Shown: piece by piece, positions 1-64,000 of the stretch
Numbering within the stretch: position 1 is the stretch's first letter
Layout of the letters: every line of letters begins with the position of its first letter
DNA from: Candidatus Pacearchaeota archaeon
Lineage (GTDB): Archaea > Nanobdellota > Nanobdellia > UBA10117 > JABICX01
Length of the DNA stretch: 64,000 nt
Direction of reading: 5' to 3'
Assembly: GCA_017608025.1 (NCBI GenBank)
Contig: JAFCGM010000002.1
Coordinates: 6,250 to 70,249 of the forward strand
Notes under the pieces: model-generated
Database searches by the model: none
Told to the model about the DNA's origin: nothing
Seen by the model: the letters and a program-made list of their open reading frames with translations, nothing else
Made by a program: the position numbers and the translations under genes

Positions 1-15
1 CTGCTTATTAGTAAC

Positions 16-627
16 ATGACTAAATTGAGCATCTTCACAGATTTTGATAATGCTTTGGTTTCGAAGAATACGCCGATTCTGTTTAGTGAGAAATATTGTG
101 AAGAAAATCCCTTTAAGTTTGTTCATAGCATAATTATTCTTTTGTCAAAAAGGAAAAAACTGGGTGGAAAAGCTCTCAGCTTTTTAATGAATTCTGCTGG
201 GAAAAAGAAAAAAGAGTTGTGGTGCAGAGAAATTGCGCGCGGACTTAAGTTCAATGAAAAATGGCTTAAAAAATTCAAACAAATTGTTGGGAAAAAGAAG
301 ACAGATGAAGTTGAGATAATTATAATAACAAGAAATGAGGCAATTATTCCTGAACTTTTCATGAGGGACAAAGAAAATCTTGAAGTTCTGAGAAAAGCTT
401 CTGGAAGCAAATTTAAAAGCAATTACACTATAATTGGAAATAAAACTTTCAGAGAGCATGTGATTGAACATTTTGGGAAAATTAAGAATGTTAAGGGAAA
501 TCTCAATGAAATTAGAGACAAGGAAAAAATTATTCCAAACAGAGCATATTACTTTGGAGATGAAAAAGAAAAAAGCATTTTCAGAAAAAATCACAAACTT
601 AAAGAAATTAATTTTGTAGAGGTCTAG
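16..627 (+). CDS. HAD-superfamily hydrolase-like protein
   Basis: N-terminal FTDFDNAL resembles HAD motif I (DxDx[T/V]). C-terminal YFGDEKE resembles motif IV. Otherwise weak. Confidence 0.35.
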   Translation: MTKLSIFTDFDNALVSKNTPILFSEKYCEENPFKFVHSIIILLSKRKKLGGKALSFLMNSAGKKKKELWCREIARGLKFNEKWLKKFKQIVGKKKTDEVEIIIITRNEAIIPELFMRDKENLEVLRKASGSKFKSNYTIIGNKTFREHVIEHFGKIKNVKGNLNEIRDKEKIIPNRAYYFGDEKEKSIFRKNHKLKEINFVEV

Positions 628-686
628 CTGCCTTTTTCAAAAAAAGGCAAGGTGCTAAAAATTCTCGCTTCGCTCGAAAAAAGCAT
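626..686. repeat. Family-B hairpin element
   Basis: ctgcctttttcaaaaaaaggcaaggtgctaaaaattctcgcttcgctcgaaaaaagc. Related copies at 917-951, 12520-12568, 12618-12668 and 28832-28888 (reverse). Confidence 0.7.
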
Positions 687-1026
687 TTAGGAATACAAAC
701 AGTTTTTAGAGGAATTTGTAGTTAAAATCCTTCCAGGCTCGCTTGCCTGCAAAATCAGGCAGCACTTTAGTCGTATAGAGCTTCGCTGCATATAACTTTT
801 TTCTTTGGGCAAATTACTTTTTCTTTTTTAGAATGCGTAGCCGCCTTAGGCTCTGCCTTAATGGAGGTTCTTTTCCAAAGAAAGTCTAAAGAAAAGGCAA
901 AAGACCTTGAACTTGCTCTGCCTTTTTCAAAAAAAGGCAAGGTGCTAAAAAGCCATTTTGGAAAAAGCGCAAGCAGAAAAACAGGTTAATCTTGCTGAGC
1001 AGGAGTCTCTTCGCCAAAAGAACTAA

Positions 1027-1160
1027 TAGCCCCATCCGGATTTGAACCGGAGTCTCAGGCTTTCTTCGAAATCCTCCCAACCAGTTTAGTGGCTGGAAGA
1101 CCCTTTTTGAAAGGGATTTCCTCCAAAGGCCTGAATGATTGGCCGCTACACTATGGGGCT
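1027..1160 (-). tRNA. tRNA-Gln(TTG) with ~60-nt intron in anticodon loop
   Basis: Acceptor AGCCCCA/TGGGGCT. Anticodon stem CAGGC/GCCTG with loop CTTTGGA. T-arm TCCGG-TTCAAAT-CCGGA. Intron lies 3' of position 37. Confidence 0.65.
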
Positions 1161-1246
1161 GTTGTTTTTGGCTTGAGCTTCATTATTATAATCTAAGAAG
1201 CTATATATGTTGAACAATAAGAAATAAAAATCTTTTATAAAACTAA

Positions 1247-2101
1247 CTACTGGCTTAAATCCTGCTCAATAACAGAAAGTTTTTTTTGTAGTTGCTCTTT
1301 TTCATCAGTGAGTTTCTTTATTATAATTTCATTATTCAGGTCTTGAAGAATTCCTCCACATTCCTTGCATTCAAAGTTGTTCTCAAGTGCTTCTCGGTAA
1401 GTGTATTTAAGGTTACATTCTGCGCAGCTGAAAGAGTATTCAGACTCTTCCTTAAGAAGCTCTTCTCGTTTCTTTATTTCGTTTTTCACAGAGAGAATAT
1501 ATTTTTTTAGTATTTTCTCCTTGTCAATTGACCAATAGTAAATAAACCACCAGTTCTTTTTCTCGTCGCTCTTTTTTTCATAATCTGCAAAACCCCATTC
1601 TCTCAAAACATAAAGAAGCTTTCTTGCTCCATTGATTTTTATGTCCATTTTTTCTGCAATTTCATTTTCAGAAAGAACATCGTTTTTTTCCAGAAGAGAA
1701 ATTATTTTACTTAATTCTGGGGAAACATCATAATTCAGAAAATTAATAACTTCATTAATTGTAAATCTGTATTTCTTTTTTGGTTTTGGCTTTGGTTTTT
1801 GCTGAACTGTTTTTTCTGGTTTTTTAGCTGGTTTCTTTTTGGGTTTTGGAGATTTAAATTCTTTTTTTACTGCTGGTTTTTTTGGCTTAGGTTTTTGAGA
1901 AAGAGATTTTGTTTTTGAAGGTTTTTGAGAAGGAGCTTTGGATTTTTTTTGTTTTTGAAGGTTTTTGGTTTTTGAAGGTTTTTTTTGTTTTTTTGGCTTT
2001 TTTGAGGACTTTTTCAGCTTCGCTGGATTTGGCTTTTTAGGCTCTTCCATACCTACTAAAGCCCTTACAAATTTTTTTAATTTTGATTTTTTTCGCGCCA
2101 T
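1247..2101 (-). CDS. tfe: Transcription factor E (TFE/TFIIE-alpha) with ~110-aa Lys/Pro-rich N-terminal extension
   Basis: Winged-helix core followed by a C-terminal zinc ribbon CAECN...CKECGG. N-terminus is an H1-like KKPKK tail. Confidence 0.75.
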   Translation of the reverse strand: MARKKSKLKKFVRALVGMEEPKKPNPAKLKKSSKKPKKQKKPSKTKNLQKQKKSKAPSQKPSKTKSLSQKPKPKKPAVKKEFKSPKPKKKPAKKPEKTVQQKPKPKPKKKYRFTINEVINFLNYDVSPELSKIISLLEKNDVLSENEIAEKMDIKINGARKLLYVLREWGFADYEKKSDEKKNWWFIYYWSIDKEKILKKYILSVKNEIKKREELLKEESEYSFSCAECNLKYTYREALENNFECKECGGILQDLNNEIIIKKLTDEKEQLQKKLSVIEQDLSQ

Positions 2102-2162
2102 TTCAAAACAATAAGTTATTTCATAAGCATTCCAAGATAATAAATTTTTTTATATTATTGAA

Positions 2163-3365
2163 TTAACCTCCGATAAAGAACTGTATAAATGGTCCTGCAA
2201 TTGTTATTAAAAGCAAAGCCAAAGTTACGATTGAAACTGACTTGAAGATTTTCCTTGCTTTTTTCTCTTTAAGGAATTTTTTAAGAACTGCAAAAAACAT
2301 TCTTCCCCCGTCTGTCGGGCCAAGAGGAAGCAGGTTGAAAAGTCCTATTCCTATGTTTAAAATAATAATCCACTGAAACAAAACAAACAAATACCTTACA
2401 AAATACTCTCCAATGCTGTTTTTCAAGAAAGAGCGCATCTGTATCTGGCTTAAGAAAACACCTACATACGCTACTTCTGAATTTGTTGGGTTTTCCCCAG
2501 TTTCAACAGCATAAGCGCCTGAAGATGTTTTAATTAAAATTGTGTCTCCTGGTGAAATTTCAGACAGGACAGAATTAAAATCTTCTTTTGATTCAATTTG
2601 AATGTTGTTTATTGAGAAAATTTTATCATCTTGCTGAATTCCTGCAATATCTGCTGGCGCGCCTTCTTCAACAGACCAAACCACTGGGCTTTCTGACTGA
2701 ATGAAAAATGCTGATGCTCCAAAAATTACAGGATTAAATAACAACACTGCAATTAAAAGAGCAATTACTGCACCGCAAAAATTAGCAAAAGGCCCTGCTG
2801 CAAAAACCGAAAGCTTTTTTGAGAGCTTTTGCTTTTCAAGTGATTTTTCATCTGGCTCTACAAAAGCAAGAGGAAAAATAAGAAATATTCCAAGGCCTGT
2901 TGAAAGAAGTTTGAGCTGGTGCGCTCGGGCAACAATTCCGTGGCAACCTTCATGAATTACAATTACTATAAGCAATACTGGAATAAAATACTCAATTGGT
3001 ACAAACATGAAAAGAGGTGTATCTGCTGCAAATGGACCTGGTAAAACAAGCTTAACTGCTGATTCTGCAGCCAACGGATTTAAGAGAAAGCGAATAACAA
3101 GGAACACTAAGCAAAAAGATATAAAAGCCATTCCTAAAAATCCAACTCCAATTCCTGTGTATCCCCAGTATTTCCAGAAGCAGGACCTTGAAAGTCTGTC
3201 AATAAGTTTTATTCCTGCTTTTGTTCGATAAAGAAAAAGAATATATTCTCGTTGGATTTTCTTTCGGTTTTTATACAGCAAAAAGCCCACAATAGCATAG
3301 AAAAGTAAGAACAGAGTCCAACCAAAAGGATTTTTATTAAAAACAGAGATTAATACTTCAAGCAT
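2163..3365 (-). CDS. Site-2 protease (M50 family) with PDZ domain
   Basis: HEGCH (HExxH) and LPLGPTDGG (LDG) motifs. Multi-pass membrane protein. Confidence 0.8.
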   Translation of the reverse strand: MLEVLISVFNKNPFGWTLFLLFYAIVGFLLYKNRKKIQREYILFLYRTKAGIKLIDRLSRSCFWKYWGYTGIGVGFLGMAFISFCLVFLVIRFLLNPLAAESAVKLVLPGPFAADTPLFMFVPIEYFIPVLLIVIVIHEGCHGIVARAHQLKLLSTGLGIFLIFPLAFVEPDEKSLEKQKLSKKLSVFAAGPFANFCGAVIALLIAVLLFNPVIFGASAFFIQSESPVVWSVEEGAPADIAGIQQDDKIFSINNIQIESKEDFNSVLSEISPGDTILIKTSSGAYAVETGENPTNSEVAYVGVFLSQIQMRSFLKNSIGEYFVRYLFVLFQWIIILNIGIGLFNLLPLGPTDGGRMFFAVLKKFLKEKKARKIFKSVSIVTLALLLITIAGPFIQFFIGG

Positions 3366-3409
3366 AATAGTTAAAATAAACGCAATACTACTATAAAAAC
3401 CTTAACTTA

Positions 3410-3607
3410 TTATGCTTTTTTGAATTTTGTAAGCAAATCGATTTTATCAATATGGCTTAGAAAAACTGCTCTGCAGCAGTATCTTTTTATGTTCAATTCA
3501 TCAAGGACTTTTTTTGGAGCTTCTCCTTGCTCTATCCGTTTTTTGTATTCTTCCCACAAATGAGCTAAAGGTTTTCCGCAACTGAAACATCTTATTGGAA
3601 TTATCAT
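3410..3607 (-). CDS. rpoN: DNA-directed RNA polymerase subunit N (Rpb10)
   Basis: MIIPIRCFSCGK...RYCCR zinc-bundle signature. 65 aa. Confidence 0.85.
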   Translation of the reverse strand: MIIPIRCFSCGKPLAHLWEEYKKRIEQGEAPKKVLDELNIKRYCCRAVFLSHIDKIDLLTKFKKA

Positions 3608-3614
3608 TTTAACA

Positions 3615-4031
3615 TTACCTGTACGACTGCTGTCTTTTTCTTCTTGCTTTGGAGTGAGTCATTGGCTTTCTTACTTCCTTGTATCTTGTGTCTGCAACAA
3701 GCAAGGTTCTATCATAATCAATATATTTTTGCTTTAGCTCTTCTGAGCCAGTAAATTCAACAAGAGCTTTTGCAACTGAAAGGCGAATTGCATCTGTCTG
3801 GGACGAGATTCCGCCTCCAAAAACAGAGATGCTAATATCTATCTTTTTTGCACTATCTCCTGCAATTAAAATCGGTTCCTTTATTCTAAGCTGGTAAAGC
3901 TCATTTGAGTATCTTTCCAAAGGAATTTTGTTTATTTTTATTATTCCTTTTCCTTTTCTTGCTATAGCTCTTGCTACTGCTCTTTTTCTTTTTCCAGAAG
4001 TTTGAACTATTTTTTCCTTGTTCTTATTCAT
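3615..4031 (-). CDS. rps9: Ribosomal protein S9 (uS9)
   Basis: GGG...QTDAIRL...ARRKRQQSYR C-terminus. Start taken at MNKNKEK, overlapping the L13 stop. Confidence 0.85.
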   Translation of the reverse strand: MNKNKEKIVQTSGKRKRAVARAIARKGKGIIKINKIPLERYSNELYQLRIKEPILIAGDSAKKIDISISVFGGGISSQTDAIRLSVAKALVEFTGSEELKQKYIDYDRTLLVADTRYKEVRKPMTHSKARRKRQQSYR

Positions 4032-4452
4032 TGTACTTTGCTCCAAGTCTCTTTGAAATGTCCTCAACAGTAACTATCTTTGAGCGAGTGATTTTTTCCT
4101 TTGAAATCTCAGGGAAAGAAACCATTTCCGAGTTTTTAAGATTTTCTGGAACACCAATATGGCATTTTATTCTCTTGTACGCTTCCTGTCCTCTTTGCTT
4201 CTTAAAAGGAAGCATTGGCCTTATAACTCTTTTAACAAACCGGTCTGGCATTCTTGTTGTAAATGGACCATGAAAGGGATTTCTCTTTCGTTTCAAATCC
4301 AAATACTTGTGACAAACTTTGCTCTTTTCTCCAGTAAAAACAGCTTTTTCGCAATTCACAATTTCTATGTTTTCTCCTGCAAGAGCTAGCTTTGCAACTC
4401 TGGTTGCAAGCCTTCCTAAAATTAATCCTGTTGCGTCAATTACTTTTGCCAT
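4024..4452 (-). CDS. rpl13: Ribosomal protein L13 (uL13)
   Basis: MAKVIDATGLILGRLAT... conserved uL13 N-terminus. Confidence 0.85.
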   Translation of the reverse strand: MAKVIDATGLILGRLATRVAKLALAGENIEIVNCEKAVFTGEKSKVCHKYLDLKRKRNPFHGPFTTRMPDRFVKRVIRPMLPFKKQRGQEAYKRIKCHIGVPENLKNSEMVSFPEISKEKITRSKIVTVEDISKRLGAKYNE

Positions 4453-4811
4453 TAGCCAAATATCCTTATTTTATTTCCTTTTGGATTTGATTTTATTGCC
4501 TCTTCAATTGTCTGCACTTTTGAATTTGCTGATTTTATTTTTTTCAGAGCAGTTTCTGAAGCACTTATTGGTATAATTGTAACTTTCTTTTCAAGCTTTC
4601 CTCCACCAGCAAGAAGCTTTCCTAGAATAAGGAGAGTTTCTCCGTCTTTTGCAAAAGAATTTATTTTTGTGAAATTGACAATTCTCTGATTTTTTCTAGA
4701 CCTTTCAAGCTCTTCTGCAATCCTTTTCCAAATCGGAGCCTTGTTTTTTGCTGCCTGAGACTTAAGACTAGATATAAGATTCCTGGTCTGTTCTTTTGCG
4801 AGTGTTTTCAT
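4452..4811 (-). CDS. rpl18e: Ribosomal protein L18e (eL18)
   Basis: Family-typical sequence and position in the L18e-L13-S9-RpoN cluster. Confidence 0.75.
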   Translation of the reverse strand: MKTLAKEQTRNLISSLKSQAAKNKAPIWKRIAEELERSRKNQRIVNFTKINSFAKDGETLLILGKLLAGGGKLEKKVTIIPISASETALKKIKSANSKVQTIEEAIKSNPKGNKIRIFG

Positions 4812-4980
4812 TTTTTCTTGATTAATCTTCTTTTTTGAAAAGAAGATTATGCGGAGAGGAGGATTGTGTAACCCTGGGAATCCCCTTTCAAAAAGGGTCT
4901 TCCAACCTTCAAACGCATTGTGGATTGTTTTCTTGATTAATCTTCTTTTTTGAAAAGAAGATTATGCGGAGAGGAGGATT
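4812..4980. repeat. 53-bp direct repeat containing the tRNA-Leu 3' end and its downstream hairpin, flanking a 62-bp insert
   Basis: ttttcttgattaatcttcttttttgaaaagaagattatgcggagaggaggatt at 4812-4864 and 4928-4980. The insert carries the ccctttcaaaaagggtcttccaacc motif. Confidence 0.85.
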
Positions 4981-5048
4981 TGAACCCCCGTAGGCACTAA
5001 GCCATACGGTTCTTAGCCGTACCCGTTTGACCGCTCCGGCATCTCCGC
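4965..5048 (-). tRNA. tRNA-Leu (class II, long variable arm); anticodon reads AAG at standard positions
   Basis: Acceptor GCGGAGA/TCTCCGC+A. 3-bp D-stem. Anticodon stem TACGG/CCGTA with loop CTAAGAA. Variable arm TGGCTTAGTGCC. T-loop TTCAAAT. Confidence 0.7.
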
Positions 5049-5100
5049 GGAAACTTTTAGAAAAAGTTTCATCAAAAAGAAACTTCTTCATTAAAGAGTA

Positions 5101-5892
5101 TTATTTTAGTTTTGCGGAGTTTATTTCTTTTATAATTAATTCCTGGGATTTTTTCAGCAGCTCTTTTGGTGAAAGCTGACCCCAAGACTCTATCGTCATA
5201 ACAAACTCTGACTCACTGTCATTTACATTTATTCCGTCATACTTGTCTGCAACATACTTCACTTGCTCTGACGCAAGCTCTTCTTTAAGAAGTATTTCCT
5301 TATCAACTTCAAGTTTTCCAGAGTTTTCAATTATTACGCCGCTTGAGCATGCTTCAAGTATTTGTTTTTTGTTTTTTAATGCTTTTTTCTGGTCAATTTT
5401 TACTTCTGGCTTGTTAATGTAATATACAAGAGCTGGGCTCCATTTCATGTGCTCTTTCCCTTTTCCAAGAACTGCAACTGCTTCAAACACAATTTCCTGG
5501 TTTTTACCAAGCTTTGTAATGAGCATATTTGGATAAATTGGTTTTATTTTTGGGTCTGTTGTTTTTAAGTCCTTTGCATAGAATGTTCCTGGACCTTTTA
5601 AGGATGCAGACAATTTTACCTGGCATTTTGCACAGCCCTTTCCCTTGCATTTGCATGCTTCTGGCTGATTATATGTTATGATATCTGTTGACAATGGAAT
5701 AAGTCCAAGACGTTGAGCAATAATCTCATCATAAAGAGGTGATGTATTTTTTGTGAAATAAACATCTTCAATTGCCATTACTGGAACATTAAACATAATT
5801 GTTCTTCTAATGAAGTTCATTTCTGTGTGATTGGAATCTTCAAAAAGAAATTTAACTACATTGTCTTTTTCATCAATTATTTTATATTTCAT
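5101..5892 (-). CDS. rpoD: DNA-directed RNA polymerase subunit D (Rpb3-like) with Cys-rich cluster domain
   Basis: Rpb3/RpoA fold with a CKCKGKGCAKC cluster. Start taken at MKYKII. Sits in the conserved S13-S4-S11-RpoD order. Confidence 0.8.
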   Translation of the reverse strand: MKYKIIDEKDNVVKFLFEDSNHTEMNFIRRTIMFNVPVMAIEDVYFTKNTSPLYDEIIAQRLGLIPLSTDIITYNQPEACKCKGKGCAKCQVKLSASLKGPGTFYAKDLKTTDPKIKPIYPNMLITKLGKNQEIVFEAVAVLGKGKEHMKWSPALVYYINKPEVKIDQKKALKNKKQILEACSSGVIIENSGKLEVDKEILLKEELASEQVKYVADKYDGINVNDSESEFVMTIESWGQLSPKELLKKSQELIIKEINSAKLK

Positions 5893-5893
5893 T

Positions 5894-6286
5894 TTAAGGT
5901 CTCCTTCCCCGTCTTCCGCCTTTTTTTCTGCAACCGCCATGAGGAATTGGGGTAACATCTTCTATACTTCTTATTTTAAGGCCGGCTCTTGCAAGTGCTC
6001 TTATTGCGGGTTGTGCTCCAGGACCAGGGTATTTTGCTCCGTTTTGTCCGCCTTTTGCCCGAACCTTAACATGAACTTCTTTAATGCCTTTTTCAATGGC
6101 ATCCAAGGCAGCTCTTTTTGCGCAAAGCATTGCTGCTGTTGGACTTGGTTTAAGACGGTCTGACTTTACAACCTGACCGCCAGATGAAAGAGCAATTGTT
6201 TCAGAACCACTCAGATCTGTAATATGAATTATTGAATTATTATATGATGAGTAAATATGGGCTACGCCCATTTTCTGATTAGCCAT
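5894..6286 (-). CDS. rps11: Ribosomal protein S11 (uS11)
   Basis: [18 protein letters not shown]... and PHGGCR uS11 signature. Confidence 0.9.
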
Positions 6287-6821
6287 TTTTCACCTCTTTA
6301 TTTTCTGATTTGTTTACTGTTTTTTCAGTTATAATTTCCTTTAGCTTTGGGTTGAAATTTGCTGCAAACCTAACTGTATCTCCTTTTTTAACAAGATAGG
6401 ATGGAGCAGTTATTTTTTTTCCATTTACAGTGATTTTTCGATGAAGAATAAATTGTCTCGCTTGTCTTATTGAATTTGCAAGGCCCATTTTAAATATTTG
6501 TGTTTGAAGTCTTTTGTCAAGAATTGCTTTAAGTTCAAGTGCAAGAACATCGTCAATGTGAGACTCTGTTGGCAAAAGATTTAATGAACTTATTTTCTTA
6601 ATTAGTTTCTTTTCTTCTTCTGGACGGATTTCATCAGGAAGGGCAATAATTTTTCTTGCCTGCTGTTGCCAAGTTCTAAGCAAAGAAAGTGCTTTCCAAA
6701 TTTCTCTTTTGTTTGACAATCCAAACTCACGTATGAGCTTATTTTCTTCAATTATTCTCTTTGCTTCGTACGGATGTCCTGGTGTTGTGTATTTTCTCCG
6801 TAATATTTTTGGATCTCCCAT
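6279..6821 (-). CDS. rps4: Ribosomal protein S4 (uS4)
   Basis: S4 domain sequence typical of uS4. Confidence 0.9.
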
Positions 6822-6843
6822 TTTTTATCTCCTGTTTTTAAGT

Positions 6844-7326
6844 TTACTTTTTCTTGCTTACTCCAACAGTTTTTCCTTTTCCTCTTCCTGTGCCTCTGGT
6901 TCTTTGACCTCTTGCTTTTACTTTAAGGCCTTTGTCTCCGCGAGAATGCCTATATCCGCGAAAACTCTTTATTTTCTTTAAGAATTGAATATCAAATTTT
7001 TTAGTTAAATCAAGGTCTGAAGAAATAAGGTGTCTGTCTTTTCCTGTGTCCATATCCTTTCTCCGATTCAAAAGCCATTTTGGCAATTCCTGGTTTTCAA
7101 TTCCTCGAATTGTTTCTTCTATTTTTTTTATTTCCTCTGGAGTAAAATAACCGACTTTCCTTGACTTATCAATCTCCAGAATCTTGCAGACTGCATTAGA
7201 AATCATATAACCGCAACCCTTTATTTGAGCAATTGAATTGTAAATTGAAGAAGAACCCTTAATATCTCTATCCAAAATTCTAACTAGCTCCCTAAATTCT
7301 TCCTTGGGTTGAGTTTGTTCAGCCAT
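6844..7326 (-). CDS. rps13: Ribosomal protein S13 (uS13)
   Basis: DIKGSSSIYNSIAQIKGCG motif with a basic GRGKGKT C-terminus. Start taken at MAEQTQ. Confidence 0.85.
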   Translation of the reverse strand: MAEQTQPKEEFRELVRILDRDIKGSSSIYNSIAQIKGCGYMISNAVCKILEIDKSRKVGYFTPEEIKKIEETIRGIENQELPKWLLNRRKDMDTGKDRHLISSDLDLTKKFDIQFLKKIKSFRGYRHSRGDKGLKVKARGQRTRGTGRGKGKTVGVSKKK

Positions 7327-7374
7327 TTTCCAGTCCTTTTTATGAAGAAATGTAAGTATCTTCATTAAAGTTTT

Positions 7375-7430
7375 GTGCGAGGAAAAAGCTAGAACCTATT
7401 TTGGCACTAGTTCGCTTTTCAGCTCGCACC
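7375..7430 (-). promoter_or_regulatory. Long imperfect hairpin (~14 bp stem, 24-nt loop) in the leader of the S13-S4-S11-rpoD operon
   Basis: gtgcgag-gaaaaagc ... gcttttc-a-gctcgcac inverted repeat, 45 nt upstream of the S13 ATG. Confidence 0.4.
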
Positions 7431-7710
7431 TAATATTTTTTGTTAATGTGTTGTGTTTATAAAGGTTTCCTTATTTTTTTAGAAAAAGGCAGATTGCCAA
7501 AAATTTGCTCTCTGAGCAAAAATATTTTTTTGACAATTTATAGTGCACAATCGCCTGCTGAAAGCTATTGCTCAAATATATATTTTTTCGCTCCCTACAT
7601 TCTACGCAATTATTCTCATTTTTTCTTTTTGGGCAACTTATAGTGTTTTTTTCTTTAAAAAAGAAAAACCCGCGCTAAAAAGAAACTACTTTTCTAAAAA
7701 GAAATGGCAG

Positions 7711-7794
7711 CGCCAGCGGCAGGATTCGAACCTGCAAGTCCCGAAGGACACGAGGTCTCAAGCCTCGCGCAATACCAGGTTATGCGACACTGGC
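7711..7794 (-). tRNA. tRNA-Ser(TGA)
   Basis: Anticodon stem-loop CGAGG-CTTGAGA-CCTCG. Long variable arm. T-arm GCAGG-TTCGAAT-CCTGC. Acceptor GCCAGTG/CGCTGGC. Confidence 0.85.
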
Positions 7795-8036
7795 TTAAAT
7801 TTTCATAAAAAGATAAAAAGAAGTTGGTTTAAAAAAATTGCTATTCCTATTCTTTTGGTGGCAAGAGTATTGGAATTCCGTCTTTTACTCTGTAAGTGTG
7901 CTTGTTTTTGCAGGTTAGTATATTTTCTTTTTTGTTGTATTTAAGAGGAAGTTTATCAACTGGGCATGCAAGAATTTCCAAAAGCTTTTTATGGAGTTTT
8001 TTATCTGAAGTCATAGTATAATTTCCAATCTTTTAC

Positions 8037-8627
8037 TTATAAATTTTTAGATAATAAAACCTTATAACCGCTGCCGCGGTTTACGATTTCTGCATTGCCA
8101 AAGACTTCTTGCATTTTCTGTTTGTAGGATGCCGCACCGAGTTTGGTTTTGCAGACTAAATATAGTTTTCCATTTTTGCTTAGATGCTGTTTTGATTGTT
8201 CAATCCAGGAAAAGATTGTTTTCTTTCCTGCGTGTGTTGGCGGATTTGTTGCTATAATGTCGAACTTGCTGTTTTTGAGTTTTGAAAATCCGTCTGACTT
8301 AATAACATTGCATTTCATTTTGTTTAATTTGCAGTTTCTTCTGGCAAGTTTTAATGCGCGCTCATTTATATCTAACATTACAACACTGGGAATTGAAATT
8401 CTAGCGTAAATTCCAAGGAATCCATATCCGCAGCCAAGGTCGAGAAAAGATTCTGCTTGTGAAAAATCAATTGCTTCTGCTAAAAGCTGAGTGCCGCGAT
8501 CAAGCTTTCCATAAGCAAAAACTCCTGATGCAGTCTTAAACTTAAAATTAGTGTTTTTTATATTTATTATTATCTCTCTTTCTTTGTATTCTGACTTTGG
8601 CTTTTCGGTATAATAATGTTCTGTCAT
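8037..8627 (-). CDS. Class I SAM-dependent methyltransferase, small-domain (RsmC/RlmG-like) family
   Basis: LDLGCGYG SAM-binding motif I and NPPTH catalytic motif. Confidence 0.6.
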   Translation of the reverse strand: MTEHYYTEKPKSEYKEREIIINIKNTNFKFKTASGVFAYGKLDRGTQLLAEAIDFSQAESFLDLGCGYGFLGIYARISIPSVVMLDINERALKLARRNCKLNKMKCNVIKSDGFSKLKNSKFDIIATNPPTHAGKKTIFSWIEQSKQHLSKNGKLYLVCKTKLGAASYKQKMQEVFGNAEIVNRGSGYKVLLSKNL

Positions 8628-9571
8628 ATTAGCACTATTTTTGTTTTAATTGATAGCCCTCTCTTTGCTTTTAAGATTTCCTCTGAATTCATTTCTGCTT
8701 TTCCAACAACAAGAAGTTCATTGTCTTCAGACAGTACTGCTATATTTTCTCCTTTCTCAATTCTACTTTCCAAAGCAAGAATGCCGGGGGCAAAAACAGG
8801 TGAGCCGTTTTTAAGTCGAGATTTTATTGAAGAGTCTACCCAAATTTTCGGAAGGTGTGAAACAATTTTCTCTTTTTGTAAAATAATTTTTCTAAGTTCT
8901 GACTCTTTTTCTGTTTCAAGATATTTCTTGTAAATTGAAATTAATTTTTTGAATTTTATTGAATCCTTTAATTTAAAATTTGCAACCTGAATTCTATTTA
9001 AGGACTTCATGTGAGCTCCTGTTCCAAGCTTTTTTCCAATGTCGACGCAGAGTGTTCGGATGTATGTTCCTGCTTCACACCAAACACGGAAAATTGCATC
9101 TTTTTCCTTGAATTTCAGAAGATTTATTCCGTAAATTTCTCTTATTCTCCACTCTCTTTTTACTGCTGATTTTCTTGGAGGAAGTTGCTTTACTTTTCCT
9201 TCAAAAGATTTTAAAACATTAATTAGTTTTTTTCTTGAAACTTCTTTATGAATGTGCATTTCACAATCATAAACTTTGCCTGCTTTTGAAATGATTTCAG
9301 AAAGCTTTGTGGCTTTTACAAGAAGAATTGGAAGAACTCCAGAAACATTTGGATCAAGAGTTCCTGCATGACCAATGCGAGGAGTTTCAAGGGCATGAAC
9401 AAGCTTGTTGTCTATTTGCTTGCAGTAATATTTTTTGGGCTTGTCCAAATTAATCATCCCGCAATTGAAAAGTTCAGACAAAGAGTATTTTGGGAAATTT
9501 TTGCTAATTTTGAAATTGCTGTCTTTGTAAAGAACTTTACGATTTATTAATTCAAAAGGAAGGTTTTCCAT
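8624..9571 (-). CDS. cbf5: H/ACA RNP pseudouridine synthase Cbf5 (TruB family, PUA domain)
   Basis: GHAGTLDP catalytic motif with a C-terminal PUA-like region. Confidence 0.85.
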   Translation of the reverse strand: MENLPFELINRKVLYKDSNFKISKNFPKYSLSELFNCGMINLDKPKKYYCKQIDNKLVHALETPRIGHAGTLDPNVSGVLPILLVKATKLSEIISKAGKVYDCEMHIHKEVSRKKLINVLKSFEGKVKQLPPRKSAVKREWRIREIYGINLLKFKEKDAIFRVWCEAGTYIRTLCVDIGKKLGTGAHMKSLNRIQVANFKLKDSIKFKKLISIYKKYLETEKESELRKIILQKEKIVSHLPKIWVDSSIKSRLKNGSPVFAPGILALESRIEKGENIAVLSEDNELLVVGKAEMNSEEILKAKRGLSIKTKIVLI

Positions 9572-9603
9572 AATAAAAGATAAAAAAATAAGAATTAAAA
9601 AAA

Positions 9604-9948
9604 CTACTTTTTCTTCTTATCTTTCTTTTCCTTATTTTTTTCTAGACTTTGGTTTTTTCGCAGTTTTTTTGCTGAAGTTTTTGAAGTTTTCTTTTCCGCT
9701 GCCGCTTTTTTCAAAAGAGGCACTTTTATTCCTTCATTTTTCATTGCTTCTGCTACTTCTTCATGAGTTGCCTTGTTTTTTATTTTCAGAACTTTTGGCA
9801 AAAGCTGAAGGTGTTTTATGTTGCATTTTCTTCTCCTAGTGTTTCCATCAATTCTTACAAAATTATCATCAATTTTTTCAATAATAACGCACTCTCTTCC
9901 AGCATCTCTTCCTGCTATTTTAACGCATAGTCTTCCAATGTCTATCAT
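9604..9948 (-). CDS. rpl14e: Ribosomal protein L14e (eL14, KOW) with Lys-rich tail
   Basis: MIDIGRLCVKIAGRDAGRECVII KOW-type N-terminus. Confidence 0.7.
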   Translation of the reverse strand: MIDIGRLCVKIAGRDAGRECVIIEKIDDNFVRIDGNTRRRKCNIKHLQLLPKVLKIKNKATHEEVAEAMKNEGIKVPLLKKAAAEKKTSKTSAKKLRKNQSLEKNKEKKDKKKK

Positions 9949-10265
9949 ATTTTATCACTCTCCTTTTTTGCTGTCACATAATCTCTAAGTGACAAAGGGA
10001 CTTCTTCAGGGTGCAGAATTTTGAACTTGACTTTTGCCCTAAGAATCATAACTTTTCTAAAGCATTTTGTGCAAAGCTGGCCACCAAAAGGTCTTTCAGG
10101 CCGTCTCTGGCTTTTGCTTGCTCTTCTGATTTCTGAGTTTGTGCCTCTCTTCATTCCATGCAAAACTGCACCGCAAAGAGCGCATTTGTGTTTTGATGTT
10201 TTTTCTCTTCTCTTGTGTGTCGCCACACGTCTTCCAGGTGTTTTTCTTTTTATTTTTACTGCCAT
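9945..10265 (-). CDS. rpl34e: Ribosomal protein L34e (eL34)
   Basis: C4 zinc motif CALCG...CTKC with a basic N-terminus. Confidence 0.85.
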   Translation of the reverse strand: MAVKIKRKTPGRRVATHKRREKTSKHKCALCGAVLHGMKRGTNSEIRRASKSQRRPERPFGGQLCTKCFRKVMILRAKVKFKILHPEEVPLSLRDYVTAKKESDKI

Positions 10266-10360
10266 TTTATCCCTCCAAGAGCGGATAATTATAGCACAAA
10301 GAATTGATTTATAAAAGTATTGGTGGAAAATTTTAGATTATATTTTTAACAAACTGCTTT

Positions 10361-10729
10361 ATGCCATATGCAGTTGCTCATATTCTTTCAGCAGGAATTG
10401 CTGCTGACTTGATTCGGGAGTATATAATTAAGAAACATCACAAAAAATTCATAACACTTAGCACTATTCTTATTGCTGCTATTGCAAGCTTGGTTCCAGA
10501 CATTGATATTGTTGCAAAATCAATTTTAGGTTTTTTTGGTAAAAACTTTGCTTGGCTTTACCATGGAAGCATTACTCATACATTGTTTTTTGGTCTGCTT
10601 TCCATAAAATTTACCCAACTGTTCTTGCTTGAAAAAATGGGTTTATCTGCAGCTGCTTTTGACGCTGTTTTGCTTATTTCATGGCTTATCTATGAAATCA
10701 AAACAAGAAGATTAAGAGAATTTATTTAA
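10361..10729 (+). CDS. Hypothetical integral membrane protein
   Basis: Three to four predicted TM helices. No recognised motif. Confidence 0.35.
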   Translation: MPYAVAHILSAGIAADLIREYIIKKHHKKFITLSTILIAAIASLVPDIDIVAKSILGFFGKNFAWLYHGSITHTLFFGLLSIKFTQLFLLEKMGLSAAAFDAVLLISWLIYEIKTRRLREFI

Positions 10730-10808
10730 TTTGAAGTGAAAACCTTTTCAAAAGGACATTAATTTCTTTTGGCAACTTACCTTTTCTTTTCTAAAGAAAA
10801 GGCAGAGA

Positions 10809-11396
10809 TCATTTAAAATAAATTCGATTAATTACAATATCTTCAATCGGCCAGTCTAAATAATATCCCTTGCTTGTTGTAGTTGAATTCTCAATTTCAT
10901 CAACAACATCCATACCGTCAATTACTCTTCCAAAAACAGCGTAACCTGGATTTTCAGGAGATTGGTAATCTAAAAAAAGGTTGTCTGCAGTGTTTATGAA
11001 AAACTGGGATGTTGCAGAATTAGGATCATTTGTTCTTGCCATTGAAATTGTTCCTAGAACATTGCTTAAGCCATTGTTTGACTCAAGTTTAATTGGATCC
11101 TTTGTTTCTTTCTGTACTCCGTTTGGCGTAAAACCGCCCCCCTGAATCATAAATCCAGAAATGACTCTATGAAATATAAGTCCTTCATAAAACCCTGAAT
11201 TAACATACTCTTCAAAATTCTGCACAGTTATCGGCGCTTCTTTTGGATAAAGTTCAAGTTCAATATTGCCCTTTGTTGTTTCAATAACTGCAATCTTAGT
11301 GTCACTAGTCCTAAAAAGAATAACTAATGAAATAGCAAACAATAATACTAAAAACGCTACTGCAGAATAAGCTAAATATTTATCTATCTTTTTCAT
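10809..11396 (-). CDS. Cyclophilin-type peptidyl-prolyl cis-trans isomerase, membrane-anchored
   Basis: FHRVISGFMIQGGGF and SMARTNDPNSATSQFFI cyclophilin signatures. N-terminal TM helix. Confidence 0.85.
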   Translation of the reverse strand: MKKIDKYLAYSAVAFLVLLFAISLVILFRTSDTKIAVIETTKGNIELELYPKEAPITVQNFEEYVNSGFYEGLIFHRVISGFMIQGGGFTPNGVQKETKDPIKLESNNGLSNVLGTISMARTNDPNSATSQFFINTADNLFLDYQSPENPGYAVFGRVIDGMDVVDEIENSTTTSKGYYLDWPIEDIVINRIYFK

Positions 11397-12028
11397 TTTT
11401 TCTTATACAAGTAATATGAATAAAAGAACAAAAAGACAACTATGCAAATTATAGGAACAAGAACAATATATATTATCCATTGTGGAAAGAACAATCCACT
11501 AAGAAAAAGTCCTGCACAAATCTTAAAGAGAGTTGCTCCAAGTTCATGCGTCTTATTCCAAACAGTATCGCTTGATAAAGTCCATGGTGTTTTAATTCCA
11601 ATAAACCAATTTCTCTTTGCTTTTCCAAGAAGAACTCCAATAAACCAAAACAAGAAGGCCATTGCAGGAATCATAAGATATGACATATTCATCTCCAGTC
11701 CAAAATTTAACAAAATCGAAACCGCATGAATATATGCAAAGAAAACAATCAATACAATAATAAATGCATTATAGTAATTCATAAATTTCTTAACATTCCT
11801 TCGCAAAGGATCAATTTTTGGAAGTAAAATAAACAAACCGAGCATTACAGCAGAAATTATCGGCATCAAAAAAAGACCCCAAAACTTAGGCATATATCCA
11901 TTAACTTCTCCTTGAAAGTCCCAGTGACTTGCCATCTGTTCAGGCATATGCGGATAAAAATAAATTGAGAAAGCAATTGATACTAAAATAACTGCAAAAC
12001 ATACTCCTAATGTAACTTTTCGGTTCAT
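11393..12028 (-). CDS. Hypothetical polytopic membrane protein (SdpI/DUF1648-like)
   Basis: Multiple TM helices. Family assignment uncertain. Confidence 0.35.
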   Translation of the reverse strand: MNRKVTLGVCFAVILVSIAFSIYFYPHMPEQMASHWDFQGEVNGYMPKFWGLFLMPIISAVMLGLFILLPKIDPLRRNVKKFMNYYNAFIIVLIVFFAYIHAVSILLNFGLEMNMSYLMIPAMAFLFWFIGVLLGKAKRNWFIGIKTPWTLSSDTVWNKTHELGATLFKICAGLFLSGLFFPQWIIYIVLVPIICIVVFLFFYSYYLYKKK

Positions 12029-12029
12029 T

Positions 12030-12473
12030 CTAAACTACCTTCAAAAGTTTTCGAAGTACTGTTGAAAATACCAAAGAACTAATAATATATACACCAATCC
12101 AGCCCAATCCAGTTTCAAGGCTGCTTAAAGGAATATGAAATGAAAGCGGAATTACAACTGTTCCTTCAAATACAGTTCTAAGCCATGCAAAGATTGCGAA
12201 AAAAGGAATAATTGTTATGAGCATCGGCTTGAAAGACTCTTTCATGAGCTTCATATTCATGCTCATTGACTTTTTCTGAAGCTCTGCAGCTTTTTCTGGG
12301 TGAGCCTTCATCTGCTGCTGCATCTTCTTCATTTCAGATTTAAGCTCTTTCATTAAAGCTTGGTTTGTCAAAAATTTGTAGACCAAAGTTACTGCAAGAG
12401 AAAGAATTGCTGAGATTAACAAAATAGAAACCACGGGATTTTGCTGCAATATCAAAGCTAATGAATCGAACAT
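12030..12473 (-). CDS. DUF106-family membrane protein (archaeal YidC/Oxa1-like), directly downstream of secY
   Basis: Three TM helices with a coiled-coil loop. Conserved genomic position after secY in archaea. Confidence 0.55.
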   Translation of the reverse strand: MFDSLALILQQNPVVSILLISAILSLAVTLVYKFLTNQALMKELKSEMKKMQQQMKAHPEKAAELQKKSMSMNMKLMKESFKPMLITIIPFFAIFAWLRTVFEGTVVIPLSFHIPLSSLETGLGWIGVYIISSLVFSTVLRKLLKVV

Positions 12474-12514
12474 GTTCTATTTACTGACTTTTTTATATAT
12501 AATCTTTACCATTT

Positions 12515-12690
12515 TATCTTTTCAAAAAAGCTCCGCAAAATTCTCGCTTTGCTCGAAATTGAGAAAGATTAGTCTCGGTGCATGATTTTTTTGAGAGCAG
12601 TTTACTTGTCATGGAGCTTTTCAAAAAAGCTCCGCAAAATTCTCGCTTTGCTCGAAATTGAGAAAGATTAGTCTCGGTGCATGATTAAGC
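12515..12690. repeat. Two tandem ~97-bp units, each a family-B hairpin element plus a copy of the last 20-31 bp of secY
   Basis: ...gagcttttcaaaaaagctccgcaaaattctcgctttgctcgaaattgagaaag + attagtctcggtgcatgatttttttgagagcag. The genuine secY 3' end is at 12780-12812. Confidence 0.8.
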
Positions 12691-12779
12691 TTTTTTTAGA
12701 AAAAAGCTTGCAAAAAACAAAAAAATAGTTTTTCTTTGGGAAACTTACACTTTCTTTTTTCTAAAAAGAAAGGGGAGAG

Positions 12780-14171
12780 TTAGTCTCGGTGCATGATTTT
12801 TTTGAGAGCAGGATACATGTCAAATGCATGGTATTTTGCAATTTCCTCATAAAGCTTGTAAATAATCATAACTGTAAGTAAAATTCCTGTTCCACGACTC
12901 AATGCTCCGGAAATGTCTGCTAATGCTGCAAGGAAACCGACAAGCGCTCCACCCATTACAGTTAAAGCAGGAATGTATCTGTTGAGAATTGATTCAAGAA
13001 CGCGAGGGTCTCTCCTAAATCCTGGGATTTGCAATCCAGATGATAGAATTTGCTTTGCCTGAGCATCTGCGCCCATATTGGATGTCTTTACCCAAAGTAT
13101 TGAGAAGATAATTGCGCCAACAACCATAATTGAAATGTAAACCACTGTTTGCAGAATTATTTCTCCTGTTGCTGTGCCTGAAACAATTGAACGAATTATA
13201 TCTGGAGAATGAACCCATTTTACAATTCCAGAAGTTGGTGTTGAACCTTCAAAAGTTCCAAAAATCGGCATTCCTAAATTTTGGAAAAGTCTAGCAAGTA
13301 GCTGTATGTTTGCCAGCAAAGCAGCAATAAGAATAACGGGAATATTAGAACTGTAAATAAATCTTAATGGCCAGCGCATTCCATATCCGCGCACTCGGCC
13401 AAAAGAAAGTGGTATTTCAACTTTCATTGCCTGACCATAAACTGCAATTAAAAACACAACAATTGTCGCTACAATTGCTATTAAAGCAATTAATGCACCA
13501 AGAGAATCTCCCATTCCAAGGGCTTTGAAAATGTAAGGGATTTTTCCTGCAGGAATGTTTGGATTTGTTGGTGATGGCAAAGGATTAAATGCTGCAATGA
13601 AAATCTGTCGAGCAACTCCTCCTGCAATAAACAAGCTTACTCCTGATCCGAAACCCCATTTTTGAACAACCTCATCTAACAAAACTAAAAGGTAACCTCC
13701 AATAATTAGCTGTCCTACTAATCCGAGCTGAAGCCAAAGATACTGACTTGTTCCTGCAAGCTCTGCAGCAGGGGCGAGTCCACCCATAAAAACATAAATA
13801 ACAGCTTCTAAAATTATAAAGCCGATTGTGAAAACTTTTTGCATAGCCTGGAATTTCTTCTTTCCTTCCATAGTTGTAAGGTCTATATTTATTAATCCAG
13901 AACCAGCAAGAAGCTGAAGAATAATAGATGCTGTTACAATAGGACCAATACCTAAAGAAACTATTGAACCAAAACTTGCTCCAAGAATAATTGAAAGAGA
14001 TTCAAATTGAGAAAGAGCGTTTTGTCCAAGGCCTTGAAGAGGGATGTGAAGCAAAACAAAATAGAGTACTAAAACCCCTGCAGTCCATTTAAGCTTTGTT
14101 TTAAAACCAAGCTTTTTTGTCTTTGGGGAAACTATTTCAGGCAAAAATGAGTTTATTAGCTTCCAATTCAT
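12780..14171 (-). CDS. secY: Preprotein translocase subunit SecY
   Basis: 10-TM SecY/Sec61-alpha sequence. Last gene of the spc-like operon. Confidence 0.95.
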   Translation of the reverse strand: MNWKLINSFLPEIVSPKTKKLGFKTKLKWTAGVLVLYFVLLHIPLQGLGQNALSQFESLSIILGASFGSIVSLGIGPIVTASIILQLLAGSGLINIDLTTMEGKKKFQAMQKVFTIGFIILEAVIYVFMGGLAPAAELAGTSQYLWLQLGLVGQLIIGGYLLVLLDEVVQKWGFGSGVSLFIAGGVARQIFIAAFNPLPSPTNPNIPAGKIPYIFKALGMGDSLGALIALIAIVATIVVFLIAVYGQAMKVEIPLSFGRVRGYGMRWPLRFIYSSNIPVILIAALLANIQLLARLFQNLGMPIFGTFEGSTPTSGIVKWVHSPDIIRSIVSGTATGEIILQTVVYISIMVVGAIIFSILWVKTSNMGADAQAKQILSSGLQIPGFRRDPRVLESILNRYIPALTVMGGALVGFLAALADISGALSRGTGILLTVMIIYKLYEEIAKYHAFDMYPALKKIMHRD

Positions 14172-14617
14172 TGAGCATCCTCTTGATTAGTGTTTAATTT
14201 TCCTTTAAAGGATTCTATTTTTTTCCTAGCTTTTTCAGTAGCTCTGGAAACAGTAACTTCAACTTTTTCCTTGAAAAGCCCTGTTCCAAGCAACTTGTCA
14301 TAGCCAAGTTCTGTTAAATTAATTATAAATAAGTCCTTGTTCTTTTTTATTTTTTTGGCTGAAAGCCATTTTTCCAGATTTACAGCTAACTGCTCAAGAG
14401 TAATTGTTCTGATTTTTTTCTTTATGTGCGGATGCTTTTTTCTTTTTCGAAGAGTCTGTATTCCTTTAGCATGATAAGAAGTTAATTTCTGTTGTCCTCT
14501 TTTTCCTCTTCCAGCACGTCCTCTTCCACCTCTATTTCCTGCGCCTCGGTGTTTCTTTCCAGCGCCGTAGCCATGTGTTCTGCTTCCTCTTTTTTTAGCG
14601 GATTTCTTTTGCGCCAT
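14168..14617 (-). CDS. rpl15: Ribosomal protein L15 (uL15)
   Basis: GSRTHGYGAGKKHRGAGNRGGRG motif. Confidence 0.9.
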   Translation of the reverse strand: MAQKKSAKKRGSRTHGYGAGKKHRGAGNRGGRGRAGRGKRGQQKLTSYHAKGIQTLRKRKKHPHIKKKIRTITLEQLAVNLEKWLSAKKIKKNKDLFIINLTELGYDKLLGTGLFKEKVEVTVSRATEKARKKIESFKGKLNTNQEDAQ

Positions 14618-14618
14618 T

Positions 14619-15122
14619 TTATATCATTTTCCTCAGCAATTTGTTAATTTCAGAGCCTCGATATCCAAGTGCACCTCCAATTGAAAACGGCTTTTTTATT
14701 CCTGCTCTTTCAAATCCACCAATTGGTGGATGAAGTTTGAAAAAAGGTTTTATTATTTCAAAATCGCTTAGTTTTTTGTTAAGAGAAAATAAAGAGTCTG
14801 AAAGTTCCTTGAAAGAAAGCTTGTAATGGGTTTTCAAAATTTCAGAAGTTAAGGGTTTTCCACCTCTTATTTTTCCGCGCTTTTCAATAAGCAGCTGAAG
14901 TGTTTCATTGTCAATCTCTCCAAATGTGCAAAAATCCTGAATTTTCTTTATCATTCCCATGTTTGATTTAGTTGAATGAATTAAAGAGCAGCGGTTTTTC
15001 TTGTTAAGACGAAGCATTACCATAGTTTTTTCAATATTCTGATTAACATTAACATTTCCCCGCAATCTTATAACTGCGAAAAGTTTCTTTTCATGCTGTT
15101 TTTTTTGCTTTTTTTCTGCCAT
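14619..15122 (-). CDS. rpl30: Ribosomal protein L30 (uL30)
   Basis: FAVIRLRGNVNVN motif. Confidence 0.9.
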   Translation of the reverse strand: MAEKKQKKQHEKKLFAVIRLRGNVNVNQNIEKTMVMLRLNKKNRCSLIHSTKSNMGMIKKIQDFCTFGEIDNETLQLLIEKRGKIRGGKPLTSEILKTHYKLSFKELSDSLFSLNKKLSDFEIIKPFFKLHPPIGGFERAGIKKPFSIGGALGYRGSEINKLLRKMI

Positions 15123-15871
15123 TAGTTTGCTCCGAATTTAACTTTTGACTTGTTTTGAATGTGAATTTTTGTTCCGCTTTTGAAAGCTTTTGCTAAAGCA
15201 GAAATAAAGTTTATTTTCTGCCTTGTTTGGCCACTTGATTTTGACCATATGTCTTTTATTCCTGCAAGCTCAAGAACTTTCTTAATTTCCTTGTCTACAA
15301 CAAGGCCTGTTCCTTTTGGAGCTGGCTTTAGAGTTATACTTACACTTGATTCTTTTCCAGATATTTTGAAAGGAATTGAATGCGGCTCTCCGCAAGTGCA
15401 CCGCCATGAACCGCATCCCCTTAAAATCTGAATCATATTAAGCTTTGCTTTTCGAATTGCTTTTTCCTTAGCTGGAAGAGTTTCCTTTGCTTTGCCAATG
15501 CCAATACCTATATAGCCGTTTCGATTTCCAACAATAGCCATTACAGAAAAAATAGGTTTGTTTCCTTCACGTGTTTTCTTTTGGGTTTGCCGGAAAATTC
15601 TTCTTTTTCCGCCCCCAAATTTTCCTTTTGCCTGACCAATTAATATAAAATCAACTTCAAGATTTGGAATTAAAAAATCAACAATTTCTGGCTCCATTAC
15701 TTTTTTTCCAGAATTCAGAATTTGGGAAAAATCAGTAATCTTTTTTTCCTTTACTTGTCTTCCTAATTCTGTTTTAGGATTCCATGCTTCAAGCTCTGAA
15801 AATGTGTCTTCTCGTTCTTCTTTGAAGGTTTTTTTCCTTCTTTGATTGTCTTGATTTTTTTTGTATGCCAT
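15122..15871 (-). CDS. rps5: Ribosomal protein S5 (uS5)
   Basis: S5 dsRBD and C-terminal domain sequence. Confidence 0.9.
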   Translation of the reverse strand: MAYKKNQDNQRRKKTFKEEREDTFSELEAWNPKTELGRQVKEKKITDFSQILNSGKKVMEPEIVDFLIPNLEVDFILIGQAKGKFGGGKRRIFRQTQKKTREGNKPIFSVMAIVGNRNGYIGIGIGKAKETLPAKEKAIRKAKLNMIQILRGCGSWRCTCGEPHSIPFKISGKESSVSITLKPAPKGTGLVVDKEIKKVLELAGIKDIWSKSSGQTRQKINFISALAKAFKSGTKIHIQNKSKVKFGAN

Positions 15872-16380
15872 TATTTTACTTTCTCTGAATTTATTTTATT
15901 CTTAACAGAATCTATATCCTTTGATAAGTCTTTTCCTGAAACTTTTGACAAAAGCTCGTCTGAAGGAAAGATTTTTTGATCATAATTAAGGGTTAAGCTT
16001 CCAAAATCTGAAACTCCTTTTATGAAAGCAAAAAGCTTGTTTCCCTTAGTTAGTGTGTAAAGTCCAAAATCAATGACTGCTTCGTTTATTTTGTTTTTCT
16101 GAGCTTTTTTTGCCAAAAGATAACCTGTTAAGTATGCTGCAGGTCTGTTTTTTATATTATGCTTCCAGCCATATTTTATTAGTTCTGAAGATGTGCAATT
16201 CACTTTTGTTACATCTCCATTCCTGCTATAATTGATTATTTGAGCAATAAATCTCTGGTTTGTTTTCCGGACAACTAATCTTGGCTTGCCTGATTTAAGG
16301 ATATTGAACCTCTTTGCATAGTTTGTTTTATTTTGCCTTCTTCTCCTGAATTTAACTGAATATCTTGGTCCGTTTGCCAT
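15871..16380 (-). CDS. rpl18: Ribosomal protein L18 (uL18)
   Basis: Conserved uL18 N-terminus. Confidence 0.9.
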   Translation of the reverse strand: MANGPRYSVKFRRRRQNKTNYAKRFNILKSGKPRLVVRKTNQRFIAQIINYSRNGDVTKVNCTSSELIKYGWKHNIKNRPAAYLTGYLLAKKAQKNKINEAVIDFGLYTLTKGNKLFAFIKGVSDFGSLTLNYDQKIFPSDELLSKVSGKDLSKDIDSVKNKINSEKVK

Positions 16381-16381
16381 A

Positions 16382-16840
16382 TTACTTGTCTTGCTTTTTC
16401 AAAAGATTGTGCTGCCTTATATAAAGATTAAGGTGCTTCTTGCTTCTGAAAAATCCTCCTTTTATTTTCAAATAAAGTTCTCTGTAAGTATCTTTCTCAA
16501 GCTGGTCTTTATTTTTCAGGTTTTTTAAAACTTTTCTTTGACTTCTAACTTTGTTTATCCATTTTTCTTTTGGCGGGGTTCTTGCGCCTCTTTTCCCTTT
16601 CTTGCTTGCAATTCCTCTTTGCCTTCCTTTCTTTTTAGCAAGTGCTGTTGCTCTTGCCCTGTGCCTTGATGTCCCTTTTTTAGGAACTACTGTAATAATC
16701 TGTTCTTTTATTAAAGAGATTATATCACTTTTTGTTATTGCCTGCTTTACTTGCTCTCTTCCTTCTGGAGAAATCTTTACTCGGTTTTTACTTGTGTTTG
16801 CAACTTGAGAAGCAAGTTTCTTTTGGAGTTTTAGTTTCAT
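16382..16840 (-). CDS. rpl19e: Ribosomal protein L19e (eL19)
   Basis: MKLKLQKKLAS...TSRHRAR signature. Confidence 0.9.
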   Translation of the reverse strand: MKLKLQKKLASQVANTSKNRVKISPEGREQVKQAITKSDIISLIKEQIITVVPKKGTSRHRARATALAKKKGRQRGIASKKGKRGARTPPKEKWINKVRSQRKVLKNLKNKDQLEKDTYRELYLKIKGGFFRSKKHLNLYIRQHNLLKKQDK

Positions 16841-17619
16841 TTCTTATTATTCTCCTTTTTGCTATCTTGTGTTTTTGGTTTGTTTTTTGTTTCAGGCTTT
16901 TTTGATTCTGATTCTTTAGTTTGTTTGTTTTCTTTGTTAGGGGCGGTTTCTTTTGCTACAGTCCTTCTGCTGAAGGGACCCACAGCAGTGCTATCTTCGC
17001 CTGGCTCGATATCACTTTTATTTTCTTTGTTAGGGGCGGTTTCTTTTGCTGCTTTTTTTATTTTGGACAAAATCTCCTGCTTTTTCTTTTCATCAATTTT
17101 TTTCTTCTTTTTAATATCTGCAACTTCCTTGTCTTTTTTCTTCAGCTCTTCTTGTCTCTTTTTTTTCTTTTCTGCTTTTTCTTTTTTCTGCTTCTTTCTT
17201 TTTTCATAAGACTCTTTTATTTTCCTTATTTCAGAGTCAAGGTTTCTTATGTTTGAAAATGATATTTTTTTGCTTTTTGCTTTTTCGAGAATTTCAAGGC
17301 GTTTCTTGCTTCCTATTTTTGAAGACAAAATTGCGAAATTTTTCTCTGGATTGAAGTTTTTTAAATCATTGTGATTTTCAACTCTAAAAGGAGTTTTTCC
17401 TTCTTCATTTGCATGCCTTAGAATTGAAATTGTTTTGAATCCAATTGAAACCATCTTTGGTTTTCCTCGTCTTCTAAGCCTTAATTTTGACTGAACTCCG
17501 CGAGGCTTTCTCCACTTTGTTCCAAGCCGTTTTCTCCTGTGAGATTCCTGCCTTTTGAATTCTGGCATTTTCTTTTTTATTTTTTTCTTCTGCTTGGAAA
17601 GTTCTTTTAATGATTTCAT
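16837..17619 (-). CDS. rpl32e: Ribosomal protein L32e (eL32) with ~140-aa K/E-rich C-terminal tail carrying an in-frame repeat-element insertion
   Basis: eL32 core (RRKRLGTKWRKPRG...) followed by a low-complexity tail. Tail contains ...EDSTAVGPFSRRT... flanked by an exact 30-bp duplication. Confidence 0.85.
   Translation of the reverse strand: MKSLKELSKQKKKIKKKMPEFKRQESHRRKRLGTKWRKPRGVQSKLRLRRRGKPKMVSIGFKTISILRHANEEGKTPFRVENHNDLKNFNPEKNFAILSSKIGSKKRLEILEKAKSKKISFSNIRNLDSEIRKIKESYEKRKKQKKEKAEKKKKRQEELKKKDKEVADIKKKKKIDEKKKQEILSKIKKAAKETAPNKENKSDIEPGEDSTAVGPFSRRTVAKETAPNKENKQTKESESKKPETKNKPKTQDSKKENNKK
16958..17020 (-). repeat. Family-A short element (63 bp), in frame inside the eL32 tail
   Basis: gtccttCTGCTGaagggacccaCAGCAGtgctatcttcgcctggctcgatatcac, flanked by exact 30-bp direct repeats (16928-16957 / 17021-17050). 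Confidence 0.85.
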
Positions 17620-18149
17620 TGTATTTTCCTCTTATTCTTTTCAATCATATATATTCCATCCTGGAATATTCTTCTATCTTTTTTGCTCAGTCGAGTAAGA
17701 CTTTCAATTTTTGAAGCAAAATTTCCTGCTTTTTCAATTTCATGAGATTTAACTGTAATTATGTCTTTTTGGATTTCAATATTTATTCCTTGAGGAATAG
17801 TTATTTTTCTGATGTTTTTTGAGCCAATAAAATTTGAAACAGATAACTCATTTCCTTGAACTTTTACACTCATTGGAAAATGGCTTGAGCATACTTTAAG
17901 TTTGTATTCAAATTCCTCTTCAACACCCTTGAGCATGTTTTTTATATGTGAAGCAAATGTTCCAATAATTGCTTTGTTTTTTGCTGTTTTTTCAATAGGA
18001 AGTATTTTAATTTTGTTTTCCTGTTTTTTAATATGAATCCTTCGAATAGGATACGTCTTTTCAAGTGTTATTTTATCATTAGAAACAATTATTCTATTGC
18101 CTTCTATAGAAATGTTCTTGTCTTGCGGAATCTCTACTTCATCAATCAT
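17616..18149 (-). CDS. rpl6: Ribosomal protein L6 (uL6)
   Basis: Two-domain uL6 sequence. Confidence 0.9.
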   Translation of the reverse strand: MIDEVEIPQDKNISIEGNRIIVSNDKITLEKTYPIRRIHIKKQENKIKILPIEKTAKNKAIIGTFASHIKNMLKGVEEEFEYKLKVCSSHFPMSVKVQGNELSVSNFIGSKNIRKITIPQGINIEIQKDIITVKSHEIEKAGNFASKIESLTRLSKKDRRIFQDGIYMIEKNKRKIQ

Positions 18150-18150
18150 T

Positions 18151-18543
18151 TTAGTATACGTATGCTATAAGAACGCCTCCTGAATTTTCATCTTTTGCTT
18201 GAAAATGTGTTAAAAGACCTTTTGGAGTTGAAACAATAAGTCTTCCAAAATTAACTGCTGGTAGATATCTTGTCTCAAACTTCTCAAAATCATCAACACT
18301 AACTGAGAATCTTGGCTTTATGACTCCAATATTATTTATAGCATGGGACAATTCTATTTTCAAAACTCCGCCACGTGAATCTTTGTTAAACTTATAGTTT
18401 GAAATATATTTTTCCTTTTTGAGAATTTCGCAAATTTTTATAAGCAATTTTGAAGCTGGAGCTACTTCTATGTTCTTTTTTCCTGCTTTTTCAGCATTCT
18501 TTATTTTTGAAAGCGCGTTTGCAATTAAATCGTTTGATGACAT
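18151..18543 (-). CDS. rps8: Ribosomal protein S8 (uS8)
   Basis: MSSNDLIANALSKIKNAE... conserved uS8 sequence. Confidence 0.9.
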   Translation of the reverse strand: MSSNDLIANALSKIKNAEKAGKKNIEVAPASKLLIKICEILKKEKYISNYKFNKDSRGGVLKIELSHAINNIGVIKPRFSVSVDDFEKFETRYLPAVNFGRLIVSTPKGLLTHFQAKDENSGGVLIAYVY

Positions 18544-18546
18544 TTT

Positions 18547-18765
18547 TTACCTCAATTTTTTAAATCCTAATTCCTTTGCAACTTCTCTGAAACATCTTCT
18601 ACAAATGTTCAAATTGTATTTGCTTAAGTGACCTCTTTTTCCTCCGCACATTCTACATTTAGAAAGTGCTTGACCAAATTTTCGATTTTTAGGAGAGTTA
18701 TTTCTAAGAAACCTTTGTTTTTTCGTCTTTCCTGGAATTATTTTGTCTATGCCTATTTTTTTCAT
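18547..18765 (-). CDS. rps14: Ribosomal protein S14 (uS14, Zn-binding type)
   Basis: CRMCGGKRGHLSKYNLNICRRCFRE zinc motif. Confidence 0.8.
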   Translation of the reverse strand: MKKIGIDKIIPGKTKKQRFLRNNSPKNRKFGQALSKCRMCGGKRGHLSKYNLNICRRCFREVAKELGFKKLR

Positions 18766-19274
18766 TTAACTTCAACTCCCAACTCTTTTTTAGCAAAAGA
18801 TATTGAATCTTCTTTTAATATTTTATGCTTTTTAGAAATTTTTGATTTTATTTTTCTCTTTTTTATTCTAAATCCAGGTCTCTCAAGAGTAACGCAAACA
18901 TCTAGTCCTTTCATTCCAATGTCAACATCATACTTGAATCCTGGTATATCTATATATTCTGAAACTCCAAATGCAAAACCATTTTCATCAAAGCAGGACT
19001 CTGGAAGAGTGTTTTCCCTTGCTTGAAGGAGCTTCTTTAATACTTCTTCTGCTTCTTTTCCTCGCAAAGTAAGTTTTGCTCCAATAGGCATTCCTGGTCG
19101 TATATTAAAAGTTGGAACTCTTTTCTTAGCAAGGCATTGAATAGGTTTTTTGCTTGAAAACTTTGAAAGCAATTTTATTGCTTTTTTGCAGTTCTTTTCA
19201 TCATTGCCAGTTCCCATATTTAGAACTACTTTTTCAATTCTTATTTTGCGCATAGGGTTTTCTTTTTCTTCCAT
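18762..19274 (-). CDS. rpl5: Ribosomal protein L5 (uL5)
   Basis: uL5 sequence. Confidence 0.9.
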   Translation of the reverse strand: MEEKENPMRKIRIEKVVLNMGTGNDEKNCKKAIKLLSKFSSKKPIQCLAKKRVPTFNIRPGMPIGAKLTLRGKEAEEVLKKLLQARENTLPESCFDENGFAFGVSEYIDIPGFKYDVDIGMKGLDVCVTLERPGFRIKKRKIKSKISKKHKILKEDSISFAKKELGVEVK

Positions 19275-19275
19275 T

Positions 19276-19992
19276 TTAATTCAACTTTATTGCTGGCTTG
19301 TCTTTTCCAACAACAATAACATTTTTCAAATCAGCTTCAGATAAATTTCCTTTTTCATCTTTTGCTATGGCTATTTTTTGCTTTTTCAATATTCCTTTTT
19401 CAGTGATTTCTTCTAGTTTGGCAGTGCTACCTACTTTTTTTCCACCAAAAAAATACAGCAAGCTTCCTTTTTTAAGAGGAAGGGTTTCTTGCTCTTTTCT
19501 TTTTTCTGAATCATAAACAACTACGTCGCCTGTTTTGTAGTTTCCTTTGCTTACTAAAATGTTCCATCCATTCATGAAATTAAGCTGAATTTTTCCTTTT
19601 TTTATCTTTGACTTGTTTTCAATTCTAAGCAAAAGTATTTTTGCTTCTTTTTCTGGAATTTCTATGAACTTGAATTTTCGATTTTTTCCAATAACAACTC
19701 TGTAGTGCTTATTTATTTTTGGAAAAGAAATTACATCAAAAAGCCCTACTGGGAAATTTATTTCTTTTATTGAACGATTGTTAACAATAACTTCTTTATT
19801 GTAAATCAAATATTTAGCTCGTTTTCTTGAATCTGAAATTTTTAGGATTTCTGTTAAAATAACTGAAAGAGGCATTGAAGTTAATATGTTATGTGTTCCA
19901 GCAATAGGTTTTGCTATCCATTTTATTCCTTTCCTTTTTATTGGCCATGCTTTTGGTGCATTAAGCCTTGATAGATGTTGTTTCTTACTCAT
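19276..19992 (-). CDS. rps4e: Ribosomal protein S4e (eS4)
   Basis: MSKKQHLSRLNAPKAWPI... eS4 N-terminus. Confidence 0.9.
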   Translation of the reverse strand: MSKKQHLSRLNAPKAWPIKRKGIKWIAKPIAGTHNILTSMPLSVILTEILKISDSRKRAKYLIYNKEVIVNNRSIKEINFPVGLFDVISFPKINKHYRVVIGKNRKFKFIEIPEKEAKILLLRIENKSKIKKGKIQLNFMNGWNILVSKGNYKTGDVVVYDSEKRKEQETLPLKKGSLLYFFGGKKVGSTAKLEEITEKGILKKQKIAIAKDEKGNLSEADLKNVIVVGKDKPAIKLN

Positions 19993-20515
19993 TGTTTTTT
20001 CCTCCTTTTGAATCAGTTTTTACTGGCTTTATTGTTTTTGTTGATGATTTTTCAATTGCTTGCTTTCTTGTCCTTCCAGCGAAGGGACCCACGCTGGCGC
20101 TATCTTCGCCTTTGGCTCGATAGCTCTTAGATTGTGATGATTTTTCAATTGCTTGCTTTCTCTTCTTGTCAGATAAATCAATATCAATTATTTGAACATT
20201 TGAAGGAGATATTGGGTATTTAATTACTCGGCCTTCTTCTTTTTTGAATTCTGCTTTTCTGACAAAGATTTTGCTCTTTTTTAGAGACACTTTTTCAACT
20301 TCTCCAATCAATCCTTTGAATTGGCCTCTAAGGATTTTTACCTTGTCTTTAACTCGAATTGGAATGTTTCTTGTATTGTATTTTTTTCGCAAATCTTTTG
20401 AAAGTAAAGCAGACATAAACTTTCTTTTTACATGAAGCGGAGAATTGAATCGATATTTCCTCTGCTTTCTAGGCTGTTTGCTTGACTTCCATTTTTTAGA
20501 CCAAAGAGTTTTCAT
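19985..20515 (-). CDS. rpl24: Ribosomal protein L24 (uL24, KOW) with C-terminal tail carrying an in-frame repeat-element insertion
   Basis: KOW motif KVKILRGQFKG. Tail contains ...EDSASVGPFAGRT... flanked by an exact 27-bp duplication. Start taken at MKTLW. Confidence 0.85.
   Translation of the reverse strand: MKTLWSKKWKSSKQPRKQRKYRFNSPLHVKRKFMSALLSKDLRKKYNTRNIPIRVKDKVKILRGQFKGLIGEVEKVSLKKSKIFVRKAEFKKEEGRVIKYPISPSNVQIIDIDLSDKKRKQAIEKSSQSKSYRAKGEDSASVGPFAGRTRKQAIEKSSTKTIKPVKTDSKGGKNNE
20069..20134 (-). repeat. Family-A short element (66 bp), in frame inside the uL24 tail
   Basis: gtccttCCAGCGaagggacccaCGCTGGcgctatcttcgcctttggctcgatagc, flanked by exact 27-bp direct repeats (20042-20068 / 20135-20161). 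Confidence 0.85.
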
Positions 20516-20520
20516 TTTGA

Positions 20521-20925
20521 TTATAACATTATGCTTGCTGTTTTTGCCACCTGAGACCATCGATATGCAACTTCTTTTGCAATCGGACCTTTAATTAAAG
20601 TACCTTTTGGTGTTCCCAAACGAACATCACGCAAAACAATTCCTGCATTGTCCTCAAATTTAACTTTTGTTCCGTCAGGTCGGGAATATTCCTTTTTTTG
20701 CCGGACAATAACGACAGGAACAACTTGGTGCACCATGTCTGGCTTTCCTGCCTTAACAGCAACAGTAACCAAGTCAGAAACGCCTGCAGAAGCAAGCTTT
20801 CTTGTTCTTGTCTTATAACCGCGAACAGAGATTATCTGTCCAAGTCTTGCTCCTGAATTATCTGCTATGTTAATTACAGTTCCCAAAGGCATGCTTTTTG
20901 ATATTCTTGTTTTTACTGATTTCAT
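20521..20925 (-). CDS. rpl14: Ribosomal protein L14 (uL14)
   Basis: MKSVKTRISKSMPLGTVINIADNSGAR... uL14 sequence. Confidence 0.9.
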   Translation of the reverse strand: MKSVKTRISKSMPLGTVINIADNSGARLGQIISVRGYKTRTRKLASAGVSDLVTVAVKAGKPDMVHQVVPVVIVRQKKEYSRPDGTKVKFEDNAGIVLRDVRLGTPKGTLIKGPIAKEVAYRWSQVAKTASIML

Positions 20926-20936
20926 TTTTTGTCCTC

Positions 20937-21090
20937 TGTCCTTCTGCTGAAGGGACCCACAGCGGTCGTGTAAAGCTTTGCTTCACACAACGGTTTAACT
21001 CTAGTGACTGTCCTTCTGCTGAAGCCACTCATAGCAGTGCTATCTTCAGAAACAAAGTTTCCTTGATAACAGGTATTTAGCATTATAGGA
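20937..21090 (-). repeat. Two tandem family-A elements (A3a 20937-21008, A3b 21009-21090) inserted at the S17 stop / L14 start overlap
   Basis: Flanked by 26-bp direct repeats ttcattttttgtcctctgtccttctg (20921-20946 / 21091-21116) that each contain the ATGA overlap. Confidence 0.8.
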
Positions 21091-21091
21091 T

Positions 21092-21463
21092 TCATTTTTT
21101 GTCCTCTGTCCTTCTGTTTATTGAATCTATTTTTTCATATACAACAAATTTCTTTGTTTTGGAAATTGGCCTGCATTCTGCAATTTTAACTATATCTCCT
21201 TTTTTTGCATTGATATGTTCTGGAAGATGAGCTTTGACTTTTGAGCTTCTTTTTTCATATCTTTCATATTTTGGAATTTTAATGTGCCTTGACCACTTTA
21301 CTGTAACAGTTTTCATCATTTTGTCAGAAACAACTGTTCCTGTAAAGACTCTACCTCTCAGAGGTATGCTTATTTTTGGAGATTTATTATTTTTTTCCAA
21401 TTCATTCACCTTTTGCTTGGTTTTCTCGTGTTTTTTCATTTTTTTATTTTGAGCCGATCCCAT
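21092..21463 (-). CDS. rps17: Ribosomal protein S17 (uS17) with Lys-rich N-terminal extension
   Basis: uS17 OB-fold core. C-terminus ...NRRTEDKK. Confidence 0.85.
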
Positions 21464-21708
21464 GGTCTTTTTTCAATTTCTTCTCCATTTATTTCGACTT
21501 TTTCTTTTGATGGAAGAGTTATTTTAAGAGTTATGTTTTTTTTAAACAGTCTCTTAACTTTGTTTTTTGTTTTTATTTGAAGCGTATGATATGTTTCATT
21601 TACAATCTTGCCTTTTAATCCAAGATTGCACTTGTTTTTTGCCGCTGAAATTTCAGCATTAAGGCCAATTAGTTCGTGCCTTTGAATGTTTTGCTTTGTT
21701 ATTGGCAT
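21436..21708 (-). CDS. rnp1: RNase P protein component 1 (Rpp29/Pop4-like)
   Basis: Small Sm-like basic protein. Sits at the conserved archaeal position between SUI1/L29 and S17. Confidence 0.6.
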
Positions 21709-21709
21709 G

Positions 21710-22015
21710 TTATTTTATTTCAATGCTGTCTTCATTATATCCTAGCTGTATCAAGACTTCCTTTACACGATGCTTTTGGTTTCCTTGAAGTTCAATCACC
21801 TTGTCTTTTATGGTTCCACCGCAAGCAAGTTTTTGCTTTAGTTTTTTTGCAAGATCCTTTGCTTCTTTTTCTTCTGAAACTCCTTCAACAAGAGTTACAG
21901 GCTTTCCATATCTTCTTTGTGTAAGACGAATAGTTATTGTTGCTTGCTCTTTTGCAATTGTTTTGCACATGCAAAGATCTTTTGGAAGTCCGCAGACCGG
22001 ACATATGTCAGTCAT
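21710..22015 (-). CDS. Translation initiation factor SUI1 (aSUI1/eIF1)
   Basis: SUI1 domain ...TLVEGV...KLACGGT... with an N-terminal CPVCG...CMC zinc knuckle. Confidence 0.85.
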   Translation of the reverse strand: MTDICPVCGLPKDLCMCKTIAKEQATITIRLTQRRYGKPVTLVEGVSEEKEAKDLAKKLKQKLACGGTIKDKVIELQGNQKHRVKEVLIQLGYNEDSIEIK

Positions 22016-22221
22016 TATTTGTTTTTTACCTCCGTATTTTTTATGAACATTAACCTAGCAATAGTTTTTCGTATCTCACGAATTCTCCCGGCATTTTCCG
22101 GAGTTGCTCCAGCACTTATTTGGGAATTCAGCTTAAGTACTTCTTTTCGCAATTCCTCTATTTTTGAATCAATTTCCTTTGAACTCATTTTTCTTGCATC
22201 TTTTGCTCTGATTATTGCCAT
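22015..22221 (-). CDS. rpl29: Ribosomal protein L29 (uL29)
   Basis: MAIIRAKDARKMSSKEIDSKIEELRKEVLKL. The 14 upstream codons in the ORF track are the repeat element, not protein. Confidence 0.85.
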   Translation of the reverse strand: MAIIRAKDARKMSSKEIDSKIEELRKEVLKLNSQISAGATPENAGRIREIRKTIARLMFIKNTEVKNK

Positions 22222-22303
22222 TGTCCTTCTGCTGAAGGGACCCACAGCAGCTCTACCGAGCAAAGCTCGATAGCGCGAATGGATTCCTTAGTTTTTTTCC
22301 TCC
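22222..22303 (-). repeat. Family-A full-length element (A4) occupying the whole S3-L29 junction
   Basis: Minus-sense: GGAGGaaaaaaaCTAAGGAAtccatTCGCGCTATCgagctttgctcggtagagctgctGTGGGTCCCTTCagcaGAAGGACA then ATG. Its first 16 nt encode the S3 C-terminus and stop. Confidence 0.85.
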
Positions 22304-23124
22304 TTTTTAGATTTGGGTTTTGATTTTTTGGTTTTTTCTTCAGATTTCTTTTCTTCTTTTTTTGTTTCTGATATTTTTGCTGGTTTTGATTTTTCTTTCT
22401 CAACTTCCTTAGATTTTGCTGATTTTGCTGATTTTGCTGATTTTTCAGCTTGATTTTCAGCTTCTTTAGCAGAGATTTCCTCTTTTGAAATGAGGTTTCC
22501 TTTTTCATCTACCTCTTCAACATGAATTGTTTTGAACTTGACTTTGTCTGGAAGCGGAGTATTTGGAAGCATTATCTTAACTTTAATTCCAACTGCTCCG
22601 GACTTTGTATTTGCAACCATTGTTGCTGAATCAACAAGGTCTTGAGCTACATGTCCACATTTCTTCATATATCCATTATAAAATCTCCAAACCCGGGATC
22701 TCTGGCTTGGAACTTTTCCAGATATTTTTATTTCGCAACCCATTGCTCCTGCTTTCATTACATTTGAAAGGCTGTTATATGAAATAGGTTTAAATCTTCG
22801 GATTCCGAAATTTTCAAGTTTGAATAATATGTTTCTTGCAATTACTTTTGCATTTAAGTTAGGTTCCTGAATTTCACGAACTTCTATTTGAGGATTTTCA
22901 AGCTTAAAAGTATTTTTTAGTATTTTTGTTAGGTCTTTAATTGTTTCTCCGCCCCTTCCAATTATTAATCCAGGTTTTACTGCTTCAATAATTACTTTTT
23001 CTCCAAGAGGTGTTTTTTCAAAATAAATTCCTCCAATTCCTGCTCTGGAACTTATTCTGCTTTCTATTTTGTTCTTTATATACAATTCATTAATCTTGTT
23101 TTTAATAAATTCCCGCTCTATCAT
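22288..23124 (-). CDS. rps3: Ribosomal protein S3 (uS3) with K/E-rich C-terminal tail
   Basis: KH domain GRGGETIKDL. The last 5 codons and the stop lie inside repeat element A4. Confidence 0.9.
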   Translation of the reverse strand: MIEREFIKNKINELYIKNKIESRISSRAGIGGIYFEKTPLGEKVIIEAVKPGLIIGRGGETIKDLTKILKNTFKLENPQIEVREIQEPNLNAKVIARNILFKLENFGIRRFKPISYNSLSNVMKAGAMGCEIKISGKVPSQRSRVWRFYNGYMKKCGHVAQDLVDSATMVANTKSGAVGIKVKIMLPNTPLPDKVKFKTIHVEEVDEKGNLISKEEISAKEAENQAEKSAKSAKSAKSKEVEKEKSKPAKISETKKEEKKSEEKTKKSKPKSKKEEKN

Positions 23125-23606
23125 TTCTTAACCTCTTTTTTATTGGTTTTTTCTTCTTTCTTTTTTCCTGTTTTTGACTCAATCACAACTTCAAAATGTG
23201 CTATTTTCCTTTTTCTGCCTCTGTGCCTTCCATAGTGCCAAGAGGTTGGTCCTTTTTGCGCAGAAGCGTGAATTATAATAAGGTCTTTTTCATCAAATCC
23301 TTTTTCAAGTGCATTTGAAACTGCAGCATACACTACTTTTTTTATTTCATGCACTGTTTTGACAGGATATCTTCCTGTTGCTATTTTTCCTCTTCGATGA
23401 GGTATGCTTTTGTAAAACTTTTTGTAAGGCACAGGCATTTTCTTTTCAAGAATCCAGTCCAGCTCTCTTTTAACTCTCTTTATTTCTTTTCCTTTCAAAA
23501 AATTAGCAACTTCAATAGCCTTTTTTCTTGATATTGGCAAGTTAAGGCCTACTGCTCTAGCCATTCTTTCTTTGTTGAATTCCTGAAATACATAATTGTA
23601 TGCCAT
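23121..23606 (-). CDS. rpl22: Ribosomal protein L22 (uL22)
   Basis: uL22 sequence. Confidence 0.9.
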   Translation of the reverse strand: MAYNYVFQEFNKERMARAVGLNLPISRKKAIEVANFLKGKEIKRVKRELDWILEKKMPVPYKKFYKSIPHRRGKIATGRYPVKTVHEIKKVVYAAVSNALEKGFDEKDLIIIHASAQKGPTSWHYGRHRGRKRKIAHFEVVIESKTGKKKEEKTNKKEVKK

Positions 23607-23684
23607 TGTCTTTAAAGCAAAGGACTTGCGCGGGCTCTACCGAGCAAACTCGATAGCGCGAAAGTTCCTTAGTTTTTTGCCTCC
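23607..23684 (-). repeat. Family-A variant element (A5) between S19 and L22, abutting the L22 ATG
   Basis: GGAGGcaaaaaaCTAAGGAACTTTCGCGCTATCgagtttgctcggtagagcccgcgcaagtcctttgctttaaagaca then ATG. Confidence 0.75.
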
Positions 23685-23703
23685 TTTTTAAGATATTTCA
23701 TTT

Positions 23704-24099
23704 TTACTTTACACTTAATGCTTTGGAACCTTTTGTTGCTCCGATTCCTGGAGCTTTATGAGATACTTCTTTTCTTGTTCTTACAAATTCACCGATTCTG
23801 TGACCGGTTTTTTCTGCGTCAAGCTCCACTGTTAAGAACTCTTTTCCATTGTAAACAAGAAGCTTAACTCCAAACAAATCTGGAGTTATTATTAAATCTC
23901 GAACATGAGTTTTGATTGGCTTTGGATTACTTTGCTCTTTTCTTTTCTTGATTTTTTCAATTAATTTTTTCTGCTCAGGAGTATAGCCTCTTTTCAAAGA
24001 TCGCCTTGCTCTTGAATCAAGAAGCTGCATTATTTCCTGACGGGTTAACTTAACAAGTTCCTCTTCTGTTTTTCCTTTGAATTTGAATACTTTTGCCAT
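23704..24099 (-). CDS. rps19: Ribosomal protein S19 (uS19)
   Basis: ...GKEFLTVELDAEKTGHRIGEF... uS19 signature. Confidence 0.9.
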   Translation of the reverse strand: MAKVFKFKGKTEEELVKLTRQEIMQLLDSRARRSLKRGYTPEQKKLIEKIKKRKEQSNPKPIKTHVRDLIITPDLFGVKLLVYNGKEFLTVELDAEKTGHRIGEFVRTRKEVSHKAPGIGATKGSKALSVK

Positions 24100-24180
24100 T
24101 GTCCTTCTAACAAGTTCTTTGTTTGCTAGCCTCCATTATTATTTTTCTATTTATCATTTTTTTACTTGCCGCGTCCTGCT

Positions 24181-24240
24181 CCCTTTTCTTTAGAAAAGAA
24201 AAGGTAAGTTTCCAAAAGAAACTTTTTTGAGCATTGTTAT
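24181..24240. repeat. Family-E palindromic element inserted between L2 and S19 with ~30-bp target duplication
   Basis: cccttttctttagaaaagaaaaggtaagtttccaaaagaaac, flanked by tatcatttttttacttgccgcgtcctg at 24151-24177 and 24243-24269. Confidence 0.75.
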
Positions 24241-24251
24241 CTATCATTTTT

Positions 24252-24965
24252 TTACTTGCCGCGTCCTGATTTTTTAGCTGAAAGCATTCCAACTTTCTGT
24301 CCTGGTGAACGTCCTTTTCTTCTTACAGTTGTTGATGTAGGTCTGTGCCTTCTGTGCGTTCCACCGTGTGGGTGGTCAACTGCGTTCATTGCAACTCCTT
24401 TTACTTTTGAAACAAGCTTGTTTTTTGCTTTTCTTTTGTGGTATGAGTTTCCAGCCTTTATTAAAGGCTTGTTTTTAACTCCAACTCCTGCAACTACTCC
24501 AAGAGATGCATAGCATTCTGGATTTAGTTTTATTTGCCTTTTTGAAGGCATCTTAATTACAATATTTTTCTTTTCTTTTGCAACCAATATTCCAGAAGCT
24601 CCTGCTGCTCTCAAAAGCTTTCCATTTTGTCCTGGAACTTTTTCTATGTTGAAAACTCTTGCTCCGATAGGAATGTCTTTCAAAGCAATTGCATTTCCAA
24701 CTGAAGAGTCTTTTCCTCCATAAAAAACTGTTTGTCCAACTTTGATTCCCATTGGTGCTGGAAGCAAACACATTTGATCATCTTCATATTTTACTATCAT
24801 TAGTGGAGCTGAGTGTCCTACAGAGTTTACAATATCAATAACCTCCCCCTGAAGTATTTCTTTGGACTTAATTGGGTAACGAATTTCTCCAAAATAACGG
24901 TGGCTTGGAGACTTATATCTAGGTGAGCCTTTTCCTCTTCTTTGCGTAATAAGCCTTTTTCCCAT
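24252..24965 (-). CDS. rpl2: Ribosomal protein L2 (uL2)
   Basis: uL2 sequence with a GGTHRRHRP-type C-terminus. Start taken at MGKRLITQRRGKG. The 11 upstream codons in the ORF track are the repeat element. Confidence 0.9.
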   Translation of the reverse strand: MGKRLITQRRGKGSPRYKSPSHRYFGEIRYPIKSKEILQGEVIDIVNSVGHSAPLMIVKYEDDQMCLLPAPMGIKVGQTVFYGGKDSSVGNAIALKDIPIGARVFNIEKVPGQNGKLLRAAGASGILVAKEKKNIVIKMPSKRQIKLNPECYASLGVVAGVGVKNKPLIKAGNSYHKRKAKNKLVSKVKGVAMNAVDHPHGGTHRRHRPTSTTVRRKGRSPGQKVGMLSAKKSGRGK

Positions 24966-25074
24966 GTCCTTCTCGCGAAGGGACCCACTCAGCCGCAAAA
25001 TCGGCTGGCGCTTTCATCAGGCAGATGTTGGTCTGATGCCTGATAGCGCGAAAGTTCCTTAGTTTTTTGCCTCC
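24966..25074 (-). repeat. Family-A long element (A6, 109 bp) between L23 and L2, abutting the L2 ATG
   Basis: GGAGGcaaaaaaCTAAGGAACTTTCGCGCTATCaggcatcagaccaacatctgcctgatgaaagcgccagccgATTTTGcggctgagtGGGTCCCTTCgcgaGAAGGAC then ATG. Confidence 0.85.
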
Positions 25075-25099
25075 ATTATTTTTATCATTATTCTTCTCC

Positions 25100-25363
25100 T
25101 TATACTAATCCTAATTTTGAAGTTATGTCTGCTGCAGGTGTTTCTGCGCTTAATTTAATATATGCTTTTTTCTTGCCATTCATTGTTTTTTGTGTTCTAA
25201 CATTAAGGACTTTTATGTCAAAAGCCTTTTCTGCAGCCCATTTTATTGACCTTTTTGTTGCATTCTTGTCTACAATGAATATGAGGCAGTTTTCTGCTTC
25301 CATTTCCCTAACTGCTTTTTCTGTGCTTAATGGATATTTGATTATTAAATAAGGGTCATTCAT
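25100..25363 (-). CDS. rpl23: Ribosomal protein L23 (uL23)
   Basis: uL23 sequence. Confidence 0.9.
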   Translation of the reverse strand: MNDPYLIIKYPLSTEKAVREMEAENCLIFIVDKNATKRSIKWAAEKAFDIKVLNVRTQKTMNGKKKAYIKLSAETPAADITSKLGLV

Positions 25364-26172
25364 TTGAAAATCCTCCTTTCTTCAAGCTCTTTTATTGCGT
25401 TCTCACTCCATATTACAAGCCTTCCTGGAACTGCGCCCGGAGCAAGAAGCTCTGCATTCAAGTCAGAAACTGCTGAAATTTCAGTGCCGAGAATGTTTTT
25501 TGCTGACTTTTGAAGAGGGCATTTTTTTGAAACTACAAAAAGAGGACCTTTTTTTATTTTGTATTTTCTTCCTCTCATTGTTGATATTCCTGGTCTTATT
25601 TTTTTCTTAGAAGTTCTTTTTATTTCGCTTTCAAGTTTTATTTTGCTTAAAAAATTAAGCACATCCTTTGTTTTTGATAAAGACTCTATTTTTGATTCAA
25701 TAATAATTGGAAATTCATTTATCTCTGAAATTCTGTGATTTCTTTTTTCAACTAATTCTTTTCTTGCTGTTGCAGCAATTGCTGAGCAAATTGCAAGCTT
25801 TCTTTCTTTTTTGTTTATTTTTTGAGAGAAATTTTTTTCTGATTTTGGTGGAAATGCTTTTCTTCCTCCAACAGCATTTGCAACAAAAGCTCCTGCCCAT
25901 CCAAACCTGCTTCCGCGATGCCACATTATCTTTCTTTTTATTCTTGAAATTCCATAACCATAGGTTGTTCTATACTTTCTTCTTCTTTTTGGTGTTGCCT
26001 CTCCTTGCTTTGTTCCTGCAAGAGGGTCTGCTCCATATTTTTGCCTTGAATTGCTCTGAATTGAAAGAACTGCTCTTTTTATAAGCTCAGGTCTAATTTC
26101 TTCTGAAAATTGAATAGGTAATTCTATCTGCGATTTTTTCTGGCCTGTGATTGAATAAACTGATGCTTTCAT
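25360..26172 (-). CDS. rpl4: Ribosomal protein L4 (uL4)
   Basis: uL4 sequence. Confidence 0.9.
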   Translation of the reverse strand: MKASVYSITGQKKSQIELPIQFSEEIRPELIKRAVLSIQSNSRQKYGADPLAGTKQGEATPKRRRKYRTTYGYGISRIKRKIMWHRGSRFGWAGAFVANAVGGRKAFPPKSEKNFSQKINKKERKLAICSAIAATARKELVEKRNHRISEINEFPIIIESKIESLSKTKDVLNFLSKIKLESEIKRTSKKKIRPGISTMRGRKYKIKKGPLFVVSKKCPLQKSAKNILGTEISAVSDLNAELLAPGAVPGRLVIWSENAIKELEERRIFK

Positions 26173-26173
26173 T

Positions 26174-27172
26174 TTAATTTCCCTGCTGACTCCTTAAATT
26201 AATTGAAAGAAGCTCTGGTGCTTCTATGCTTTTTTTATGAGCTCGTTTAGGAGTTGTTAATCTTATTTGCCTTTTCTTTGGTCCGGGAATTGAACCTGAC
26301 AAAAGAATATATTTTCCAGATATTTTTCCATAATTAATTATTCCTCCAGAAGGAGTTATTTTATTTTCAGATTCAGATGAAATTCTAAGAATTTTCTTGT
26401 TGTGCTCTGTTCGAGTGTGATATCCTGTTTGTCCTGGATGAGCAACCCTCCATGTTTTTGCATCCCAATTTCCAAGTGTTCCAATTCTTCTTCTTCCTTT
26501 TTCTGCTTTGTGAGACTTGAGCTTCACATGGAATCTTTTAACAACGCCCTGAAGTCCTTTTCCAGTTGTTACAGCGTGAACATCAACAAATTCGCCTTCT
26601 TTGAAAACCTTTGAAATATCAATTTCAGTTCCAAGAATTTCCTTTGCATAATTAAACTTTTCAGAAACATTATTTCCGCCAATTGCTATTTCCATTAAAT
26701 CTGGTTTTTTCTTCAACTTTATTTTTTCAGGTTTTGTATACGCAAGAACGCGGATGTCGGAAAATTCAGAAATTTTATCTTCAATTTGTTTGATTTTTTG
26801 CTGTTCAGTTTTCTTTTTCGGAAGCTTTAGCTTTCGCTTAAGTTCAATGTCAATTGAATCAGCCCAAACTTCAAAGCAAGGTTTCAAGCCATAACTATCT
26901 TTTTTGTAAGCTCTTATTGCAAGAACTTTCATTTCAGGGACTTCAACAATTGTTACTGGCCTTCTTATTTCTTCTCCTTTTCTTGAAGATTTTTTTGCAG
27001 ATTCAACATATAAAACATGAGTCATTCCTGCTTTGTATCCAGTAAAACTGAGAAGCTTTGCAGTCTTACCAAAATTCCAGTTTCTTACCCGAGGATAAAT
27101 CCTTCTAGCTCTTTTCCGATGCCAAAATTGAAGGCTTCCTCTTCTTGGTCTCTTTCTTTTAATATGACCCAT
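26174..27172 (-). CDS. rpl3: Ribosomal protein L3 (uL3)
   Basis: uL3 sequence. First gene of the operon. Confidence 0.9.
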   Translation of the reverse strand: MGHIKRKRPRRGSLQFWHRKRARRIYPRVRNWNFGKTAKLLSFTGYKAGMTHVLYVESAKKSSRKGEEIRRPVTIVEVPEMKVLAIRAYKKDSYGLKPCFEVWADSIDIELKRKLKLPKKKTEQQKIKQIEDKISEFSDIRVLAYTKPEKIKLKKKPDLMEIAIGGNNVSEKFNYAKEILGTEIDISKVFKEGEFVDVHAVTTGKGLQGVVKRFHVKLKSHKAEKGRRRIGTLGNWDAKTWRVAHPGQTGYHTRTEHNKKILRISSESENKITPSGGIINYGKISGKYILLSGSIPGPKKRQIRLTTPKRAHKKSIEAPELLSINLRSQQGN

Positions 27173-27376
27173 TGTTCACTTCTGTTAGTTTTTATGAGTA
27201 TTATGTGTTGTTTTTAAAGTTTGTTGTTTGCAAACTTTTCGTCAAAATCTAATTACTACGACGGCAGAAATATCATCTGTTACAGGGGTAGAATATAAGA
27301 AAAATAAAGTGTTTATAAATATTTTGTTTTTTTTCCGCGAACGCTTTTTTCAAAAGGGTTTATATAAATGTTTGAT

Positions 27377-27922
27377 TTAAAATAGTTCATCAGCACGTTT
27401 CCGTACTTTTTTATCTATGTTTCTAGTTGATAATATAATATTCTCAAGATTTTGTTTTAAATCAACAAATTGCCTATCTTTAATTCCTTTATTTTCTAAA
27501 ACACGTTTATATAAATTAAAAACACGATTAAGATTTACAAAATGCTTTCCTTTTGAATATATAACATTACTTTGATTTACAATAAATGGAAAGTCAAAAG
27601 TTCTTCCTGTTTTTCCAAGTTTATCTGTAGCTTCTGAATAAGCCTCATTAATATTCCAAATAAGTGCACGCATTGCACCTATATCCAAAACAAAATAATT
27701 AATTTCACCTGTCTGAAGATCTACAGCCTTAGCGACACCAGATAATTCATACATAAAATCAATACTTCCTGGAAGATCTCTATTTTTTAAATAATGCTTA
27801 TATTCATCAAGAAATTCTTCTTTTGTACAGCTTACAGCATGTTTTAGTTTAAAATTAAATAACGGGTCTTTTGTAAGACAATTCCACAAATCATGATTAT
27901 CTTCCCAACTTTTAGCTTCCAT
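27377..27922 (-). CDS. Hypothetical protein (orphan, inside an AT-rich gap)
   Basis: 181-aa ORF with no recognised motif. Flanked by very AT-rich spacers between the L3 operon start and tfs. Confidence 0.35.
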   Translation of the reverse strand: MEAKSWEDNHDLWNCLTKDPLFNFKLKHAVSCTKEEFLDEYKHYLKNRDLPGSIDFMYELSGVAKAVDLQTGEINYFVLDIGAMRALIWNINEAYSEATDKLGKTGRTFDFPFIVNQSNVIYSKGKHFVNLNRVFNLYKRVLENKGIKDRQFVDLKQNLENIILSTRNIDKKVRKRADELF

Positions 27923-28096
27923 TTATATACTATAATATATAAATAAATTATAATTTTTATTTAAAAAAGTTACTATTTAGGAGTAACACTGCTTTTTCTT
28001 TTGCAAAGAAAAGGTAAATCGATAAAAGAAGCAAATTATTCTTTTTTCAGAAATAGTTTTCTCTAATTTTCAGCCAGCGCTTTTTCTAAAGAAAAA

Positions 28097-28396
28097 TTAT
28101 TCGTATTCCCGCCATGTGTGCTTGCACTTTACGCATCTGAAGAAAGTTGTTTCAGGTTCATCTGAAGCGCGTGTTTGCTGGGTCCACCAAAAAGCTGTTT
28201 CATATCCGCATTTTGGGCATTCTTGTTTTGTTGTTGGAAGTGTTGCTTCTTCTTTTTCAAAAACGCCTTTTCCTTCTTGGCTTTCAGAAATTTTTTCTGT
28301 TAATTTTATGTCTCCTTTTTTGGAAAAACCGCATTCACAGACCAGTTTTCCGTTGTTAGGCACTAAAATACTCCCGCATTTTGGACAGATTTGCAT
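28097..28396 (-). CDS. tfs: Transcription factor S / RNAP subunit M (TFIIS-type zinc ribbon)
   Basis: N-terminal CPKCG...C zinc ribbon. C-terminal CPKCG...AFWWTQQTRASDEPETTFFRCVKCKHTWREY TFIIS signature. Confidence 0.85.
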   Translation of the reverse strand: MQICPKCGSILVPNNGKLVCECGFSKKGDIKLTEKISESQEGKGVFEKEEATLPTTKQECPKCGYETAFWWTQQTRASDEPETTFFRCVKCKHTWREYE

Positions 28397-28562
28397 GGTT
28401 TTCCTAAAAAGCCTATTCTAATTTAAAAGTGTTTCTATAGAAAAAAATAGAACACTAACTATAATATGTAAAAAAAGTAAGTATCACAAATTGTCAAATC
28501 CATAATTATATCTGCTACAGGATTTATTTTACTTTAAAAAGTGTTTGTATTCCCAAAGCTTT

Positions 28563-28656
28563 CTTAGAAAGAAAGCTTGCAAAGAACAACATTTTTCTTA
28601 GAAAGAAAGCTTGCAAAGAACAACATTTTTCTTAGAAAGAAAGCTTGCAAAAAATT
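28563..28656. repeat. Tandem repeat, 34-bp unit x ~2.8, each unit a palindrome (gctttctt-aga-aagaaagc)
   Basis: cttagaaagaaagcttgcaaagaacaacattttt repeated head-to-tail. Confidence 0.85.
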
Positions 28657-28661
28657 GAAAT

Positions 28662-28714
28662 TTTAGAAAAAGCGGCTAGGACTACATCTAAGGCGGCTAC
28701 GCCTTCTGCGGAAA
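28662..28714 (-). ncRNA. Candidate small RNA or conserved intergenic element, family D copy 1
   Basis: Near-identical 53-bp copy of 32318-32370: tttagaaaaagcggctaggactRcRtctaaggcggctacgccttctgcggaaa. Minus-sense would end in T5. Confidence 0.3.
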
Positions 28715-28889
28715 AATAGCTCTTTTTCTTTTCGAGAACATTTTCTTTTTCAAAAGAAAAGGTTCAAGCGAGCCCGGAGGGATTCGATTACCTCGGCAAA
28801 CCCTTTAAAAAAGTGTTTGCATTCCCAAATGTTTTTTTCGAGCGAAGCGAGACTTTTTAGCAACTTGCCTTTTTTTGAAAAAGGCAGAG

Positions 28890-29052
28890 CGAGCCCGGAG
28901 GGATTCGAACCCTCGATCTACAGCTAACTCCAGCACATTAAAGTCTTTTAGCTTATCTTTGCAGGCATCGCATTTTGTTTGCCTGCTCAAAGCGCCAGCC
29001 AATTTTGCGGCTGTAGGAGGCTGTCGCCCTATCCAGACTAGGCTACGGGCCC
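28890..29052 (-). tRNA. tRNA-Arg(CCT) with 88-nt intron at 37/38; the intron carries a family-A repeat module
   Basis: Acceptor GGGCCCG/CGGGCTC. Anticodon stem ACAGC/GCTGT with loop CTCCTA^A. T-arm GAGGG-TTCGAAT-CCCTC. Intron contains CAGCCG-CAAAAT-TGGCTG plus a long stem. Confidence 0.65.
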
Positions 29053-29585
29053 AGTTAAAGAAAACTGCAATATCTTAATAAAACTTGCCAATTCACTACC
29101 GAAATTCTTTAATCTATGTGTTTCTATAAAATTAACATGAAAAACAAACATAGATTAATTGCTTTCTTTTTAGTACTTGTTTTTGTAGTAAGCTTCTTGT
29201 TTTTTGGAAGGATTTTCAGCATAATAGATTCTCTTTCTGATTTAACAGGCGCGGAAATTCTAAAGACTCCAGAAGAAAAGTCAGAAGAATACTCATCTGT
29301 CTGCGAGCAGAAAGACTTTTCAAAAAATTATCGCGACTGTATTTACTGGGAACAGGAAGGGGAAAAACAAGATTCTCTTTCAAAGCTTTCAGACGAAGCA
29401 GTGGAATCTTTTTGCAAAGAGCTATTTAGAATTTACAAAACTTGCGAATAGAAACATTTTTAACTGATATTTTGGGTTTAACTCATATCAGATTTGCTCT
29501 GAGCTAACTTTCGACTGTTGAACAGCAGCGGGATGTCTTTGCCAGCGCTTTTCTGAAAAGAGATATGCATCATGATCTAATGCTC

Positions 29586-29678
29586 CTTCTCGTGAAGGGA
29601 GTTACATGCGGCTGCAAAATCAGCCGGCACTTTCATCAGGCAACAAAGTACGATGCCTGATTGTGATTCACGAACACA
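29586..29678 (-). repeat. Family-A structured repeat element (copy A7), directly 5' of tRNA-Gly
   Basis: tccttctcgtgaaggga...gcggctg-CAAAAT-cagccg...ttcacgaa. Flanked by a duplicated ~20-bp tRNA-Gly 5' segment (29565-29585 / 29680-29700). Confidence 0.7.
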
Positions 29679-29681
29679 TAT

Positions 29682-29753
29682 GCACCGATGATCTAATGGC
29701 TATGATTCGAGCCTTCCAAGCTCGCTGTCTGGGTTCGATTCCCAGTCGGTGCA
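29682..29753 (+). tRNA. tRNA-Gly(TCC)
   Basis: Acceptor GCACCGA/TCGGTGC+A. Anticodon stem-loop CGAGC-CTTCCAA-GCTCG. T-arm CTGGG-TTCGATT-CCCAG. T6 terminator follows. Confidence 0.85.
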
Positions 29754-30221
29754 TTTTTTGTGATTTCAAAAATCAGCAAAATTCATTAGAAAAAATTTCA
29801 TTAAAAAAGCAGTAGCGCCTGAGAAGATTTGAACAGAACCCCTTTAAAAAAGGGTCTTCCAACCCCAAAAACTGATTGAAGCTAAAAAAGCAAGATTAAA
29901 AAGTGTGATTTTGTTTTTTCTTAATCTAAAACTGAGTTCATTATCTTTTCAAGTTGTAAAATCATGACTGGGTTGAGGTCCTTCTTCAATGTATAGTCTT
30001 ATCATTTCATCTTGTGATTTTTTAATTAAATTAAAGAGTTTATTATTTTTCTCATAGATATTATTTTGTTTTAATTCTATAAACGAATGTGTTATATAAA
30101 GTTTAAAAAGTTAATTAAATTATATAAAAAAGAATCTTTTTAAAATATCTAAACAATACTTGCATTCCAAATATTGTTTTTCTTTGGGCAACTTGCACTT
30201 TCTTTTTCTAAAAGAAAGGGC

Positions 30222-30340
30222 AGCGCCTGGGGAGATTTGAACTCCCGACATCTTGCTTTCTCGTTTTTTCTGTTAATATTTTTGCGCGAAGCAGAAACGA
30301 GTTACGAGGCAAGCGCTCTACCAGACTGAGCTACAGACGC
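30222..30340 (-). tRNA. tRNA-Thr(CGT) with ~46-nt intron
   Basis: Acceptor GCGTCTG/CAGGCGC. D-arm GCTC-AGTCTGGTA-GAGC. Anticodon stem CTTGC/GCAAG with loop CTCGTAA. T-arm GGGAG-TTCAAAT-CTCCC. Confidence 0.75.
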
Positions 30341-30432
30341 AAGGTTGTATAAAAAACTTAAGCAAAATACTTTTTTTAATTGTATGGTTTTCAAAACAAA
30401 CAAATATAAGGTTTTAATTTTAGAATTTATTT

Positions 30433-30969
30433 ATGGACAATCTTCTGGATGATATATTTGAAAAAAGGGAAGAAGAGCAACGACAGGAAGCTAAAAAGTA
30501 TGTTGAACTTGTTCATCAAGCAAGAAAGGAAATTGATTTGGCAGACCATCTTTTTAATGTTACTTACAACGCAATCAAAGACTTGAAAATGCTTGCTGCA
30601 ATTGAAGACCACATAATAAAATCAAGTTTCTGTGCTTTGAACTCTCTTTTGGAGTATCTTCGCCAAAAACATAAGATTGAAGCATTTTCAACAAACAAAT
30701 CTGTAATGGTTGACTTGTTTGAGAGAAAAGTTATTGGTAAGTATAATTCTTTTGAGCTTAATGACATTCATTTTCTGAACAGACTAATTGACCTTGAGCA
30801 TTACATGAAAAACAGCACACTAAGATTCAAAAGAGGGACTTCTTATGTTCTTGCTTTGCCAGATTATTCAATAAAATCACTTAACTCAGATATTGTAAAA
30901 AACCATTTGTCTGTATCCAATGACTTTGTTTCTCGAGTAGAAAAAGAGTTAAATAATAATGAAGATTAA
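30433..30969 (+). CDS. Hypothetical protein
   Basis: 178-aa ORF with no recognised motif. Confidence 0.35.
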   Translation: MDNLLDDIFEKREEEQRQEAKKYVELVHQARKEIDLADHLFNVTYNAIKDLKMLAAIEDHIIKSSFCALNSLLEYLRQKHKIEAFSTNKSVMVDLFERKVIGKYNSFELNDIHFLNRLIDLEHYMKNSTLRFKRGTSYVLALPDYSIKSLNSDIVKNHLSVSNDFVSRVEKELNNNED

Positions 30970-30995
30970 TTGATATTAATGCTTTTGGGGTTAAA

Positions 30996-31373
30996 ATGGA
31001 TAAATTTGAAGAAATTGAAAAAAAAATATCTTTTGCAGAGTTTTTAATTGGAAGAGGTTCAAAAGAATATTCTGTTGGTGCAATAAAGCATGTTATTTCT
31101 GCTGCGCAGATTCTTGTACAGCAAATAACAAGCTTGAATGAATACGATGCAAAAAGCCCGCAAATTGCAAAATCATCTCTTAAAAAATTCAAAGAAGATG
31201 AAATAAAAGATTTTTCTAAATTCTACCAGAAACTTCTTACAAAAGAAGAAAAATCTCATATTACTCCTCAAGAAGTTGAAGAAGACATACAGAAACTTAA
31301 GAAATTTACTGAGATAGCTAAAAGAATGAAAGGAAATAATGAAAAAAGGCACAATTTTTTTCGGGAAGTTTAA
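30996..31373 (+). CDS. Hypothetical protein
   Basis: 125-aa, alpha-helical, K/E-rich. Co-oriented with the 30433 ORF. Confidence 0.35.
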   Translation: MDKFEEIEKKISFAEFLIGRGSKEYSVGAIKHVISAAQILVQQITSLNEYDAKSPQIAKSSLKKFKEDEIKDFSKFYQKLLTKEEKSHITPQEVEEDIQKLKKFTEIAKRMKGNNEKRHNFFREV

Positions 31374-32096
31374 TTATCCTACGTAGCTCAAATCTTTACT
31401 CTTTTTTGCAAGGTCTTTTTTTCCTCTAAGTCCTTCTTTTAAAATCGCCTTGATTTTTGTTTCTGTTTCTTCTGCTTTTTTCAAAAGAGGCCGTACATCA
31501 ATTTTTAAAGCTAAATAGTTGTTCAGAACTTTTACAATTTCTGCTGCTGCTCTGCTGTCTGGAAGCTTTGATGTTGTTTCTGCAAAGATGTAAGTTAAGG
31601 GCAGTTTTTTTGGAGCTCTTAGCATTAAAGAACCTGTAACTCCTAAAACAGCGCCTTCCTTAAGTTCAGAGTAACCTAATTTTTTCAGCTTTTTCTCAAT
31701 TGCTTCTTTGTTTGAGTGGTAGAATGGGCTGCTGATTTTTTTCTTTGTAAATGGAGCATTAACTCCTTCTATACTTATTACTTCTTTTGCCTTTACTTTT
31801 TTTGAAAATTGAATAATTGTATCTGCAATTTTCCATTCTAAACCATTAACATCTGTAATTGCGTGAAGCAAAATAAGATTGTTTTTATTGTCATAAAAAA
31901 TTTCAAAAGGTCTTCTTAATTCTCCCTTGTGAATTGTAGCAATTGGAGCAAGCTTATCTGAAACAATTTTTCCAATTGGCTTTGCTTTCAAATTTTCAAT
32001 AAGATATTCCATAGCTATTGTGCTAACATATCCAAGACCAGGAAAACCTTCAATTATAATTGGATTTTTTGGAATTTTTTCAAGAGAAACTTCCAT
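31374..32096 (-). CDS. PAC2-family protein (proteasome-assembly-chaperone-like)
   Basis: IIIEGFPGLGYVSTIAMEYL N-terminal signature of the PAC2/COG1938 family. Start taken at MEVSLE. Confidence 0.5.
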   Translation of the reverse strand: MEVSLEKIPKNPIIIEGFPGLGYVSTIAMEYLIENLKAKPIGKIVSDKLAPIATIHKGELRRPFEIFYDNKNNLILLHAITDVNGLEWKIADTIIQFSKKVKAKEVISIEGVNAPFTKKKISSPFYHSNKEAIEKKLKKLGYSELKEGAVLGVTGSLMLRAPKKLPLTYIFAETTSKLPDSRAAAEIVKVLNNYLALKIDVRPLLKKAEETETKIKAILKEGLRGKKDLAKKSKDLSYVG

Positions 32097-32206
32097 TGTA
32101 TTATAAAAATATATATAATGGTTTATATAATTTGTTGAAAAAATTTCTAAAAGTTTCATCAAAAATAAAAGGAAATATTTATAAATCGCATATTTTACTT
32201 AGATTT

Positions 32207-32316
32207 TAGCGGTCATAGCCCAGGGGTTCACCTGTTCCCATTTCGAACACAGAAGTTAAGCCCTGGTACGTTCCCGGTTGTACTGCATTTATGTGGGAAT
32301 CCGGGAAAGCTGCTAC
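32207..32316 (+). rRNA. rrf: 5S rRNA (stand-alone, not linked to 16S/23S in this window)
   Basis: GCGGTCATAGCCCAGGGGTTCACCTGTTCCCATTTCGAACACAGAAGTTAAGCCC... with terminal helix I pairing, followed by T6. Confidence 0.8.
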
Positions 32317-32317
32317 T

Positions 32318-32370
32318 TTTTTAGAAAAAGCGGCTAGGACTGCGTCTAAGGCGGCTACGCCTTCTGCGGA
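32318..32370 (-). ncRNA. Candidate small RNA or conserved element, family D copy 2
   Basis: Second copy of the family-D 53-mer, directly after the 5S terminator. Followed by the palindrome gaaacttttggaaaaagtttc also found at the tRNA-Leu 5' flank. Confidence 0.3.
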
Positions 32371-32459
32371 AACTTTTGGAAAAAGTTTCATCAAAAACAG
32401 AATCATATTTTTACATTATCTCTTTTCCATATTGATTTTAGTTAAGATTCTTTAGTGCA

Positions 32460-32540
32460 GTCCTTTTAGCTAAGAGACCCACGCTGGCGACAAACATTGG
32501 TTATGAAAAGTCGCATAAGCTCTTAAATTATTTCTTTTTC
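32460..32540 (-). repeat. Degenerate family-A element flanked by diverged ~30-bp direct repeats
   Basis: gtccttttagctaagagacccacgctggcg... between attgattttagttaagattctttagtgca and atgttaattttaactaagactctttggtgca. Confidence 0.5.
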
Positions 32541-32645
32541 ATGTTAATTTTAACTAAGACTCTTTGGTGCATTTTTTGAATAAATGCTTTTTTGTCATCC
32601 ATTTCAGAAGCTTCATAATAAAACAAAAATAAAAATTAAATTTGT

Positions 32646-32990
32646 TTGATACGGGTTCAAAAACTTTATATTAAATTACAGAAAAGGAAAAAAATGGATA
32701 TTAACACTTTCGGATATGCAGCAGTTATGTATTTTTCCGAAGACCAAGAAAATGTTTTTTTTGAAACATCAAAAGGTTATTTAATAAGCCAGGAAAATTC
32801 TCTTTCATCAAGACTTTTGAGGCAGAGCCTGTTGAAGCCAAAATCAAAGCAAGTAAAATTTGAATTTAATGGGAGCACTATTAAGATTTATATTGATTCT
32901 GGTTTTGGAAATCCAAAAGAAATTATTTTTCGAGATGTAAGTAGGGATCACAAAATGGATGAAGGTTCCTTATTTATGCGCGCAGCATAA
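32646..32990 (+). CDS. Hypothetical protein (probable start at MDINTF, nt 32694)
   Basis: No recognised motif. Confidence 0.3.
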   Translation: MIRVQKLYIKLQKRKKMDINTFGYAAVMYFSEDQENVFFETSKGYLISQENSLSSRLLRQSLLKPKSKQVKFEFNGSTIKIYIDSGFGNPKEIIFRDVSRDHKMDEGSLFMRAA

Positions 32991-34303
32991 TGGAAGATTT
33001 AGTTATAAAAAACGCAAAGATTTTAACTATGAATAAAAATTCTGATATTCTGAATAATTCGTGGATTTCTGTTAAAGGAAATTTAATTTCTGGAATTGGA
33101 AACATGGAAGCACCAAAAGCAAAAAAAATGATTGACTGTAATGGCAAACTTGTTATGCCAGGATTAATCAATGTTCATACTCATGCTTCTATGAACTTGC
33201 TGAGAGGAGTTGCAGATGACTTGCCTCTGCAAGAGTGGCTTTTTAATCATATTTTTCCAATTGAAAACAAATTCATTAACAAAGAGTTTGTTTATTGGGG
33301 GACTAAGCTAGCAATTGCAGAAATGCTTTTGTCAGGAACAACAACTTTTGTTGATATGTATTTTGAAAAAAACGAAGCTGCAAGAGCATGTGAAGATTCT
33401 GGAATTCGAGGGATTATTTCCTGGGCAGCACTTAATTTGCCAACAAAAGAAAATCCAGACAAAATAGCAAAAAAAAGTGAGGACTTCATAAATAAATGGA
33501 AAAAAAGTTCTCTTGTTATTCCTGCTGTTGGACCTCATTCAGTTTACACCTGCTCTGAAAAACTTCTCAAAAAAATGAAAGAAGTTTCAGACAAGCATAG
33601 TTGCATTTACCACATTCATGTCTCAGAAACTGAGAAAGAGAACAAAGAACATTTTAAGAAACATAAAAAATCACCAATCAAATATCTAAATGATTTGAAT
33701 ATTTTGTCTGAAAAAACTCTTGCTGCTCATTGTGTTCATCTTGACAAAAAAGATATTGAAATTATAAAAAACAAAAATGTTCGAGTTGCATATAATCCAG
33801 AAAGCAATGCAAAACTTGCTTCAGGCATTGCACCAGTAAGAGTACTGCTAGAAAATGGAGTTACAGTTGGAATTGGAACTGACGGAGTTGCAAGCAACAA
33901 CAACCTCAATCTGTTTGAGGAAATGAAATTTGCAAGCTTAATTCAAAAAGCCAATGAAATGGATGCAACAGTTTTACCTGCAAAAAAAATTGTGGAAATG
34001 GCTACAATTGACGGAGCAAAATGCCTTGGTCTGGAAAAAGAGATTGGCTCTATTGAAAAAGGAAAAAAAGCTGACTTAATTGTTTTAGATACAAAAAAAC
34101 CACATATGTTTCCAGAGTATAACACTTATTCAAATATAGTTTATTCTGCAAACGGAAGTGAAGTTGAAATAGTAATTGTTAATGGAAAAGTCCTTGTTGA
34201 AAATCAGAAGATAATTTCTTTTGATTTAAATGAAGTTATGAAGAAATGCAGAGATATTGTTGAAAAAATAAGAAAATTCAAAGAAGCTTCAAGTCAGAAA
34301 TAA
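32990..34303 (+). CDS. Amidohydrolase-family deaminase (MTA/SAH deaminase MtaD-like, COG0402)
   Basis: Metal-binding HTH at the start of GLINVHTHASM, internal HIHVSE, and a C-terminal GTDG-type aspartate motif. Confidence 0.7.
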   Translation: MEDLVIKNAKILTMNKNSDILNNSWISVKGNLISGIGNMEAPKAKKMIDCNGKLVMPGLINVHTHASMNLLRGVADDLPLQEWLFNHIFPIENKFINKEFVYWGTKLAIAEMLLSGTTTFVDMYFEKNEAARACEDSGIRGIISWAALNLPTKENPDKIAKKSEDFINKWKKSSLVIPAVGPHSVYTCSEKLLKKMKEVSDKHSCIYHIHVSETEKENKEHFKKHKKSPIKYLNDLNILSEKTLAAHCVHLDKKDIEIIKNKNVRVAYNPESNAKLASGIAPVRVLLENGVTVGIGTDGVASNNNLNLFEEMKFASLIQKANEMDATVLPAKKIVEMATIDGAKCLGLEKEIGSIEKGKKADLIVLDTKKPHMFPEYNTYSNIVYSANGSEVEIVIVNGKVLVENQKIISFDLNEVMKKCRDIVEKIRKFKEASSQK

Positions 34304-34679
34304 TTTCATCAATTTTTTCTTCTTTGTCTGGGCCAATTGCTAAAGCAGTATATGTTCCTGAATTTATTTGAGTTTTTCCTGCGTCCTGAATTACTGCAGT
34401 AATTAAATTACTGTCTTCTGCTTTTTGCTTGTATTTAAATAATTCAGATTTTGATGCAACTTTCAAGACAATTTTTTTCATTCCCTGATTTCGCCAATGT
34501 TTCACTGAGAAAGGGTCTGATTTTAAAACAGCTTCAACAGATGCATGGCTTGCTTGGGAAGCAATTTTTCCCTTTTTCATTTTCAAATCAGTTCTAATAA
34601 GAATTGCTTGCTTATATTCTTTTGATCTCATTTTCTTTTTCAGAGTTTTTATTATTCCCACAACAACTAAAATTAACAT
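34278..34679 (-). CDS. pth2: Peptidyl-tRNA hydrolase, archaeal type (PTH2)
   Basis: ...KQAILIRTDLKM...QASHASVEAV...TAVIQDAGKTQI... PTH2 signature. Confidence 0.85.
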   Translation of the reverse strand: MLILVVVGIIKTLKKKMRSKEYKQAILIRTDLKMKKGKIASQASHASVEAVLKSDPFSVKHWRNQGMKKIVLKVASKSELFKYKQKAEDSNLITAVIQDAGKTQINSGTYTALAIGPDKEEKIDEIISDLKLL

Positions 34680-34709
34680 TTAGAATTTAAAAAGATAATG
34701 TGTTTAGCT

Positions 34710-35894
34710 TCATTCATACTTTAAAGCGTCAGTGGGTTTCAGTTTGGCTGCTTTATATGCTGGCAGTGCTCCAGATGCTGCTCCGACAATTGCTGCAAAT
34801 AATATGCTTGTAATTATAATAGTTGGATTTATATAAACATTAAAATGAAATGGAAATGAAGAAGAAAATACTTCCATTGACTTTGCAAGAAGAGTTCCAA
34901 GAAAAGCTCCGATTGCTCCTCCGAGAAGGCCGAAAATTGCTGATTCAATCAGGAAAATCATCATAATATCTTTTCTTCCAGCGCCGATTGCCTTCATTAT
35001 TCCTATTTCTTTTGTTCTTTCAAGAACTGCAGTATACATTGTGTTCATTATTCCTATGCTTCCAACAAGGAGAGATATTGCAGCAACACCAACAAGAACA
35101 AAATTGATTATTCCCAGAATTGAATTTACTTGCTCAAGAATGTCTGCAGAAGTCATTACAATTAAGTCATCATCATTTCTTGCTCTTTTAATTTTTAGTT
35201 CAGCCTTATCTGCAACAGTCTCCACATCAAGCCCACTTCTTACTAATGCAGATATTGCGGCAATTTCATCTTTGCCTGAAATTTCAATTAGGTCGTCGTC
35301 AGAAACATAAACCTGCATATCGTCCTGAGAGCTTCCAATTTCCTCGAGAATTCCCACAACAACATATTTTTCTCCGTTTAAGTAAACTCTATTTTTAACA
35401 TGAATATCTTCATCAAAAATTTCATGAGCAACCAAATGTCCAAGCACTACTGATCTAGAATCCCCTTTTTCAATCCAGTGCCCATCGATTAATTCAAGCC
35501 CCATTTTCTTCAAAAGGTCAGGGTTACTAAGTTCAAAAGAGGCTGCTGTAACATATGCTTCATTGTCGTGAAATTCAATTTTTGCAGAAGTTACTCTTGT
35601 AGGTATTATTTCTTCAATTTCAGGCATTGACTGCAGGGTGCTTACATCTTTTTCAGTTATTATTTCTCCTCCAAAATTCATTGAACTCATCATGTTCTTT
35701 GGAGTTATAAAAATCATATTTGTGCCAAAGGATTCAAACTGCTCTTCAATTGATTGAGAAAGGGACTGGCTTAAGGTGAGAAGAGAAGTTATAGCAGCAA
35801 TTCCAATAATAATTCCAATAACAGTAAGCCAGCTGCGAAGCTTTCTATGTGAAATGCTTCTCAAAGCTAACCAGACATATTCAAGTATTTGCAT
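34710..35894 (-). CDS. ABC transporter permease, FtsX/MacB-like
   Basis: N-terminal TM helix, large extracytoplasmic domain, C-terminal 3-TM FtsX fold. Confidence 0.8.
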   Translation of the reverse strand: MQILEYVWLALRSISHRKLRSWLTVIGIIIGIAAITSLLTLSQSLSQSIEEQFESFGTNMIFITPKNMMSSMNFGGEIITEKDVSTLQSMPEIEEIIPTRVTSAKIEFHDNEAYVTAASFELSNPDLLKKMGLELIDGHWIEKGDSRSVVLGHLVAHEIFDEDIHVKNRVYLNGEKYVVVGILEEIGSSQDDMQVYVSDDDLIEISGKDEIAAISALVRSGLDVETVADKAELKIKRARNDDDLIVMTSADILEQVNSILGIINFVLVGVAAISLLVGSIGIMNTMYTAVLERTKEIGIMKAIGAGRKDIMMIFLIESAIFGLLGGAIGAFLGTLLAKSMEVFSSSFPFHFNVYINPTIIITSILFAAIVGAASGALPAYKAAKLKPTDALKYE

Positions 35895-36842
35895 TTATTT
35901 TTTCAGCATTTTCTTTTTTCTTATTCTTCTATAAATGAAGAATCCTGTTACTGCAATTACTGCAAACAAAAAATATATTCCATATGGCGCTGGTTTTTGG
36001 GCTAAACCATATTTGTATAGGTCTTTCTGAGAATACACGCGAATATCTATTGTCTGCTCATCCATGTAACTTCTACTGTTTGCATCAGTATATTCAAGTG
36101 TAAATGGAAGAGTTATTATTTTAGTTTCAGGATTTTTTGAATCTGATTTAAAATAAATGTCAAAAACTGCAGTTTCAAAATCATCTGACTCAAGTTCGCC
36201 AACATAAACTTCGTGCGGTGAAAGAACAATGTATTCATCTGTTTCATCAAGTGTTATTGTCAGGTATTTTGTATTTAGTGAGCCTTTATTTACAATGTTT
36301 GTTGTAATTCTTGATTTCTTGTTAAATGATACAGAATCCAAATCTTCAATTCCCACATCAACCCTTGGCTCTCCACCAGTTTTCACTGTTATTGTCACAG
36401 ATGTTTTTTTCATTTCTTTTTCACATTCGCTGTCGCTACATGAAATAAATTCAAGAGAATAATCTCCTGCTTTTGTGTTCTCATTTACAAAAAGCCTGTA
36501 ATCAAGAAGCTTATTCGAATTTGTTCCGATGATTCCTGTGCTTTTTATTGAATCTTCTCCCGGAACAAGGGAAAACGGATATTCTGGATTTACTTTTATG
36601 TATGCATTATCCAATTGCTCATTTCCAATATTCTGGACAGATATCCAAACGCGCAGAGTGTTGTCTGGCTCAGCAGGAACTGGGTCGTAGTCCTTAAGCA
36701 CAACCTTAACATCTGCATTTTCAGCTACAAGGGCCATTGCCGCAAACGGAACTATTACTAAAATTGTAAAAAGTGCGAAAAGCACTTTAATTGCTTTTTT
36801 CATTTTCAACTCTCCCATCTTTAAGATAAAACACTTTCTCAT
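35895..36842 (-). CDS. Exported protein with C-terminal membrane anchor (ABC-transporter-associated)
   Basis: Signal-like N-terminus, beta-rich body, C-terminal TM helix plus RRIRKKK. Co-transcribed with the permease and ATPase. Confidence 0.4.
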   Translation of the reverse strand: MRKCFILKMGELKMKKAIKVLFALFTILVIVPFAAMALVAENADVKVVLKDYDPVPAEPDNTLRVWISVQNIGNEQLDNAYIKVNPEYPFSLVPGEDSIKSTGIIGTNSNKLLDYRLFVNENTKAGDYSLEFISCSDSECEKEMKKTSVTITVKTGGEPRVDVGIEDLDSVSFNKKSRITTNIVNKGSLNTKYLTITLDETDEYIVLSPHEVYVGELESDDFETAVFDIYFKSDSKNPETKIITLPFTLEYTDANSRSYMDEQTIDIRVYSQKDLYKYGLAQKPAPYGIYFLFAVIAVTGFFIYRRIRKKKMLKK

Positions 36843-39009
36843 CTCGAGCTAATTTTTCGAAACGAGAATCGTGAGTTACGATTATTAATGTCTTATTTTT
36901 GTTTTTCCACAAATCAATTAAAATCTTCACAATCTTTTTTCCTGTTTTTGAATCAAGATTTCCTGTTGGCTCATCAGCAAGAATTATTTCTGGATCGTTT
37001 GCAAGAGAGCGGGCAATTGCAACTCTTTGTTGCTCTCCGCCAGACATTTCAGAAGGAAGATGATTTTTTCTGTGCTCAAGGCCAACTATATCCAAAAGCT
37101 CTGATGCTCTTTTAATTCGCTCTTCTTTAGATATATTCTGAAAGACCATTGTAAGAGCAACATTTTCAATTGCAGTAAGGCTTTGAATCAAGTTGAATTT
37201 CTGAAATACAAATCCTATTTTGCTTCCACGAATTTGTGCAAGCTCTGACTCTTCAAGAGAGGAAATGTCTTTTCCATTAAGATATATTTTGCCTTTTGTT
37301 GGAACATCAAGGCATCCAATCATGTTCATTGCTGTAGAATTATGAACAATAAACTCATTTGCTATAAAATTATCTGCACCAGGAACAGTTATGTCATAAA
37401 CTGTTGTCTTTTTATTTATTTTTTTGACTGCAATAACCTTATCCCAAAAAATATCTGAGTCGATTAACGCAGAAAGTTTATCTGTATTGATTTTGTTTTC
37501 TGAAAGAAGATTATTAATCAATTTTAATTTATTCACTGAAGGATTAATTCTTTTAGACTCATATGGATTAAGAACTTTATGAATTCTTCTTGATACTTTT
37601 ACTTTAGACTCTCTTCTAACTTTCTGTAATAATTCTCCACAAGGAATTACATCTACATTCGTATTCTCTTTGTTTTTTAAGTGGCTAAGAAGCCTTTTTT
37701 TCTTATCTGATGAAATAAAGCCAATGTGCTTCTCATACAATTTAAGATTGTTCAATCCAGAAATAGATAATAAATAATAAAATCTATTTGTTTTTTTATT
37801 AAATTTTTTGGGGAGTCTAGAAACAATTCCATACCTCAGAAGCAAATAATTTAATTGAGTGATAAGGTCTTTGCTTGCAAGAGTTATTGCTACTTCTTTT
37901 TTGTTTTTTGAAACATAACCATCACAATCAAACAATGCCCTAATAAAAGCAGCAATTTCTTTGTTAGAACATCTAAAAACAAATTCCGGCAGTTTTATTT
38001 TTCTTGATTTAAGATTTAGAGGAAAATTAAATATTTTATTGAAAAAAATAAGTAAGACCTTATTATTAACAGCTAATCTTGTATCCATAAATTTTTTTGC
38101 ATCAACTTCAAAAATTCGATTTACTAAATAAGAAAATCTCTCATTTATTTTTGGGTCTAAATTTGTAAATTTTATTCCATCCTTATCTAAATTTCCATCT
38201 CCTGCAATAAAGCCATATAGCTCCATTAAATCTTTAGAAATCTTTTTCGGCATTCTTACTTTATTGTGCGAACCTGCAGGAGTTATATAAAAATTACACT
38301 TATATTCAGAAATATCTGTACCACAGTAATCCATAATTTTCTTAAAATTCTCCAATGAAATATTATTATTATGTTTCCAAGCATCATAACTAAAGTAATT
38401 AAATTTCAGTTTCTTGCATAATTCCTTTCCAGAAATCTTTGAATTTTTGAGAAGTTTTCGGATTAATTTGCTTGAATCAAAGAGATATAATCTTTTGTTT
38501 GCACTTGCAAGTTTTAGCAAATCAATTTCTTGTTTTTTTGGTTTTGTATTTATTTTTCTTGCTGTGGCAACAAAAATTCCTTTTTTAAGATTTGTTGCGC
38601 GAATTTCACTGAAGCCATTAGAATCTAAAGTGAAAAAGGGATGTTCTGGAGTACTTACTATTTTTTTGCCTGAAGAAGTTGTAATTTCATAAATCTGATT
38701 CGCTTCTCGTTTATAAAAATCAGAGACTCTGAAAGGTTTAATTTTATTGGATTTTCTATCTAATGCAAGAACTTTATATTTCTTATATTTTCTTTCAAAA
38801 TCTTTTAGATTTATTAAAGAGCCATCTTCCAAAAACAATTTAGTGTCTCCAGTAAGGCATTTTCCACTGCCTGATGGGCCCATTATAACAACAAAATCTC
38901 CTTGATTTACTTTAAGGCTTAGGCCTCGGAGTGCTGGAACTTCCACTGCACCCATTTTATAAATCTTCCAAGCATCTTTGATTTTAATAAGTGTTTTTGA
39001 GGAAGTCAT
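36787..39009 (-). CDS. ABC transporter ATP-binding protein (MacB/LolD-type) interrupted by a 507-aa intein
   Basis: Extein N-part ends GPSGSGK, then intein CLTGDTK...IVHN, then extein resumes [16 protein letters not shown]-like SGGEQQR, Walker B ILADEPT and H-loop all present. Confidence 0.85.
37339..38859 (-). other. Intein with LAGLIDADG homing-endonuclease domain, inserted in the Walker A P-loop (GSGK^ST)
   Basis: Block A Cys1 (CLTGDTKL), LAGLIDADG pair [11 protein letters not shown] / [12 protein letters not shown], terminal HN followed by +1 Ser. Confidence 0.8.
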
Positions 39010-39315
39010 TGCAAGATATTATATTAATTATCGAATATATATTTATTGTCTGTTCGAAACATTTATATATTACAGAATACACTTTTAACTACTTAAAAAT
39101 GGTAATTGGAAACATCATTGTTTATAATTTAAGCAATGGATATGGGCTGAATTTCTCTAGCATGTTTGAAGGAGACTGCAATATGATAAACAATGGGCAG
39201 TGCTTTCATGGAGAAGTTTCTGAAAGATATATTGAAAAGGAATTTTCAAAAATAAATTCATATCATTTCGCAGATAAAGGTTAATTTTTTATTAACTCAT
39301 TTATATTGTTTTTCA

Positions 39316-40692
39316 ATGCTAGGCAAACTTTCTCTAATCGGATTAATTGTTGCTATTTGTGGATTTGCACTAATGTATTTAAGGCTTTTTCCGCAATTTT
39401 CTATTATTATTGCACTAATTGGTGGTGGGATTGCTGTTTTTTCTGTTGTTGCATGGATAATAAAGCACAATTCTCAAAAGATAGATGTGGACTTTAAAGA
39501 CAGTATGTTAAGCAAAACATTTGAAACCGAAGAAAAAGGATTAAAAAGAATTTTCAAGTGGGCTGCAAGAGATCGAGGAAATTTAAGAATTCTTTCAAAA
39601 GAAAGCAGAAGCATTGGTGATGATTTGTCTAGCGCTTCAAAGGAAGTGGAAAAAGAAAAGCAGGATGCTTTGGAAAAAATTGAAGAAATAAAAGAAATTG
39701 ATGCTAAAATTAATGAAATTAATAATAAAATAAAAAGTGCTGCTGAAAATGGATTTGAAGGAAATGCTGTTAAATCTCTTCAGGAAGAAAAAGAAAAATT
39801 ATTGGAGAAAAGAAAAAATCTTGCTAGAGCATATGAAAAAGAAGTTAGTGAATTTAAAGAAGCAAAGGAAGAACGCCTTGAGAAAGTCAAAGAAATTTTA
39901 AAAAAACTACAGCAATTCAGGCAAAAAATAAATACATTTGAAACAAAATTTGATATTCATTCAAAAAAAATTGTTAGTCTTGGAAATAAATTTTTGGGCA
40001 TAAATTCAGAAAAAAGTGCTGAAGATTTGAAAAAAGAAATATCAAAAAAATTGAGGCAAGAGCAAGAAGATGCTATTTCCCAATTAAAAAACTCTCGCGG
40101 AATTAAAAAATTTCTAAAAGACAAAAACATATCAAAACTGTCTGACCTTGCTACCTTGAATATTGGCAGGGTTAATGATGATTTTGAAAACATAGGAATA
40201 AAAGCAAAAAATATTGTGGAAAATTCAAAAAAATATTTTGAAATAATTCATCCGCAAGCTGAACAATTTTCAAAAAATGCTGTTATTTTTTCAAAAGCTC
40301 TTGACAAACAAAAAGAAAGAATTGTTGATGTTGAAAATCTCTGTGAAGAAATTGTAAAAAATCCGCAGATGGCAACTGAAGAAAATTTTCAGAAAATAAC
40401 AAAAGGAATGGATATAATTGGAAACTCTTTGAAAGTTCTGAGCAAAAGGGAAAAAATCCAAGTAAAACTTATTGGCCAAATTCTTCGCCTTAATAAAGAA
40501 ATGGGGGCTACGTTTGATGAAGATTTTTCAAATTTAAAAAAATATCTAAATGATATTGTAAAAGTTAGTGAAAAAACTATTATGAGAGCTATTGCTAAAA
40601 AGGATATTAAAGAAGGTGCAATTGATTCAAAAAGTCCGAGAGATAATTTAGATGTTAAAAAAGCAATTGATGAAGGTCTTGAAATAACTTAA
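39316..40692 (+). CDS. Membrane-anchored coiled-coil protein
   Basis: Two N-terminal TM helices, then ~400 aa of K/E-rich heptad-like sequence. Confidence 0.4.
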   Translation: MLGKLSLIGLIVAICGFALMYLRLFPQFSIIIALIGGGIAVFSVVAWIIKHNSQKIDVDFKDSMLSKTFETEEKGLKRIFKWAARDRGNLRILSKESRSIGDDLSSASKEVEKEKQDALEKIEEIKEIDAKINEINNKIKSAAENGFEGNAVKSLQEEKEKLLEKRKNLARAYEKEVSEFKEAKEERLEKVKEILKKLQQFRQKINTFETKFDIHSKKIVSLGNKFLGINSEKSAEDLKKEISKKLRQEQEDAISQLKNSRGIKKFLKDKNISKLSDLATLNIGRVNDDFENIGIKAKNIVENSKKYFEIIHPQAEQFSKNAVIFSKALDKQKERIVDVENLCEEIVKNPQMATEENFQKITKGMDIIGNSLKVLSKREKIQVKLIGQILRLNKEMGATFDEDFSNLKKYLNDIVKVSEKTIMRAIAKKDIKEGAIDSKSPRDNLDVKKAIDEGLEIT

Positions 40693-41663
40693 TCAAACTT
40701 CATAATTCTGTCTTTGAAGTCTTTTTTAATTAACAAACAAACTCTGCTGCGTGGGTGCTCGTCAATTATTTTCCAATTAAGTTTTTTTGCAAGTTTTTTT
40801 GAAAATTCCTGAATATCTTTGTGATATGGCATTGCTTCTTTTGGCATTCTTTTTCTTGATGCCCCCACCCACATATAAGCCTTGATTTCAACCATTGTTT
40901 TTTCATCATTTTCTGCTGCTTTTTTAATCAAGTCGGCATAATCTTTTATGTGAGAATCATTAAATCCTTTCATTAAGGTGATTCTAAGAACTTTTCTGCA
41001 ATTAAGTTCTGGCAAAAGTTTTAGGGTTTCTTGGATTTTTTCCCAGGAATCCTTAATCAAAGGAATATTTATTTTTTTGTGCTCCTCTTTTCTCGGAGTG
41101 TCTATTGAAACATAAAGCTGTGTTGGGAGGGCATTTTCTTTTTTCAGTTTTTTGAGCATTTCTGGAACTGAACCGTTTGTTACAAGGAATGTTGTTTTTC
41201 CACGAGAATGAATTTCCTTTATTAACTCTGGAAGTTTTTTATAGAGCGTTGGTTCTCCTGTTAAAGAAATTGCAAAATGCATTGGCTCTTGGGCTTGCTT
41301 GAATTTTTTCTGATCTACATCAGCATTTCCTCCGAAACCAGAGAGTTTTCTTCTCTGGGCTATGATGCAGGCATCAATTATTTCTTTTGGTGAATCAACA
41401 TCAGAAGGCATTGAAATTCCCTGATTAAGTTCGTGGGCGCGCCAGCAGTATCTGCACTTGAAATTGCAGTAGCCGGTTGCAGGAGACATCTGGCAGCAAA
41501 GGTGGCTTCTTATTCCGTAAAACTGCTGCTTGTAACAAACTCCCTGCCCCAAAAGAGACTTTTTACACCATGAACAAATTTCAACAGAAGTGTGCGCTCC
41601 AACTACTTCATAATGCATATTTTCCAATGAATCTTTTAGTTTCTTATCCATCGATTTCATCAT
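40689..41663 (-). CDS. taw1: Radical-SAM tRNA wyosine-biosynthesis enzyme Taw1/TYW1
   Basis: CNFKCRYCWR radical-SAM cluster motif plus an N-terminal ...VGAHTSVEICSWCKKSL...CYK..FYGI.SH.C segment, the auxiliary-cluster region typical of TYW1. Confidence 0.7.
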   Translation of the reverse strand: MMKSMDKKLKDSLENMHYEVVGAHTSVEICSWCKKSLLGQGVCYKQQFYGIRSHLCCQMSPATGYCNFKCRYCWRAHELNQGISMPSDVDSPKEIIDACIIAQRRKLSGFGGNADVDQKKFKQAQEPMHFAISLTGEPTLYKKLPELIKEIHSRGKTTFLVTNGSVPEMLKKLKKENALPTQLYVSIDTPRKEEHKKINIPLIKDSWEKIQETLKLLPELNCRKVLRITLMKGFNDSHIKDYADLIKKAAENDEKTMVEIKAYMWVGASRKRMPKEAMPYHKDIQEFSKKLAKKLNWKIIDEHPRSRVCLLIKKDFKDRIMKFD

Positions 41664-41910
41664 CTATAGTCTGATAAGATTTAGAATATTTTTTACCATT
41701 AACGTCAAGGCATTTCCATACATAATATAAAATTAAAGAACCTGTAAGAGTTAATCCTACATTTGCAGCAACAGTAAGTGGTACTGAATCTCCATATTCA
41801 AGAGTTCCATTCTTTACATAATTAATTGCTTCAACAGAAATTGGAAGTAAACTTGAAACTGCTAAATGTGGAAGGTATTGTTTTAAACCCATAATAATTT
41901 TTCTAACCAA
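41644..41910 (-). CDS. Small membrane protein
   Basis: Two TM helices. Confidence 0.3.
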   Translation of the reverse strand: MVRKIIMGLKQYLPHLAVSSLLPISVEAINYVKNGTLEYGDSVPLTVAANVGLTLTGSLILYYVWKCLDVNGKKYSKSYQTIDDEIDG

Positions 41911-41950
41911 AAAAACCTTTTAAAGCTATTGGTTAAAGCGGCTTTGACGA

Positions 41951-42937
41951 TTAAAACGCCTGTTTATAGTCAGGAGCGTCTCTTGGCGAAAAATCAATCT
42001 CAATATCAAAAGAAAAAATAGCTTTCACCAAAATACAAATATTATAAACCAAACATTTCAAATACAATTCATTTACTTGAGATTCAAAGTTCTTAAAATA
42101 TAATTTAGCACCAAACTTACGCTTTAATGCACTGAAGCTTGCTTCTACATTAGACCTTTTGTGATAGTGCTTATAGAATTTACTTCTATTCTTACGGAAC
42201 AGTTCCAATGAAGTTTTCCAAACACCGCTTTTTCTCTTCATTCCACAATTACTTCTGAAAGGAATATATGGAACGCCACCATAATGATGAACCGTCTCTA
42301 AATTATGCCTAGAAGAATATGCTTTATCTCCTAATACTTCATCAATCTTGAAATTCTCAGCAGTTCTTGAAACTAACTTATCAAATTCAGGAGAATCATG
42401 ACATTCACCTGTAGTAATTTCAAGAGAAGTAATTACATTCGTAAAAATCCCACACATTGCATGACATTTAACAAATTTATGCCTGTCATTATATCCGACT
42501 CTTGAATCAAACCATCTCTCATAACTATTAGTTGAGAATCCAGTCGAATCAACTGCAAACCTAGTCTCCAAGTATTTCAAAGGCATAGCAGACATCATAA
42601 GTAAATAATTCAATGTTGGGGTCAAAGATTTTCTTCTCATGTAGTCCGTAACAGAAGAATGATGTGGGACTTTTTTAATATATCCCATATCTTTGAGAAA
42701 CCATAATTGAGATGTAAGTGTTCTTGAAGGCATCCCAAAATATAACTTCATAGCTAGGCAGAAGATTACATCCTTTTGATTGTGCATTGGACGACCTTTT
42801 TTCTTTATTGGTTCCGATACAGTTTCATCCAATAGATTTCTGAGGATTTCAACAAAGAGTCTACCTTCCTTAGTTTGCGCTTTATTGTAGGAAGTCCAGT
42901 CTCTATCTTTTGTGAATTCTTTAATTTTTGATTGCAT
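41951..42937 (-). mobile_element. IS5/IS4-superfamily DDE transposase gene (IS ends not resolved)
   Basis: DDE_Tnp_1-like blocks FAVDSTGF, LGDKAYSS, EASFSALKRKFG. Confidence 0.7.
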
Positions 42938-42959
42938 TTTTCTTTAATTTCCATTTTTG

Positions 42960-43090
42960 ATATATAGACTTTATTAGTCTAATATCTCATTATTATTAGT
43001 CTTTATAAATATTTCGAAAATGTTACTATCTTAGACTAATAACTTTTAGACTAACGAAACATTAATATATGTTTAATTAGACTATTATAT
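42960..43090. repeat. Iteron-like array of TAGACTAAT / ATTAGTCTA motifs, with palindrome tagactttattagtcta
   Basis: At least 5 copies in 130 bp, directly upstream of two small regulatory-type genes. Confidence 0.5.
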
Positions 43091-43306
43091 ATGAACGAAA
43101 AGATTCCTAAAAACGTGTTAAAGGAACTAGAATTTAAGGTTGACAAGAAGCCAATTAGGATTGCTGGAAAAATCATCGCAGAAGCTCATCAAGTTTCAAT
43201 TCGGCTTCCAAAAGAGATTAAAGCTGAATTGGATTTGTCTCAAGGTTCTCATCCTTGCGAGATTGAACTTATTGATAATAAAACATTGAAGGTGCATATA
43301 AAATGA
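43091..43306 (+). CDS. Small hypothetical protein (possible AbrB/SpoVT-like DNA binder)
   Basis: 71 aa. Its stop overlaps the next ORF's start (ATGA). Confidence 0.3.
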   Translation: MNEKIPKNVLKELEFKVDKKPIRIAGKIIAEAHQVSIRLPKEIKAELDLSQGSHPCEIELIDNKTLKVHIK

Positions 43307-43506
43307 AACCAAATTTAAAACCTATTGGAAATAAAGTACTTAGGGTTGTTGTTAATAGACGGACATTTATCAGTACAAAAGAAGTTGCTGAAAAGTCGGG
43401 CGTTTCTTGGAATACTGCTCTAACTTACTTGAGGAAGTTTTACAATAAAGGTTGGTTGTCTAAGAAGTCTGTTGGGAATCGGACTTATTGGAAGGCTAGA
43501 GTGTAA
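43303..43506 (+). CDS. Small winged-helix DNA-binding protein
   Basis: ...FISTKEVAEKSGVSWNTALTYLRKF... helix-turn-helix pattern. Confidence 0.45.
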   Translation: MKPNLKPIGNKVLRVVVNRRTFISTKEVAEKSGVSWNTALTYLRKFYNKGWLSKKSVGNRTYWKARV

Positions 43507-43534
43507 AAAAAAGAAAAATATGACTGAATAAAAT

Positions 43535-43840
43535 TTATTCATATTCAGGCAATTTTCCCAAGTTATCCTCAGCAGTATTATTTCTATCAGTTCTTATGAA
43601 TTTAATATTTCCAATAGTAACAATACCTACATCTTCTCCGTTTTTCCATTTATTATTCTTAAGTGTTGCCGTAACAAATGTTTTTCCGCTTTCAATTAAT
43701 TCAACAACTTTCTCTCTTTTTATTCTTCGTTCATTTGAGAGTTTCTCTCCAGTATCATCTCTAACTTTAACTTCGAGAATATGTCGTTTTTCATCTCTAA
43801 ATTTTACGCCTACGATTGCATAATCCGCCCATTTATCCAT
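43535..43840 (-). CDS. DUF3892-like small protein
   Basis: ...ADYAIVGVKF...ILEVKV... pattern. Low confidence. Confidence 0.3.
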   Translation of the reverse strand: MDKWADYAIVGVKFRDEKRHILEVKVRDDTGEKLSNERRIKREKVVELIESGKTFVTATLKNNKWKNGEDVGIVTIGNIKFIRTDRNNTAEDNLGKLPEYE

Positions 43841-43920
43841 TTAAATCACTATACATCTATTCTTATATCTATTTATAAAAGATTATAGCATTTAAAGTAT
43901 ACTTACTTAAACAGACAAAT

Positions 43921-44358
43921 TTAGAATGTTGTCTTACTTAAATCAATATCTTCTTCTTTTGGATAATATCTTTTTATTTCTTTAAATAACGCATTCAAAT
44001 CATGTAGATAATCACTAACTTCATTAGAAGTAAAATTTGCTTCATAAAAATTTTGATGTAATCCCTTCATATTCCGAATATATTTTCTTAGATATTCTTT
44101 TTTAATTTCTTTCACAAATTCATACATATAATCTATTACTTCTTTATGTTCAGTTAAGCGAATATTACGTGTAATTGCTAATGCTTTTAACGCTAATACG
44201 AAAGAACCCCAGAAAAATTCTGATGCTTTTTCAGGTCTGGTCTCTAGAAATTTAATACCATTCTCATAATATAAATCACTTTTATCTTTATAATGTATAA
44301 AATTTAGTAGTGCTTCACTACTCAATTTTGAGGAAGTTTCCATCTTTATCAAATACAA
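43921..44358 (-). CDS. Hypothetical protein
   Basis: 145-aa ORF with no motif. Confidence 0.3.
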   Translation of the reverse strand: MYLIKMETSSKLSSEALLNFIHYKDKSDLYYENGIKFLETRPEKASEFFWGSFVLALKALAITRNIRLTEHKEVIDYMYEFVKEIKKEYLRKYIRNMKGLHQNFYEANFTSNEVSDYLHDLNALFKEIKRYYPKEEDIDLSKTTF

Positions 44359-44636
44359 TTATCTTGAGTTTCTCTTCAACAATTCCAATATCAACTGATA
44401 CCCTCCAATTTTTATTTCCATTTGGAGGAGCTAATTTAACAACTTTGACCCAGCTATATCCTAATTTCTTTAATCGTTCGATTGCCTTATCCGCAATTAT
44501 TTCTGATGTTACTGTCATAATAAACACCTCTTTGGAACTTTTTATCATAAGAAAGATATTTAAGGATTATGATATTCAAAAGTGACCAAAAAGTTGACTT
44601 CCATACTATTATCTAAACAAATCAAGTATAAAAAGA

Positions 44637-45245
44637 TTATTCACAAACCTCTTCAGTCCTGAACTTTGTAACAGGTCGTGTTTTCTCAACATCTCTGTAT
44701 CGAATTACATTCTCACAGACTTGCTTTGTAGGGATTTCTTCAACATCAAAGTCAGTATAAACCTCTTCAGTAGGAATGTTCTTTACATATTCCCACATAA
44801 AAGTCTGTTCGTCTTCTGGTTCGATGTAATGTCTACGAATTCCACCATCAACTTCTCCACTCATGCCTTGGAAAGTCATTCTGAAAGCCCATCGTCCACC
44901 TTCATCATCCATATTTTTTAGGATAAATGTATAAATATTTTTATCTTTGACGCATTCCCATTCCTTGCAGTCTCTAGTCCAAAAACTTTCTTCAATACAG
45001 TTCTGTTCAATACATACAGTTTCCATATTTACTCCCTGAATAACCTTTGATTTTAAATTAACCGTCTCACATTCTTTGCTTGTGTAAGGTTCGCTTTCGG
45101 TGTAGGTTTCATTAAATTCATACGCTATTTGAACCTCACGACATTCAGGTACAATCGGAAGTGAAACCGTTTGCCCACCCGTAAGACAACCACTAAACAG
45201 AACGATTGTTAAGATTGAGAATATGACAATAAGTGCGGATTTCAT
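44637..45245 (-). CDS. Cys-rich secreted lipoprotein
   Basis: Signal peptide with a lipobox-like LFSGC, plus many Cys/Glu residues. Confidence 0.45.
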   Translation of the reverse strand: MKSALIVIFSILTIVLFSGCLTGGQTVSLPIVPECREVQIAYEFNETYTESEPYTSKECETVNLKSKVIQGVNMETVCIEQNCIEESFWTRDCKEWECVKDKNIYTFILKNMDDEGGRWAFRMTFQGMSGEVDGGIRRHYIEPEDEQTFMWEYVKNIPTEEVYTDFDVEEIPTKQVCENVIRYRDVEKTRPVTKFRTEEVCE

Positions 45246-45624
45246 ATAATTAATGTTTATGTATATTTATTTAAAGTTTATTATAGTTGAATATTTTGGG
45301 AAAGTATTCTTTATTTGATAAAAGAGTTTATTTTTTATAAAATTACTGAGAAAGGGAAGACTGTTCTTGAATTAATTTAGAAATTTATTAATTATTTAAG
45401 TATAACTAAAAGGATTGTAGCTATCGCTAAGCCCCATGTAGCAAAAACAAGCCATTTAGTCCACTTAAACATTTTATATTGAAGATATAAACTATGTAAT
45501 TCTTTTTCATGGTTATCTGCATGTCCATAAAAATTATACGGTTTTTTTCTAAGACTCATTACACCTTCATAGAATTCTTTCATAAATCTAAGAAATCCTT
45601 TATCAAGCGTTCCTTTATCTTCCA

Positions 45625-46104
45625 TCATACAGCACCAATCTTATCAAAATCAATATCTCTTTTTTTAGTTAAGTCTTCAGGAATCCGATATTCTTCCCAT
45701 CTCACTTTTTTCTTTTGTATGGCTTCTTTTAAATTCTGTTCAATCGGAGACAACCATGATTTTCCACTTTTTATTTCAACAAAAACAACTTCTTCAATTT
45801 CTTTCTTATCCATACCTTTGAATACAATTAAGTCGATTGGCTTTCCTACAAATCTACATTCAGTAGGTAAATGCTTAAAATCTGGAAGGAATGGTGCTAA
45901 TTGCTCGGAAAATTGACCTCCGAGAACTGCTCTTGACTTTAGAATTGCATCTTTTCTTTGGTTTGGAAGTTCAGATTCCCAGTATATATCTCGTTTGAAA
46001 GCTCCACTTTTCTGTCCGAAGTTGTATGCTGCGATGATACCAATTAGGAACAATGCGATTACTATTATAATTATGAATTCCATTAAAAACAAGTAGCTAC
46101 GCAA
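45625..46104 (-). CDS. Membrane-anchored PD-(D/E)xK nuclease-fold protein
   Basis: N-terminal TM helix. IDLIVF...VVFVEIKSGKS fits the D...ExK motif. Confidence 0.4.
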   Translation of the reverse strand: MRSYLFLMEFIIIIVIALFLIGIIAAYNFGQKSGAFKRDIYWESELPNQRKDAILKSRAVLGGQFSEQLAPFLPDFKHLPTECRFVGKPIDLIVFKGMDKKEIEEVVFVEIKSGKSWLSPIEQNLKEAIQKKKVRWEEYRIPEDLTKKRDIDFDKIGAV

Positions 46105-46155
46105 ACGTTAAAAGTCTTTATTTTTCGCCAAGAGCAAGTTAGTTTGTATTATTCG

Positions 46156-46860
46156 TCAAAGCTGGTTAAAGCATCTCTTGAAGTTCTTTTCGATCTGTTC
46201 CTCAACATCTTCTGGGGAGAACTTCTTTATTCTGGCAATCTCCCTAATTACTTTTTTTATGCTTGTTTTTGGGTTGTCTGTTATATACGGGAAATCTGTT
46301 TCTGTTAAGATTCGCGAAAGAGGAACTATTTCAACTAGCTTCTTAACTTCTGGATACTTGAAGATGAAAGTGTTGATTGAAAAGTAGAATTTAGACTTTA
46401 TGTCTTCAATTAATTCTGGGTTTCCTGTGTATGAATGAATTACTGCCTTTCCATTATAATTTTTAAGCATTTTTGCAACTACTCCTTCTGCCTGCCTGCA
46501 GTGTATAATCACTGGCTTGTTTATCTGCTTTGCAAGCTTCAGAATTTCGCTGAAGTATTTTTTGTGCACAGGCCTTTCTGTTTTTGATGAATATTTATAG
46601 TCAAGCCCTACTTCGCCGACTGCGACTATTTTGTTTTTTTTATTTTTTATTTCTTCAAACTCGGCATAAATTTCCTTTTCAAGATATTCGGAAAATCTTG
46701 TTGGATGGAAACCGATTGCTGCAAAAACATTTTCATATTTTTCAGAAAATTTTAGAACTTCTTTATTTGACTCTGGGTCAAGACCGTTTACTATTACAGG
46801 AATGTTCTTGTATTTTTTAAAATCTTTTTCTTTTGCATGTGAATGTGCGTCGTATAGCAT
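46156..46860 (-). CDS. tatD: TatD-family deoxyribonuclease/hydrolase
   Basis: MLYDAHSHA..., HCRQAEG, VIHSYTG and TETDFPYI TatD motifs. The upstream extension in the ORF track is repeat-derived. Confidence 0.8.
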   Translation of the reverse strand: MLYDAHSHAKEKDFKKYKNIPVIVNGLDPESNKEVLKFSEKYENVFAAIGFHPTRFSEYLEKEIYAEFEEIKNKKNKIVAVGEVGLDYKYSSKTERPVHKKYFSEILKLAKQINKPVIIHCRQAEGVVAKMLKNYNGKAVIHSYTGNPELIEDIKSKFYFSINTFIFKYPEVKKLVEIVPLSRILTETDFPYITDNPKTSIKKVIREIARIKKFSPEDVEEQIEKNFKRCFNQL

Positions 46861-46914
46861 TACACAATAACCTCGATTATTACTCTTATTAATGAGTAAT
46901 GTATGTACCAGTCC

Positions 46915-46980
46915 TTCTAGCCAAGGGACACAAGCTGGTCGTGTACAGCAGAGCTGCACACAACTTAAACCTTAATCTCA
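46915..46980 (-). repeat. Family-A short element (66 bp) flanked by 39-bp direct repeats
   Basis: ttctagccaagggacacaagctggtcgtgtacagcagagctgcacacaac... between attattactcttRttaatgagtaatgtatgtaccagtcc copies at 46876 and 46981. Confidence 0.7.
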
Positions 46981-47019
46981 ATTATTACTCTTGTTAATGA
47001 GTAATGTATGTACCAGTCC

Positions 47020-47078
47020 GTTTCGCCCGGACTGTGCGAAAGCGCATTGCTTCGCAATGCACTATACTTTTATTTCAG
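47020..47078. repeat. Family-C structured element (copy 1), nested next to the family-A copy
   Basis: gtccg-tttcgcc-cggac hairpin plus gcgcattgc-ttc-gcaatgcac hairpin. 96 bp between flanking repeat copies. Confidence 0.65.
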
Positions 47079-47832
47079 TTATTACTCTTGTTAATGAATG
47101 ATGTACATACCATTCAAACTCATTTATTACATTATATTTTGATAGGTCTAATTTAAGGGTTTTGGGTCGAATGAAAATTATCTTGTGATTTTTCTTCACG
47201 ATTTTATGTGCTTCTTCTAAAAAAGAGTTGTAAAGAGTTTTTATTTTTTTGCCGGCGAGAGTCGAGCTTTTTCCATATGGAGGATCGCAAACAATTGCTT
47301 CAATTTTATCAGAGAACAATGAAGATATGTTTGTAGCATCTCCAATAATCACCTGCCAATCTTTTCCTTCCCTTATGTTATATTTATCAGAATAAAATCT
47401 AAGATTGGTTTTGGAAGCTTGTGCAGCTTTCCATTTAATATCTATTCCTATTCCTTTAATTCCAAGAATAGCACTTTCCAAAATAATAGAACCTGTTCCG
47501 CAAAAGGGATCTACAATTTGATTCTTAGCTTCAGACAAGTTAATTAAAAGACGGGCAAGCTTTGGTTTTAGTGCTGTTGGATGAAATGCTGGCTTTTTCT
47601 GAGGTTCTCGGTCCAGAAACTGACCAGATTTTCTTTCCCATATGCAATAATCATTTAAGTAAGCTTTTTTTATTCCTGCGCTTTTTACACACAAATCAAT
47701 TATTTTCTTAGAAGGAATTTTTTTGCTGAAAAATACATAATTTTCTTTTAATTTAGAATTAACATTAAAAAGGATATCAACCTCCCGCTTAAATGCGGAC
47801 AGGTTTTCTCCAGAAATTCTCAGCTTAATCAT
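47062..47832 (-). CDS. tRNA (guanine-N2)-methyltransferase, Trm11/Trm-G10-like
   Basis: DPFCGTGS (motif I) and DPPYG (motif IV). Confidence 0.6.
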   Translation of the reverse strand: MIKLRISGENLSAFKREVDILFNVNSKLKENYVFFSKKIPSKKIIDLCVKSAGIKKAYLNDYCIWERKSGQFLDREPQKKPAFHPTALKPKLARLLINLSEAKNQIVDPFCGTGSIILESAILGIKGIGIDIKWKAAQASKTNLRFYSDKYNIREGKDWQVIIGDATNISSLFSDKIEAIVCDPPYGKSSTLAGKKIKTLYNSFLEEAHKIVKKNHKIIFIRPKTLKLDLSKYNVINEFEWYVHHSLTRVITEIKV

Positions 47833-48044
47833 TTATTTTCTTTTCTTTAAGAGCATCTTTTCGATTTTCTTGTCAAGTGAAATACCTTTTTCTACAAGGT
47901 GCTCAATTTTGCTGTCCATTTTGGAAAGTTTTCTATCCATAAGGACAATGTATCTAAGGCTCCACACTATTCCAAGAAGTAATCCTAAAATTGCTCCATT
48001 TAAAATTAGGTCACCAACACCAATAGCCATAATTTACCTCCAGA

Positions 48045-48440
48045 TTATTCTGCTTCCTCTTCCAAAGACTCTTTTTCCTTTTCTCTGTAAACAGAAGCAA
48101 AAGATGGAGTTGCTACTAAAAAATTCTCTCCAAATCCTGCGATGTCTCCGTCATTTGCTTCCAGAGTCTTCTTTAGCTTTTCAATTGCCCTTTTCAAAGC
48201 AAGTCTATCTTTCTCTCTCAGAGGAGCAATATTTATCAAAGCAATTGTATATCCTTCACGTATTGCATGAATTATATCTTTGACATCTTCAAATTTTTCA
48301 AGTTTGAAAGGTCGTACGTTTATTTTTGCTTTGGATTGTTTAACATTAGCCTCAAGCTCAACATATTCATCGCCAAGCTCTATCTCTTTGTCTTTCTTGA
48401 AAAGACTTGAAATATTTCCAAAAATCTTTGATTTATCCAT
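48045..48440 (-). CDS. sepF: Cell-division protein SepF homologue
   Basis: ...DVKDIIHAIREGYTIALINIAPLREKDRLALKRAIEKL...GDIAGFGENFLVATP SepF/DUF552 pattern. Confidence 0.6.
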   Translation of the reverse strand: MDKSKIFGNISSLFKKDKEIELGDEYVELEANVKQSKAKINVRPFKLEKFEDVKDIIHAIREGYTIALINIAPLREKDRLALKRAIEKLKKTLEANDGDIAGFGENFLVATPSFASVYREKEKESLEEEAE

Positions 48441-48506
48441 CTAAATCACCTTTAACTAATTGTTTAATGATTTTGTTTTAATAAAAGGTTTTTGCTTGCT
48501 GAGTAA

Positions 48507-48761
48507 TTATTTATTCAAGTCCTCAAGCAAGAAGGCTAAATTGTAAATTTGAGTTCTGACCAGGGGCGACAAGTTTGGGTCCTGGCTTAATTCATCTGTT
48601 TTCTGAATTGCAGAATCAATCTTTACACCAAGCTCAATTTCTTCATTGTCAAAAGAAGCTTTTATTATCTTAAGGCTTTCCTTTACGTTTCGAGGGACTG
48701 AGCAGTCTTCACATAACTCGTTTATTAGTTCCAGCACTTCTGAGATGTCTGCATCATCCAT
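48507..48761 (-). CDS. Small acidic hypothetical protein (UPF0147-like)
   Basis: 84 aa, alpha-helical. Confidence 0.3.
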   Translation of the reverse strand: MDDADISEVLELINELCEDCSVPRNVKESLKIIKASFDNEEIELGVKIDSAIQKTDELSQDPNLSPLVRTQIYNLAFLLEDLNK

Positions 48762-48770
48762 TTTAACTCC

Positions 48771-49130
48771 TTATTTTAGAGACTTCATTAGTTCTGCTTG
48801 TATTTTTTCAAGCTCCTCTTTTGTGGAATTCTCTTCTTTTTCAATATTTTTTATTCTAGAATCTAATTCATCTTTTCTATGATTTAACTCTTTCTGAATT
48901 TCATCGCGTGTTCTTTTAAGCATTAGCTGACCAGAAATCTTGTAAACAGTTTTGTCAGAAGGTCGAAGCTCATTTAAAGCATTTTCAATTTCAAGTTTTT
49001 CTGTTTGAATTTCCTGAATTTGCGAAGAAAGTGTTTGCATCTTTTGCTGAAGAACTTGAAGCTGCATGAATTTATGCTGCAATTCCTGTTGCTTTTTTTC
49101 ATCTTTTTTCTGCTCTTTTTGTTTTGCCAT
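48771..49130 (-). CDS. pfdB: Prefoldin beta subunit
   Basis: Coiled-coil/beta-hairpin/coiled-coil layout. Q-rich heptads. Confidence 0.65.
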   Translation of the reverse strand: MAKQKEQKKDEKKQQELQHKFMQLQVLQQKMQTLSSQIQEIQTEKLEIENALNELRPSDKTVYKISGQLMLKRTRDEIQKELNHRKDELDSRIKNIEKEENSTKEELEKIQAELMKSLK

Positions 49131-49368
49131 TTTTATTTATCTCTTTCCATATCTTTTCAACAATGGAAATTTGAGTAGTTATGGAAGACATTACTGCCCG
49201 AAAAGCAGTAGCGTCTTTAGCTTTGACATTTATTGTCACTGAGTTTCCAAGCTTTTTCAAAGTGTATTTTGCTCGGGAAGTTTTGAAATCCTTTTCTGGC
49301 TCGAGAATCTGTCGTATGCCTTTGATAAGCTCAGAGCTATCTTTTATTTTTATTTTGGCTTCAAACAT
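49099..49368 (-). CDS. Pcc1-like KEOPS subunit (tentative)
   Basis: ~85-aa alpha/beta protein ...VKAKDATAFRAVMSSI... Sits at the position commonly next to pfdB. Confidence 0.4.
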   Translation of the reverse strand: MFEAKIKIKDSSELIKGIRQILEPEKDFKTSRAKYTLKKLGNSVTINVKAKDATAFRAVMSSITTQISIVEKIWKEINKNGKTKRAEKR

Positions 49369-49374
49369 TATTAT

Positions 49375-49512
49375 TTAACGTGCCTTAACTTTTTTAAGCA
49401 CTGGCGGTCTAGATTTTACAAGTATTCTTGAACCGCAATATGGACAAATAATTCTTCTTCTAATGCTTTTGGGATCAATTTCTTTTCCGCACTCAAAACA
49501 TTTATATGCCAT
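49375..49512 (-). CDS. rpoP: DNA-directed RNA polymerase subunit P (Rpb12), 45 aa, missed by the ORF track (<60 aa)
   Basis: Minus-strand translation MAYKCFECGKEIDPKSIRRRIICPYCGSRILVKSRPPVLKKVKAR*, a C4 zinc ribbon. Confidence 0.8.
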   Translation of the reverse strand: MAYKCFECGKEIDPKSIRRRIICPYCGSRILVKSRPPVLKKVKAR

Positions 49513-49526
49513 TTTAACTTTGAATA

Positions 49527-49748
49527 TTAAACCTTAATTTCAGGAGAATATGCTTTTGCTGCGAATTTTGAATTACAGCTTTTGCAATACCAAATTCCTG
49601 CTGAAATTCTTTTTACAGACTTTTTAAAGCAAAAAGGGCATTTCTGCTTTTTCTTTAGAATAGATTCTATTTTCAAAACTCGTTTTTTTATTCCAAAACC
49701 ATATCTTGCGCCAAATCTTCCCGTAGAACCTAAAGTTTTAAGAGCCAT
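49527..49748 (-). CDS. rpl37ae: Ribosomal protein L37ae (eL43)
   Basis: GRFGARYG...CPFC...CKSC zinc ribbon. Confidence 0.9.
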   Translation of the reverse strand: MALKTLGSTGRFGARYGFGIKKRVLKIESILKKKQKCPFCFKKSVKRISAGIWYCKSCNSKFAAKAYSPEIKV

Positions 49749-49873
49749 TTTTTCTCCTTATTTTCAATTACTTTTAAAGAGTATTTAAAAGCTTTTCTCT
49801 CCCTTTTCTTTAGAAAAGAAAAGGTAAGTTTCCAAAAGAAAACAATTTTAACTCTTACCAATAATTTATTTCC

Positions 49874-50566
49874 ATGAAAACTTTGTTTGTTCCTGTTTAT
49901 TCAGAAAAAGAAATTTCAGATTTGCTGGAAAAATCTTTGAAAAAACTGAAAAGCAATAAATCTGTAGCAATATTCACAACAATCCAGCACATAAAAAAAT
50001 TGAAAGAAGCTGAAGAATTTTACAAAAAAAATGGGTTTAATACTGAAGTTTTGAAATCCATTAAAAAATCTAGCCAGGGAATAAAAGCAAAAGAAAAAGG
50101 CCTGGTTCTTGGGTGTGATGCAAGCGGAGCAGGAAAAGCAAAATCAGAAATTATTATTTACATTGGATCTGGAAACTTTCATCCAGCAGGAATTTTTCTT
50201 AATTCTGGAAAAAAAGTTCTGCAATTAAATCCTGAAACAAAAGAAATTGGATTTTTTGATGAAAAGGAAATTCAGAAATTCCTTGCAAAAAAAGCAGCAA
50301 GAATGCAAAAACTAAAAGATGCAAAAAAAGTCGGAATTTGGATATCAACCAAACCCGGCCAGTTCAATGAAAATCTGGCAAGACAAATTAAAAAAAAGCT
50401 TGAAAAGCAGGAAAAGAAAGTTTTTGTTTTTGTCTCTGATATGTTATCTGCTGAAGAAATGCTAAATTTTCGGGATATTGAAGTATGGGTAAATACTGCG
50501 TGTCCGAGGATTGTTGAGGATCAAGAAAAGTTTCCAAAAACGATTGTAAATGCTGAAGAGATATAA
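49874..50566 (+). CDS. dph2: Diphthamide synthesis protein Dph2-like (short form)
   Basis: Three-subdomain repeats with conserved Cys (LVLGCDASG, NTACPR). Confidence 0.6.
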   Translation: MKTLFVPVYSEKEISDLLEKSLKKLKSNKSVAIFTTIQHIKKLKEAEEFYKKNGFNTEVLKSIKKSSQGIKAKEKGLVLGCDASGAGKAKSEIIIYIGSGNFHPAGIFLNSGKKVLQLNPETKEIGFFDEKEIQKFLAKKAARMQKLKDAKKVGIWISTKPGQFNENLARQIKKKLEKQEKKVFVFVSDMLSAEEMLNFRDIEVWVNTACPRIVEDQEKFPKTIVNAEEI

Positions 50567-50606
50567 TCGCAATACTTATAAACCCATTAAAACAAGAAAT
50601 AGTAAA

Positions 50607-50864
50607 ATGGCATTTAACCCTGTTGTTGAAGAGTTATCTAAGAATGAACTTAAAGTTATTTTCAAGAACATTGACAATGGATTCTGCAATCTTTTAAAAA
50701 AGAAACTGTGGTCTTACAAAGAAACAACTTCAACAGGTTTTCGAGTTACTCATTCTGAAGTTGGTGTTGTTGAATTTTTTCTAAAAACAAAAGGAAAAGA
50801 TGCAAAAAAAGTCTGGAACCAGGCAATCTCTGACCTTTCAAAAGATTTTTCAAAAATTAAATGA
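50607..50864 (+). CDS. rpoL: DNA-directed RNA polymerase subunit L (Rpb11)
   Basis: ...KVIFKNIDNGFCNLLKKKL...GFRVTHSEVG...LKTKG... RpoL pattern. Start taken at MAFNPV. Confidence 0.7.
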   Translation: MAFNPVVEELSKNELKVIFKNIDNGFCNLLKKKLWSYKETTSTGFRVTHSEVGVVEFFLKTKGKDAKKVWNQAISDLSKDFSKIK

Positions 50865-51415
50865 AACTTTCTGAAAAGCAAAAAAAAGAAATTCTAACTG
50901 TTGCAAGAAAAGTAATAGCTTCTGAATTCAAGAAAAATGAGAGTCTCGAAATTTCTTCTTCACTAAGAGAAGTTATTTCAAAGATTGGTGGAATTTATGT
51001 TACATTGAAAAAAAATAACAAACTCCGAGGAAGAAGCGGAAGTGCTGAACAGGAAATTTTAGGAAAGTCTCTTATTGAGCATTCAAAGAAAGCTGCTTTT
51101 GAAGACCAAAGATTCAATCCAGTTCAAAAGGACGAACTTGATGAAATTAAAATTGAGCTTGTAATAATTTCAGAACTTGAAGCTGTTTCTGGAGAAGATG
51201 CTGTTGAAAAAATCAATATTGGTAAAACTGGAATTATATTAAAAAGTGGTGCTTATTCTTCTGTTATTTTACCAAATGAAGCAAAAGAAAAAAATTGGGA
51301 CAAGAAAGAGCTTCTTGAACAGGCCTGCATAAAAGCTGGTTTGCTTCCAGATGCTTGGCTAGATGTTACAACCACAATATATTTATTTCATGGAGAAGTA
51401 ATTTCAGAAGAATGA
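50861..51415 (+). CDS. AMMECR1-domain protein
   Basis: Full-length AMMECR1 fold (...GGIYVTLKK...LRGRSGS...CIKAGL...). Confidence 0.8.
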   Translation: MKLSEKQKKEILTVARKVIASEFKKNESLEISSSLREVISKIGGIYVTLKKNNKLRGRSGSAEQEILGKSLIEHSKKAAFEDQRFNPVQKDELDEIKIELVIISELEAVSGEDAVEKINIGKTGIILKSGAYSSVILPNEAKEKNWDKKELLEQACIKAGLLPDAWLDVTTTIYLFHGEVISEE

Positions 51416-51999
51416 AGCTTAGCACGGAAATAGGTTCTGAAAAAATAAAGAGCATTCTGAAGAGAATTTGGAAATTTCTTATTTATGACCAGTCAATATG
51501 GTCTTATCTTGCTGATGCTGTAATTATAATTATAGTGGGAAAATTTATTATTCTTCCTGTTCTTGGTCTCTTTTTAGGTACTCCGTTACCTGTTGTTGGC
51601 GTGACAAGCTCTTCAATGGACCATTATGGAAAAGATTTTGATTCTTGGTGGGAAGAAAATCGAGATTGGTACTTAGAAAGAAACATAAACAAAGAGGAAT
51701 TTGAGAATTTTGATTTTAACAATGGTTTTAAAAAAGGCTCTGGGCTAGTTTTAGTTGGGGTAGATAAAAAAGAACTATGTGTTGGTGATGTTATTGTTTT
51801 TTCGTCTCCAAAAGGCCCAATAATTCATCGCATTATTTCAAAAGAACCGCTGCAAACAAAAGGGGATGCAAATTCTGGGCAATTGGCTTTTGAAAAGGAA
51901 ATTTCAGAAGAAAGAATTGAAGGAAAGGCTGTTGTTTGGATTCCATTGGTTGGATGGCCAACAGCAATTGTTGAAGATATTAAAGGAATTGCAAAATGA
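51409..51999 (+). CDS. Signal peptidase I (archaeal Sec11-type)
   Basis: TM anchor, catalytic Ser box VVGVTSSSM, GDVIVF, HRII, KGDANSG. Confidence 0.75.
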   Translation, partial: RMKLSTEIGSEKIKSILKRIWKFLIYDQSIWSYLADAVIIIIVGKFIILPVLGLFLGTPLPVVGVTSSSMDHYGKDFDSWWEENRDWYLERNINKEEFENFDFNNGFKKGSGLVLVGVDKKELCVGDVIVFSSPKGPIIHRIISKEPLQTKGDANSGQLAFEKEISEERIEGKAVVWIPLVGWPTAIVEDIKGIAK

Positions 52000-52328
52000 A
52001 ATCTGGAAAAAAAATTGCAAAAGAAAGAATTAACATTCTTTTTCGAGAAGCTGAAAAAATTTTTAATGAAAATCCTGCTCTTTCAAAAAGATATGTTTTT
52101 ATTGCAAGAAAAATCGCTATGAAAAGCAATATAAAACTAAGTTCTGAGCAGAAAAGAAAAGTATGCAAAAAGTGCAGGGCTTTTCTTTTTCCTGGAAAAA
52201 ACTGTATTGTTCGAACAAATTCAAAAACAAAATCTGTTGAATATCTTTGCAAGGATTGTGGAAATAAAAATCGATACGGATATTCTAAAGAAAAAAGTTC
52301 TTTGAGAAGGCGCTCGCTGAAAGAATAA
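51996..52328 (+). CDS. rnp4: RNase P protein subunit Rpp21 (Rpr2)
   Basis: CKKCRAFLFPGKNCIVR...CKDCG zinc ribbon with a basic N-terminus. Confidence 0.8.
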   Translation: MKSGKKIAKERINILFREAEKIFNENPALSKRYVFIARKIAMKSNIKLSSEQKRKVCKKCRAFLFPGKNCIVRTNSKTKSVEYLCKDCGNKNRYGYSKEKSSLRRRSLKE

Positions 52329-52505
52329 CTTTAAATCTGCTGGCTTTTCTTTTAGAAAAAGAAAACCTAAGTTGCCAAAAGAAAACTAATTAATTCTGAA
52401 AGAATAACTTTAAATCTGCTGGCTTTTCTTTTAGAAAAAGAAAACCTAAGTTGCCAAAAGAAAACTAATTAATTCTGAAAGAATAACTTTAAATCTAGTG
52501 AGTGT
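52316..52505. repeat. 85-bp direct repeat x2.2 that begins inside the Rpp21 stop region; each unit contains a family-E element
   Basis: gaaagaataactttaaatctgctggcttttcttttagaaaaagaaaacctaagttgccaaaagaaaactaattaattct x2, plus a third 20-bp partial. Confidence 0.85.
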
Positions 52506-52517
52506 TTAAAATATTTA

Positions 52518-52787
52518 ATGAAAAGAGAATTAATTCCGGCAATTCAAATTGGCTTGACTTTAGCTATTTTTTGGAGTTTAGTTTTCTTTTTTTCAACAAT
52601 CCTACATATACTTACTGGATATCCTGGTGCTGGATTCCTAAATGTTTTCAAAAGCATATATCTTGGTTACAACATATCCTGGGGCGGTGCAGTTGTTGGT
52701 CTAATTTGGGCTTTTATTGACGGCTTCTTGGTTGGATACATTTTTGTAAGAATTTATGAAATAATTGGAAAAAAGATAAATCCTTAA
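52518..52787 (+). CDS. Small membrane protein
   Basis: Three TM helices. Confidence 0.35.
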   Translation: MKRELIPAIQIGLTLAIFWSLVFFFSTILHILTGYPGAGFLNVFKSIYLGYNISWGGAVVGLIWAFIDGFLVGYIFVRIYEIIGKKINP

Positions 52788-52805
52788 AAACTTCAAAGCA
52801 GAGCT

Positions 52806-52862
52806 GTCCGTCTCGCCCGGACTGTGCGGAAGCGCACATACGCTAACGCGTAGTGCACTGTA
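52806..52862. repeat. Family-C structured element (copy 2)
   Basis: gtccgtctcgcccggactgtgcggaagcgcacatacgctaacgcgtagtgcactgta. Same hairpin positions as copy 1, with compensatory changes. Confidence 0.65.
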
Positions 52863-53546
52863 TTATAAGTAGTGTTTTTCTTGATTGGAAGAAGAATAAG
52901 CTATTTCTCCGAATTCGCAATACTGGCAGGTTGCGTCCATGGAAATCCAATTCTGAGTTTCCTTGTACTTCGCTCTTGCTTCTGGAATTTCTGCTTGGAC
53001 ATAAACATGGCCTGGAACAAAAACCAATCGCGTTCTAATTCCAATTGCTTCAAGAAGAGTTGAAAGAAGTACTGATGCGTCGTCGCAATCTCCACCCTGA
53101 TTTACAAGAGACTCTTTTGCTGTTTTTATGTATTCAAATGCTTTTGGATCTGAGATATAATTAAAATTCTGCTTTACAAAGTAAAAGATTGCTTTTGCCT
53201 GGCAAGTTTTGCTTCCTGATGGGCAATTTGATTCTGACACAATTCTGTCTGCAATTCCTTTTATCTCTGAATCCACAATAATATATTCTTTGTAATTTGA
53301 GGAATTAATTCTTGAGTATTTCATATTTGAATAAACAACATCCTTGATTTTAGGAATGTTTTGCGGGGACGGGTCAAGAGGGATTATGTAATATGAAACA
53401 AGAGACACTAAAAAAACAAAAATTAGGAATCCTGCAATAATGTATTTGAATCCAGATTTCTTAAATTTTGTCCAAGTATCTTCTATTTCATCTTCTGCAT
53501 CTTCAGCAAAATCCTCAATATCCTCCCAGAAATTGTCTTTTTTCAT
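52863..53546 (-). CDS. Transglutaminase-like cysteine-protease-fold membrane protein
   Basis: GGDCDDASVLLSTLLEAIGI...GH Cys-His core. N-terminal TM helix. Confidence 0.65.
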   Translation of the reverse strand: MKKDNFWEDIEDFAEDAEDEIEDTWTKFKKSGFKYIIAGFLIFVFLVSLVSYYIIPLDPSPQNIPKIKDVVYSNMKYSRINSSNYKEYIIVDSEIKGIADRIVSESNCPSGSKTCQAKAIFYFVKQNFNYISDPKAFEYIKTAKESLVNQGGDCDDASVLLSTLLEAIGIRTRLVFVPGHVYVQAEIPEARAKYKETQNWISMDATCQYCEFGEIAYSSSNQEKHYL

Positions 53547-53755
53547 ATTATTTTTATTAATTTGGTTGAAGAGCTTAGTCCGCGAATTATTTCAACCTTG
53601 CAGTTTAATTGCTTTTCAAGGAATTTTATCAAATGCTGGTTGGCTTTTCCCTGAATGGGCTTTGCTTTTATAGCAATTCTAATGAAACCCTTTTCTTTTT
53701 CCAAAATTTCGTCTTTTTTTGCATTTGCTTTTACTTTTACTTTAATTATTTCCAT
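53543..53755 (-). CDS. DUF167/YggU-family protein
   Basis: MEIIKVKVKANAKKDEI...IRIAIKAKPIQGKANQHLIKFL pattern. Confidence 0.6.
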   Translation of the reverse strand: MEIIKVKVKANAKKDEILEKEKGFIRIAIKAKPIQGKANQHLIKFLEKQLNCKVEIIRGLSSSTKLIKII

Positions 53756-54278
53756 TTGACCAAATTTCCTCAAAATATGCGTTGTACTTCTCAGCAATTG
53801 TTCTTGATTTTATTAAAATATTTGCCTCATTATTTCTGTTAAGAGAGTAATAACGCCAGTTTGAAGAGCCGAGTATTGTTGTTTCTGAATCAATAATTAT
53901 CAGCTTTGCATGAGTTGTCTGGGCGGTGCCGTCATACTTGACTGAAATATTGTTCTTTCTTAAATATTTAACTGCTTTTTCAATCTCTTCTGGATATTCG
54001 TCAAAGATTACTTTCACATCAATGCCACAGGATTTTGCAGAAGCAAGAGCTTCTAGAATTTGATTTGCTGAAGAGTCTGGATAAGAATTATAGTATGTGG
54101 CAGAGAACATTGCAACATAAATAGACTCATCTGCCTTGTTTATTTCATTTAGAAGTGCAGGAACATAATCTCGGTTATTTATAACTTGTATTTCTGTAGA
54201 GGTTTGGTAGAAAATAAAAAAAACAAGCGGGAGGGAAAGCAATAAAGCAATTAAGATTATGTGTTTGTTTTTCATCAT
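53742..54278 (-). CDS. Secreted PLD-superfamily (HKD) nuclease/phosphodiesterase
   Basis: HAKLIIIDSETTILGSSNW (HxK(x)4D(x)6GSxN) with a signal peptide. The ATGATG start abuts a family-A element. Confidence 0.75.
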   Translation of the reverse strand: MMKNKHIILIALLLSLPLVFFIFYQTSTEIQVINNRDYVPALLNEINKADESIYVAMFSATYYNSYPDSSANQILEALASAKSCGIDVKVIFDEYPEEIEKAVKYLRKNNISVKYDGTAQTTHAKLIIIDSETTILGSSNWRYYSLNRNNEANILIKSRTIAEKYNAYFEEIWSNGNN

Positions 54279-54395
54279 CTGTCCTTCTGCTGAAGCCATC
54301 CACAGAGCCCTTTTGGAAAAAGCGCTCGCGGAAAACGGCAAATGCGGTCGTGTAAAGCTTTGCTTCACACACGGTTTAATTCTGGTTTTAGTCCT
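54279..54395 (-). repeat. Family-A element (copy A9) filling the thrS-PLD intergenic region
   Basis: ctgtccttctgctgaagccatccacag...gcggtcgtgtaaagctttgcttcacacacgg... The gtgtaaagc/gcttcacac hairpin is shared with A3a. Confidence 0.7.
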
Positions 54396-54412
54396 TATTC
54401 TAAAGATATTGC

Positions 54413-56119
54413 TTATTTCTTTTTTTCTACTTCAGTTTGGACTTGCTTAATAAAGTCTTTTGGACTTACTCCGAACTTTGGCTTTGTGCCATGCTTTCGA
54501 ACTGCAAGAGTTTTTGCTTTGAGCTCTTTTTCTCCAACTACAATTATGTAAGGAATTTTCTCAATTTCAGCATCTCTTATTCTTGACTGAACAGTTTCAT
54601 CTCTGAAATCTTCTTTAATTCTGATATTATATTTACGTAGCTCTTTTGCGATTTTTTGTGCATAAGGTATAAGCTTTTCATTCATGTTGATGATTACTGC
54701 CTGAGTTGGAGCAAGCCAAAGCGGAAATGCACCTTCTGTCTGCTCAATCAAAATTCCGAGGAATCTTTCCATGGAACCGAAAACAGTTCTATGTAGCATA
54801 ACAATTCTGTGCTTTTTGTTATCTTTTCCAATATAATTCATGTCAAATCTTTCTGGAAAATTGAAGTCGAGCTGAATTGTTCCAAGCTGCCAATATCTTC
54901 CTAATTTGTCTTTTGCATGGAAGTCGAGTTTTGGGCCATAGAAAGCACCATCTCCTTTATTGACTTTATACTTCATTTTTGTTTTCTTTAGAACTTTTTC
55001 AAGAGTGTATTCTGCTTTTTTCCAAATTGCATCTGAGCCAATGTATTTTTTGGGTTTTGTTGAAAATTCTATTTTCACATTTGTCAATCCAAAGATTTTG
55101 TAGATTTCTTTAATTAGATTAACTAATTTAATTATTTCATCCACTACTTGGTCTTCTCTGCAAAAAATATGCGCGTCGTCTTGAGTTGCAGCGCGAACTC
55201 TGAACAGACCTGAGAGATTTCCTGAGAGCTCGTTTCTGTATATTGTTCCAAATTCTGCAAATCTCAATGGCAAATCGCGATAGCTTCGTGGTTGAGAATT
55301 GTAAATATAAACATGGCCTGGGCAGTTCATTGGCTTTATTCCGTAAACCTGGTCGTCAACTTCAGAAAAGAACATTTCTTCGCGGTATTTCTCATAGTGG
55401 CCTGATTTTTTCCACAATTCGATTTTGTAAATATGGGGAGTGTAAACTAAATCATATCCTTTTTCCAGTAACTTGTTTTTCATGAATTCCTCTATTTTGT
55501 AGCGGACAAATCCTAGTTTTGGGTGAAACAAAGGAAGTCCTGGACCAAGGTCTTCATGGAAACTGAACAAATCAAGCTTTGAATTTATTTTACGATGATC
55601 GTTTTTTGGAAGCTTTTTTTCCACATACGCTTTTACTTGTTTTTTCTGCTTTTTTGCTGACTCATCTGTTTTAAGCAAAGGAAGAGATTCTGCATTTCCA
55701 AACCGAATTTCGCGGCTGAGCTCTGCGAGAGGGTGGCCTTTTACATGAATGTCAAACTCCTTATACCAGCCAAATGGTGCTTTTTTAACTTGCTTGAAGG
55801 ATTTTTTCAGATTTTTTTCAATTGAATTTATTAAATTATCTGCAGTTGTTGGAGAACTGGGAATTGTGGTTAAATGAACATATGGGTATAGCATTATGTT
55901 TTCAGCTTTTACTTGTTTTGACATTTTCTTTATTTCATCTACTGCTTGCTTAGTGATTTTTTCCATATAATCTTCATCGCCTTTTTCAGCAGATGCAAAA
56001 ACAGTTATACATTCCTTCATTTCCTGCTTAGAATTTTTCTTTACGTTTTCAGCGTCTTTAATTGCCTTTCTTCTTGCAATAACTTCTATGCTTTTTGAAT
56101 GTAGCATTAATAATTTCAT
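54413..56119 (-). CDS. thrS: Threonyl-tRNA synthetase
   Basis: Class-II motifs and ThrRS catalytic core with a C-terminal anticodon-binding domain. Start taken at MKLLML. The upstream 14 codons are repeat element A8. Confidence 0.9.
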   Translation of the reverse strand: MKLLMLHSKSIEVIARRKAIKDAENVKKNSKQEMKECITVFASAEKGDEDYMEKITKQAVDEIKKMSKQVKAENIMLYPYVHLTTIPSSPTTADNLINSIEKNLKKSFKQVKKAPFGWYKEFDIHVKGHPLAELSREIRFGNAESLPLLKTDESAKKQKKQVKAYVEKKLPKNDHRKINSKLDLFSFHEDLGPGLPLFHPKLGFVRYKIEEFMKNKLLEKGYDLVYTPHIYKIELWKKSGHYEKYREEMFFSEVDDQVYGIKPMNCPGHVYIYNSQPRSYRDLPLRFAEFGTIYRNELSGNLSGLFRVRAATQDDAHIFCREDQVVDEIIKLVNLIKEIYKIFGLTNVKIEFSTKPKKYIGSDAIWKKAEYTLEKVLKKTKMKYKVNKGDGAFYGPKLDFHAKDKLGRYWQLGTIQLDFNFPERFDMNYIGKDNKKHRIVMLHRTVFGSMERFLGILIEQTEGAFPLWLAPTQAVIINMNEKLIPYAQKIAKELRKYNIRIKEDFRDETVQSRIRDAEIEKIPYIIVVGEKELKAKTLAVRKHGTKPKFGVSPKDFIKQVQTEVEKKK

Positions 56120-56193
56120 TGTCCTTCTAGTGACGGGACCCACGCTGGCTTTACTGAACAAGCTTGATAGCGCGAAAGTTCCTTATGTCCTCC
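56120..56193 (-). repeat. Family-A element (copy A8), forming the thrS 5' leader
   Basis: Minus-sense: GGAGGacataaggaacTTTCGCGCTATCaagcttgttcagtaaagccagcGTGGGTCCCgtcactaGAAGGACA then ATG. A TTTATA box abuts its 5' end at 56194-56200. Confidence 0.75.
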
Positions 56194-56364
56194 TATAAAT
56201 TGTTTAGAAATACGGCTATTTAAATTATTCTCCGTTGCCCTCAATAAAATTAATGGGCGACAAAAGCGCCAGCTGATTTCGCGGCTGTGTGGGGCACTCA
56301 CCGTTAATAGCCATAAAATTCTTTATTGAAGAAGATTTAAAAGGTTTGTTGTAAAAAGCAGATT

Positions 56365-57648
56365 ATGGCTAAGATTAAAATCATAACTTATGGGTGTTCT
56401 GCAAATCAGGCAGATTCTGAAGCAATGGCTTTTTTTCTGGAAAAAAAAGGTCATGAACTTGTTGATGAGAATCAAGATTTAACCATACTAAATACTTGCA
56501 CTGTAAAAAGCCCTACTGAAAACAAAATTTTAAAGAAAATCAAAGAGCTGGATGAAAAAGGAGAAAAAATAATTGTTTCTGGTTGCATTCCGCAAGCTGA
56601 AAAGGATTATGCAGAAACAAAGCTTAAAAAATTTTCAATTGTAGGTGTTTTTGACATAGACAGAATTGCTGAGGCAGTTGAAAAAACCCTTGGTAATAAA
56701 AGAGTAGTGTTTTTATCAGGAACTGCTGAGAATAAGCGAAACTTAGAGAGAAAAAGAAGATGCTCTTTAATTGAAATTCTTCCAATTTCAGAGGGGTGTT
56801 TGGGAAATTGCGCATACTGCAAAACAAAGCAAGCTAGAGGAAATCTAGTTTCATTTAATTTAACTTATCTAGTTAAGCAAGCAAGGAAAGCAATTAAATC
56901 TGGGGCAAAAGAAATTTGGATTACTTCGCAAGATACTGGTTGCTATGGGTATGATATTGGAGAAACTTTGCCGAAGTTGATTGAAAAGATAACTAAAATT
57001 AAAGGAGATTTTAGAATTCGAATTGGAATGATGAATCCAAATTTTGCAAAAAAAATTTTACCTGAATTGATTAAAGTTTTGAAAAACAAAAAAGTTTTCA
57101 AGTTTATTCATATTCCAGTTCAGTCTGGTAACAACAGAATTTTGAAAAAAATGAATAGAAATTATTTTGTTGAAAATTTTAAAGAGATTATAACTCAGCT
57201 TCGAAAGAAAATTCCTGAAATAAGCATCGCTACCGATGTAATTTTGGGATTTCCAGGAGAAACTAAAGAAAGTTTTATGGAAACAGTTGAATTAATAAAC
57301 TGGCTTAAGCCAGATGTTTTGAATATCAGCAGATATTGGGAACGGCCTGGAACAGAATCTGCAAAAATGAGTAAGAAACTTCATACTAGAGAAACAAAAG
57401 AGTTGTCTCGGCAAATGTCTAGTCTTTTCAAGAAAATTGCTTTTGAAAAAAACAAAAAGCAAATTGGAAAAGAGTATTTTGTTTTTGTCGATGAAATTGG
57501 CAAGAAGGGGAGCTTTATTTCCAGAAATGATTTTTACAAACCTATTGTAATAAAATCAAATAAAGATTTGCTTGGAAACAGAATCAAAGTCAAAATAACA
57601 AAAGCTAAGTCAGAGTATCTTATATCTGAGAAGGTTTTGGGAAAATAA
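56365..57648 (+). CDS. MiaB-like tRNA methylthiotransferase (e-MtaB/CDKAL1-type)
   Basis: UPF0004 domain Cys triad, radical-SAM CLGNCAYC, TRAM domain. Confidence 0.85.
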   Translation: MAKIKIITYGCSANQADSEAMAFFLEKKGHELVDENQDLTILNTCTVKSPTENKILKKIKELDEKGEKIIVSGCIPQAEKDYAETKLKKFSIVGVFDIDRIAEAVEKTLGNKRVVFLSGTAENKRNLERKRRCSLIEILPISEGCLGNCAYCKTKQARGNLVSFNLTYLVKQARKAIKSGAKEIWITSQDTGCYGYDIGETLPKLIEKITKIKGDFRIRIGMMNPNFAKKILPELIKVLKNKKVFKFIHIPVQSGNNRILKKMNRNYFVENFKEIITQLRKKIPEISIATDVILGFPGETKESFMETVELINWLKPDVLNISRYWERPGTESAKMSKKLHTRETKELSRQMSSLFKKIAFEKNKKQIGKEYFVFVDEIGKKGSFISRNDFYKPIVIKSNKDLLGNRIKVKITKAKSEYLISEKVLGK

Positions 57649-57708
57649 CAAAAGCTAAGTCTAAATGTTTGATTTCATAATAAAAAAGAAAAAAATAAAA
57701 GAGAGATT

Positions 57709-58017
57709 TTACCTCCGTCTTCGTCTTTTTAGGTGTTCGATACCTCTTTTCTTTACAACAGCTTTGTTTATTTTGTTTGGCATCCAGTCTGGTGCATTTG
57801 ATGGTGCACTAACTTGCTTTCTTGAGCCAACAAAAATGTGAACTCTGTCTCTTCCTCTCTCTCTAAGTCTAATGTCCTTGAATCCACGAGTTGCTGCTTT
57901 CAAAGCTGCTTGTCTTGGTTGTCTTCCTGTAAAGACGTGGTTTGTGTCTTTTCCTCTTTTATCTTGTAAAACAAAATATCTTACGTTTCCGCTACTTCTT
58001 CGTCTCATGAAGTTCAC
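57709..58017 (-). CDS. Chromosomal protein MC1
   Basis: ...RYFVLQDKRGKDTNHVFTGRQPRQAALKAATRG...IRLRERGRDRVHIFVG...APSNAPDWMPNKINKAVVKK matches MC1 along its length. Confidence 0.8.
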   Translation of the reverse strand: MNFMRRRSSGNVRYFVLQDKRGKDTNHVFTGRQPRQAALKAATRGFKDIRLRERGRDRVHIFVGSRKQVSAPSNAPDWMPNKINKAVVKKRGIEHLKRRRRR

Positions 58018-58168
58018 CTATTAAATAAGAAGACAGACTAGTATATAAAGTGTTCGATTGCGGAGCACGATTTTTGGCAAAAACGACAAACTTCTTAGTA
58101 GTAAAAATTAGCTAAAAAACAGACTGCGGAGCTAGAATAAGTTATCACTGTTGAAAAAAATAAAAAAA

Positions 58169-58597
58169 TTATTTGAGACTGAAGATTTTCACGTCGCCAA
58201 ATAATGGAATTTTCCATAGTTTTCCCTTGAGTGCCTGTATTAGTGCTATTATTGAAATAATTCCGAGCACTAGAAGCAGAATCCATGCAACAAACAAAGT
58301 AATAGCTCCTATGAAAAAAGCAGGTGCTAAAAGTATGTTCAGAATCCAGGTTGCTAGAATAATTATTACTTCCAGAAGGAAAATGTTAATTCCCTGTTCT
58401 AAATGAAATTTAACAAACCGGTTTCTCTTTCTAACACCAACAAAAGGTATTAAAACAAGAACGCTTAAGTAGGAGAAAACAGCTGTTAGTAATTCTTCTC
58501 CATCCAATCTTTTGGAAGCAACTTTCTTTCTTGAAGAAGCTCTTTTTGTTGCTCTTATTTTTCTAGTTGTTCTTTTTGCTACTTTTCTTTTAGCCAT
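58169..58597 (-). CDS. DUF4870-like membrane protein with Arg/Lys-rich N-terminus
   Basis: Three TM helices and ...FVKFHLEQGINIF... motif. Confidence 0.45.
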   Translation of the reverse strand: MAKRKVAKRTTRKIRATKRASSRKKVASKRLDGEELLTAVFSYLSVLVLIPFVGVRKRNRFVKFHLEQGINIFLLEVIIILATWILNILLAPAFFIGAITLFVAWILLLVLGIISIIALIQALKGKLWKIPLFGDVKIFSLK

Positions 58598-58663
58598 TAT
58601 TAATGCCTCTACATAAATATAAGATGTTAAAAAATATAAAAGTAACGGAAATTAAAAAGCCTG

Positions 58664-59413
58664 CTACTGGTTTTCAATTCGCGGAGCCAGAATAAAGGAC
58701 ATGCTTAGCTTATCAAGAGCTTTGAAGTCAATTCTCAAAGGATAATCTTGGCTGAATTTAATAGTTGCAGTATCAGAAATTGTTGAGGCTTTTGCTATTT
58801 TCTTTAAATATTCTATTGAGTATATTGATTTTGATTCTTCTTTTACATTCAAATTTACAAGAACATCTTTGCTTTCTTTGTTTATATTAATTTCAACTTT
58901 GCTGCTCTTTTCCCCAGCCATTAATTTTATTTCATCTTTTGTTGCATGAAAAGTTAAGGCATCACCAACAACGCTTGCATCTTCAATATAATCCTTAAAC
59001 TCATTTGCATCTATTTCAATTTCTGCATTGAAATTAAGAGATGGTATATTCTTTTCACCGCCTTCTTTTTCAAGAAGAGGGATTTTAAATTTTTTTGAAG
59101 TTTTTCCAGAAAAAGAAATTAGCAATGCGCTTTCATCTGTTGAAAAGGAAATTGAATCTCCTGTTTTTGCTCTTTTCAAAGCCATTTTAAGTGTTTCAAC
59201 ATTCACTGTAATTTCTTCTTCACTTTCAACTTTGTATTCTGTAAATGCTGAAGGCAAGATATTCAGAATTACCATTGAAATATTTGCAGGGTCCATTGCA
59301 ACCAGCTTAAAGCCGTCTTTTGTGATTTTGAAAGTTGCTTCTGCAATAAAATCAGATATTACATTTGTTGCATTTGAGAAAAATTTAGCATCATCTAGTT
59401 TAAGACTAAACAT
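58664..59413 (-). CDS. pcn: DNA polymerase sliding clamp PCNA
   Basis: Two-domain PCNA fold, 249 aa, typical N-terminus MFSLKLDDAKFF. Confidence 0.9.
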   Translation of the reverse strand: MFSLKLDDAKFFSNATNVISDFIAEATFKITKDGFKLVAMDPANISMVILNILPSAFTEYKVESEEEITVNVETLKMALKRAKTGDSISFSTDESALLISFSGKTSKKFKIPLLEKEGGEKNIPSLNFNAEIEIDANEFKDYIEDASVVGDALTFHATKDEIKLMAGEKSSKVEININKESKDVLVNLNVKEESKSIYSIEYLKKIAKASTISDTATIKFSQDYPLRIDFKALDKLSMSFILAPRIENQ

Positions 59414-59720
59414 ATTATCACCTATAAGTTATAGAACTGAAACTTAGTATTTAATAATTTTGTAAGTAAAGAAAATAATGTTTTACTAAACAAAAGCCCT
59501 TTTTAGAAAAAGCTGTTGTGGAAAGATGAAAAATTAAACAAAAGGAATCCAGGAGGGGATATTCGCCTCTGACGCTGCTTTAGCAATCATTGGTGCAACA
59601 ACAACAATTGTTATGATTATTGCTATAATTATTGCAGTTACAAAACCAATTGCAATTCCCTTAAAGAAACTGCCATAGTCAACTATCATATTAAGAATAA
59701 GAAATATATTCTATATAAAA

Positions 59721-60053
59721 CTATTGCTCAAGAAAAACCTTATTGTAAAGCTCAACATCAATGTCTGAAAAGTCCTGAACAATTTCTGCCTGAAGCTCAA
59801 TGTCATCTCCTTCTCCCCAAATTTTTCCAATAACTCTAACAATACTTCCTGTTCCTATCTTCTTATACTGCTCTTCATCTTTCATTAAAGCATTTATTTT
59901 TCCTGTGCCGTCATCAAGAAGAATTGAGAACACTGCGTCTTCTTTTCCAAGGACAGTGCCTAGAACTGCTATTCTGTCCATGTCTTTGTTTATGTCTGAA
60001 ATCTTAACATTTTTTGCTGGTGCTCTTTTCTGGAACTTTTTTTCTTCTGGCAT
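59721..60053 (-). CDS. OB-fold nucleic-acid-binding protein
   Basis: ...RIAVLGTVLGKEDAVFSILLDDGTGKINAL... OB-fold-like pattern. Confidence 0.35.
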   Translation of the reverse strand: MPEEKKFQKRAPAKNVKISDINKDMDRIAVLGTVLGKEDAVFSILLDDGTGKINALMKDEEQYKKIGTGSIVRVIGKIWGEGDDIELQAEIVQDFSDIDVELYNKVFLEQ

Positions 60054-60149
60054 GTACTATCCTAAAACTCTCAGTTAAAAAAACTTTGTTTACTTCAGAA
60101 GAGTGCTTTATTAAGGTACTAGCTAACTTTTCCTTTTGGAAAGAAAAAG

Positions 60150-61604
60150 TTAACCTTTTACAACAACAAAAGGAATTAATCGAGCTACTTTTTTCGCAAT
60201 TCCTGTTTCATGCATAACTTTTATTACTTCCTCAACATCCTTGTACGCTTGCGGTGCTTCCTCAAGCAGTCCTTTTTTGTCGTGGCTGAGTACAATTATG
60301 TTTTTGGATTTCAACTCTGCTGTTAATGACTGGGAGTTTATTTTTCTTTTTGCTGCGTTGCGAGAGAGAATGCGGCCAGCTCCGTGGCATGCTGAGCCAA
60401 ATGTTTCATCCATTGCTTTTTGAGTTCCCTTAAGAATGTAAGAAGCAGTTCCCATTGTTCCTCCAATTAAAACAGGTTGTCCGATTTCTCTGTATTTTTC
60501 TGGAATTTCAGTTCTGCCCGGTCCAAAAGCGCGAGTTGAGCCTTTTCGATGGACAAGAATTTTTTTGGTTTTTCCATTTATAGTGTGCTCTTCAATTTTG
60601 GCAGTGTTGTGCGCAACTTCATAAAGAGTTTTTATTTTTTCAGGCTTTAAATTGAAAGCTTGTGCAAGAGTTTTGCGTGCAAGATGAGCAATAACCTGCC
60701 GGTTTGCAAATGCGCAATTTATTCCGGCCTTAACTGCAGAGAAATACTTTTTCCCTTCTGGAGAATTTATTGGAGCACAAACCAACTCCTTGTCTGGAAT
60801 TTTGATTTTGTATTTTCTAACTGCTTTTGCAAGGTCTTTTGTGTAATCCATTCCAATTTGATGCCCCAGGGCTCGGGAGCCGCAGTGAAAAGAAATTAGC
60901 ACCTGATTTTCCTTAATTCCATAGGCTTGTGCTGCTTTTTTATCAAAAATTTTATCAACCACTTGCAGTTCAATATAGTGATTTCCAGAACCAAGAGTTC
61001 CTGTTTGGGAAAACTGGCGCTGCTTTGCTCGCTGGGAAACTGCTTTTGGGTCTGCTCCTGAGATTTTGCCGTTTTCCTCAATAAATTCAAGGTCTTGTTT
61101 TATTCCATAACCTTTTTTTATTGCAAATTCAGCACCTTCAACAAGAAGATTATCAATTTCATTTAAAGAAAGCTTAATTTTTCCTCCAACACCCAAGCCT
61201 GCAGGAATATTGTCATAAAGCAGTTTGGCAATTTCCTTTTCTCGGCCATTAAAATCAGATTTTTTAAGAGGTGTTGCCATTGTGCGAACGCCGCAATTTA
61301 TGTCAAAACCAATGCCACCCATTACAATTACGCCTTTTTCCAAGTCAAATGCTGCTACTCCGCCAATTGGAAATCCATAACCCACATGAATATCTGGATT
61401 TGCAATTACTGGCTTTTCAACTCCAGGCAGTTTTGCTATGTTCTTTAATTGCTGAAGAGAGTTCCATTCTGAATTTTCACTATTTAGCAAGCTCTTGATT
61501 TTCCTGCTAGCGTAAATCCTAGCTGGAACTGCCATTTTCTCTTCCTGGAACTCCCAGACATGTTTTCTTATTTGTTTCATCTTTCCACATCTTTGGTTTT
61601 TCAT
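60150..61604 (-). CDS. rtcB: RNA-splicing ligase RtcB (tRNA ligase)
   Basis: GYGFPIGGVAAFD, DINCGVR, HCGSRALGH, HNTAK and GTM motifs. Confidence 0.9.
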   Translation of the reverse strand: MKNQRCGKMKQIRKHVWEFQEEKMAVPARIYASRKIKSLLNSENSEWNSLQQLKNIAKLPGVEKPVIANPDIHVGYGFPIGGVAAFDLEKGVIVMGGIGFDINCGVRTMATPLKKSDFNGREKEIAKLLYDNIPAGLGVGGKIKLSLNEIDNLLVEGAEFAIKKGYGIKQDLEFIEENGKISGADPKAVSQRAKQRQFSQTGTLGSGNHYIELQVVDKIFDKKAAQAYGIKENQVLISFHCGSRALGHQIGMDYTKDLAKAVRKYKIKIPDKELVCAPINSPEGKKYFSAVKAGINCAFANRQVIAHLARKTLAQAFNLKPEKIKTLYEVAHNTAKIEEHTINGKTKKILVHRKGSTRAFGPGRTEIPEKYREIGQPVLIGGTMGTASYILKGTQKAMDETFGSACHGAGRILSRNAAKRKINSQSLTAELKSKNIIVLSHDKKGLLEEAPQAYKDVEEVIKVMHETGIAKKVARLIPFVVVKG

Positions 61605-61671
61605 CTCTTCTCACATAATTGTCAAGTGACAGCGAGATGTTTTTTTGCTAGTTTTTTCTGAAAAAAAGCTG

Positions 61672-62079
61672 TTATACATCAACAATTGTTCTTGCAATAA
61701 ATTTGTTTGCTTTTTTAATTACACTAAGCTGCGAATATGTTGCTGCTTTTACTTCGGTTTTTAGTTCTGTTTTTTTTGAGATTTTTTCGCCATATGCAGT
61801 TGCATGCAGTTTGCTTTTTTCTATTCTGACTTTGAATTTTGAAAACATTATTCTTTTCAAAGAAGACAAAGAAAGGAGTTCATTTAAAAATTCAACAAAA
61901 AGCTCTTCAGTGTTTTCTGCTGAAACAGAAAAAGAAACCTGATTTTTTAGTTTTACTTTTGAAATATCTACCATAATTTCAAACATTGCCTTTGCTGCTT
62001 CTTCAAATGCTGTTGAAAGAGTTGAACCTGTTCCTTGTATTCCAATATCTGCCAGATGCTCAAAATGCTTATATGCCAT
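61672..62079 (-). CDS. Archease (RtcB activator)
   Basis: MAYKHFEHLADIGIQG... archease N-terminus. Confidence 0.85.
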   Translation of the reverse strand: MAYKHFEHLADIGIQGTGSTLSTAFEEAAKAMFEIMVDISKVKLKNQVSFSVSAENTEELFVEFLNELLSLSSLKRIMFSKFKVRIEKSKLHATAYGEKISKKTELKTEVKAATYSQLSVIKKANKFIARTIVDV

Positions 62080-63199
62080 TTTTACCTGCCTTTTCCATGT
62101 AGAGAAGAACTCTTTGCTTGAATTTAAGCCAGTCCTGCTTTTTTACTGTTGCTCCTGCTGCTGGAGCATGGCCGCCTGCTGCAGAGCCTTCAAGACCTTT
62201 TGTTGCATATTCTAGTAGCTTGCTGACTTTAACTGCGCGCTTTGATTTTCCTGCTTCCTGATTTCTTGCAGAAATTTTTATGTCTCCATACTGATTTGCT
62301 GGGCTAAAAACAAGAACAACTTTTTTCGGAAATTTCCTTATACTGAGTTTGTTTACAAGAGGGCTTTTTATTCGGAACCTGCTGTTTATTTCAACAAACA
62401 TAATATTCAAATCTGGAAAATCTTCTGTAAATTTTTCATAATTTTTGTAATAAAAATTTATTTCATCTTCAACTTTTTTGGAGAGCTTATTTAATTTAGA
62501 ATTAATGATTTCATCAAGATTTTCTGCAGTGTAAAGTGTTTCAAATGCAAGCTGAAGCTTTGGAGGGTTTGCTGCATCTGCTGCAGACAATATTGAAACT
62601 GCTCTTCCGATTTTTGTTTTGAAAATATCGTTCTGCCATTTTATTCCCTGTTTTTTCATTTCCTGACGAACAAATGATTTGAATGTTTGTAAATTGTTGT
62701 CTGCAATTATTCCCAATGAAGCAATCCACTTGAATTCTGAAATATCTTGAATTTCAGAGAAAAGGTCGTAAATCATTTTTGCTGCACAGTATTGGGAGCC
62801 TTCTTCTTTTGGCTTAAGCATTGGTGCCTTAATTAAGGTTGTTTTTTTAGAATTTACATTATGATAAAATTCATGATGGTCAACAATCAAAATGTCTGCG
62901 AATTTTTCAGCGTCTTTTATTTGCTCTGGAATTTGGTCAAAGGCCTGGTCAGTTACAATTATTTTTGTAACTTTCCGCTCTTTGAAATACTCTAATGTTT
63001 CTTCTGTAAAGCAGGAACGGGTGTGTTGGAACTGAAGGATTTGCGGAGTTATTTTTTTGATTTTTTCTAAGCACTTGTAAACCAAAACTCCTGAAGATAT
63101 TCCATCCACATCAATGTCAGGCATTACTGCAATTACATCTTTTTCTGAAATTAAATTAATGAATTTTTTAAATCGAGAGATAGCTTGCTTTTTTGCCAT
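62069..63199 (-). CDS. DHH-family phosphoesterase (RecJ/Cdc45/GAN-like)
   Basis: DIDVDGISSG, DHH (IVDHH) and a DHHA1-like C-terminus (GGHAPAAG). Confidence 0.7.
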   Translation of the reverse strand: MAKKQAISRFKKFINLISEKDVIAVMPDIDVDGISSGVLVYKCLEKIKKITPQILQFQHTRSCFTEETLEYFKERKVTKIIVTDQAFDQIPEQIKDAEKFADILIVDHHEFYHNVNSKKTTLIKAPMLKPKEEGSQYCAAKMIYDLFSEIQDISEFKWIASLGIIADNNLQTFKSFVRQEMKKQGIKWQNDIFKTKIGRAVSILSAADAANPPKLQLAFETLYTAENLDEIINSKLNKLSKKVEDEINFYYKNYEKFTEDFPDLNIMFVEINSRFRIKSPLVNKLSIRKFPKKVVLVFSPANQYGDIKISARNQEAGKSKRAVKVSKLLEYATKGLEGSAAGGHAPAAGATVKKQDWLKFKQRVLLYMEKAGKNGI

Positions 63200-63331
63200 A
63201 AAATAATTAAAACAAGAACAAATATAATTCTATTGATTGCTTTTCATTATTATATAGTAAGCTTCATAGCACATATTAAAAAGAGCGTATGCATCCATGA
63301 AATAAAGCAAGAGCTAACAAAATAAAATTGT

Positions 63332-63979
63332 TTAATTCAGAGAGTTTCGCGCTTTCTTAAGTCCTTTTTCATCATTTACCGGTATCCAGTTTTCAGCAGG
63401 AATTTCAATTGAATACAAAAGGTTTTTTTCAGCTAAAACTGGAGCAACAACTTCTTCATATTCAACAGGTATTTTTTCCATGTCAATTAAGTTTTCAAAA
63501 TAAGAATATGCTTCTGGTTCAAAAATAAACATTCCAGTGTTGAGTGAAACATTTAAGTAAGGTTTTTCTTCAAAATAAAAAACAAAATTGCTCTCTGACT
63601 TTTTAACAACTCCGTAATCGCATTTCATCTTGTCTGTTACAATTACTGAAGAAATGCATCCTTTTTCCTTTCCAGCAAGATGCTCAGCTACAAACTGGTG
63701 AGGATTTCTTTTAAGGAACAAGTCATCTGGAAAAACAATTAAGCAAGGTCTTTCCTTGTCAATCAAACCCATTTTCAGCGCATTTTTCATTGCTCCACCC
63801 TTTCCAAGTCTTTGAGATTCTATGAAAAATTTTGCATTTGGAGCAAGAGATTTTTGATTTACAAAATTTTGGATTTTTTCTCCGCCCTTTCCAAGAAGAA
63901 ATACAAAGTCTTGAAAACCTTCTTCTTTGAATGGCTCTAAACAATATTCAAGAAGAGTTTTGTTATTTATGTTAATCAA
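63332..63979 (-). CDS. Sugar-phosphate nucleotidyltransferase (N-terminus beyond window end)
   Basis: NTP_transferase fold fragments (...LLGKGGE..., ...VFPDDLF...). Confidence 0.5.
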   Translation of the reverse strand: MININNKTLLEYCLEPFKEEGFQDFVFLLGKGGEKIQNFVNQKSLAPNAKFFIESQRLGKGGAMKNALKMGLIDKERPCLIVFPDDLFLKRNPHQFVAEHLAGKEKGCISSVIVTDKMKCDYGVVKKSESNFVFYFEEKPYLNVSLNTGMFIFEPEAYSYFENLIDMEKIPVEYEEVVAPVLAEKNLLYSIEIPAENWIPVNDEKGLKKARNSLN

Positions 63980-64000
63980 AGCTTTTGGAAGTTCTCCTGT

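Follow-up and report, generated by a model that had tools for sequence, protein, structure and literature searches.

A sequence-divergent sub-family of a putative non-autonomous mobile element with a structured 3' end in a Woesearchaeota (DPANN) genome

What is the short structured element that lies in a convergent spacer of this Woesearchaeota genome, and how did it come to stand there? The first-pass annotation described it as the second copy of a separate two-copy family ('Family C') and implicitly took it for a small non-coding RNA gene. Across the whole stretch of DNA analysed (64 kb, hereafter the window), a 31-nt core, GTCCGTYTCGCCCGGACTGTGCGRAAGCGCA, occurs exactly twice, at 47016-47046 (copy 1) and 52806-52836 (copy 2), and is absent from 100 dinucleotide-preserving shuffles even with up to three mismatches permitted, so that both reported copies are present. 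The setting of copy 2 was also described correctly: it lies in the spacer between a hydrophobic 89-aa ORF and a converging gene for a Transglut_core protein (Table 1), and begins 3 nt past the TAA stop (52863-52865) of the latter. Copy 1, given earlier as 47020-47078, starts at 47016, and its conserved portion stops at 47063; bases 1-2 are the AG of the TAG stop of a tRNA methyltransferase gene (47062-47832, minus strand). On our best reading, to which we assign a probability of about 0.7, Family C forms a sub-family, divergent in sequence, within a lineage-specific, non-autonomous mobile element whose copies have multiplied both in this Woesearchaeota (DPANN) genome and in those most closely related to it. 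The type of mobile element is best read as undescribed, and a literature search found no description of such elements.

The two copies differ in an informative manner. The 5-bp stems of the first hairpin on the plus strand (GTCCG/CGGAC) are the same in both, as reported, and the 7-nt loop, also said to be identical, differs by one base (T/C). In the second hairpin, pairing is indeed kept despite a new sequence, although by a swap of the whole segment with a change in length and not by isolated double substitutions. Its outer pairs are common to both copies and its interior is replaced: the apex of copy 1 has three extra pairs and a 3-nt loop, that of copy 2 five pairs with a single bulged base and a loop of 4 nt (the loop is 'taac'; it had been recorded as 'taa', with one c omitted). 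Across nine such hairpins (hairpin X: the two C copies, three of the same type from relatives and four from the A-type elements described below), the basal stem covaries at five of seven pairs, and a U.G at pair 3 is found in all eight that have the full basal stem. The claim of a structured element with helices held by compensatory change is thus upheld, whereas the strand and the independence of the family have to be revised, and its nature as an insertion has to be added.

As to the strand, the minus strand has all 14 G.U pairs of the nine hairpins and the plus strand has none; every one of the nine also folds better as the minus strand, by 3.5-8 kcal/mol. The element is therefore to be read as 5'-hairpin ... 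CGGAC-3' on the minus strand, and not on the plus strand, as it was first written out. Against shuffles, minus-strand folding gives z = -4.45 for copy 1 and -3.34 for copy 2 (none of 200 shuffles is equal), compared with -3.76 and -1.19 on the plus strand. Folds computed with DNA parameters likewise beat shuffles. Since the wobble pairs of the hairpin are limited to one strand, the fold would act in single strand, most likely as RNA.

What had been presented as a complete first hairpin is only half of a 3' module, its loop being complementary to 6 nt upstream (UUUCGC/GCGAAA). On the minus strand, a 12-bp hairpin with the invariant U.G at pair 3 is followed by two overlapping helices: S2, of the form GUCC..GGAC, and S1, one strand of which is the S2 loop. 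Because of this overlap, S1 and S2 make either a pseudoknot or mutually exclusive hairpins, which may correspond to a compact H-type pseudoknot or to a two-state switch. As S1b is the entire S2 loop, it is doubtful on steric grounds that both could form completely at once; by nearest-neighbour energy, S1 is the favoured helix in most A-type copies and S2 the favoured one in C-type. Pair counts scripted on a structural alignment of C-type with A-type cores give 87% S1 pairing, versus 54% with shuffled partners (0 of 5000 reach 87%) and 30-38% with slid partners, with three to four pair types at four positions. S2 covaries as well, from G-C to C-G in E10 and from U-A to G-C in family C. Wobble in S1 is mixed (4 G.U sense, 8 antisense), and the summed minimum free energy of whole elements is -293.8 sense versus -255.5 antisense. 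Elements measure about 45-60 nt, with long forms up to 95 nt, and are GC-rich in a genome of 33% GC. Their 3' terminus is precise, ...AAGGAC in A-type and ...CGGAC in C-type; two elements end in GGAA or GGAG instead of ...GGAC.

Comparison with known structured RNAs gave no match. Neither C copy matches Rfam at gathering thresholds, and no hit at E <= 10 over 46800-52900 falls on the elements. Small ribozymes, riboswitches, and C/D and H/ACA sRNAs were set aside, none giving an Rfam covariance-model match; for HDV-like, pistol and hatchet ribozymes the helix order is mismatched as well. The 5-bp/7-nt hairpin is not a tRNA-like, T-arm or anticodon-arm structure, as its loop has no U54-U55 or U33 and ARAGORN is empty there. 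While GGCGAAGA presumably resembles the bulged strand of Kt-7, a K-turn in the GCUAUC-GA-GCC...GGC-GAA-GAUAGC hairpins would have one Watson-Crick pair in the non-canonical helix against six in the plain register, and was rejected.

'Family C' is not the separate two-copy family it was taken for, as its hairpin and 3' module share the architecture of the A-type elements, of which there are at least 12 further copies in the window and five in three related Woesearchaeota assemblies. The A-type model R1 finds 10 cores in the window and five in relatives, and does not detect the C-type copies in the window; strict C-type cores number two across everything searched. That only these two copies exist, which the earlier annotation had named as a point against its own reading, is hence true of the strict C-type core and untrue of the element family. 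With two strict cores and R1 blind to them, the tie between C and A rests on architecture, a shared hairpin and shared insertion behaviour, and not on significant similarity of core sequence. The shared hairpin is seen in relatives, where A-type cores carry the C-type hairpin: AGUGCAUUCAGC-UUU-GCUGACAUGCGCU in L021 (element L021e2) and GUUGCAUUACGC-GAA-GCGUACGUGCGAC in a second relative (L018e2). The top three matches of the C-only model R2 on 49 kb of the relatives' loci are all on A-type elements with a C-type hairpin. The site of E9 in the window is occupied in L021 by an element with a C-type hairpin, and the gene end that bears copy 2 holds A-type elements in L017 and L021, with duplications of 49 and 62 nt; this gene end is an independent target of the C-type here and of the A-type there.

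Table 1. Features of the window, with positions, strand and description.
Feature	Position	Strand	Description
Hydrophobic ORF	52518-52787	+	89 aa
Transglut_core protein	52863-53546	-	Pfam E = 5e-11
Family C copy 2	52806..52859	-	54 nt; AGUGCACUACGCGUUAGCGUAUGUGCGCU-UCCGC-ACA-GUCCG-GGCGAGA-CGGAC; model R2 80.3 bits, E = 8e-17
Copy 2, hairpin X (5' hairpin)	52831..52859	-	7-bp basal stem AGUGCAC/GUGCGCU, U.G at pair 3; bulged U on 3' strand; 5-bp apical stem UACGC/GCGUA; loop GUUA
Copy 2, 3' module	52806..52831	-	S1a UUCCGC (52826-52831); linker ACA; S2 hairpin GUCCG / GGCGAGA / CGGAC (52806-52822); S1a pairs with S2 loop GCGAGA at 5/6 positions
Family C copy 1	47016..47063	-	48 nt; AGUGCAUUGCGAAGCAAUGCGCU-UUCGC-ACA-GUCCG-GGCGAAA-CGGAC; model R2 70.1 bits, E = 2e-14
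DR1	47062..47112	-	functional final 51 nt of methyltransferase gene (WYVHHSLTRVITEIKV*), directly 5' of copy 1
DR2	46965..47015	-	duplicate of the gene's final 51 nt (WYIHYSLTRVIIEIKV*), begins right after ...CGGAC of copy 1
E6, A-type	46911..46964	-	GUUGUGUGCAGC-UCU-GCUGUACACGAC + CCAGCU-UGU-GUCCCUU-GGCUAG-AAGGAC; 41.4 bits
DR3	46860..46910	-	third copy of the final 51 nt; TAATG overlap of its stop with the TatD start codon (46860) retained from ancestral state
E1, A-type	16961..17015	-	in frame within ribosomal protein L32e; 29-nt duplication (17021-17049, 16928-16956); insertion total 93 nt
E2, A-type	20070..20126	-	in frame within ribosomal protein L24; 26-nt duplication (20135-20160, 20042-20067); insertion total 93 nt
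E3 + E3b, tandem A-type	20938..21050	-	S17/L14 junction; E3 20938-20991; E3b core 21010-21037, 5'-truncated, without 5' half of hairpin; flanking 17-20-nt duplication covers ATGA stop/start overlap
E4, A-type	22223..22279	-	S3/L29 TAATG junction
Degenerate copy	23612..23700	-	S19/L22 spacer; at least 24 nt S3-derived 5' flank
E5, long form	24966..25075	-	L23/L2 spacer; 21 nt S3-derived 5' flank; S1 helix (UUUCGCG...CGCGAGA) encloses two inserted hairpins
E10, long-form variant	29583..29677	-	S2 CUCC..GGAG, terminal pair compensatory; distal S1 UUCGUG/CACGAG
A-type core	32460..32487	-	spacer past 5S rRNA gene; not abutting minus-strand gene
A-type element	54281..54372	-	ThrRS/PLD spacer; hairpin nearly identical to that of E3
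E9, A-type	56121..56179	-	stops 1 nt short of ThrRS start codon
IS4/5 transposase	41951-42937		DDE type, sole transposase in the window; unrelated AT-rich ends

The elements are insertions, as is marked by target duplications and by relatives that lack them at the orthologous sites; both signs had been overlooked. Copy 1 stands in an array that the first description left out, in which three copies of the final 51 nt of the methyltransferase gene alternate with two elements (DR-element-DR-element-DR). This array also explains an apparent CRISPR mini-array at 46860-47112, rejected because the 'repeats' are these gene ends with their stop and the 'spacers' are the two family members. Stop-codon readthrough into the duplicated gene end was rejected too, the frame being broken in L021. 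At least eight copies are flanked by direct duplications of their target of 17-62 nt, usually the final codons of a gene plus the stop. The lengths differ by locus (17-20, 26-31, 29-36, 29-35, 47-49, 51 and 62-70 nt); the duplication is only about 2 nt at the S3/L29 junction that bears E4, and none is detectable at copy 2. The length of target repeated by an insertion thus varies from about 2 to 62 nt, and 0-2 additional nt lie between the end of the element and the repeat. At the methyltransferase locus the duplication boundaries of both elements coincide, contrary to what staggered cuts at random positions would give. A layout of direct repeat, insert and direct repeat is also seen for an AT-rich insert of 57 nt at 52317-52496, so duplication may be a process of the host and not of the element.

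Empty sites are found at several loci. The methyltransferase and TatD genes are adjacent or overlapping in L004-L007, the transglutaminase and membrane-protein genes overlap by 4 nt in L018, and the ribosomal-protein operon of L014 is compact and without GC islands. Ribosomal protein L24 is 191 aa long here, compared with 124-165 aa in all 119 of the other homologues listed. The copies within coding sequence (L24 and L32e) are in frame; the predicted peptides are SDIEPGEDSTAVGPFSRRTV (L32e) and QSKSYRAKGEDSASVGPFAGRT (L24). In addition, part of the S3 gene precedes three copies on the 5' side. In those at 23612-23700 and 24966-25075 this flank is the 3' end of S3 (21-24 nt or more) and is orthologous to the S3 end of L014, E4 being the likely source of the copies with such a flank. 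Where a duplication takes in a stop codon or a stop/start overlap, the genes on either side remain intact, and in a genome of abutting and overlapping genes this sparing of neighbours leaves the survivors concentrated at gene ends. In the window the density reaches about one insertion of some 50 nt per 4 kb; relatives at 66-80% protein identity have few copies only, and one at 52% identity has none in 16 kb.

These observations bear directly on the small non-coding RNA gene with two paralogues that the earlier annotation implied. GC-rich islands in AT-rich archaeal genomes are often RNA genes, and significant folds with retained pairing are what such a gene would show. However, copy 1 overlaps a stop codon and sits between duplicated gene ends, orthologous sites are either empty or occupied by another member of the family, Rfam gives no match, and copies 1 and 2 have no common recognisable upstream promoter context. 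Exact-pattern scans with the C-type core in genome, metagenome and viral collections yielded only chance matches, in bacteria of 54-73% GC and in one phage, and hence no extra copies; the A-type core is absent from the viral contigs. We therefore regard an independent RNA gene as very improbable.

A cis-acting RNA of the host, such as a 3'-UTR or intercistronic stabiliser, a terminator or a translational-coupling structure that is selected at its locus and not actively mobile, would fit the placement of the elements. They lie exactly at gene boundaries and mostly sense to genes (16-17 vs 3), their compensatory changes keep the structure on the transcribed strand, several copies end 0-12 nt upstream of a start codon with a purine-rich AAGGA, a distal helix joins the two ends of the insert in E5 and E10, and a T-run lies about 20 nt downstream of copy 2. 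Yet the same operons of close relatives have overlapping genes and no element, so no locus requires one. Moreover, two copies lie within coding sequence, three are antisense or without linkage to a gene, copy 1 has no T-run after it, and the 17-62-nt target duplications and the transported S3 flank would go unexplained. A purely host-serving RNA is thus unlikely, and anything that the elements did for the host, for instance stabilising mRNA or setting the distance from a ribosome-binding site to a start codon, would be a secondary role.

If the elements are mobile, as we favour, by which route would they move? A fixed structured 3' end, a ragged or transduced 5' end and a variable target duplication favour a target-primed route, in which an RNA copy would be reverse transcribed at the target in the manner of a SINE. 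This is our favoured guess, held tentatively; template switching during replication is a possibility of lower standing, a single-stranded-DNA enzyme of the HUH type is doubtful, and other routes take up the remaining share. A domain scan of 30 ORFs in the 64-kb window found no reverse transcriptase, HUH enzyme or integrase. Kinship with the IS4/5 transposase of the window was considered and rejected, its ends not being shared. A more specific version of the target-primed route, which we also hold doubtful as a whole, would make these SINE-like retroelements, the first in Archaea: RNAs of about 50 nt that are transcribed together with host operons. A reverse transcriptase from another part of the genome would recognise their 3' hairpin-pseudoknot and copy them into nicked DNA, leaving duplications of 2-62 nt. 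Long duplications would then allow a genome of overlapping genes to be colonised without killing the host, and in Family C the 3' recognition module would have been re-tuned to give a sub-family.

Two other identities deserve mention in this context. An element moving as single-stranded DNA, whether of the REP/RAYT kind or derived from IS200/IS605 (PATE), would have its imperfect hairpins recognised by a Y1/HUH enzyme and would insert in the lagging-strand template. The conserved terminal tetranucleotide (5'-GTCC on the plus strand), imperfect palindromes with one conserved terminus and no terminal inverted repeats, and the performance of the DNA-parameter folds are in keeping with it, as are the 15 of 16 window copies on one strand, two of them amid plus-strand genes; REPs, too, are commonly found at gene 3' ends and in convergent spacers. 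We nonetheless judge it quite unlikely, because such chemistry leaves no target duplication whereas at least eight copies have one of 17-62 nt, no common target tetranucleotide precedes the insertions (GAA/TGG, TTC/GGA, TAT/TGC, AAA/GCA and others are dissimilar), the window has no Y1/HUH gene, and two elements 3 kb apart in L021 are inversely oriented, each sense to its own gene. The other candidate, an intron of the bulge-helix-bulge type that would have moved out of tRNA genes to mRNAs and spacers and be removed from RNA by the archaeal splicing endonuclease, is brought to mind by three intron-bearing tRNAs, RtcB and archease in the window, by the two hairpin modules of long-form elements in the intron of tRNA-Arg(CCU), and by the L24 and L32e insertions of exactly 93 nt each. 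A custom scan, set to a 4-bp central helix with 3-nt bulges and helices on both flanks, found no h-B-H-B-h' motif around the L32e insertion and no consistent excision of the element, with or without one repeat, at any of six loci; most copies are intergenic, where splicing would be purposeless, and the tRNA intron modules are antisense and without the 3' core. This makes splicing a most implausible account.

DPANN archaea are usually called streamlined, their genomes being among the smallest and most densely packed of any cells. The window would carry a dense load of selfish insertions of about 50 nt, found within the conserved ribosomal-protein operon and within two ribosomal proteins. The long, variable duplications suggest how a parasite could enter junctions that overlap by 1-4 nt with both genes kept active, by an insertion chemistry that would lie outside the standard prokaryotic classes (DDE, HUH, and tyrosine and serine recombinases). 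If the RNA route is true, Archaea would be added to the known range of SINE/LINE-type retrotransposition. On a practical level, the elements are a hazard for annotation, as they yield spurious ORF extensions, duplicated gene ends and CRISPR-like arrays, and their presence or absence could serve as a fine-scale marker for strain-level population genomics of Woesearchaeota.

Several known systems offer a comparison. The Rickettsia palindromic elements (RPEs), reportedly described by Ogata and colleagues in Science in 2000, are also small non-autonomous hairpin repeats that proliferate in a reduced genome, occupy both genes and spacers and are tolerated in frame as extra peptide segments. They differ in being bacterial and 100-150 bp long, and long variable target duplications or a pseudoknot-like 3' module are not reported for them; a sequence relationship to the present elements would not be expected. 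Another parallel is provided by the yeast mitochondrial mobile GC clusters and 'byp' elements, said to have been described by Lang and colleagues in PNAS in 2014, which are GC-rich hairpin insertions that spread in a very AT-rich compact genome, coding sequence included. Both are eukaryotic-organellar, and byps are skipped by the ribosome, whereas the present intragenic copies are open in frame with no sign of bypassing.

Among prokaryotic repeats, REP/BIME elements with their RAYT enzymes (PMC2817692, PMC3733652) are likewise imperfect palindromes, short and GC-rich, that occupy gene ends and convergent spacers in high copy number; they too have a conserved tetranucleotide at the terminus and may stabilise mRNA as a side effect. 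REPs are extragenic, without target duplication, often in inverted pairs and accompanied by a RAYT gene. The present elements, in contrast, have long duplications, intragenic copies and a single orientation, with no RAYT in the window, and so are not the 20-40-nt extragenic palindromes, free of duplication and paired with a RAYT gene, that define REPs. Prokaryotic MITEs (PMC10969869) are likewise non-autonomous, short, multi-copy and insertion-polymorphic between close relatives; they carry terminal inverted repeats, and their parent DDE transposase dictates a target duplication that is short and constant in length. In the elements studied here an inverted copy of the 5' end (RKUG... hairpin) does not stand at the 3' end, and duplication lengths vary. 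Nor do they insert 3' of a fixed tetra- or pentanucleotide without duplication, as PATEs do.

A parallel in behaviour is offered by SINEs and other RNAs mobilised in trans by non-LTR retrotransposon reverse transcriptases, although such elements are not known from archaea. Like them, the present elements have a precise structured 3' terminus and a 5' end that is ragged, truncated (E3b) or transduced (the S3 flank). Their target duplications vary in length (about 2-62 nt) while the 3' junction is precise, they lack terminal inverted repeats, and they would depend on an enzyme encoded at another locus. Unlike SINEs, they have no A-rich or simple-repeat tail and no internal promoter and, at about 50 nt, are far smaller. 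The resemblance concerns a possible mode of working and not identity.

Both copies of family C proposed in the first-pass annotation are present in the window sequence. They share a 31-nt core, GTCCGTYTCGCCCGGACTGTGCGRAAGCGCA, which the window contains two times and no more; 100 dinucleotide-preserving shuffles gave no match to it, even when 3 mismatches were allowed. Copy 1 had been placed at 47020-47078, which needed shifting, and copy 2 has a second hairpin that is still paired, around a taac loop rather than the taa given for it. This hairpin had been described as different in sequence with its pairing preserved; the outer pairs are indeed kept and the interior is self-complementary, although that interior has been swapped for a different, longer segment. 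The window has a GC content of 33% and contains intron-bearing tRNAs, and its proteins find their best matches in Woesearchaeota/Nanoarchaeota. GC-rich islands are conspicuous because of this AT-rich background.

Along the minus strand each copy begins where a minus-strand gene stops. The gene before copy 1 encodes a Trm-G10-like methyltransferase, and the copy overlaps the last two bases (AG) of its TAG stop; copy 2 begins 3 nt past the TAA stop of a transglutaminase-like gene. The minus-strand folds of copies 1 and 2 reach -26.4 and -27.4 kcal/mol (z = -4.45 and -3.34 against shuffles), and the plus-strand folds are weaker (-21.2 and -22.2 kcal/mol) because a U.G pair of the long hairpin becomes a C.A mismatch. 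Read on the minus strand, a C element consists of hairpin X (AGUGCA...UGCGCU, 10-12 bp), S1a (UUYCGC), an ACA linker and hairpin S2 (GUCCG / GGCGARA / CGGAC-3'), whose loop is complementary to S1a at 6/6 positions in copy 1 and 5/6 in copy 2. The 9-10 nt past copy 2 (AGCUCUGCU) match the hairpin apex of the A-type element E6 (GCAGCUCUGCUG); the match may have arisen by chance (roughly 1%), or a neighbouring element may have left it behind.

Scanning for GC islands and for GUCC..GGAC cores revealed the same layout at many window sites, all on the minus strand. In these A-type elements a variable hairpin is followed by a 6-nt S1a, a 3-nt linker, GUCCCUU, a 6-nt S1b and AAGGAC-3'. A covariance model of the 28-nt A-type core picks up 10 copies across the window (E <= 0.015) and neither C copy, while a model built from the C copies alone finds nothing there beyond its two training sequences; the C core is therefore divergent in sequence. 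Family C nevertheless belongs to the same element family as the A-type, to which it is tied by architecture, by a hairpin shared in relatives and by insertion behaviour.

When 13 C and A cores were aligned by hand on their structure, S1 was paired at 87%, compared with 54% for shuffled partners (0/5000 shuffles reach 87%) and 30-38% for slid partners, and four of its positions show 3-4 pair types. S2 is conserved; a G-C pair has become C-G in the long form E10 and a U-A pair has become G-C in C, both changes being compensatory. Since S1b comprises the whole S2 loop, the two helices either form a pseudoknot, compact and strained, or exist as alternative states. By nearest-neighbour energies S2 is the preferred helix of the C copies, and S1 that of most A-type copies. 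The C-type hairpin itself is carried by A-type cores of relatives (AGUGCAUUCAGC-UUU-GCUGACAUGCGCU in one, GUUGCAUUACGC-GAA-GCGUACGUGCGAC in another), and the top 3 matches of the C-only model in 49 kb of relatives' loci, each weak (E = 0.4-2.3), are all elements that the A-type model found independently. Of nine such hairpins, eight have the basal stem complete, and pair 3 is U.G in all eight; pairs 1, 2, 5, 6 and 7 covary, G.U pairs number 14 in the sense and 0 in the antisense direction, and each of the nine folds more stably in sense, by 3.5-8 kcal/mol. Summed minimum free energies of whole elements are -293.8 (sense) and -255.5 (antisense). For S1 alone the wobble evidence is mixed, with 4 G.U pairs in sense versus 8 in antisense.

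Positions of the elements and of associated features in the window
Feature	Position	Strand
31-nt C core	47016-47046; 52806-52836	
C copy 1	47016-47063	-
C copy 2	52806-52859	-
Trm-G10-like methyltransferase gene	47062-47832	-
Transglutaminase-like gene	52863-53546	-
A-type copies, model hits	16961, 20070, 20938, 21010, 22223, 24966, 32460, 46911, 54281, 56121	-
Related long/degenerate forms	29583-29677; 23612-23700	
Related long/degenerate form	56252-56312	+
L32e gene	16837-17619	-
L24 gene	19985-20560	-
S3-derived stretches	23672-23700; 25054-25075	-
IS4/IS5-type transposase gene	41951-42937	-
Match past C copy 2	52806-52797	-
E6 hairpin apex	46945-46955	-
Rpr2 array	52317-52496	+
Match to Rpr2 array insert	49795-49850	
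tRNA-Arg(CCU)	28890-29052	-
tRNA-Arg 3' duplicate	28758-28807	-
tRNA-Gln-like	~1027-1158	-
GC-rich motif AAGCGGCTAGGACTRCRTCTAAGGCGGCTACGCCTTCTGCGGAA	28670-28713; 32329-32372	+
Motif fragment CCGCGGAAACTTTTAG	about 5045	
RtcB and archease genes	60150-62079	-

Along the minus strand at copy 1, the methyltransferase gene end (...EFE) is followed by a 51-nt segment (WYVHHSLTRVITEIKV-stop), the C element, a second 51-nt segment (WYIHYSLTRVIIEIKV-stop), E6 and a third (WYIHYSLIRVIIEVIV-stop), in which TAATG overlaps the start codon of TatD; both elements have identical repeat boundaries. Relatives at 77% and 72% protein identity lack the inserted material, with methyltransferase and TatD 6 nt apart or overlapping by 4 nt. 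At the gene end of copy 2, a relative at 80% protein identity carries an A-type element directly after the stop and then a 47-49-nt gene-end duplicate, three loci at 66% carry a different A-type element and a 62-nt duplicate, and three at 70% are empty, the convergent genes overlapping by 4 nt. One of the latter three carries two more elements, whose repeats measure 29 nt and about 20 nt; across 16 kb of a relative at 52% identity, elements are absent. A systematic search found flanking repeats of 20, 31, 36, 51, 49, 62-70 and 29-35 nt, about 2 nt and no more at the S3/L29 TAATG junction, and none detectable at copy 2 itself. In every case the repeat starts 0-2 nt past ...GGAC.

Within the ribosomal-protein operon, elements occupy the L23/L2, S19/L22, S3/L29 and S17/L14 junctions. 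In relative L014 the same junctions are 0-2 nt or overlapping, bar a 62-nt AT-rich S19/L22 spacer, and no GC island is present across 18.9 kb. L32e and L24 each contain an in-frame element in the C-terminal tail, the insertions being exactly 93 nt each (element plus a 29-nt or 26-nt repeat) and yielding AKETAPNKENK-[20 aa]-AKETAPNKENK and RKQAIEKSS-[22 aa]-RKQAIEKSS. These lysine-/glutamate-rich tails thereby gained ~31 residues that are missing from relatives' proteins; both motifs are single-copy in L014, and L24 has 191 aa versus 124-165 aa in all 119 other listed homologues. Two elements are preceded by a repeat of the S3 gene's 3' coding end, stop codon included (21-24 nt): the S19/L22 copy carries at least 24 nt of it and the L23/L2 copy 21 nt. 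As this stretch is orthologous to the L014 S3 end, the S3/L29 copy was a likely donor and its upstream flank co-moved. At one of the two sites the flank makes a mini-ORF, MKYLKKEAKN-stop.

The ~90-nt intron of tRNA-Arg(CCU) contains two hairpin modules in antisense (CAGGCATC..GCCTG and GCGCCAGCCRATTTTGCGGCTG) that recur in the long forms 24966-25075, 29583-29677 and 56252-56312(+). About 95 nt downstream of this gene, its T-arm and the 3' strand of its acceptor stem recur as a ~30-nt duplicate; here too the 3' end of a gene has been duplicated, and a short insert separates the copies. A tRNA-Gln-like sequence (AGCCCCAUAGUGUAGCGGCC...GGUUCAAAUCCGGAUGGGGCUA) has an intron of about 56 nt; neither ARAGORN nor the Rfam search at gathering threshold detected it. 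A GC-rich motif occurs near tRNA-Arg and just after the 5S rRNA gene, with a fragment after tRNA-Leu. Adjoining RtcB RNA ligase and archease genes supply the expected tRNA-splicing ligation machinery, consistent with many intron-bearing tRNAs.

The family is lineage-restricted, multi-copy and insertion-polymorphic, with a conserved single-strand structure and variable target duplications. Relative to the abutting gene, 16-17 elements lie in sense and 3 are antisense or not linked to one (29583, 32460 and one in a relative); in one relative, a pair separated by 3 kb is oppositely oriented, each member in sense to its own gene. A purely regulatory origin and an independent small-RNA gene are both poorly supported. 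Long duplications over a stop codon or stop/start overlap would spare both genes, which would explain the pile-up of elements at gene ends in a genome of overlapping genes.

The element has a fixed 3' end and a variable 5' side, E3b (S17/L14) being without the 5' half of the hairpin. No terminal inverted repeats were found in the elements and no bulge-helix-bulge motif at them, an origin from such introns being poorly supported. The sole transposase nearby, an IS4/IS5-type DDE enzyme (DDE_Tnp_1, E = 4e-22) with AT-rich flanks, was rejected as a source, its ends being unrelated to the elements. Target-primed reverse transcription of an RNA produces such a combination: a 3' end that is fixed and structured, 5' ends that are ragged or transduced, duplications of variable length and wobble pairs on the sense strand. 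We rank this route first, with roughly one chance in three; the window contains neither a reverse transcriptase nor an HUH enzyme. Template switching during replication, rather unlikely overall, is favoured by the shared repeat boundaries at the methyltransferase locus and by an AT-rich insert of the same layout, a perfect DR22-X57-DR22-X57-DR22 array that starts within the final codons of the gene for RNase P Rpr2. Its 57-nt insert is about 85% identical to a sequence upstream of a diphthamide-synthesis gene; a duplicated gene end with a short insert, as in the GC-rich elements, hints at a general duplicating process in the genome. Movement of single-stranded DNA by an HUH enzyme seems improbable; the bias of window copies towards one strand speaks for it, and the target duplications contradict it.

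The elements are best classed among small non-autonomous interspersed repeats. The literature searched contains no description of such an element, and scans of two large collections with the C-type pattern returned chance matches only. BHB introns, CRISPR arrays and all Rfam families were rejected on their defining tests, which likewise separate the elements from MITEs, REP/RAYT elements and IS200/605 derivatives. That they represent a categorically new, SINE-like archaeal retroelement is doubtful. They resemble Rickettsia palindromic elements in their in-frame insertions in a reduced genome, REPs in their GC-rich hairpins at gene ends, and SINEs in their insertion signature.

Follow-up and report, generated by a model that had tools for sequence, protein, structure and literature searches.

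The leader of a DPANN archaeal thrS gene is probably a decaying copy of a lineage-restricted mobile hairpin repeat

In a 64,000-nucleotide stretch of archaeal DNA (hereafter, the window), the start codon of the threonyl-tRNA synthetase gene thrS is directly preceded by a short block that also stands before ribosomal protein (r-protein) genes. Is this leader an operator that regulates the synthetase gene, or did it reach its position by some other route? The mark of a bacterial thrS operator is a stem-loop with the Thr anticodon in a 7-nt loop near the ribosome-binding site, conserved together with thrS. A sequence-only reading of the window had proposed a regulatory leader of an analogous kind. 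Here, we argue that the thrS leader is probably no operator specific to thrS but an old copy, now in decay, of a non-autonomous mobile element restricted to one lineage.

The thrS coding sequence occupies 54413–56119 on the minus strand and encodes 568 amino acids from an ATG at 56119. This ATG is the true start, as a 568-amino-acid database protein is 100% identical to the product and homologues of about 560 amino acids align over their full length. In the protein database comparison, the best named relatives of the ThrRS were found in Aenigm-, Pace- and Nanoarchaeota MAGs, and the host is therefore a DPANN archaeon. The leader copy (56120–56185, minus strand; 42.9 bits with the covariance model described below) is 66 nt long and consists of UAA plus 63 nt. 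Its 3' end lies directly on the AUG, with which the UAA is in frame, so the earlier description of a repeat element abutting the start codon was accurate. The order on the minus strand is TTTATA (56199–56194), GGAGG (56193–56189), ACA from 56188, and then the 66-nt block. From 56188 the text runs ACA-TAAGGAAC-TTTCGCGCTATC..., with GTGGGTCCC at 56143–56135, GAAGGACA at 56127–56120, and the ATG at 56119. Divided into modules, the block reads UAAGGAAC-UUUC-GCGCUAUCAAGCUUGUUCAGUAAAG-CCAGCG-UGGGUCCCGU-CACUAG-AAGGACA, followed by AUG. Read from the sequence, GCGCUAUCAAGCUUGUUCAGUAAAG is the remnant of a first hairpin (56149–56173, minus strand). Stem-loop 2, formed by CCAGCG, the loop UGGGUCCCGU and CACUAG (56127–56148, minus strand), contains two C·A mismatches. 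The alignment of copies identifies AAGGAC (56121–56126, minus strand) as an invariant 3' motif, complementary to GUCC(C)UU in the loop.

The repeat family to which this block belongs, family A, is GC-rich in a window of 33% GC, and its members are about 57–66 nt long. Each comprises a 5' UAAG(G/A), a hairpin 1 that varies in sequence (at least three types are present), stem 2 of 6 bp with the loop UGGGUCCCUU, and the invariant 3' AAGGAC(A/U). With up to three mismatches allowed, the pattern GTGGGTCCCTTN5GAAGGAC has nine matches in the window, all of them on the minus strand; the chance expectation is 0.02. For the 36-nt 3' module, a covariance model recovered 15 copies: 11 in the window and two in each of two related genomes, L001 and L002. 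All window copies are in sense orientation. One of the L001 copies runs antisense to the genes next to it, and this speaks against an obligatory role at the mRNA level. Family A elements end on AUG at seven or eight genes, and about half of the copies abut a start codon. One composite copy fills the spacer between thrS and the downstream PLD-like gene (Pfam PLDc_2; 54279–54412, minus strand) and ends ...CAGCAGAAGGACAG / GAAGGACAG-ATG; as had been pointed out before, the PLD-like gene thus has the same arrangement as thrS, with ...CAGCAGAAGGACAG-ATG at 54279. Another copy lies upstream of a TatD-like gene (46911–46964, minus strand), within three direct repeats of about 50–63 nt of the 3' end of the upstream gene. 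An intergenic copy found by the covariance model is located next to the 5S rRNA gene (32456–32530, minus strand).

Other repeats were also seen in the window. Two further GC-rich families are represented at 47005–47064 and 52788–52861, and at 28670–28713 and 32322–32379 (all minus strand). A family we call D (GCGCTTYCGCACAGTCCGGGCGARACGGAC) also ends in a hairpin with the 3' strand ...GGAC, and a family C consists of TTCCGCAGAAGGCGTAGCCGCCTTAGAYGYAGTCCTAGCCGCTT. At 46860–47124, the three direct repeats upstream of the TatD-like gene, which derive from the 3' end of a methyltransferase gene, alternate with a family D and a family A element.

Stem 2 is well supported by covariation. All six of its pairs covary among the copies (CCAGCG/CGCUGG, CUGCUG/CAGCAG, UUAGUG/CACGAA and others), the observed score was reached by none of 500 shuffles, and controls with slid partners collapse. 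The second potential helix, between GUCC(C)UU in the loop and AAGGAC, involves columns that are nearly invariant, with variants that only replace a pair by G·U; no two-sided changes were seen for AAGG/CCUU among the copies, and this pairing is hence unproven. An H-type pseudoknot combining stem 2 with CCUU:AAGG was considered and set aside on structural grounds. The two helices would be alternatives, because both strands of the second helix flank the 3' strand of stem 2 without a linker, and the pairings were judged mutually exclusive. A search of Rfam, both at the gathering score and at E values up to 10, returned no family, so ribozymes and known leaders were rejected. The thrS loci of two more distant relatives (L016 and L017) contained no element and no significant match to the model. 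The genome and metagenome collections, of which the window's own contig is not part, each yielded four single, chance-like motif matches in high-GC bacteria and similar sources. In the literature, we found no described DPANN or archaeal equivalent of family A.

Of the copies at start codons, that of thrS shows the most decay. By our count, its hairpin 1 has lost three of nine pairs compared with the copy between S3 and L29, all by G-to-A or C-to-U changes. The minimum free energy of the thrS leader (-16.1 kcal/mol) is no better than that of shuffled sequences (z = +0.17), while most other copies fold better than their shuffles (z = -1.4 to -3.2). The leader had been called structured, a description that its degraded stems do not bear out. 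The length of the copy is still a multiple of three despite the decay.

Next, we considered where transcription and translation of thrS may start. TTTATA (56194–56199, minus strand) had been read as a TATA-like box upstream of the element. It is present, just before GGAGG, and it is a common string: it occurs 100 times per 64-kb window, which corresponds to a 6.7% chance in any 100 nt of one strand. A likelier role for it is that of initiator region in a short-leader promoter, comparable to ATAGGTGA at two other genes. A better TATA-box candidate, TTTAAATA (56217–56224, minus strand), lies 25 nt upstream of TTTATA and starts at -105. A TTWAATA box is found exactly 23 nt before GGAGG in the window, L001 and L002 alike, and starts at -45 in L001, as in the short-leader class, and at -105 in the window, which equals -45 plus the insertion. 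Where window genes have an upstream spacer, the start positions of TATA-like octamers peak near -30; taken as a pattern of DNA motifs, this peak implies leaderless mRNAs. A second group, seen for instance at the genes that end at 59413 and 58008, lies near -42 to -45, before a leader that begins ...ATAGGTGA... and is about 15 nt long. The promoter geometry of the host would thus favour TTTAAATA as the TATA box and 'ATAGGAGG' / 'TTTATAGGAGG' as initiator and Shine-Dalgarno (SD) sequence; with TTTAAATA as the TATA box, the entire element would therefore lie in the 5' untranslated region between the SD and the AUG. The earlier reading, in which TTTATA at 56199–56194 directs a start near 56170 inside the element, is kept possible by TTTTATAT at -26 in L001. 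The SD-like motif GGAGG (56189–56193, minus strand) is kept in L001 and L002, and in the window it is 69 nt away from the AUG through the element. AAGGA at the 3' end of the element is unlikely to serve as a replacement SD, since it is 2–3 nt from the AUG versus 6–10 nt for the clear SDs of the window.

The orthologous thrS sites of the relatives differ in precisely this region. In L001, the closest relative (ThrRS 79% identical), AGGAG-N10-ATG is intact (...TTTTAGGAGAAATTGGAAA / TTTTATATTTTAGGAGAAATTGGAAA-ATG) and there is no element. In L002 (ThrRS 77% identical), AGGAGG-N10 is followed by a 67-nt element with a different hairpin 1, and then by the ATG. The 3' modules of the window and L002 thrS copies are about 76% identical (22 of 29 positions, our own count), and the proteins are 77% identical; this likeness could leave room for selection on the part adjacent to the AUG. 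The covariance model had no match in the r-protein operons of L012, L014 and L011. At operon junctions where the window carries inserts of 66–170 nt, L012 and L014 have TAA-ATG or ATGA. Because the orthologous site is empty in L001 and the r-protein operons of relatives have no copies, the comparison indicates that the thrS element is an insertion. Multiple copies and orthologous empty sites were thus both found, as for a generic dispersed mobile repeat, and on these alignments family A is best described as a recent, lineage-restricted, mobile family. The insertion between the thrS SD and AUG would have occurred in an ancestor of the window genome and L002, or twice independently.

A second insertion lies further upstream of thrS (56233–56287, minus strand). 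It contains a hairpin of another type, CAGCCG..CGGCUG (family B), and one more hairpin; it is absent from L001 and present in L002, and it is related to part of a tRNA-Arg intron. This region also holds a conserved micro-ORF directly upstream of thrS (56314–56225, minus strand, in the window; about 1307–1342 in L001 and about 5081–5161 in L002), with the peptides MAINGECPT... (29 amino acids) in the window, MAINGEYPTVD in L001 and MAVKKVCPT... in L002. About 31 nt upstream of its ATG, the micro-ORF has a conserved TTTTTAAAT box of its own, and its 3' part contains the inserted family B hairpin. It was looked for at the more distant thrS loci of L016 and L017 and was absent there. It may be a tiny gene or code for a leader peptide, possibly on one transcript with thrS.

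The tRNA-Arg(CCU) gene (28890–29052, minus strand) has an 88-nt intron that contains the family B-like hairpin. A second copy of the 3' half of this tRNA, 84% identical over 32 nt, lies 121 nt downstream (28756–28787) and adjoins three 34-nt tandem repeats (28560–28661); together they may be the scar of an integrated element. At 1029–1159 (minus strand), the window appears to contain a tRNA gene with the anticodon UGG (Pro), an intron of about 61 nt and good bulge-helix-bulge (BHB) flanks, which was missed by ARAGORN and by the Rfam search at the gathering score. An ABC-type ATPase gene (36787–39009, minus strand) is interrupted by an intein with a LAGLIDADG homing-endonuclease domain.

The archaeal r-protein operon on the minus strand of the window bears out the statement that the leader is shared with r-protein genes, with copies at the S3/L29, S19/L22, L23/L2 and S17/L14 junctions. 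The best-preserved copy is that between S3 and L29 (22222–22287, minus strand), where exactly 66 nt separate the S3 stop from the L29 AUG and relatives have TAA-ATG. The S19/L22 junction (about 95 nt; 23607–23701, minus strand) consists of a 10-codon mini-ORF, a copied S3 tail, followed by a degenerate element. At L23/L2 (about 133 nt; 24966–25099, minus strand), a 9-codon mini-ORF is followed by an element with a nested family B hairpin. The 166-nt S17/L14 junction (20926–21091, minus strand) holds two elements in tandem, with 25-nt direct repeats on either side, and a 57-codon ORF runs across it. An insert of about 150 nt on the same strand, which the operons of relatives do not have, separates L2 from S19. 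Two r-protein genes carry the element within their coding sequence, as in-frame insertions in the C-terminal tails of L24 (20066–20134, minus strand; flanking direct repeats 93 nt apart) and L32e (16957–17016, minus strand; 34-nt flanking repeats, likewise 93 nt apart; absent from the L011 and L012 orthologues). In both proteins the insert amounts to 31 in-frame C-terminal codons, made up of the element and a duplication of 27–34 nt, and the orthologues do without it.

Inserts of other kinds occur in these operons as well. Between L2 and S19, an AT-rich two-hairpin insert that does not belong to family A (24179–24237, minus strand) is flanked by 31-nt direct repeats (24148–24178 and 24238–24268) that are 90 nt apart. 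It is followed by a family A remnant without hairpins, GGAGGC...GAACTT|GTT|AGAAGGACA-ATG. In L012 (GCA_964435825.1, 5459–5520), a different 62-nt AT-rich hairpin insert at S19/L22 duplicates TAAAATGGC; read from the sequence, it is bridged by a 19-codon ORF whose stop lies 1 nt before the L22 AUG. The 2693-nt contig of L011 (GCA_964558255.1) has the order L6 - L32e - S3, unlike the canonical order of the window and L012, and is either rearranged or a chimeric assembly.

How can such elements persist in the middle of an operon? The lengths of family A elements are multiples of three, and one sense frame is always open. The same frame is read in L24 (...EDSASVGPFAGRT...), in L32e (...EDSTAVGPFSRRT...) and twice in the 57-codon ORF at S17/L14, all of which read ...S(T/A)(A/S)VGPF(S/A)(R/G)RT, the in-frame behaviour known from Rickettsia palindromic elements (RPEs; see below). 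The 57-codon ORF (21095–20922) begins on the ATGA in which S17 also stops, continues through both elements, and terminates on the ATGA in which L14 starts. A 46-codon ORF (24247–24107) bridges the gap between L2 and S19 and stops 9 nt before the S19 AUG. In shuffled sequences, the probabilities of such open frames are 0.02 and 0.012. The junction and leader subtype has a UAA in frame with the 3' AUG; the distance between the two is 63 nt at thrS and 66 nt at S3/L29. This UAA is the S3 stop itself at S3/L29 and the stop of the mini-ORFs (9–10 codons, S3-tail copies) at S19/L22 and L23/L2. Archaeal termination-reinitiation coupling requires overlaps or very short spacers (PMC6728339, PMC10666635). 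We therefore infer that only insertions that preserve the delivery of ribosomes to the next start survive in the operon. Family A would then persist in a very compact genome through its compatibility with translation, and at the larger junction insertions the open bridging ORFs would carry ribosomes across to the next start. A link to translation had been proposed for the thrS leader; the in-frame UAA...AUG and the bridging ORFs across the junction insertions lend it substance, and the part that found no support was a regulatory leader specific to thrS. Open-frame ORF calls run upstream into the elements at thrS (to TTG at 56161 and GTG at 56143), L2 (24998) and the PLD-like gene (54368).

An alternative is that family A exerts cis-acting translational control, with stem 2 and the GUCC(C)UU:AAGGAC helix as mutually exclusive hairpins that sequester or expose the AUG region and so set the translation of thrS, the r-protein genes and other genes; an RNA-binding protein common to them might mediate this. 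The elements that end on AUG at seven or eight genes, the complementary and nearly invariant loop and 3' motif whose variants still pair as G·U, the 3' module kept between the window and L002 at thrS, and the uniform sense orientation in the window are all in keeping with such control. We nevertheless regard it as distinctly unlikely. The same genes of close relatives have no element, which is consequently not needed for their expression; copies are also found in frame inside coding sequence, at the 3' ends of genes and once in antisense; and the thrS copy has lost the stability of its stems. Moreover, ThrRS, the PLD-like and TatD-like proteins and several r-proteins have no common regulatory logic, and the AAGG/CCUU pairing is without two-sided changes. 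The narrower form, autoregulation by ThrRS through a tRNA-Thr mimic as in E. coli, can draw on the position before thrS and on a CUUGUUC string in the hairpin-1 remnant. Here too the copy sits immediately upstream of the thrS start, like the E. coli operator and other synthetase leaders, and there the likeness ends. CUUGUUC has a U and not a purine at the equivalent of tRNA position 37 and is not in a 7-nt loop of the predicted fold, in which we found no 7-nt loop with a Thr anticodon in the leader. In the orthologous copy of L002, hairpin 1 is different and its loop is UUU, the L001 site is empty, and the same element precedes unrelated genes and enters coding sequence. With no tRNA-Thr mimicry, no specificity for thrS, no counterpart in the closest orthologue and a degraded local structure, the proposed analogue of the bacterial thrS operator is extremely improbable.

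It is also conceivable that the element is processed out of the RNA, by splicing as an intron or by cleavage just before the AUG, which would restore the SD-AUG spacing or create leaderless cistrons. Leaderless-type promoters are common here, the commonest TATA start being near -30; the window encodes an RtcB ligase and an archease; a family B hairpin lies inside a tRNA intron; and the 3' end next to AUG is exactly the same in all copies. An archaeal BHB intron is marked by two 3-nt bulges with a 4-bp helix between them, at both borders. Scanning for this motif recovered, as positive controls, the tRNA-Arg intron and that of a tRNA missing from the annotation; around the elements its matches were at or below the level of shuffles, and none lay at an element border. 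Rfam contained no ribozyme match even at E values up to 10. That coding copies are in frame and stop-free, and that bridging ORFs continue through elements, speaks for retention of the element in the mRNA. Processing of the RNA is therefore highly unlikely. Family A and archaeal BHB introns are alike as GC-rich inserts in an archaeon with long tRNA introns, one module being shared with such an intron; they differ in that family A has no BHB at its borders and is read through by ORFs.

Returning to the mobile element, we asked what its copies reveal of how it moves. The 3' end is constant, GGAC(A/U), and the 5' extent varies from a truncated start AGUGAUAUC... to a version with about 30 nt of S3 coding sequence; the 3' tail of S3 was copied with the element to two other junctions. 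Flanking duplications measure 25, 27–38, 31, 34 or about 50–63 nt, or consist of AATG, or are missing. Several of them begin like the 3' end of the element itself, for example AGAAGGACAGAGGAC and CAGGAC. No terminal inverted repeats were found; the element ends are direct (AAGGAAC...AAGGACA). Since the 3' end is fixed and both the 5' extent and the flanking duplications vary, copy-and-paste with template switching or target-primed synthesis is suggested; we infer that such copying matches the pattern better than cut-and-paste transposition does. A search of the 64-kb window for a mobilizing enzyme detected no partner transposase, reverse transcriptase or Y1/TnpB. The window does encode a DDE transposase of the IS4/IS5 type (Pfam DDE_Tnp_1; 41951–42937, minus strand), and the inverted repeats near it are unrelated to family A. 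A MITE of this resident transposon was rejected as a source of family A, which lacks matching terminal inverted repeats and has flanking repeats of 0 to about 50–63 nt instead of a fixed length. An IS200/IS605-derived hairpin element (PATE) would agree with the two-hairpin layout and the ends without inversion; it would leave the long duplications at several copies to be accounted for, and the 64-kb window has no Y1/TnpB. A retroposed RNA, similar to a SINE, would agree with the fixed 3' end, the variable 5' end and the variable duplications; the 64-kb window has no reverse transcriptase gene.

The last comparison leads to a speculative and, in our estimate, unlikely extension, in which family A is a SINE-like retroposon of an archaeon, spread through an RNA or template-switch intermediate, and its junction subtype is a portable 'stop-start linker'. 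Such a linker, comprising an in-frame UAA, two hairpins and an AUG, could settle between coupled cistrons or between an SD and its AUG without killing expression. Some observations speak against the mobile-element explanation. The long and variable flanking duplications fit no characterized transposition mechanism. The thrS and PLD-like copies abut the start codon even though the spacer allowed other positions, which pure selfishness does not predict, and the sense orientation of all window copies would also fit a function at the RNA level.

Several known repeats resemble family A in part. RPEs are found in intergenic DNA and in frame inside unrelated genes, where they always encode the same peptide (PMC10969869). 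Like family A, they are short, structured, lineage-specific repeats of a reduced genome with both intergenic and in-frame copies; they differ in being bacterial, about 100–150 bp long and unrelated in sequence, and the coding inserts of family A are confined to disordered r-protein tails. To our knowledge, neither long flanking duplications nor a UAA...AUG junction subtype has been reported for RPEs. The GC clusters, double-hairpin and repetitive hairpin-forming elements of mitochondria are modular, with merging or shuffled hairpins and structure-preserving substitutions, and the enzyme that mobilizes them is unknown (PMC4478555, PMC2800124). They share with family A the spread of GC-rich hairpin modules in a compact AT-rich genome; they are organellar, and their flanking repeats are 2–3 nt long (AG or ACT) compared with 25–50 nt for family A. 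We know of no documented association of mitochondrial GC clusters with start codons or operon junctions. Prokaryotic MITEs and REP/BIME sequences are non-autonomous and multicopy, are co-transcribed with operons, and can affect downstream expression (PMC10969869, PMC2229807); in contrast to these, family A has no terminal inverted repeats, no target duplication of fixed length and no partner insertion sequence evident in the window. Family A is set apart from RPEs and GC clusters by its DPANN host, its long variable duplications, its UAA...AUG subtype and its colonization of an r-protein operon, and it is probably an undescribed variant of small mobile hairpin repeats.

For thrS itself the outcome is deflationary, as there is no evidence for an archaeal thrS operator. 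DPANN genomes are tiny, gene-dense and usually thought to be repeat-poor. In this 64-kb stretch of one of them, at least 11 copies of one element, together with several sister families, occupy sites that include the operon with the highest expression in the cell and the coding sequences of two ribosomal proteins. Judging by the long variable duplications and the flanks copied along with the element, insertion would have followed a mechanism outside the described prokaryotic ones. Elements of this kind mislead gene callers, and false N-terminal extensions are likely in automatic annotation. The copies part SDs from their AUGs and come between cistrons whose counterparts in relatives are coupled. 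There are two possibilities: structured spacers of 60–70 nt are tolerated by initiation in this lineage, or coupling is actively restored by the elements and their bridging ORFs. Both bear on the poorly understood initiation of archaeal translation. If the SINE-like reading were true, family A would have adapted, as a mobile element, to the translation machinery of a gene-dense genome.
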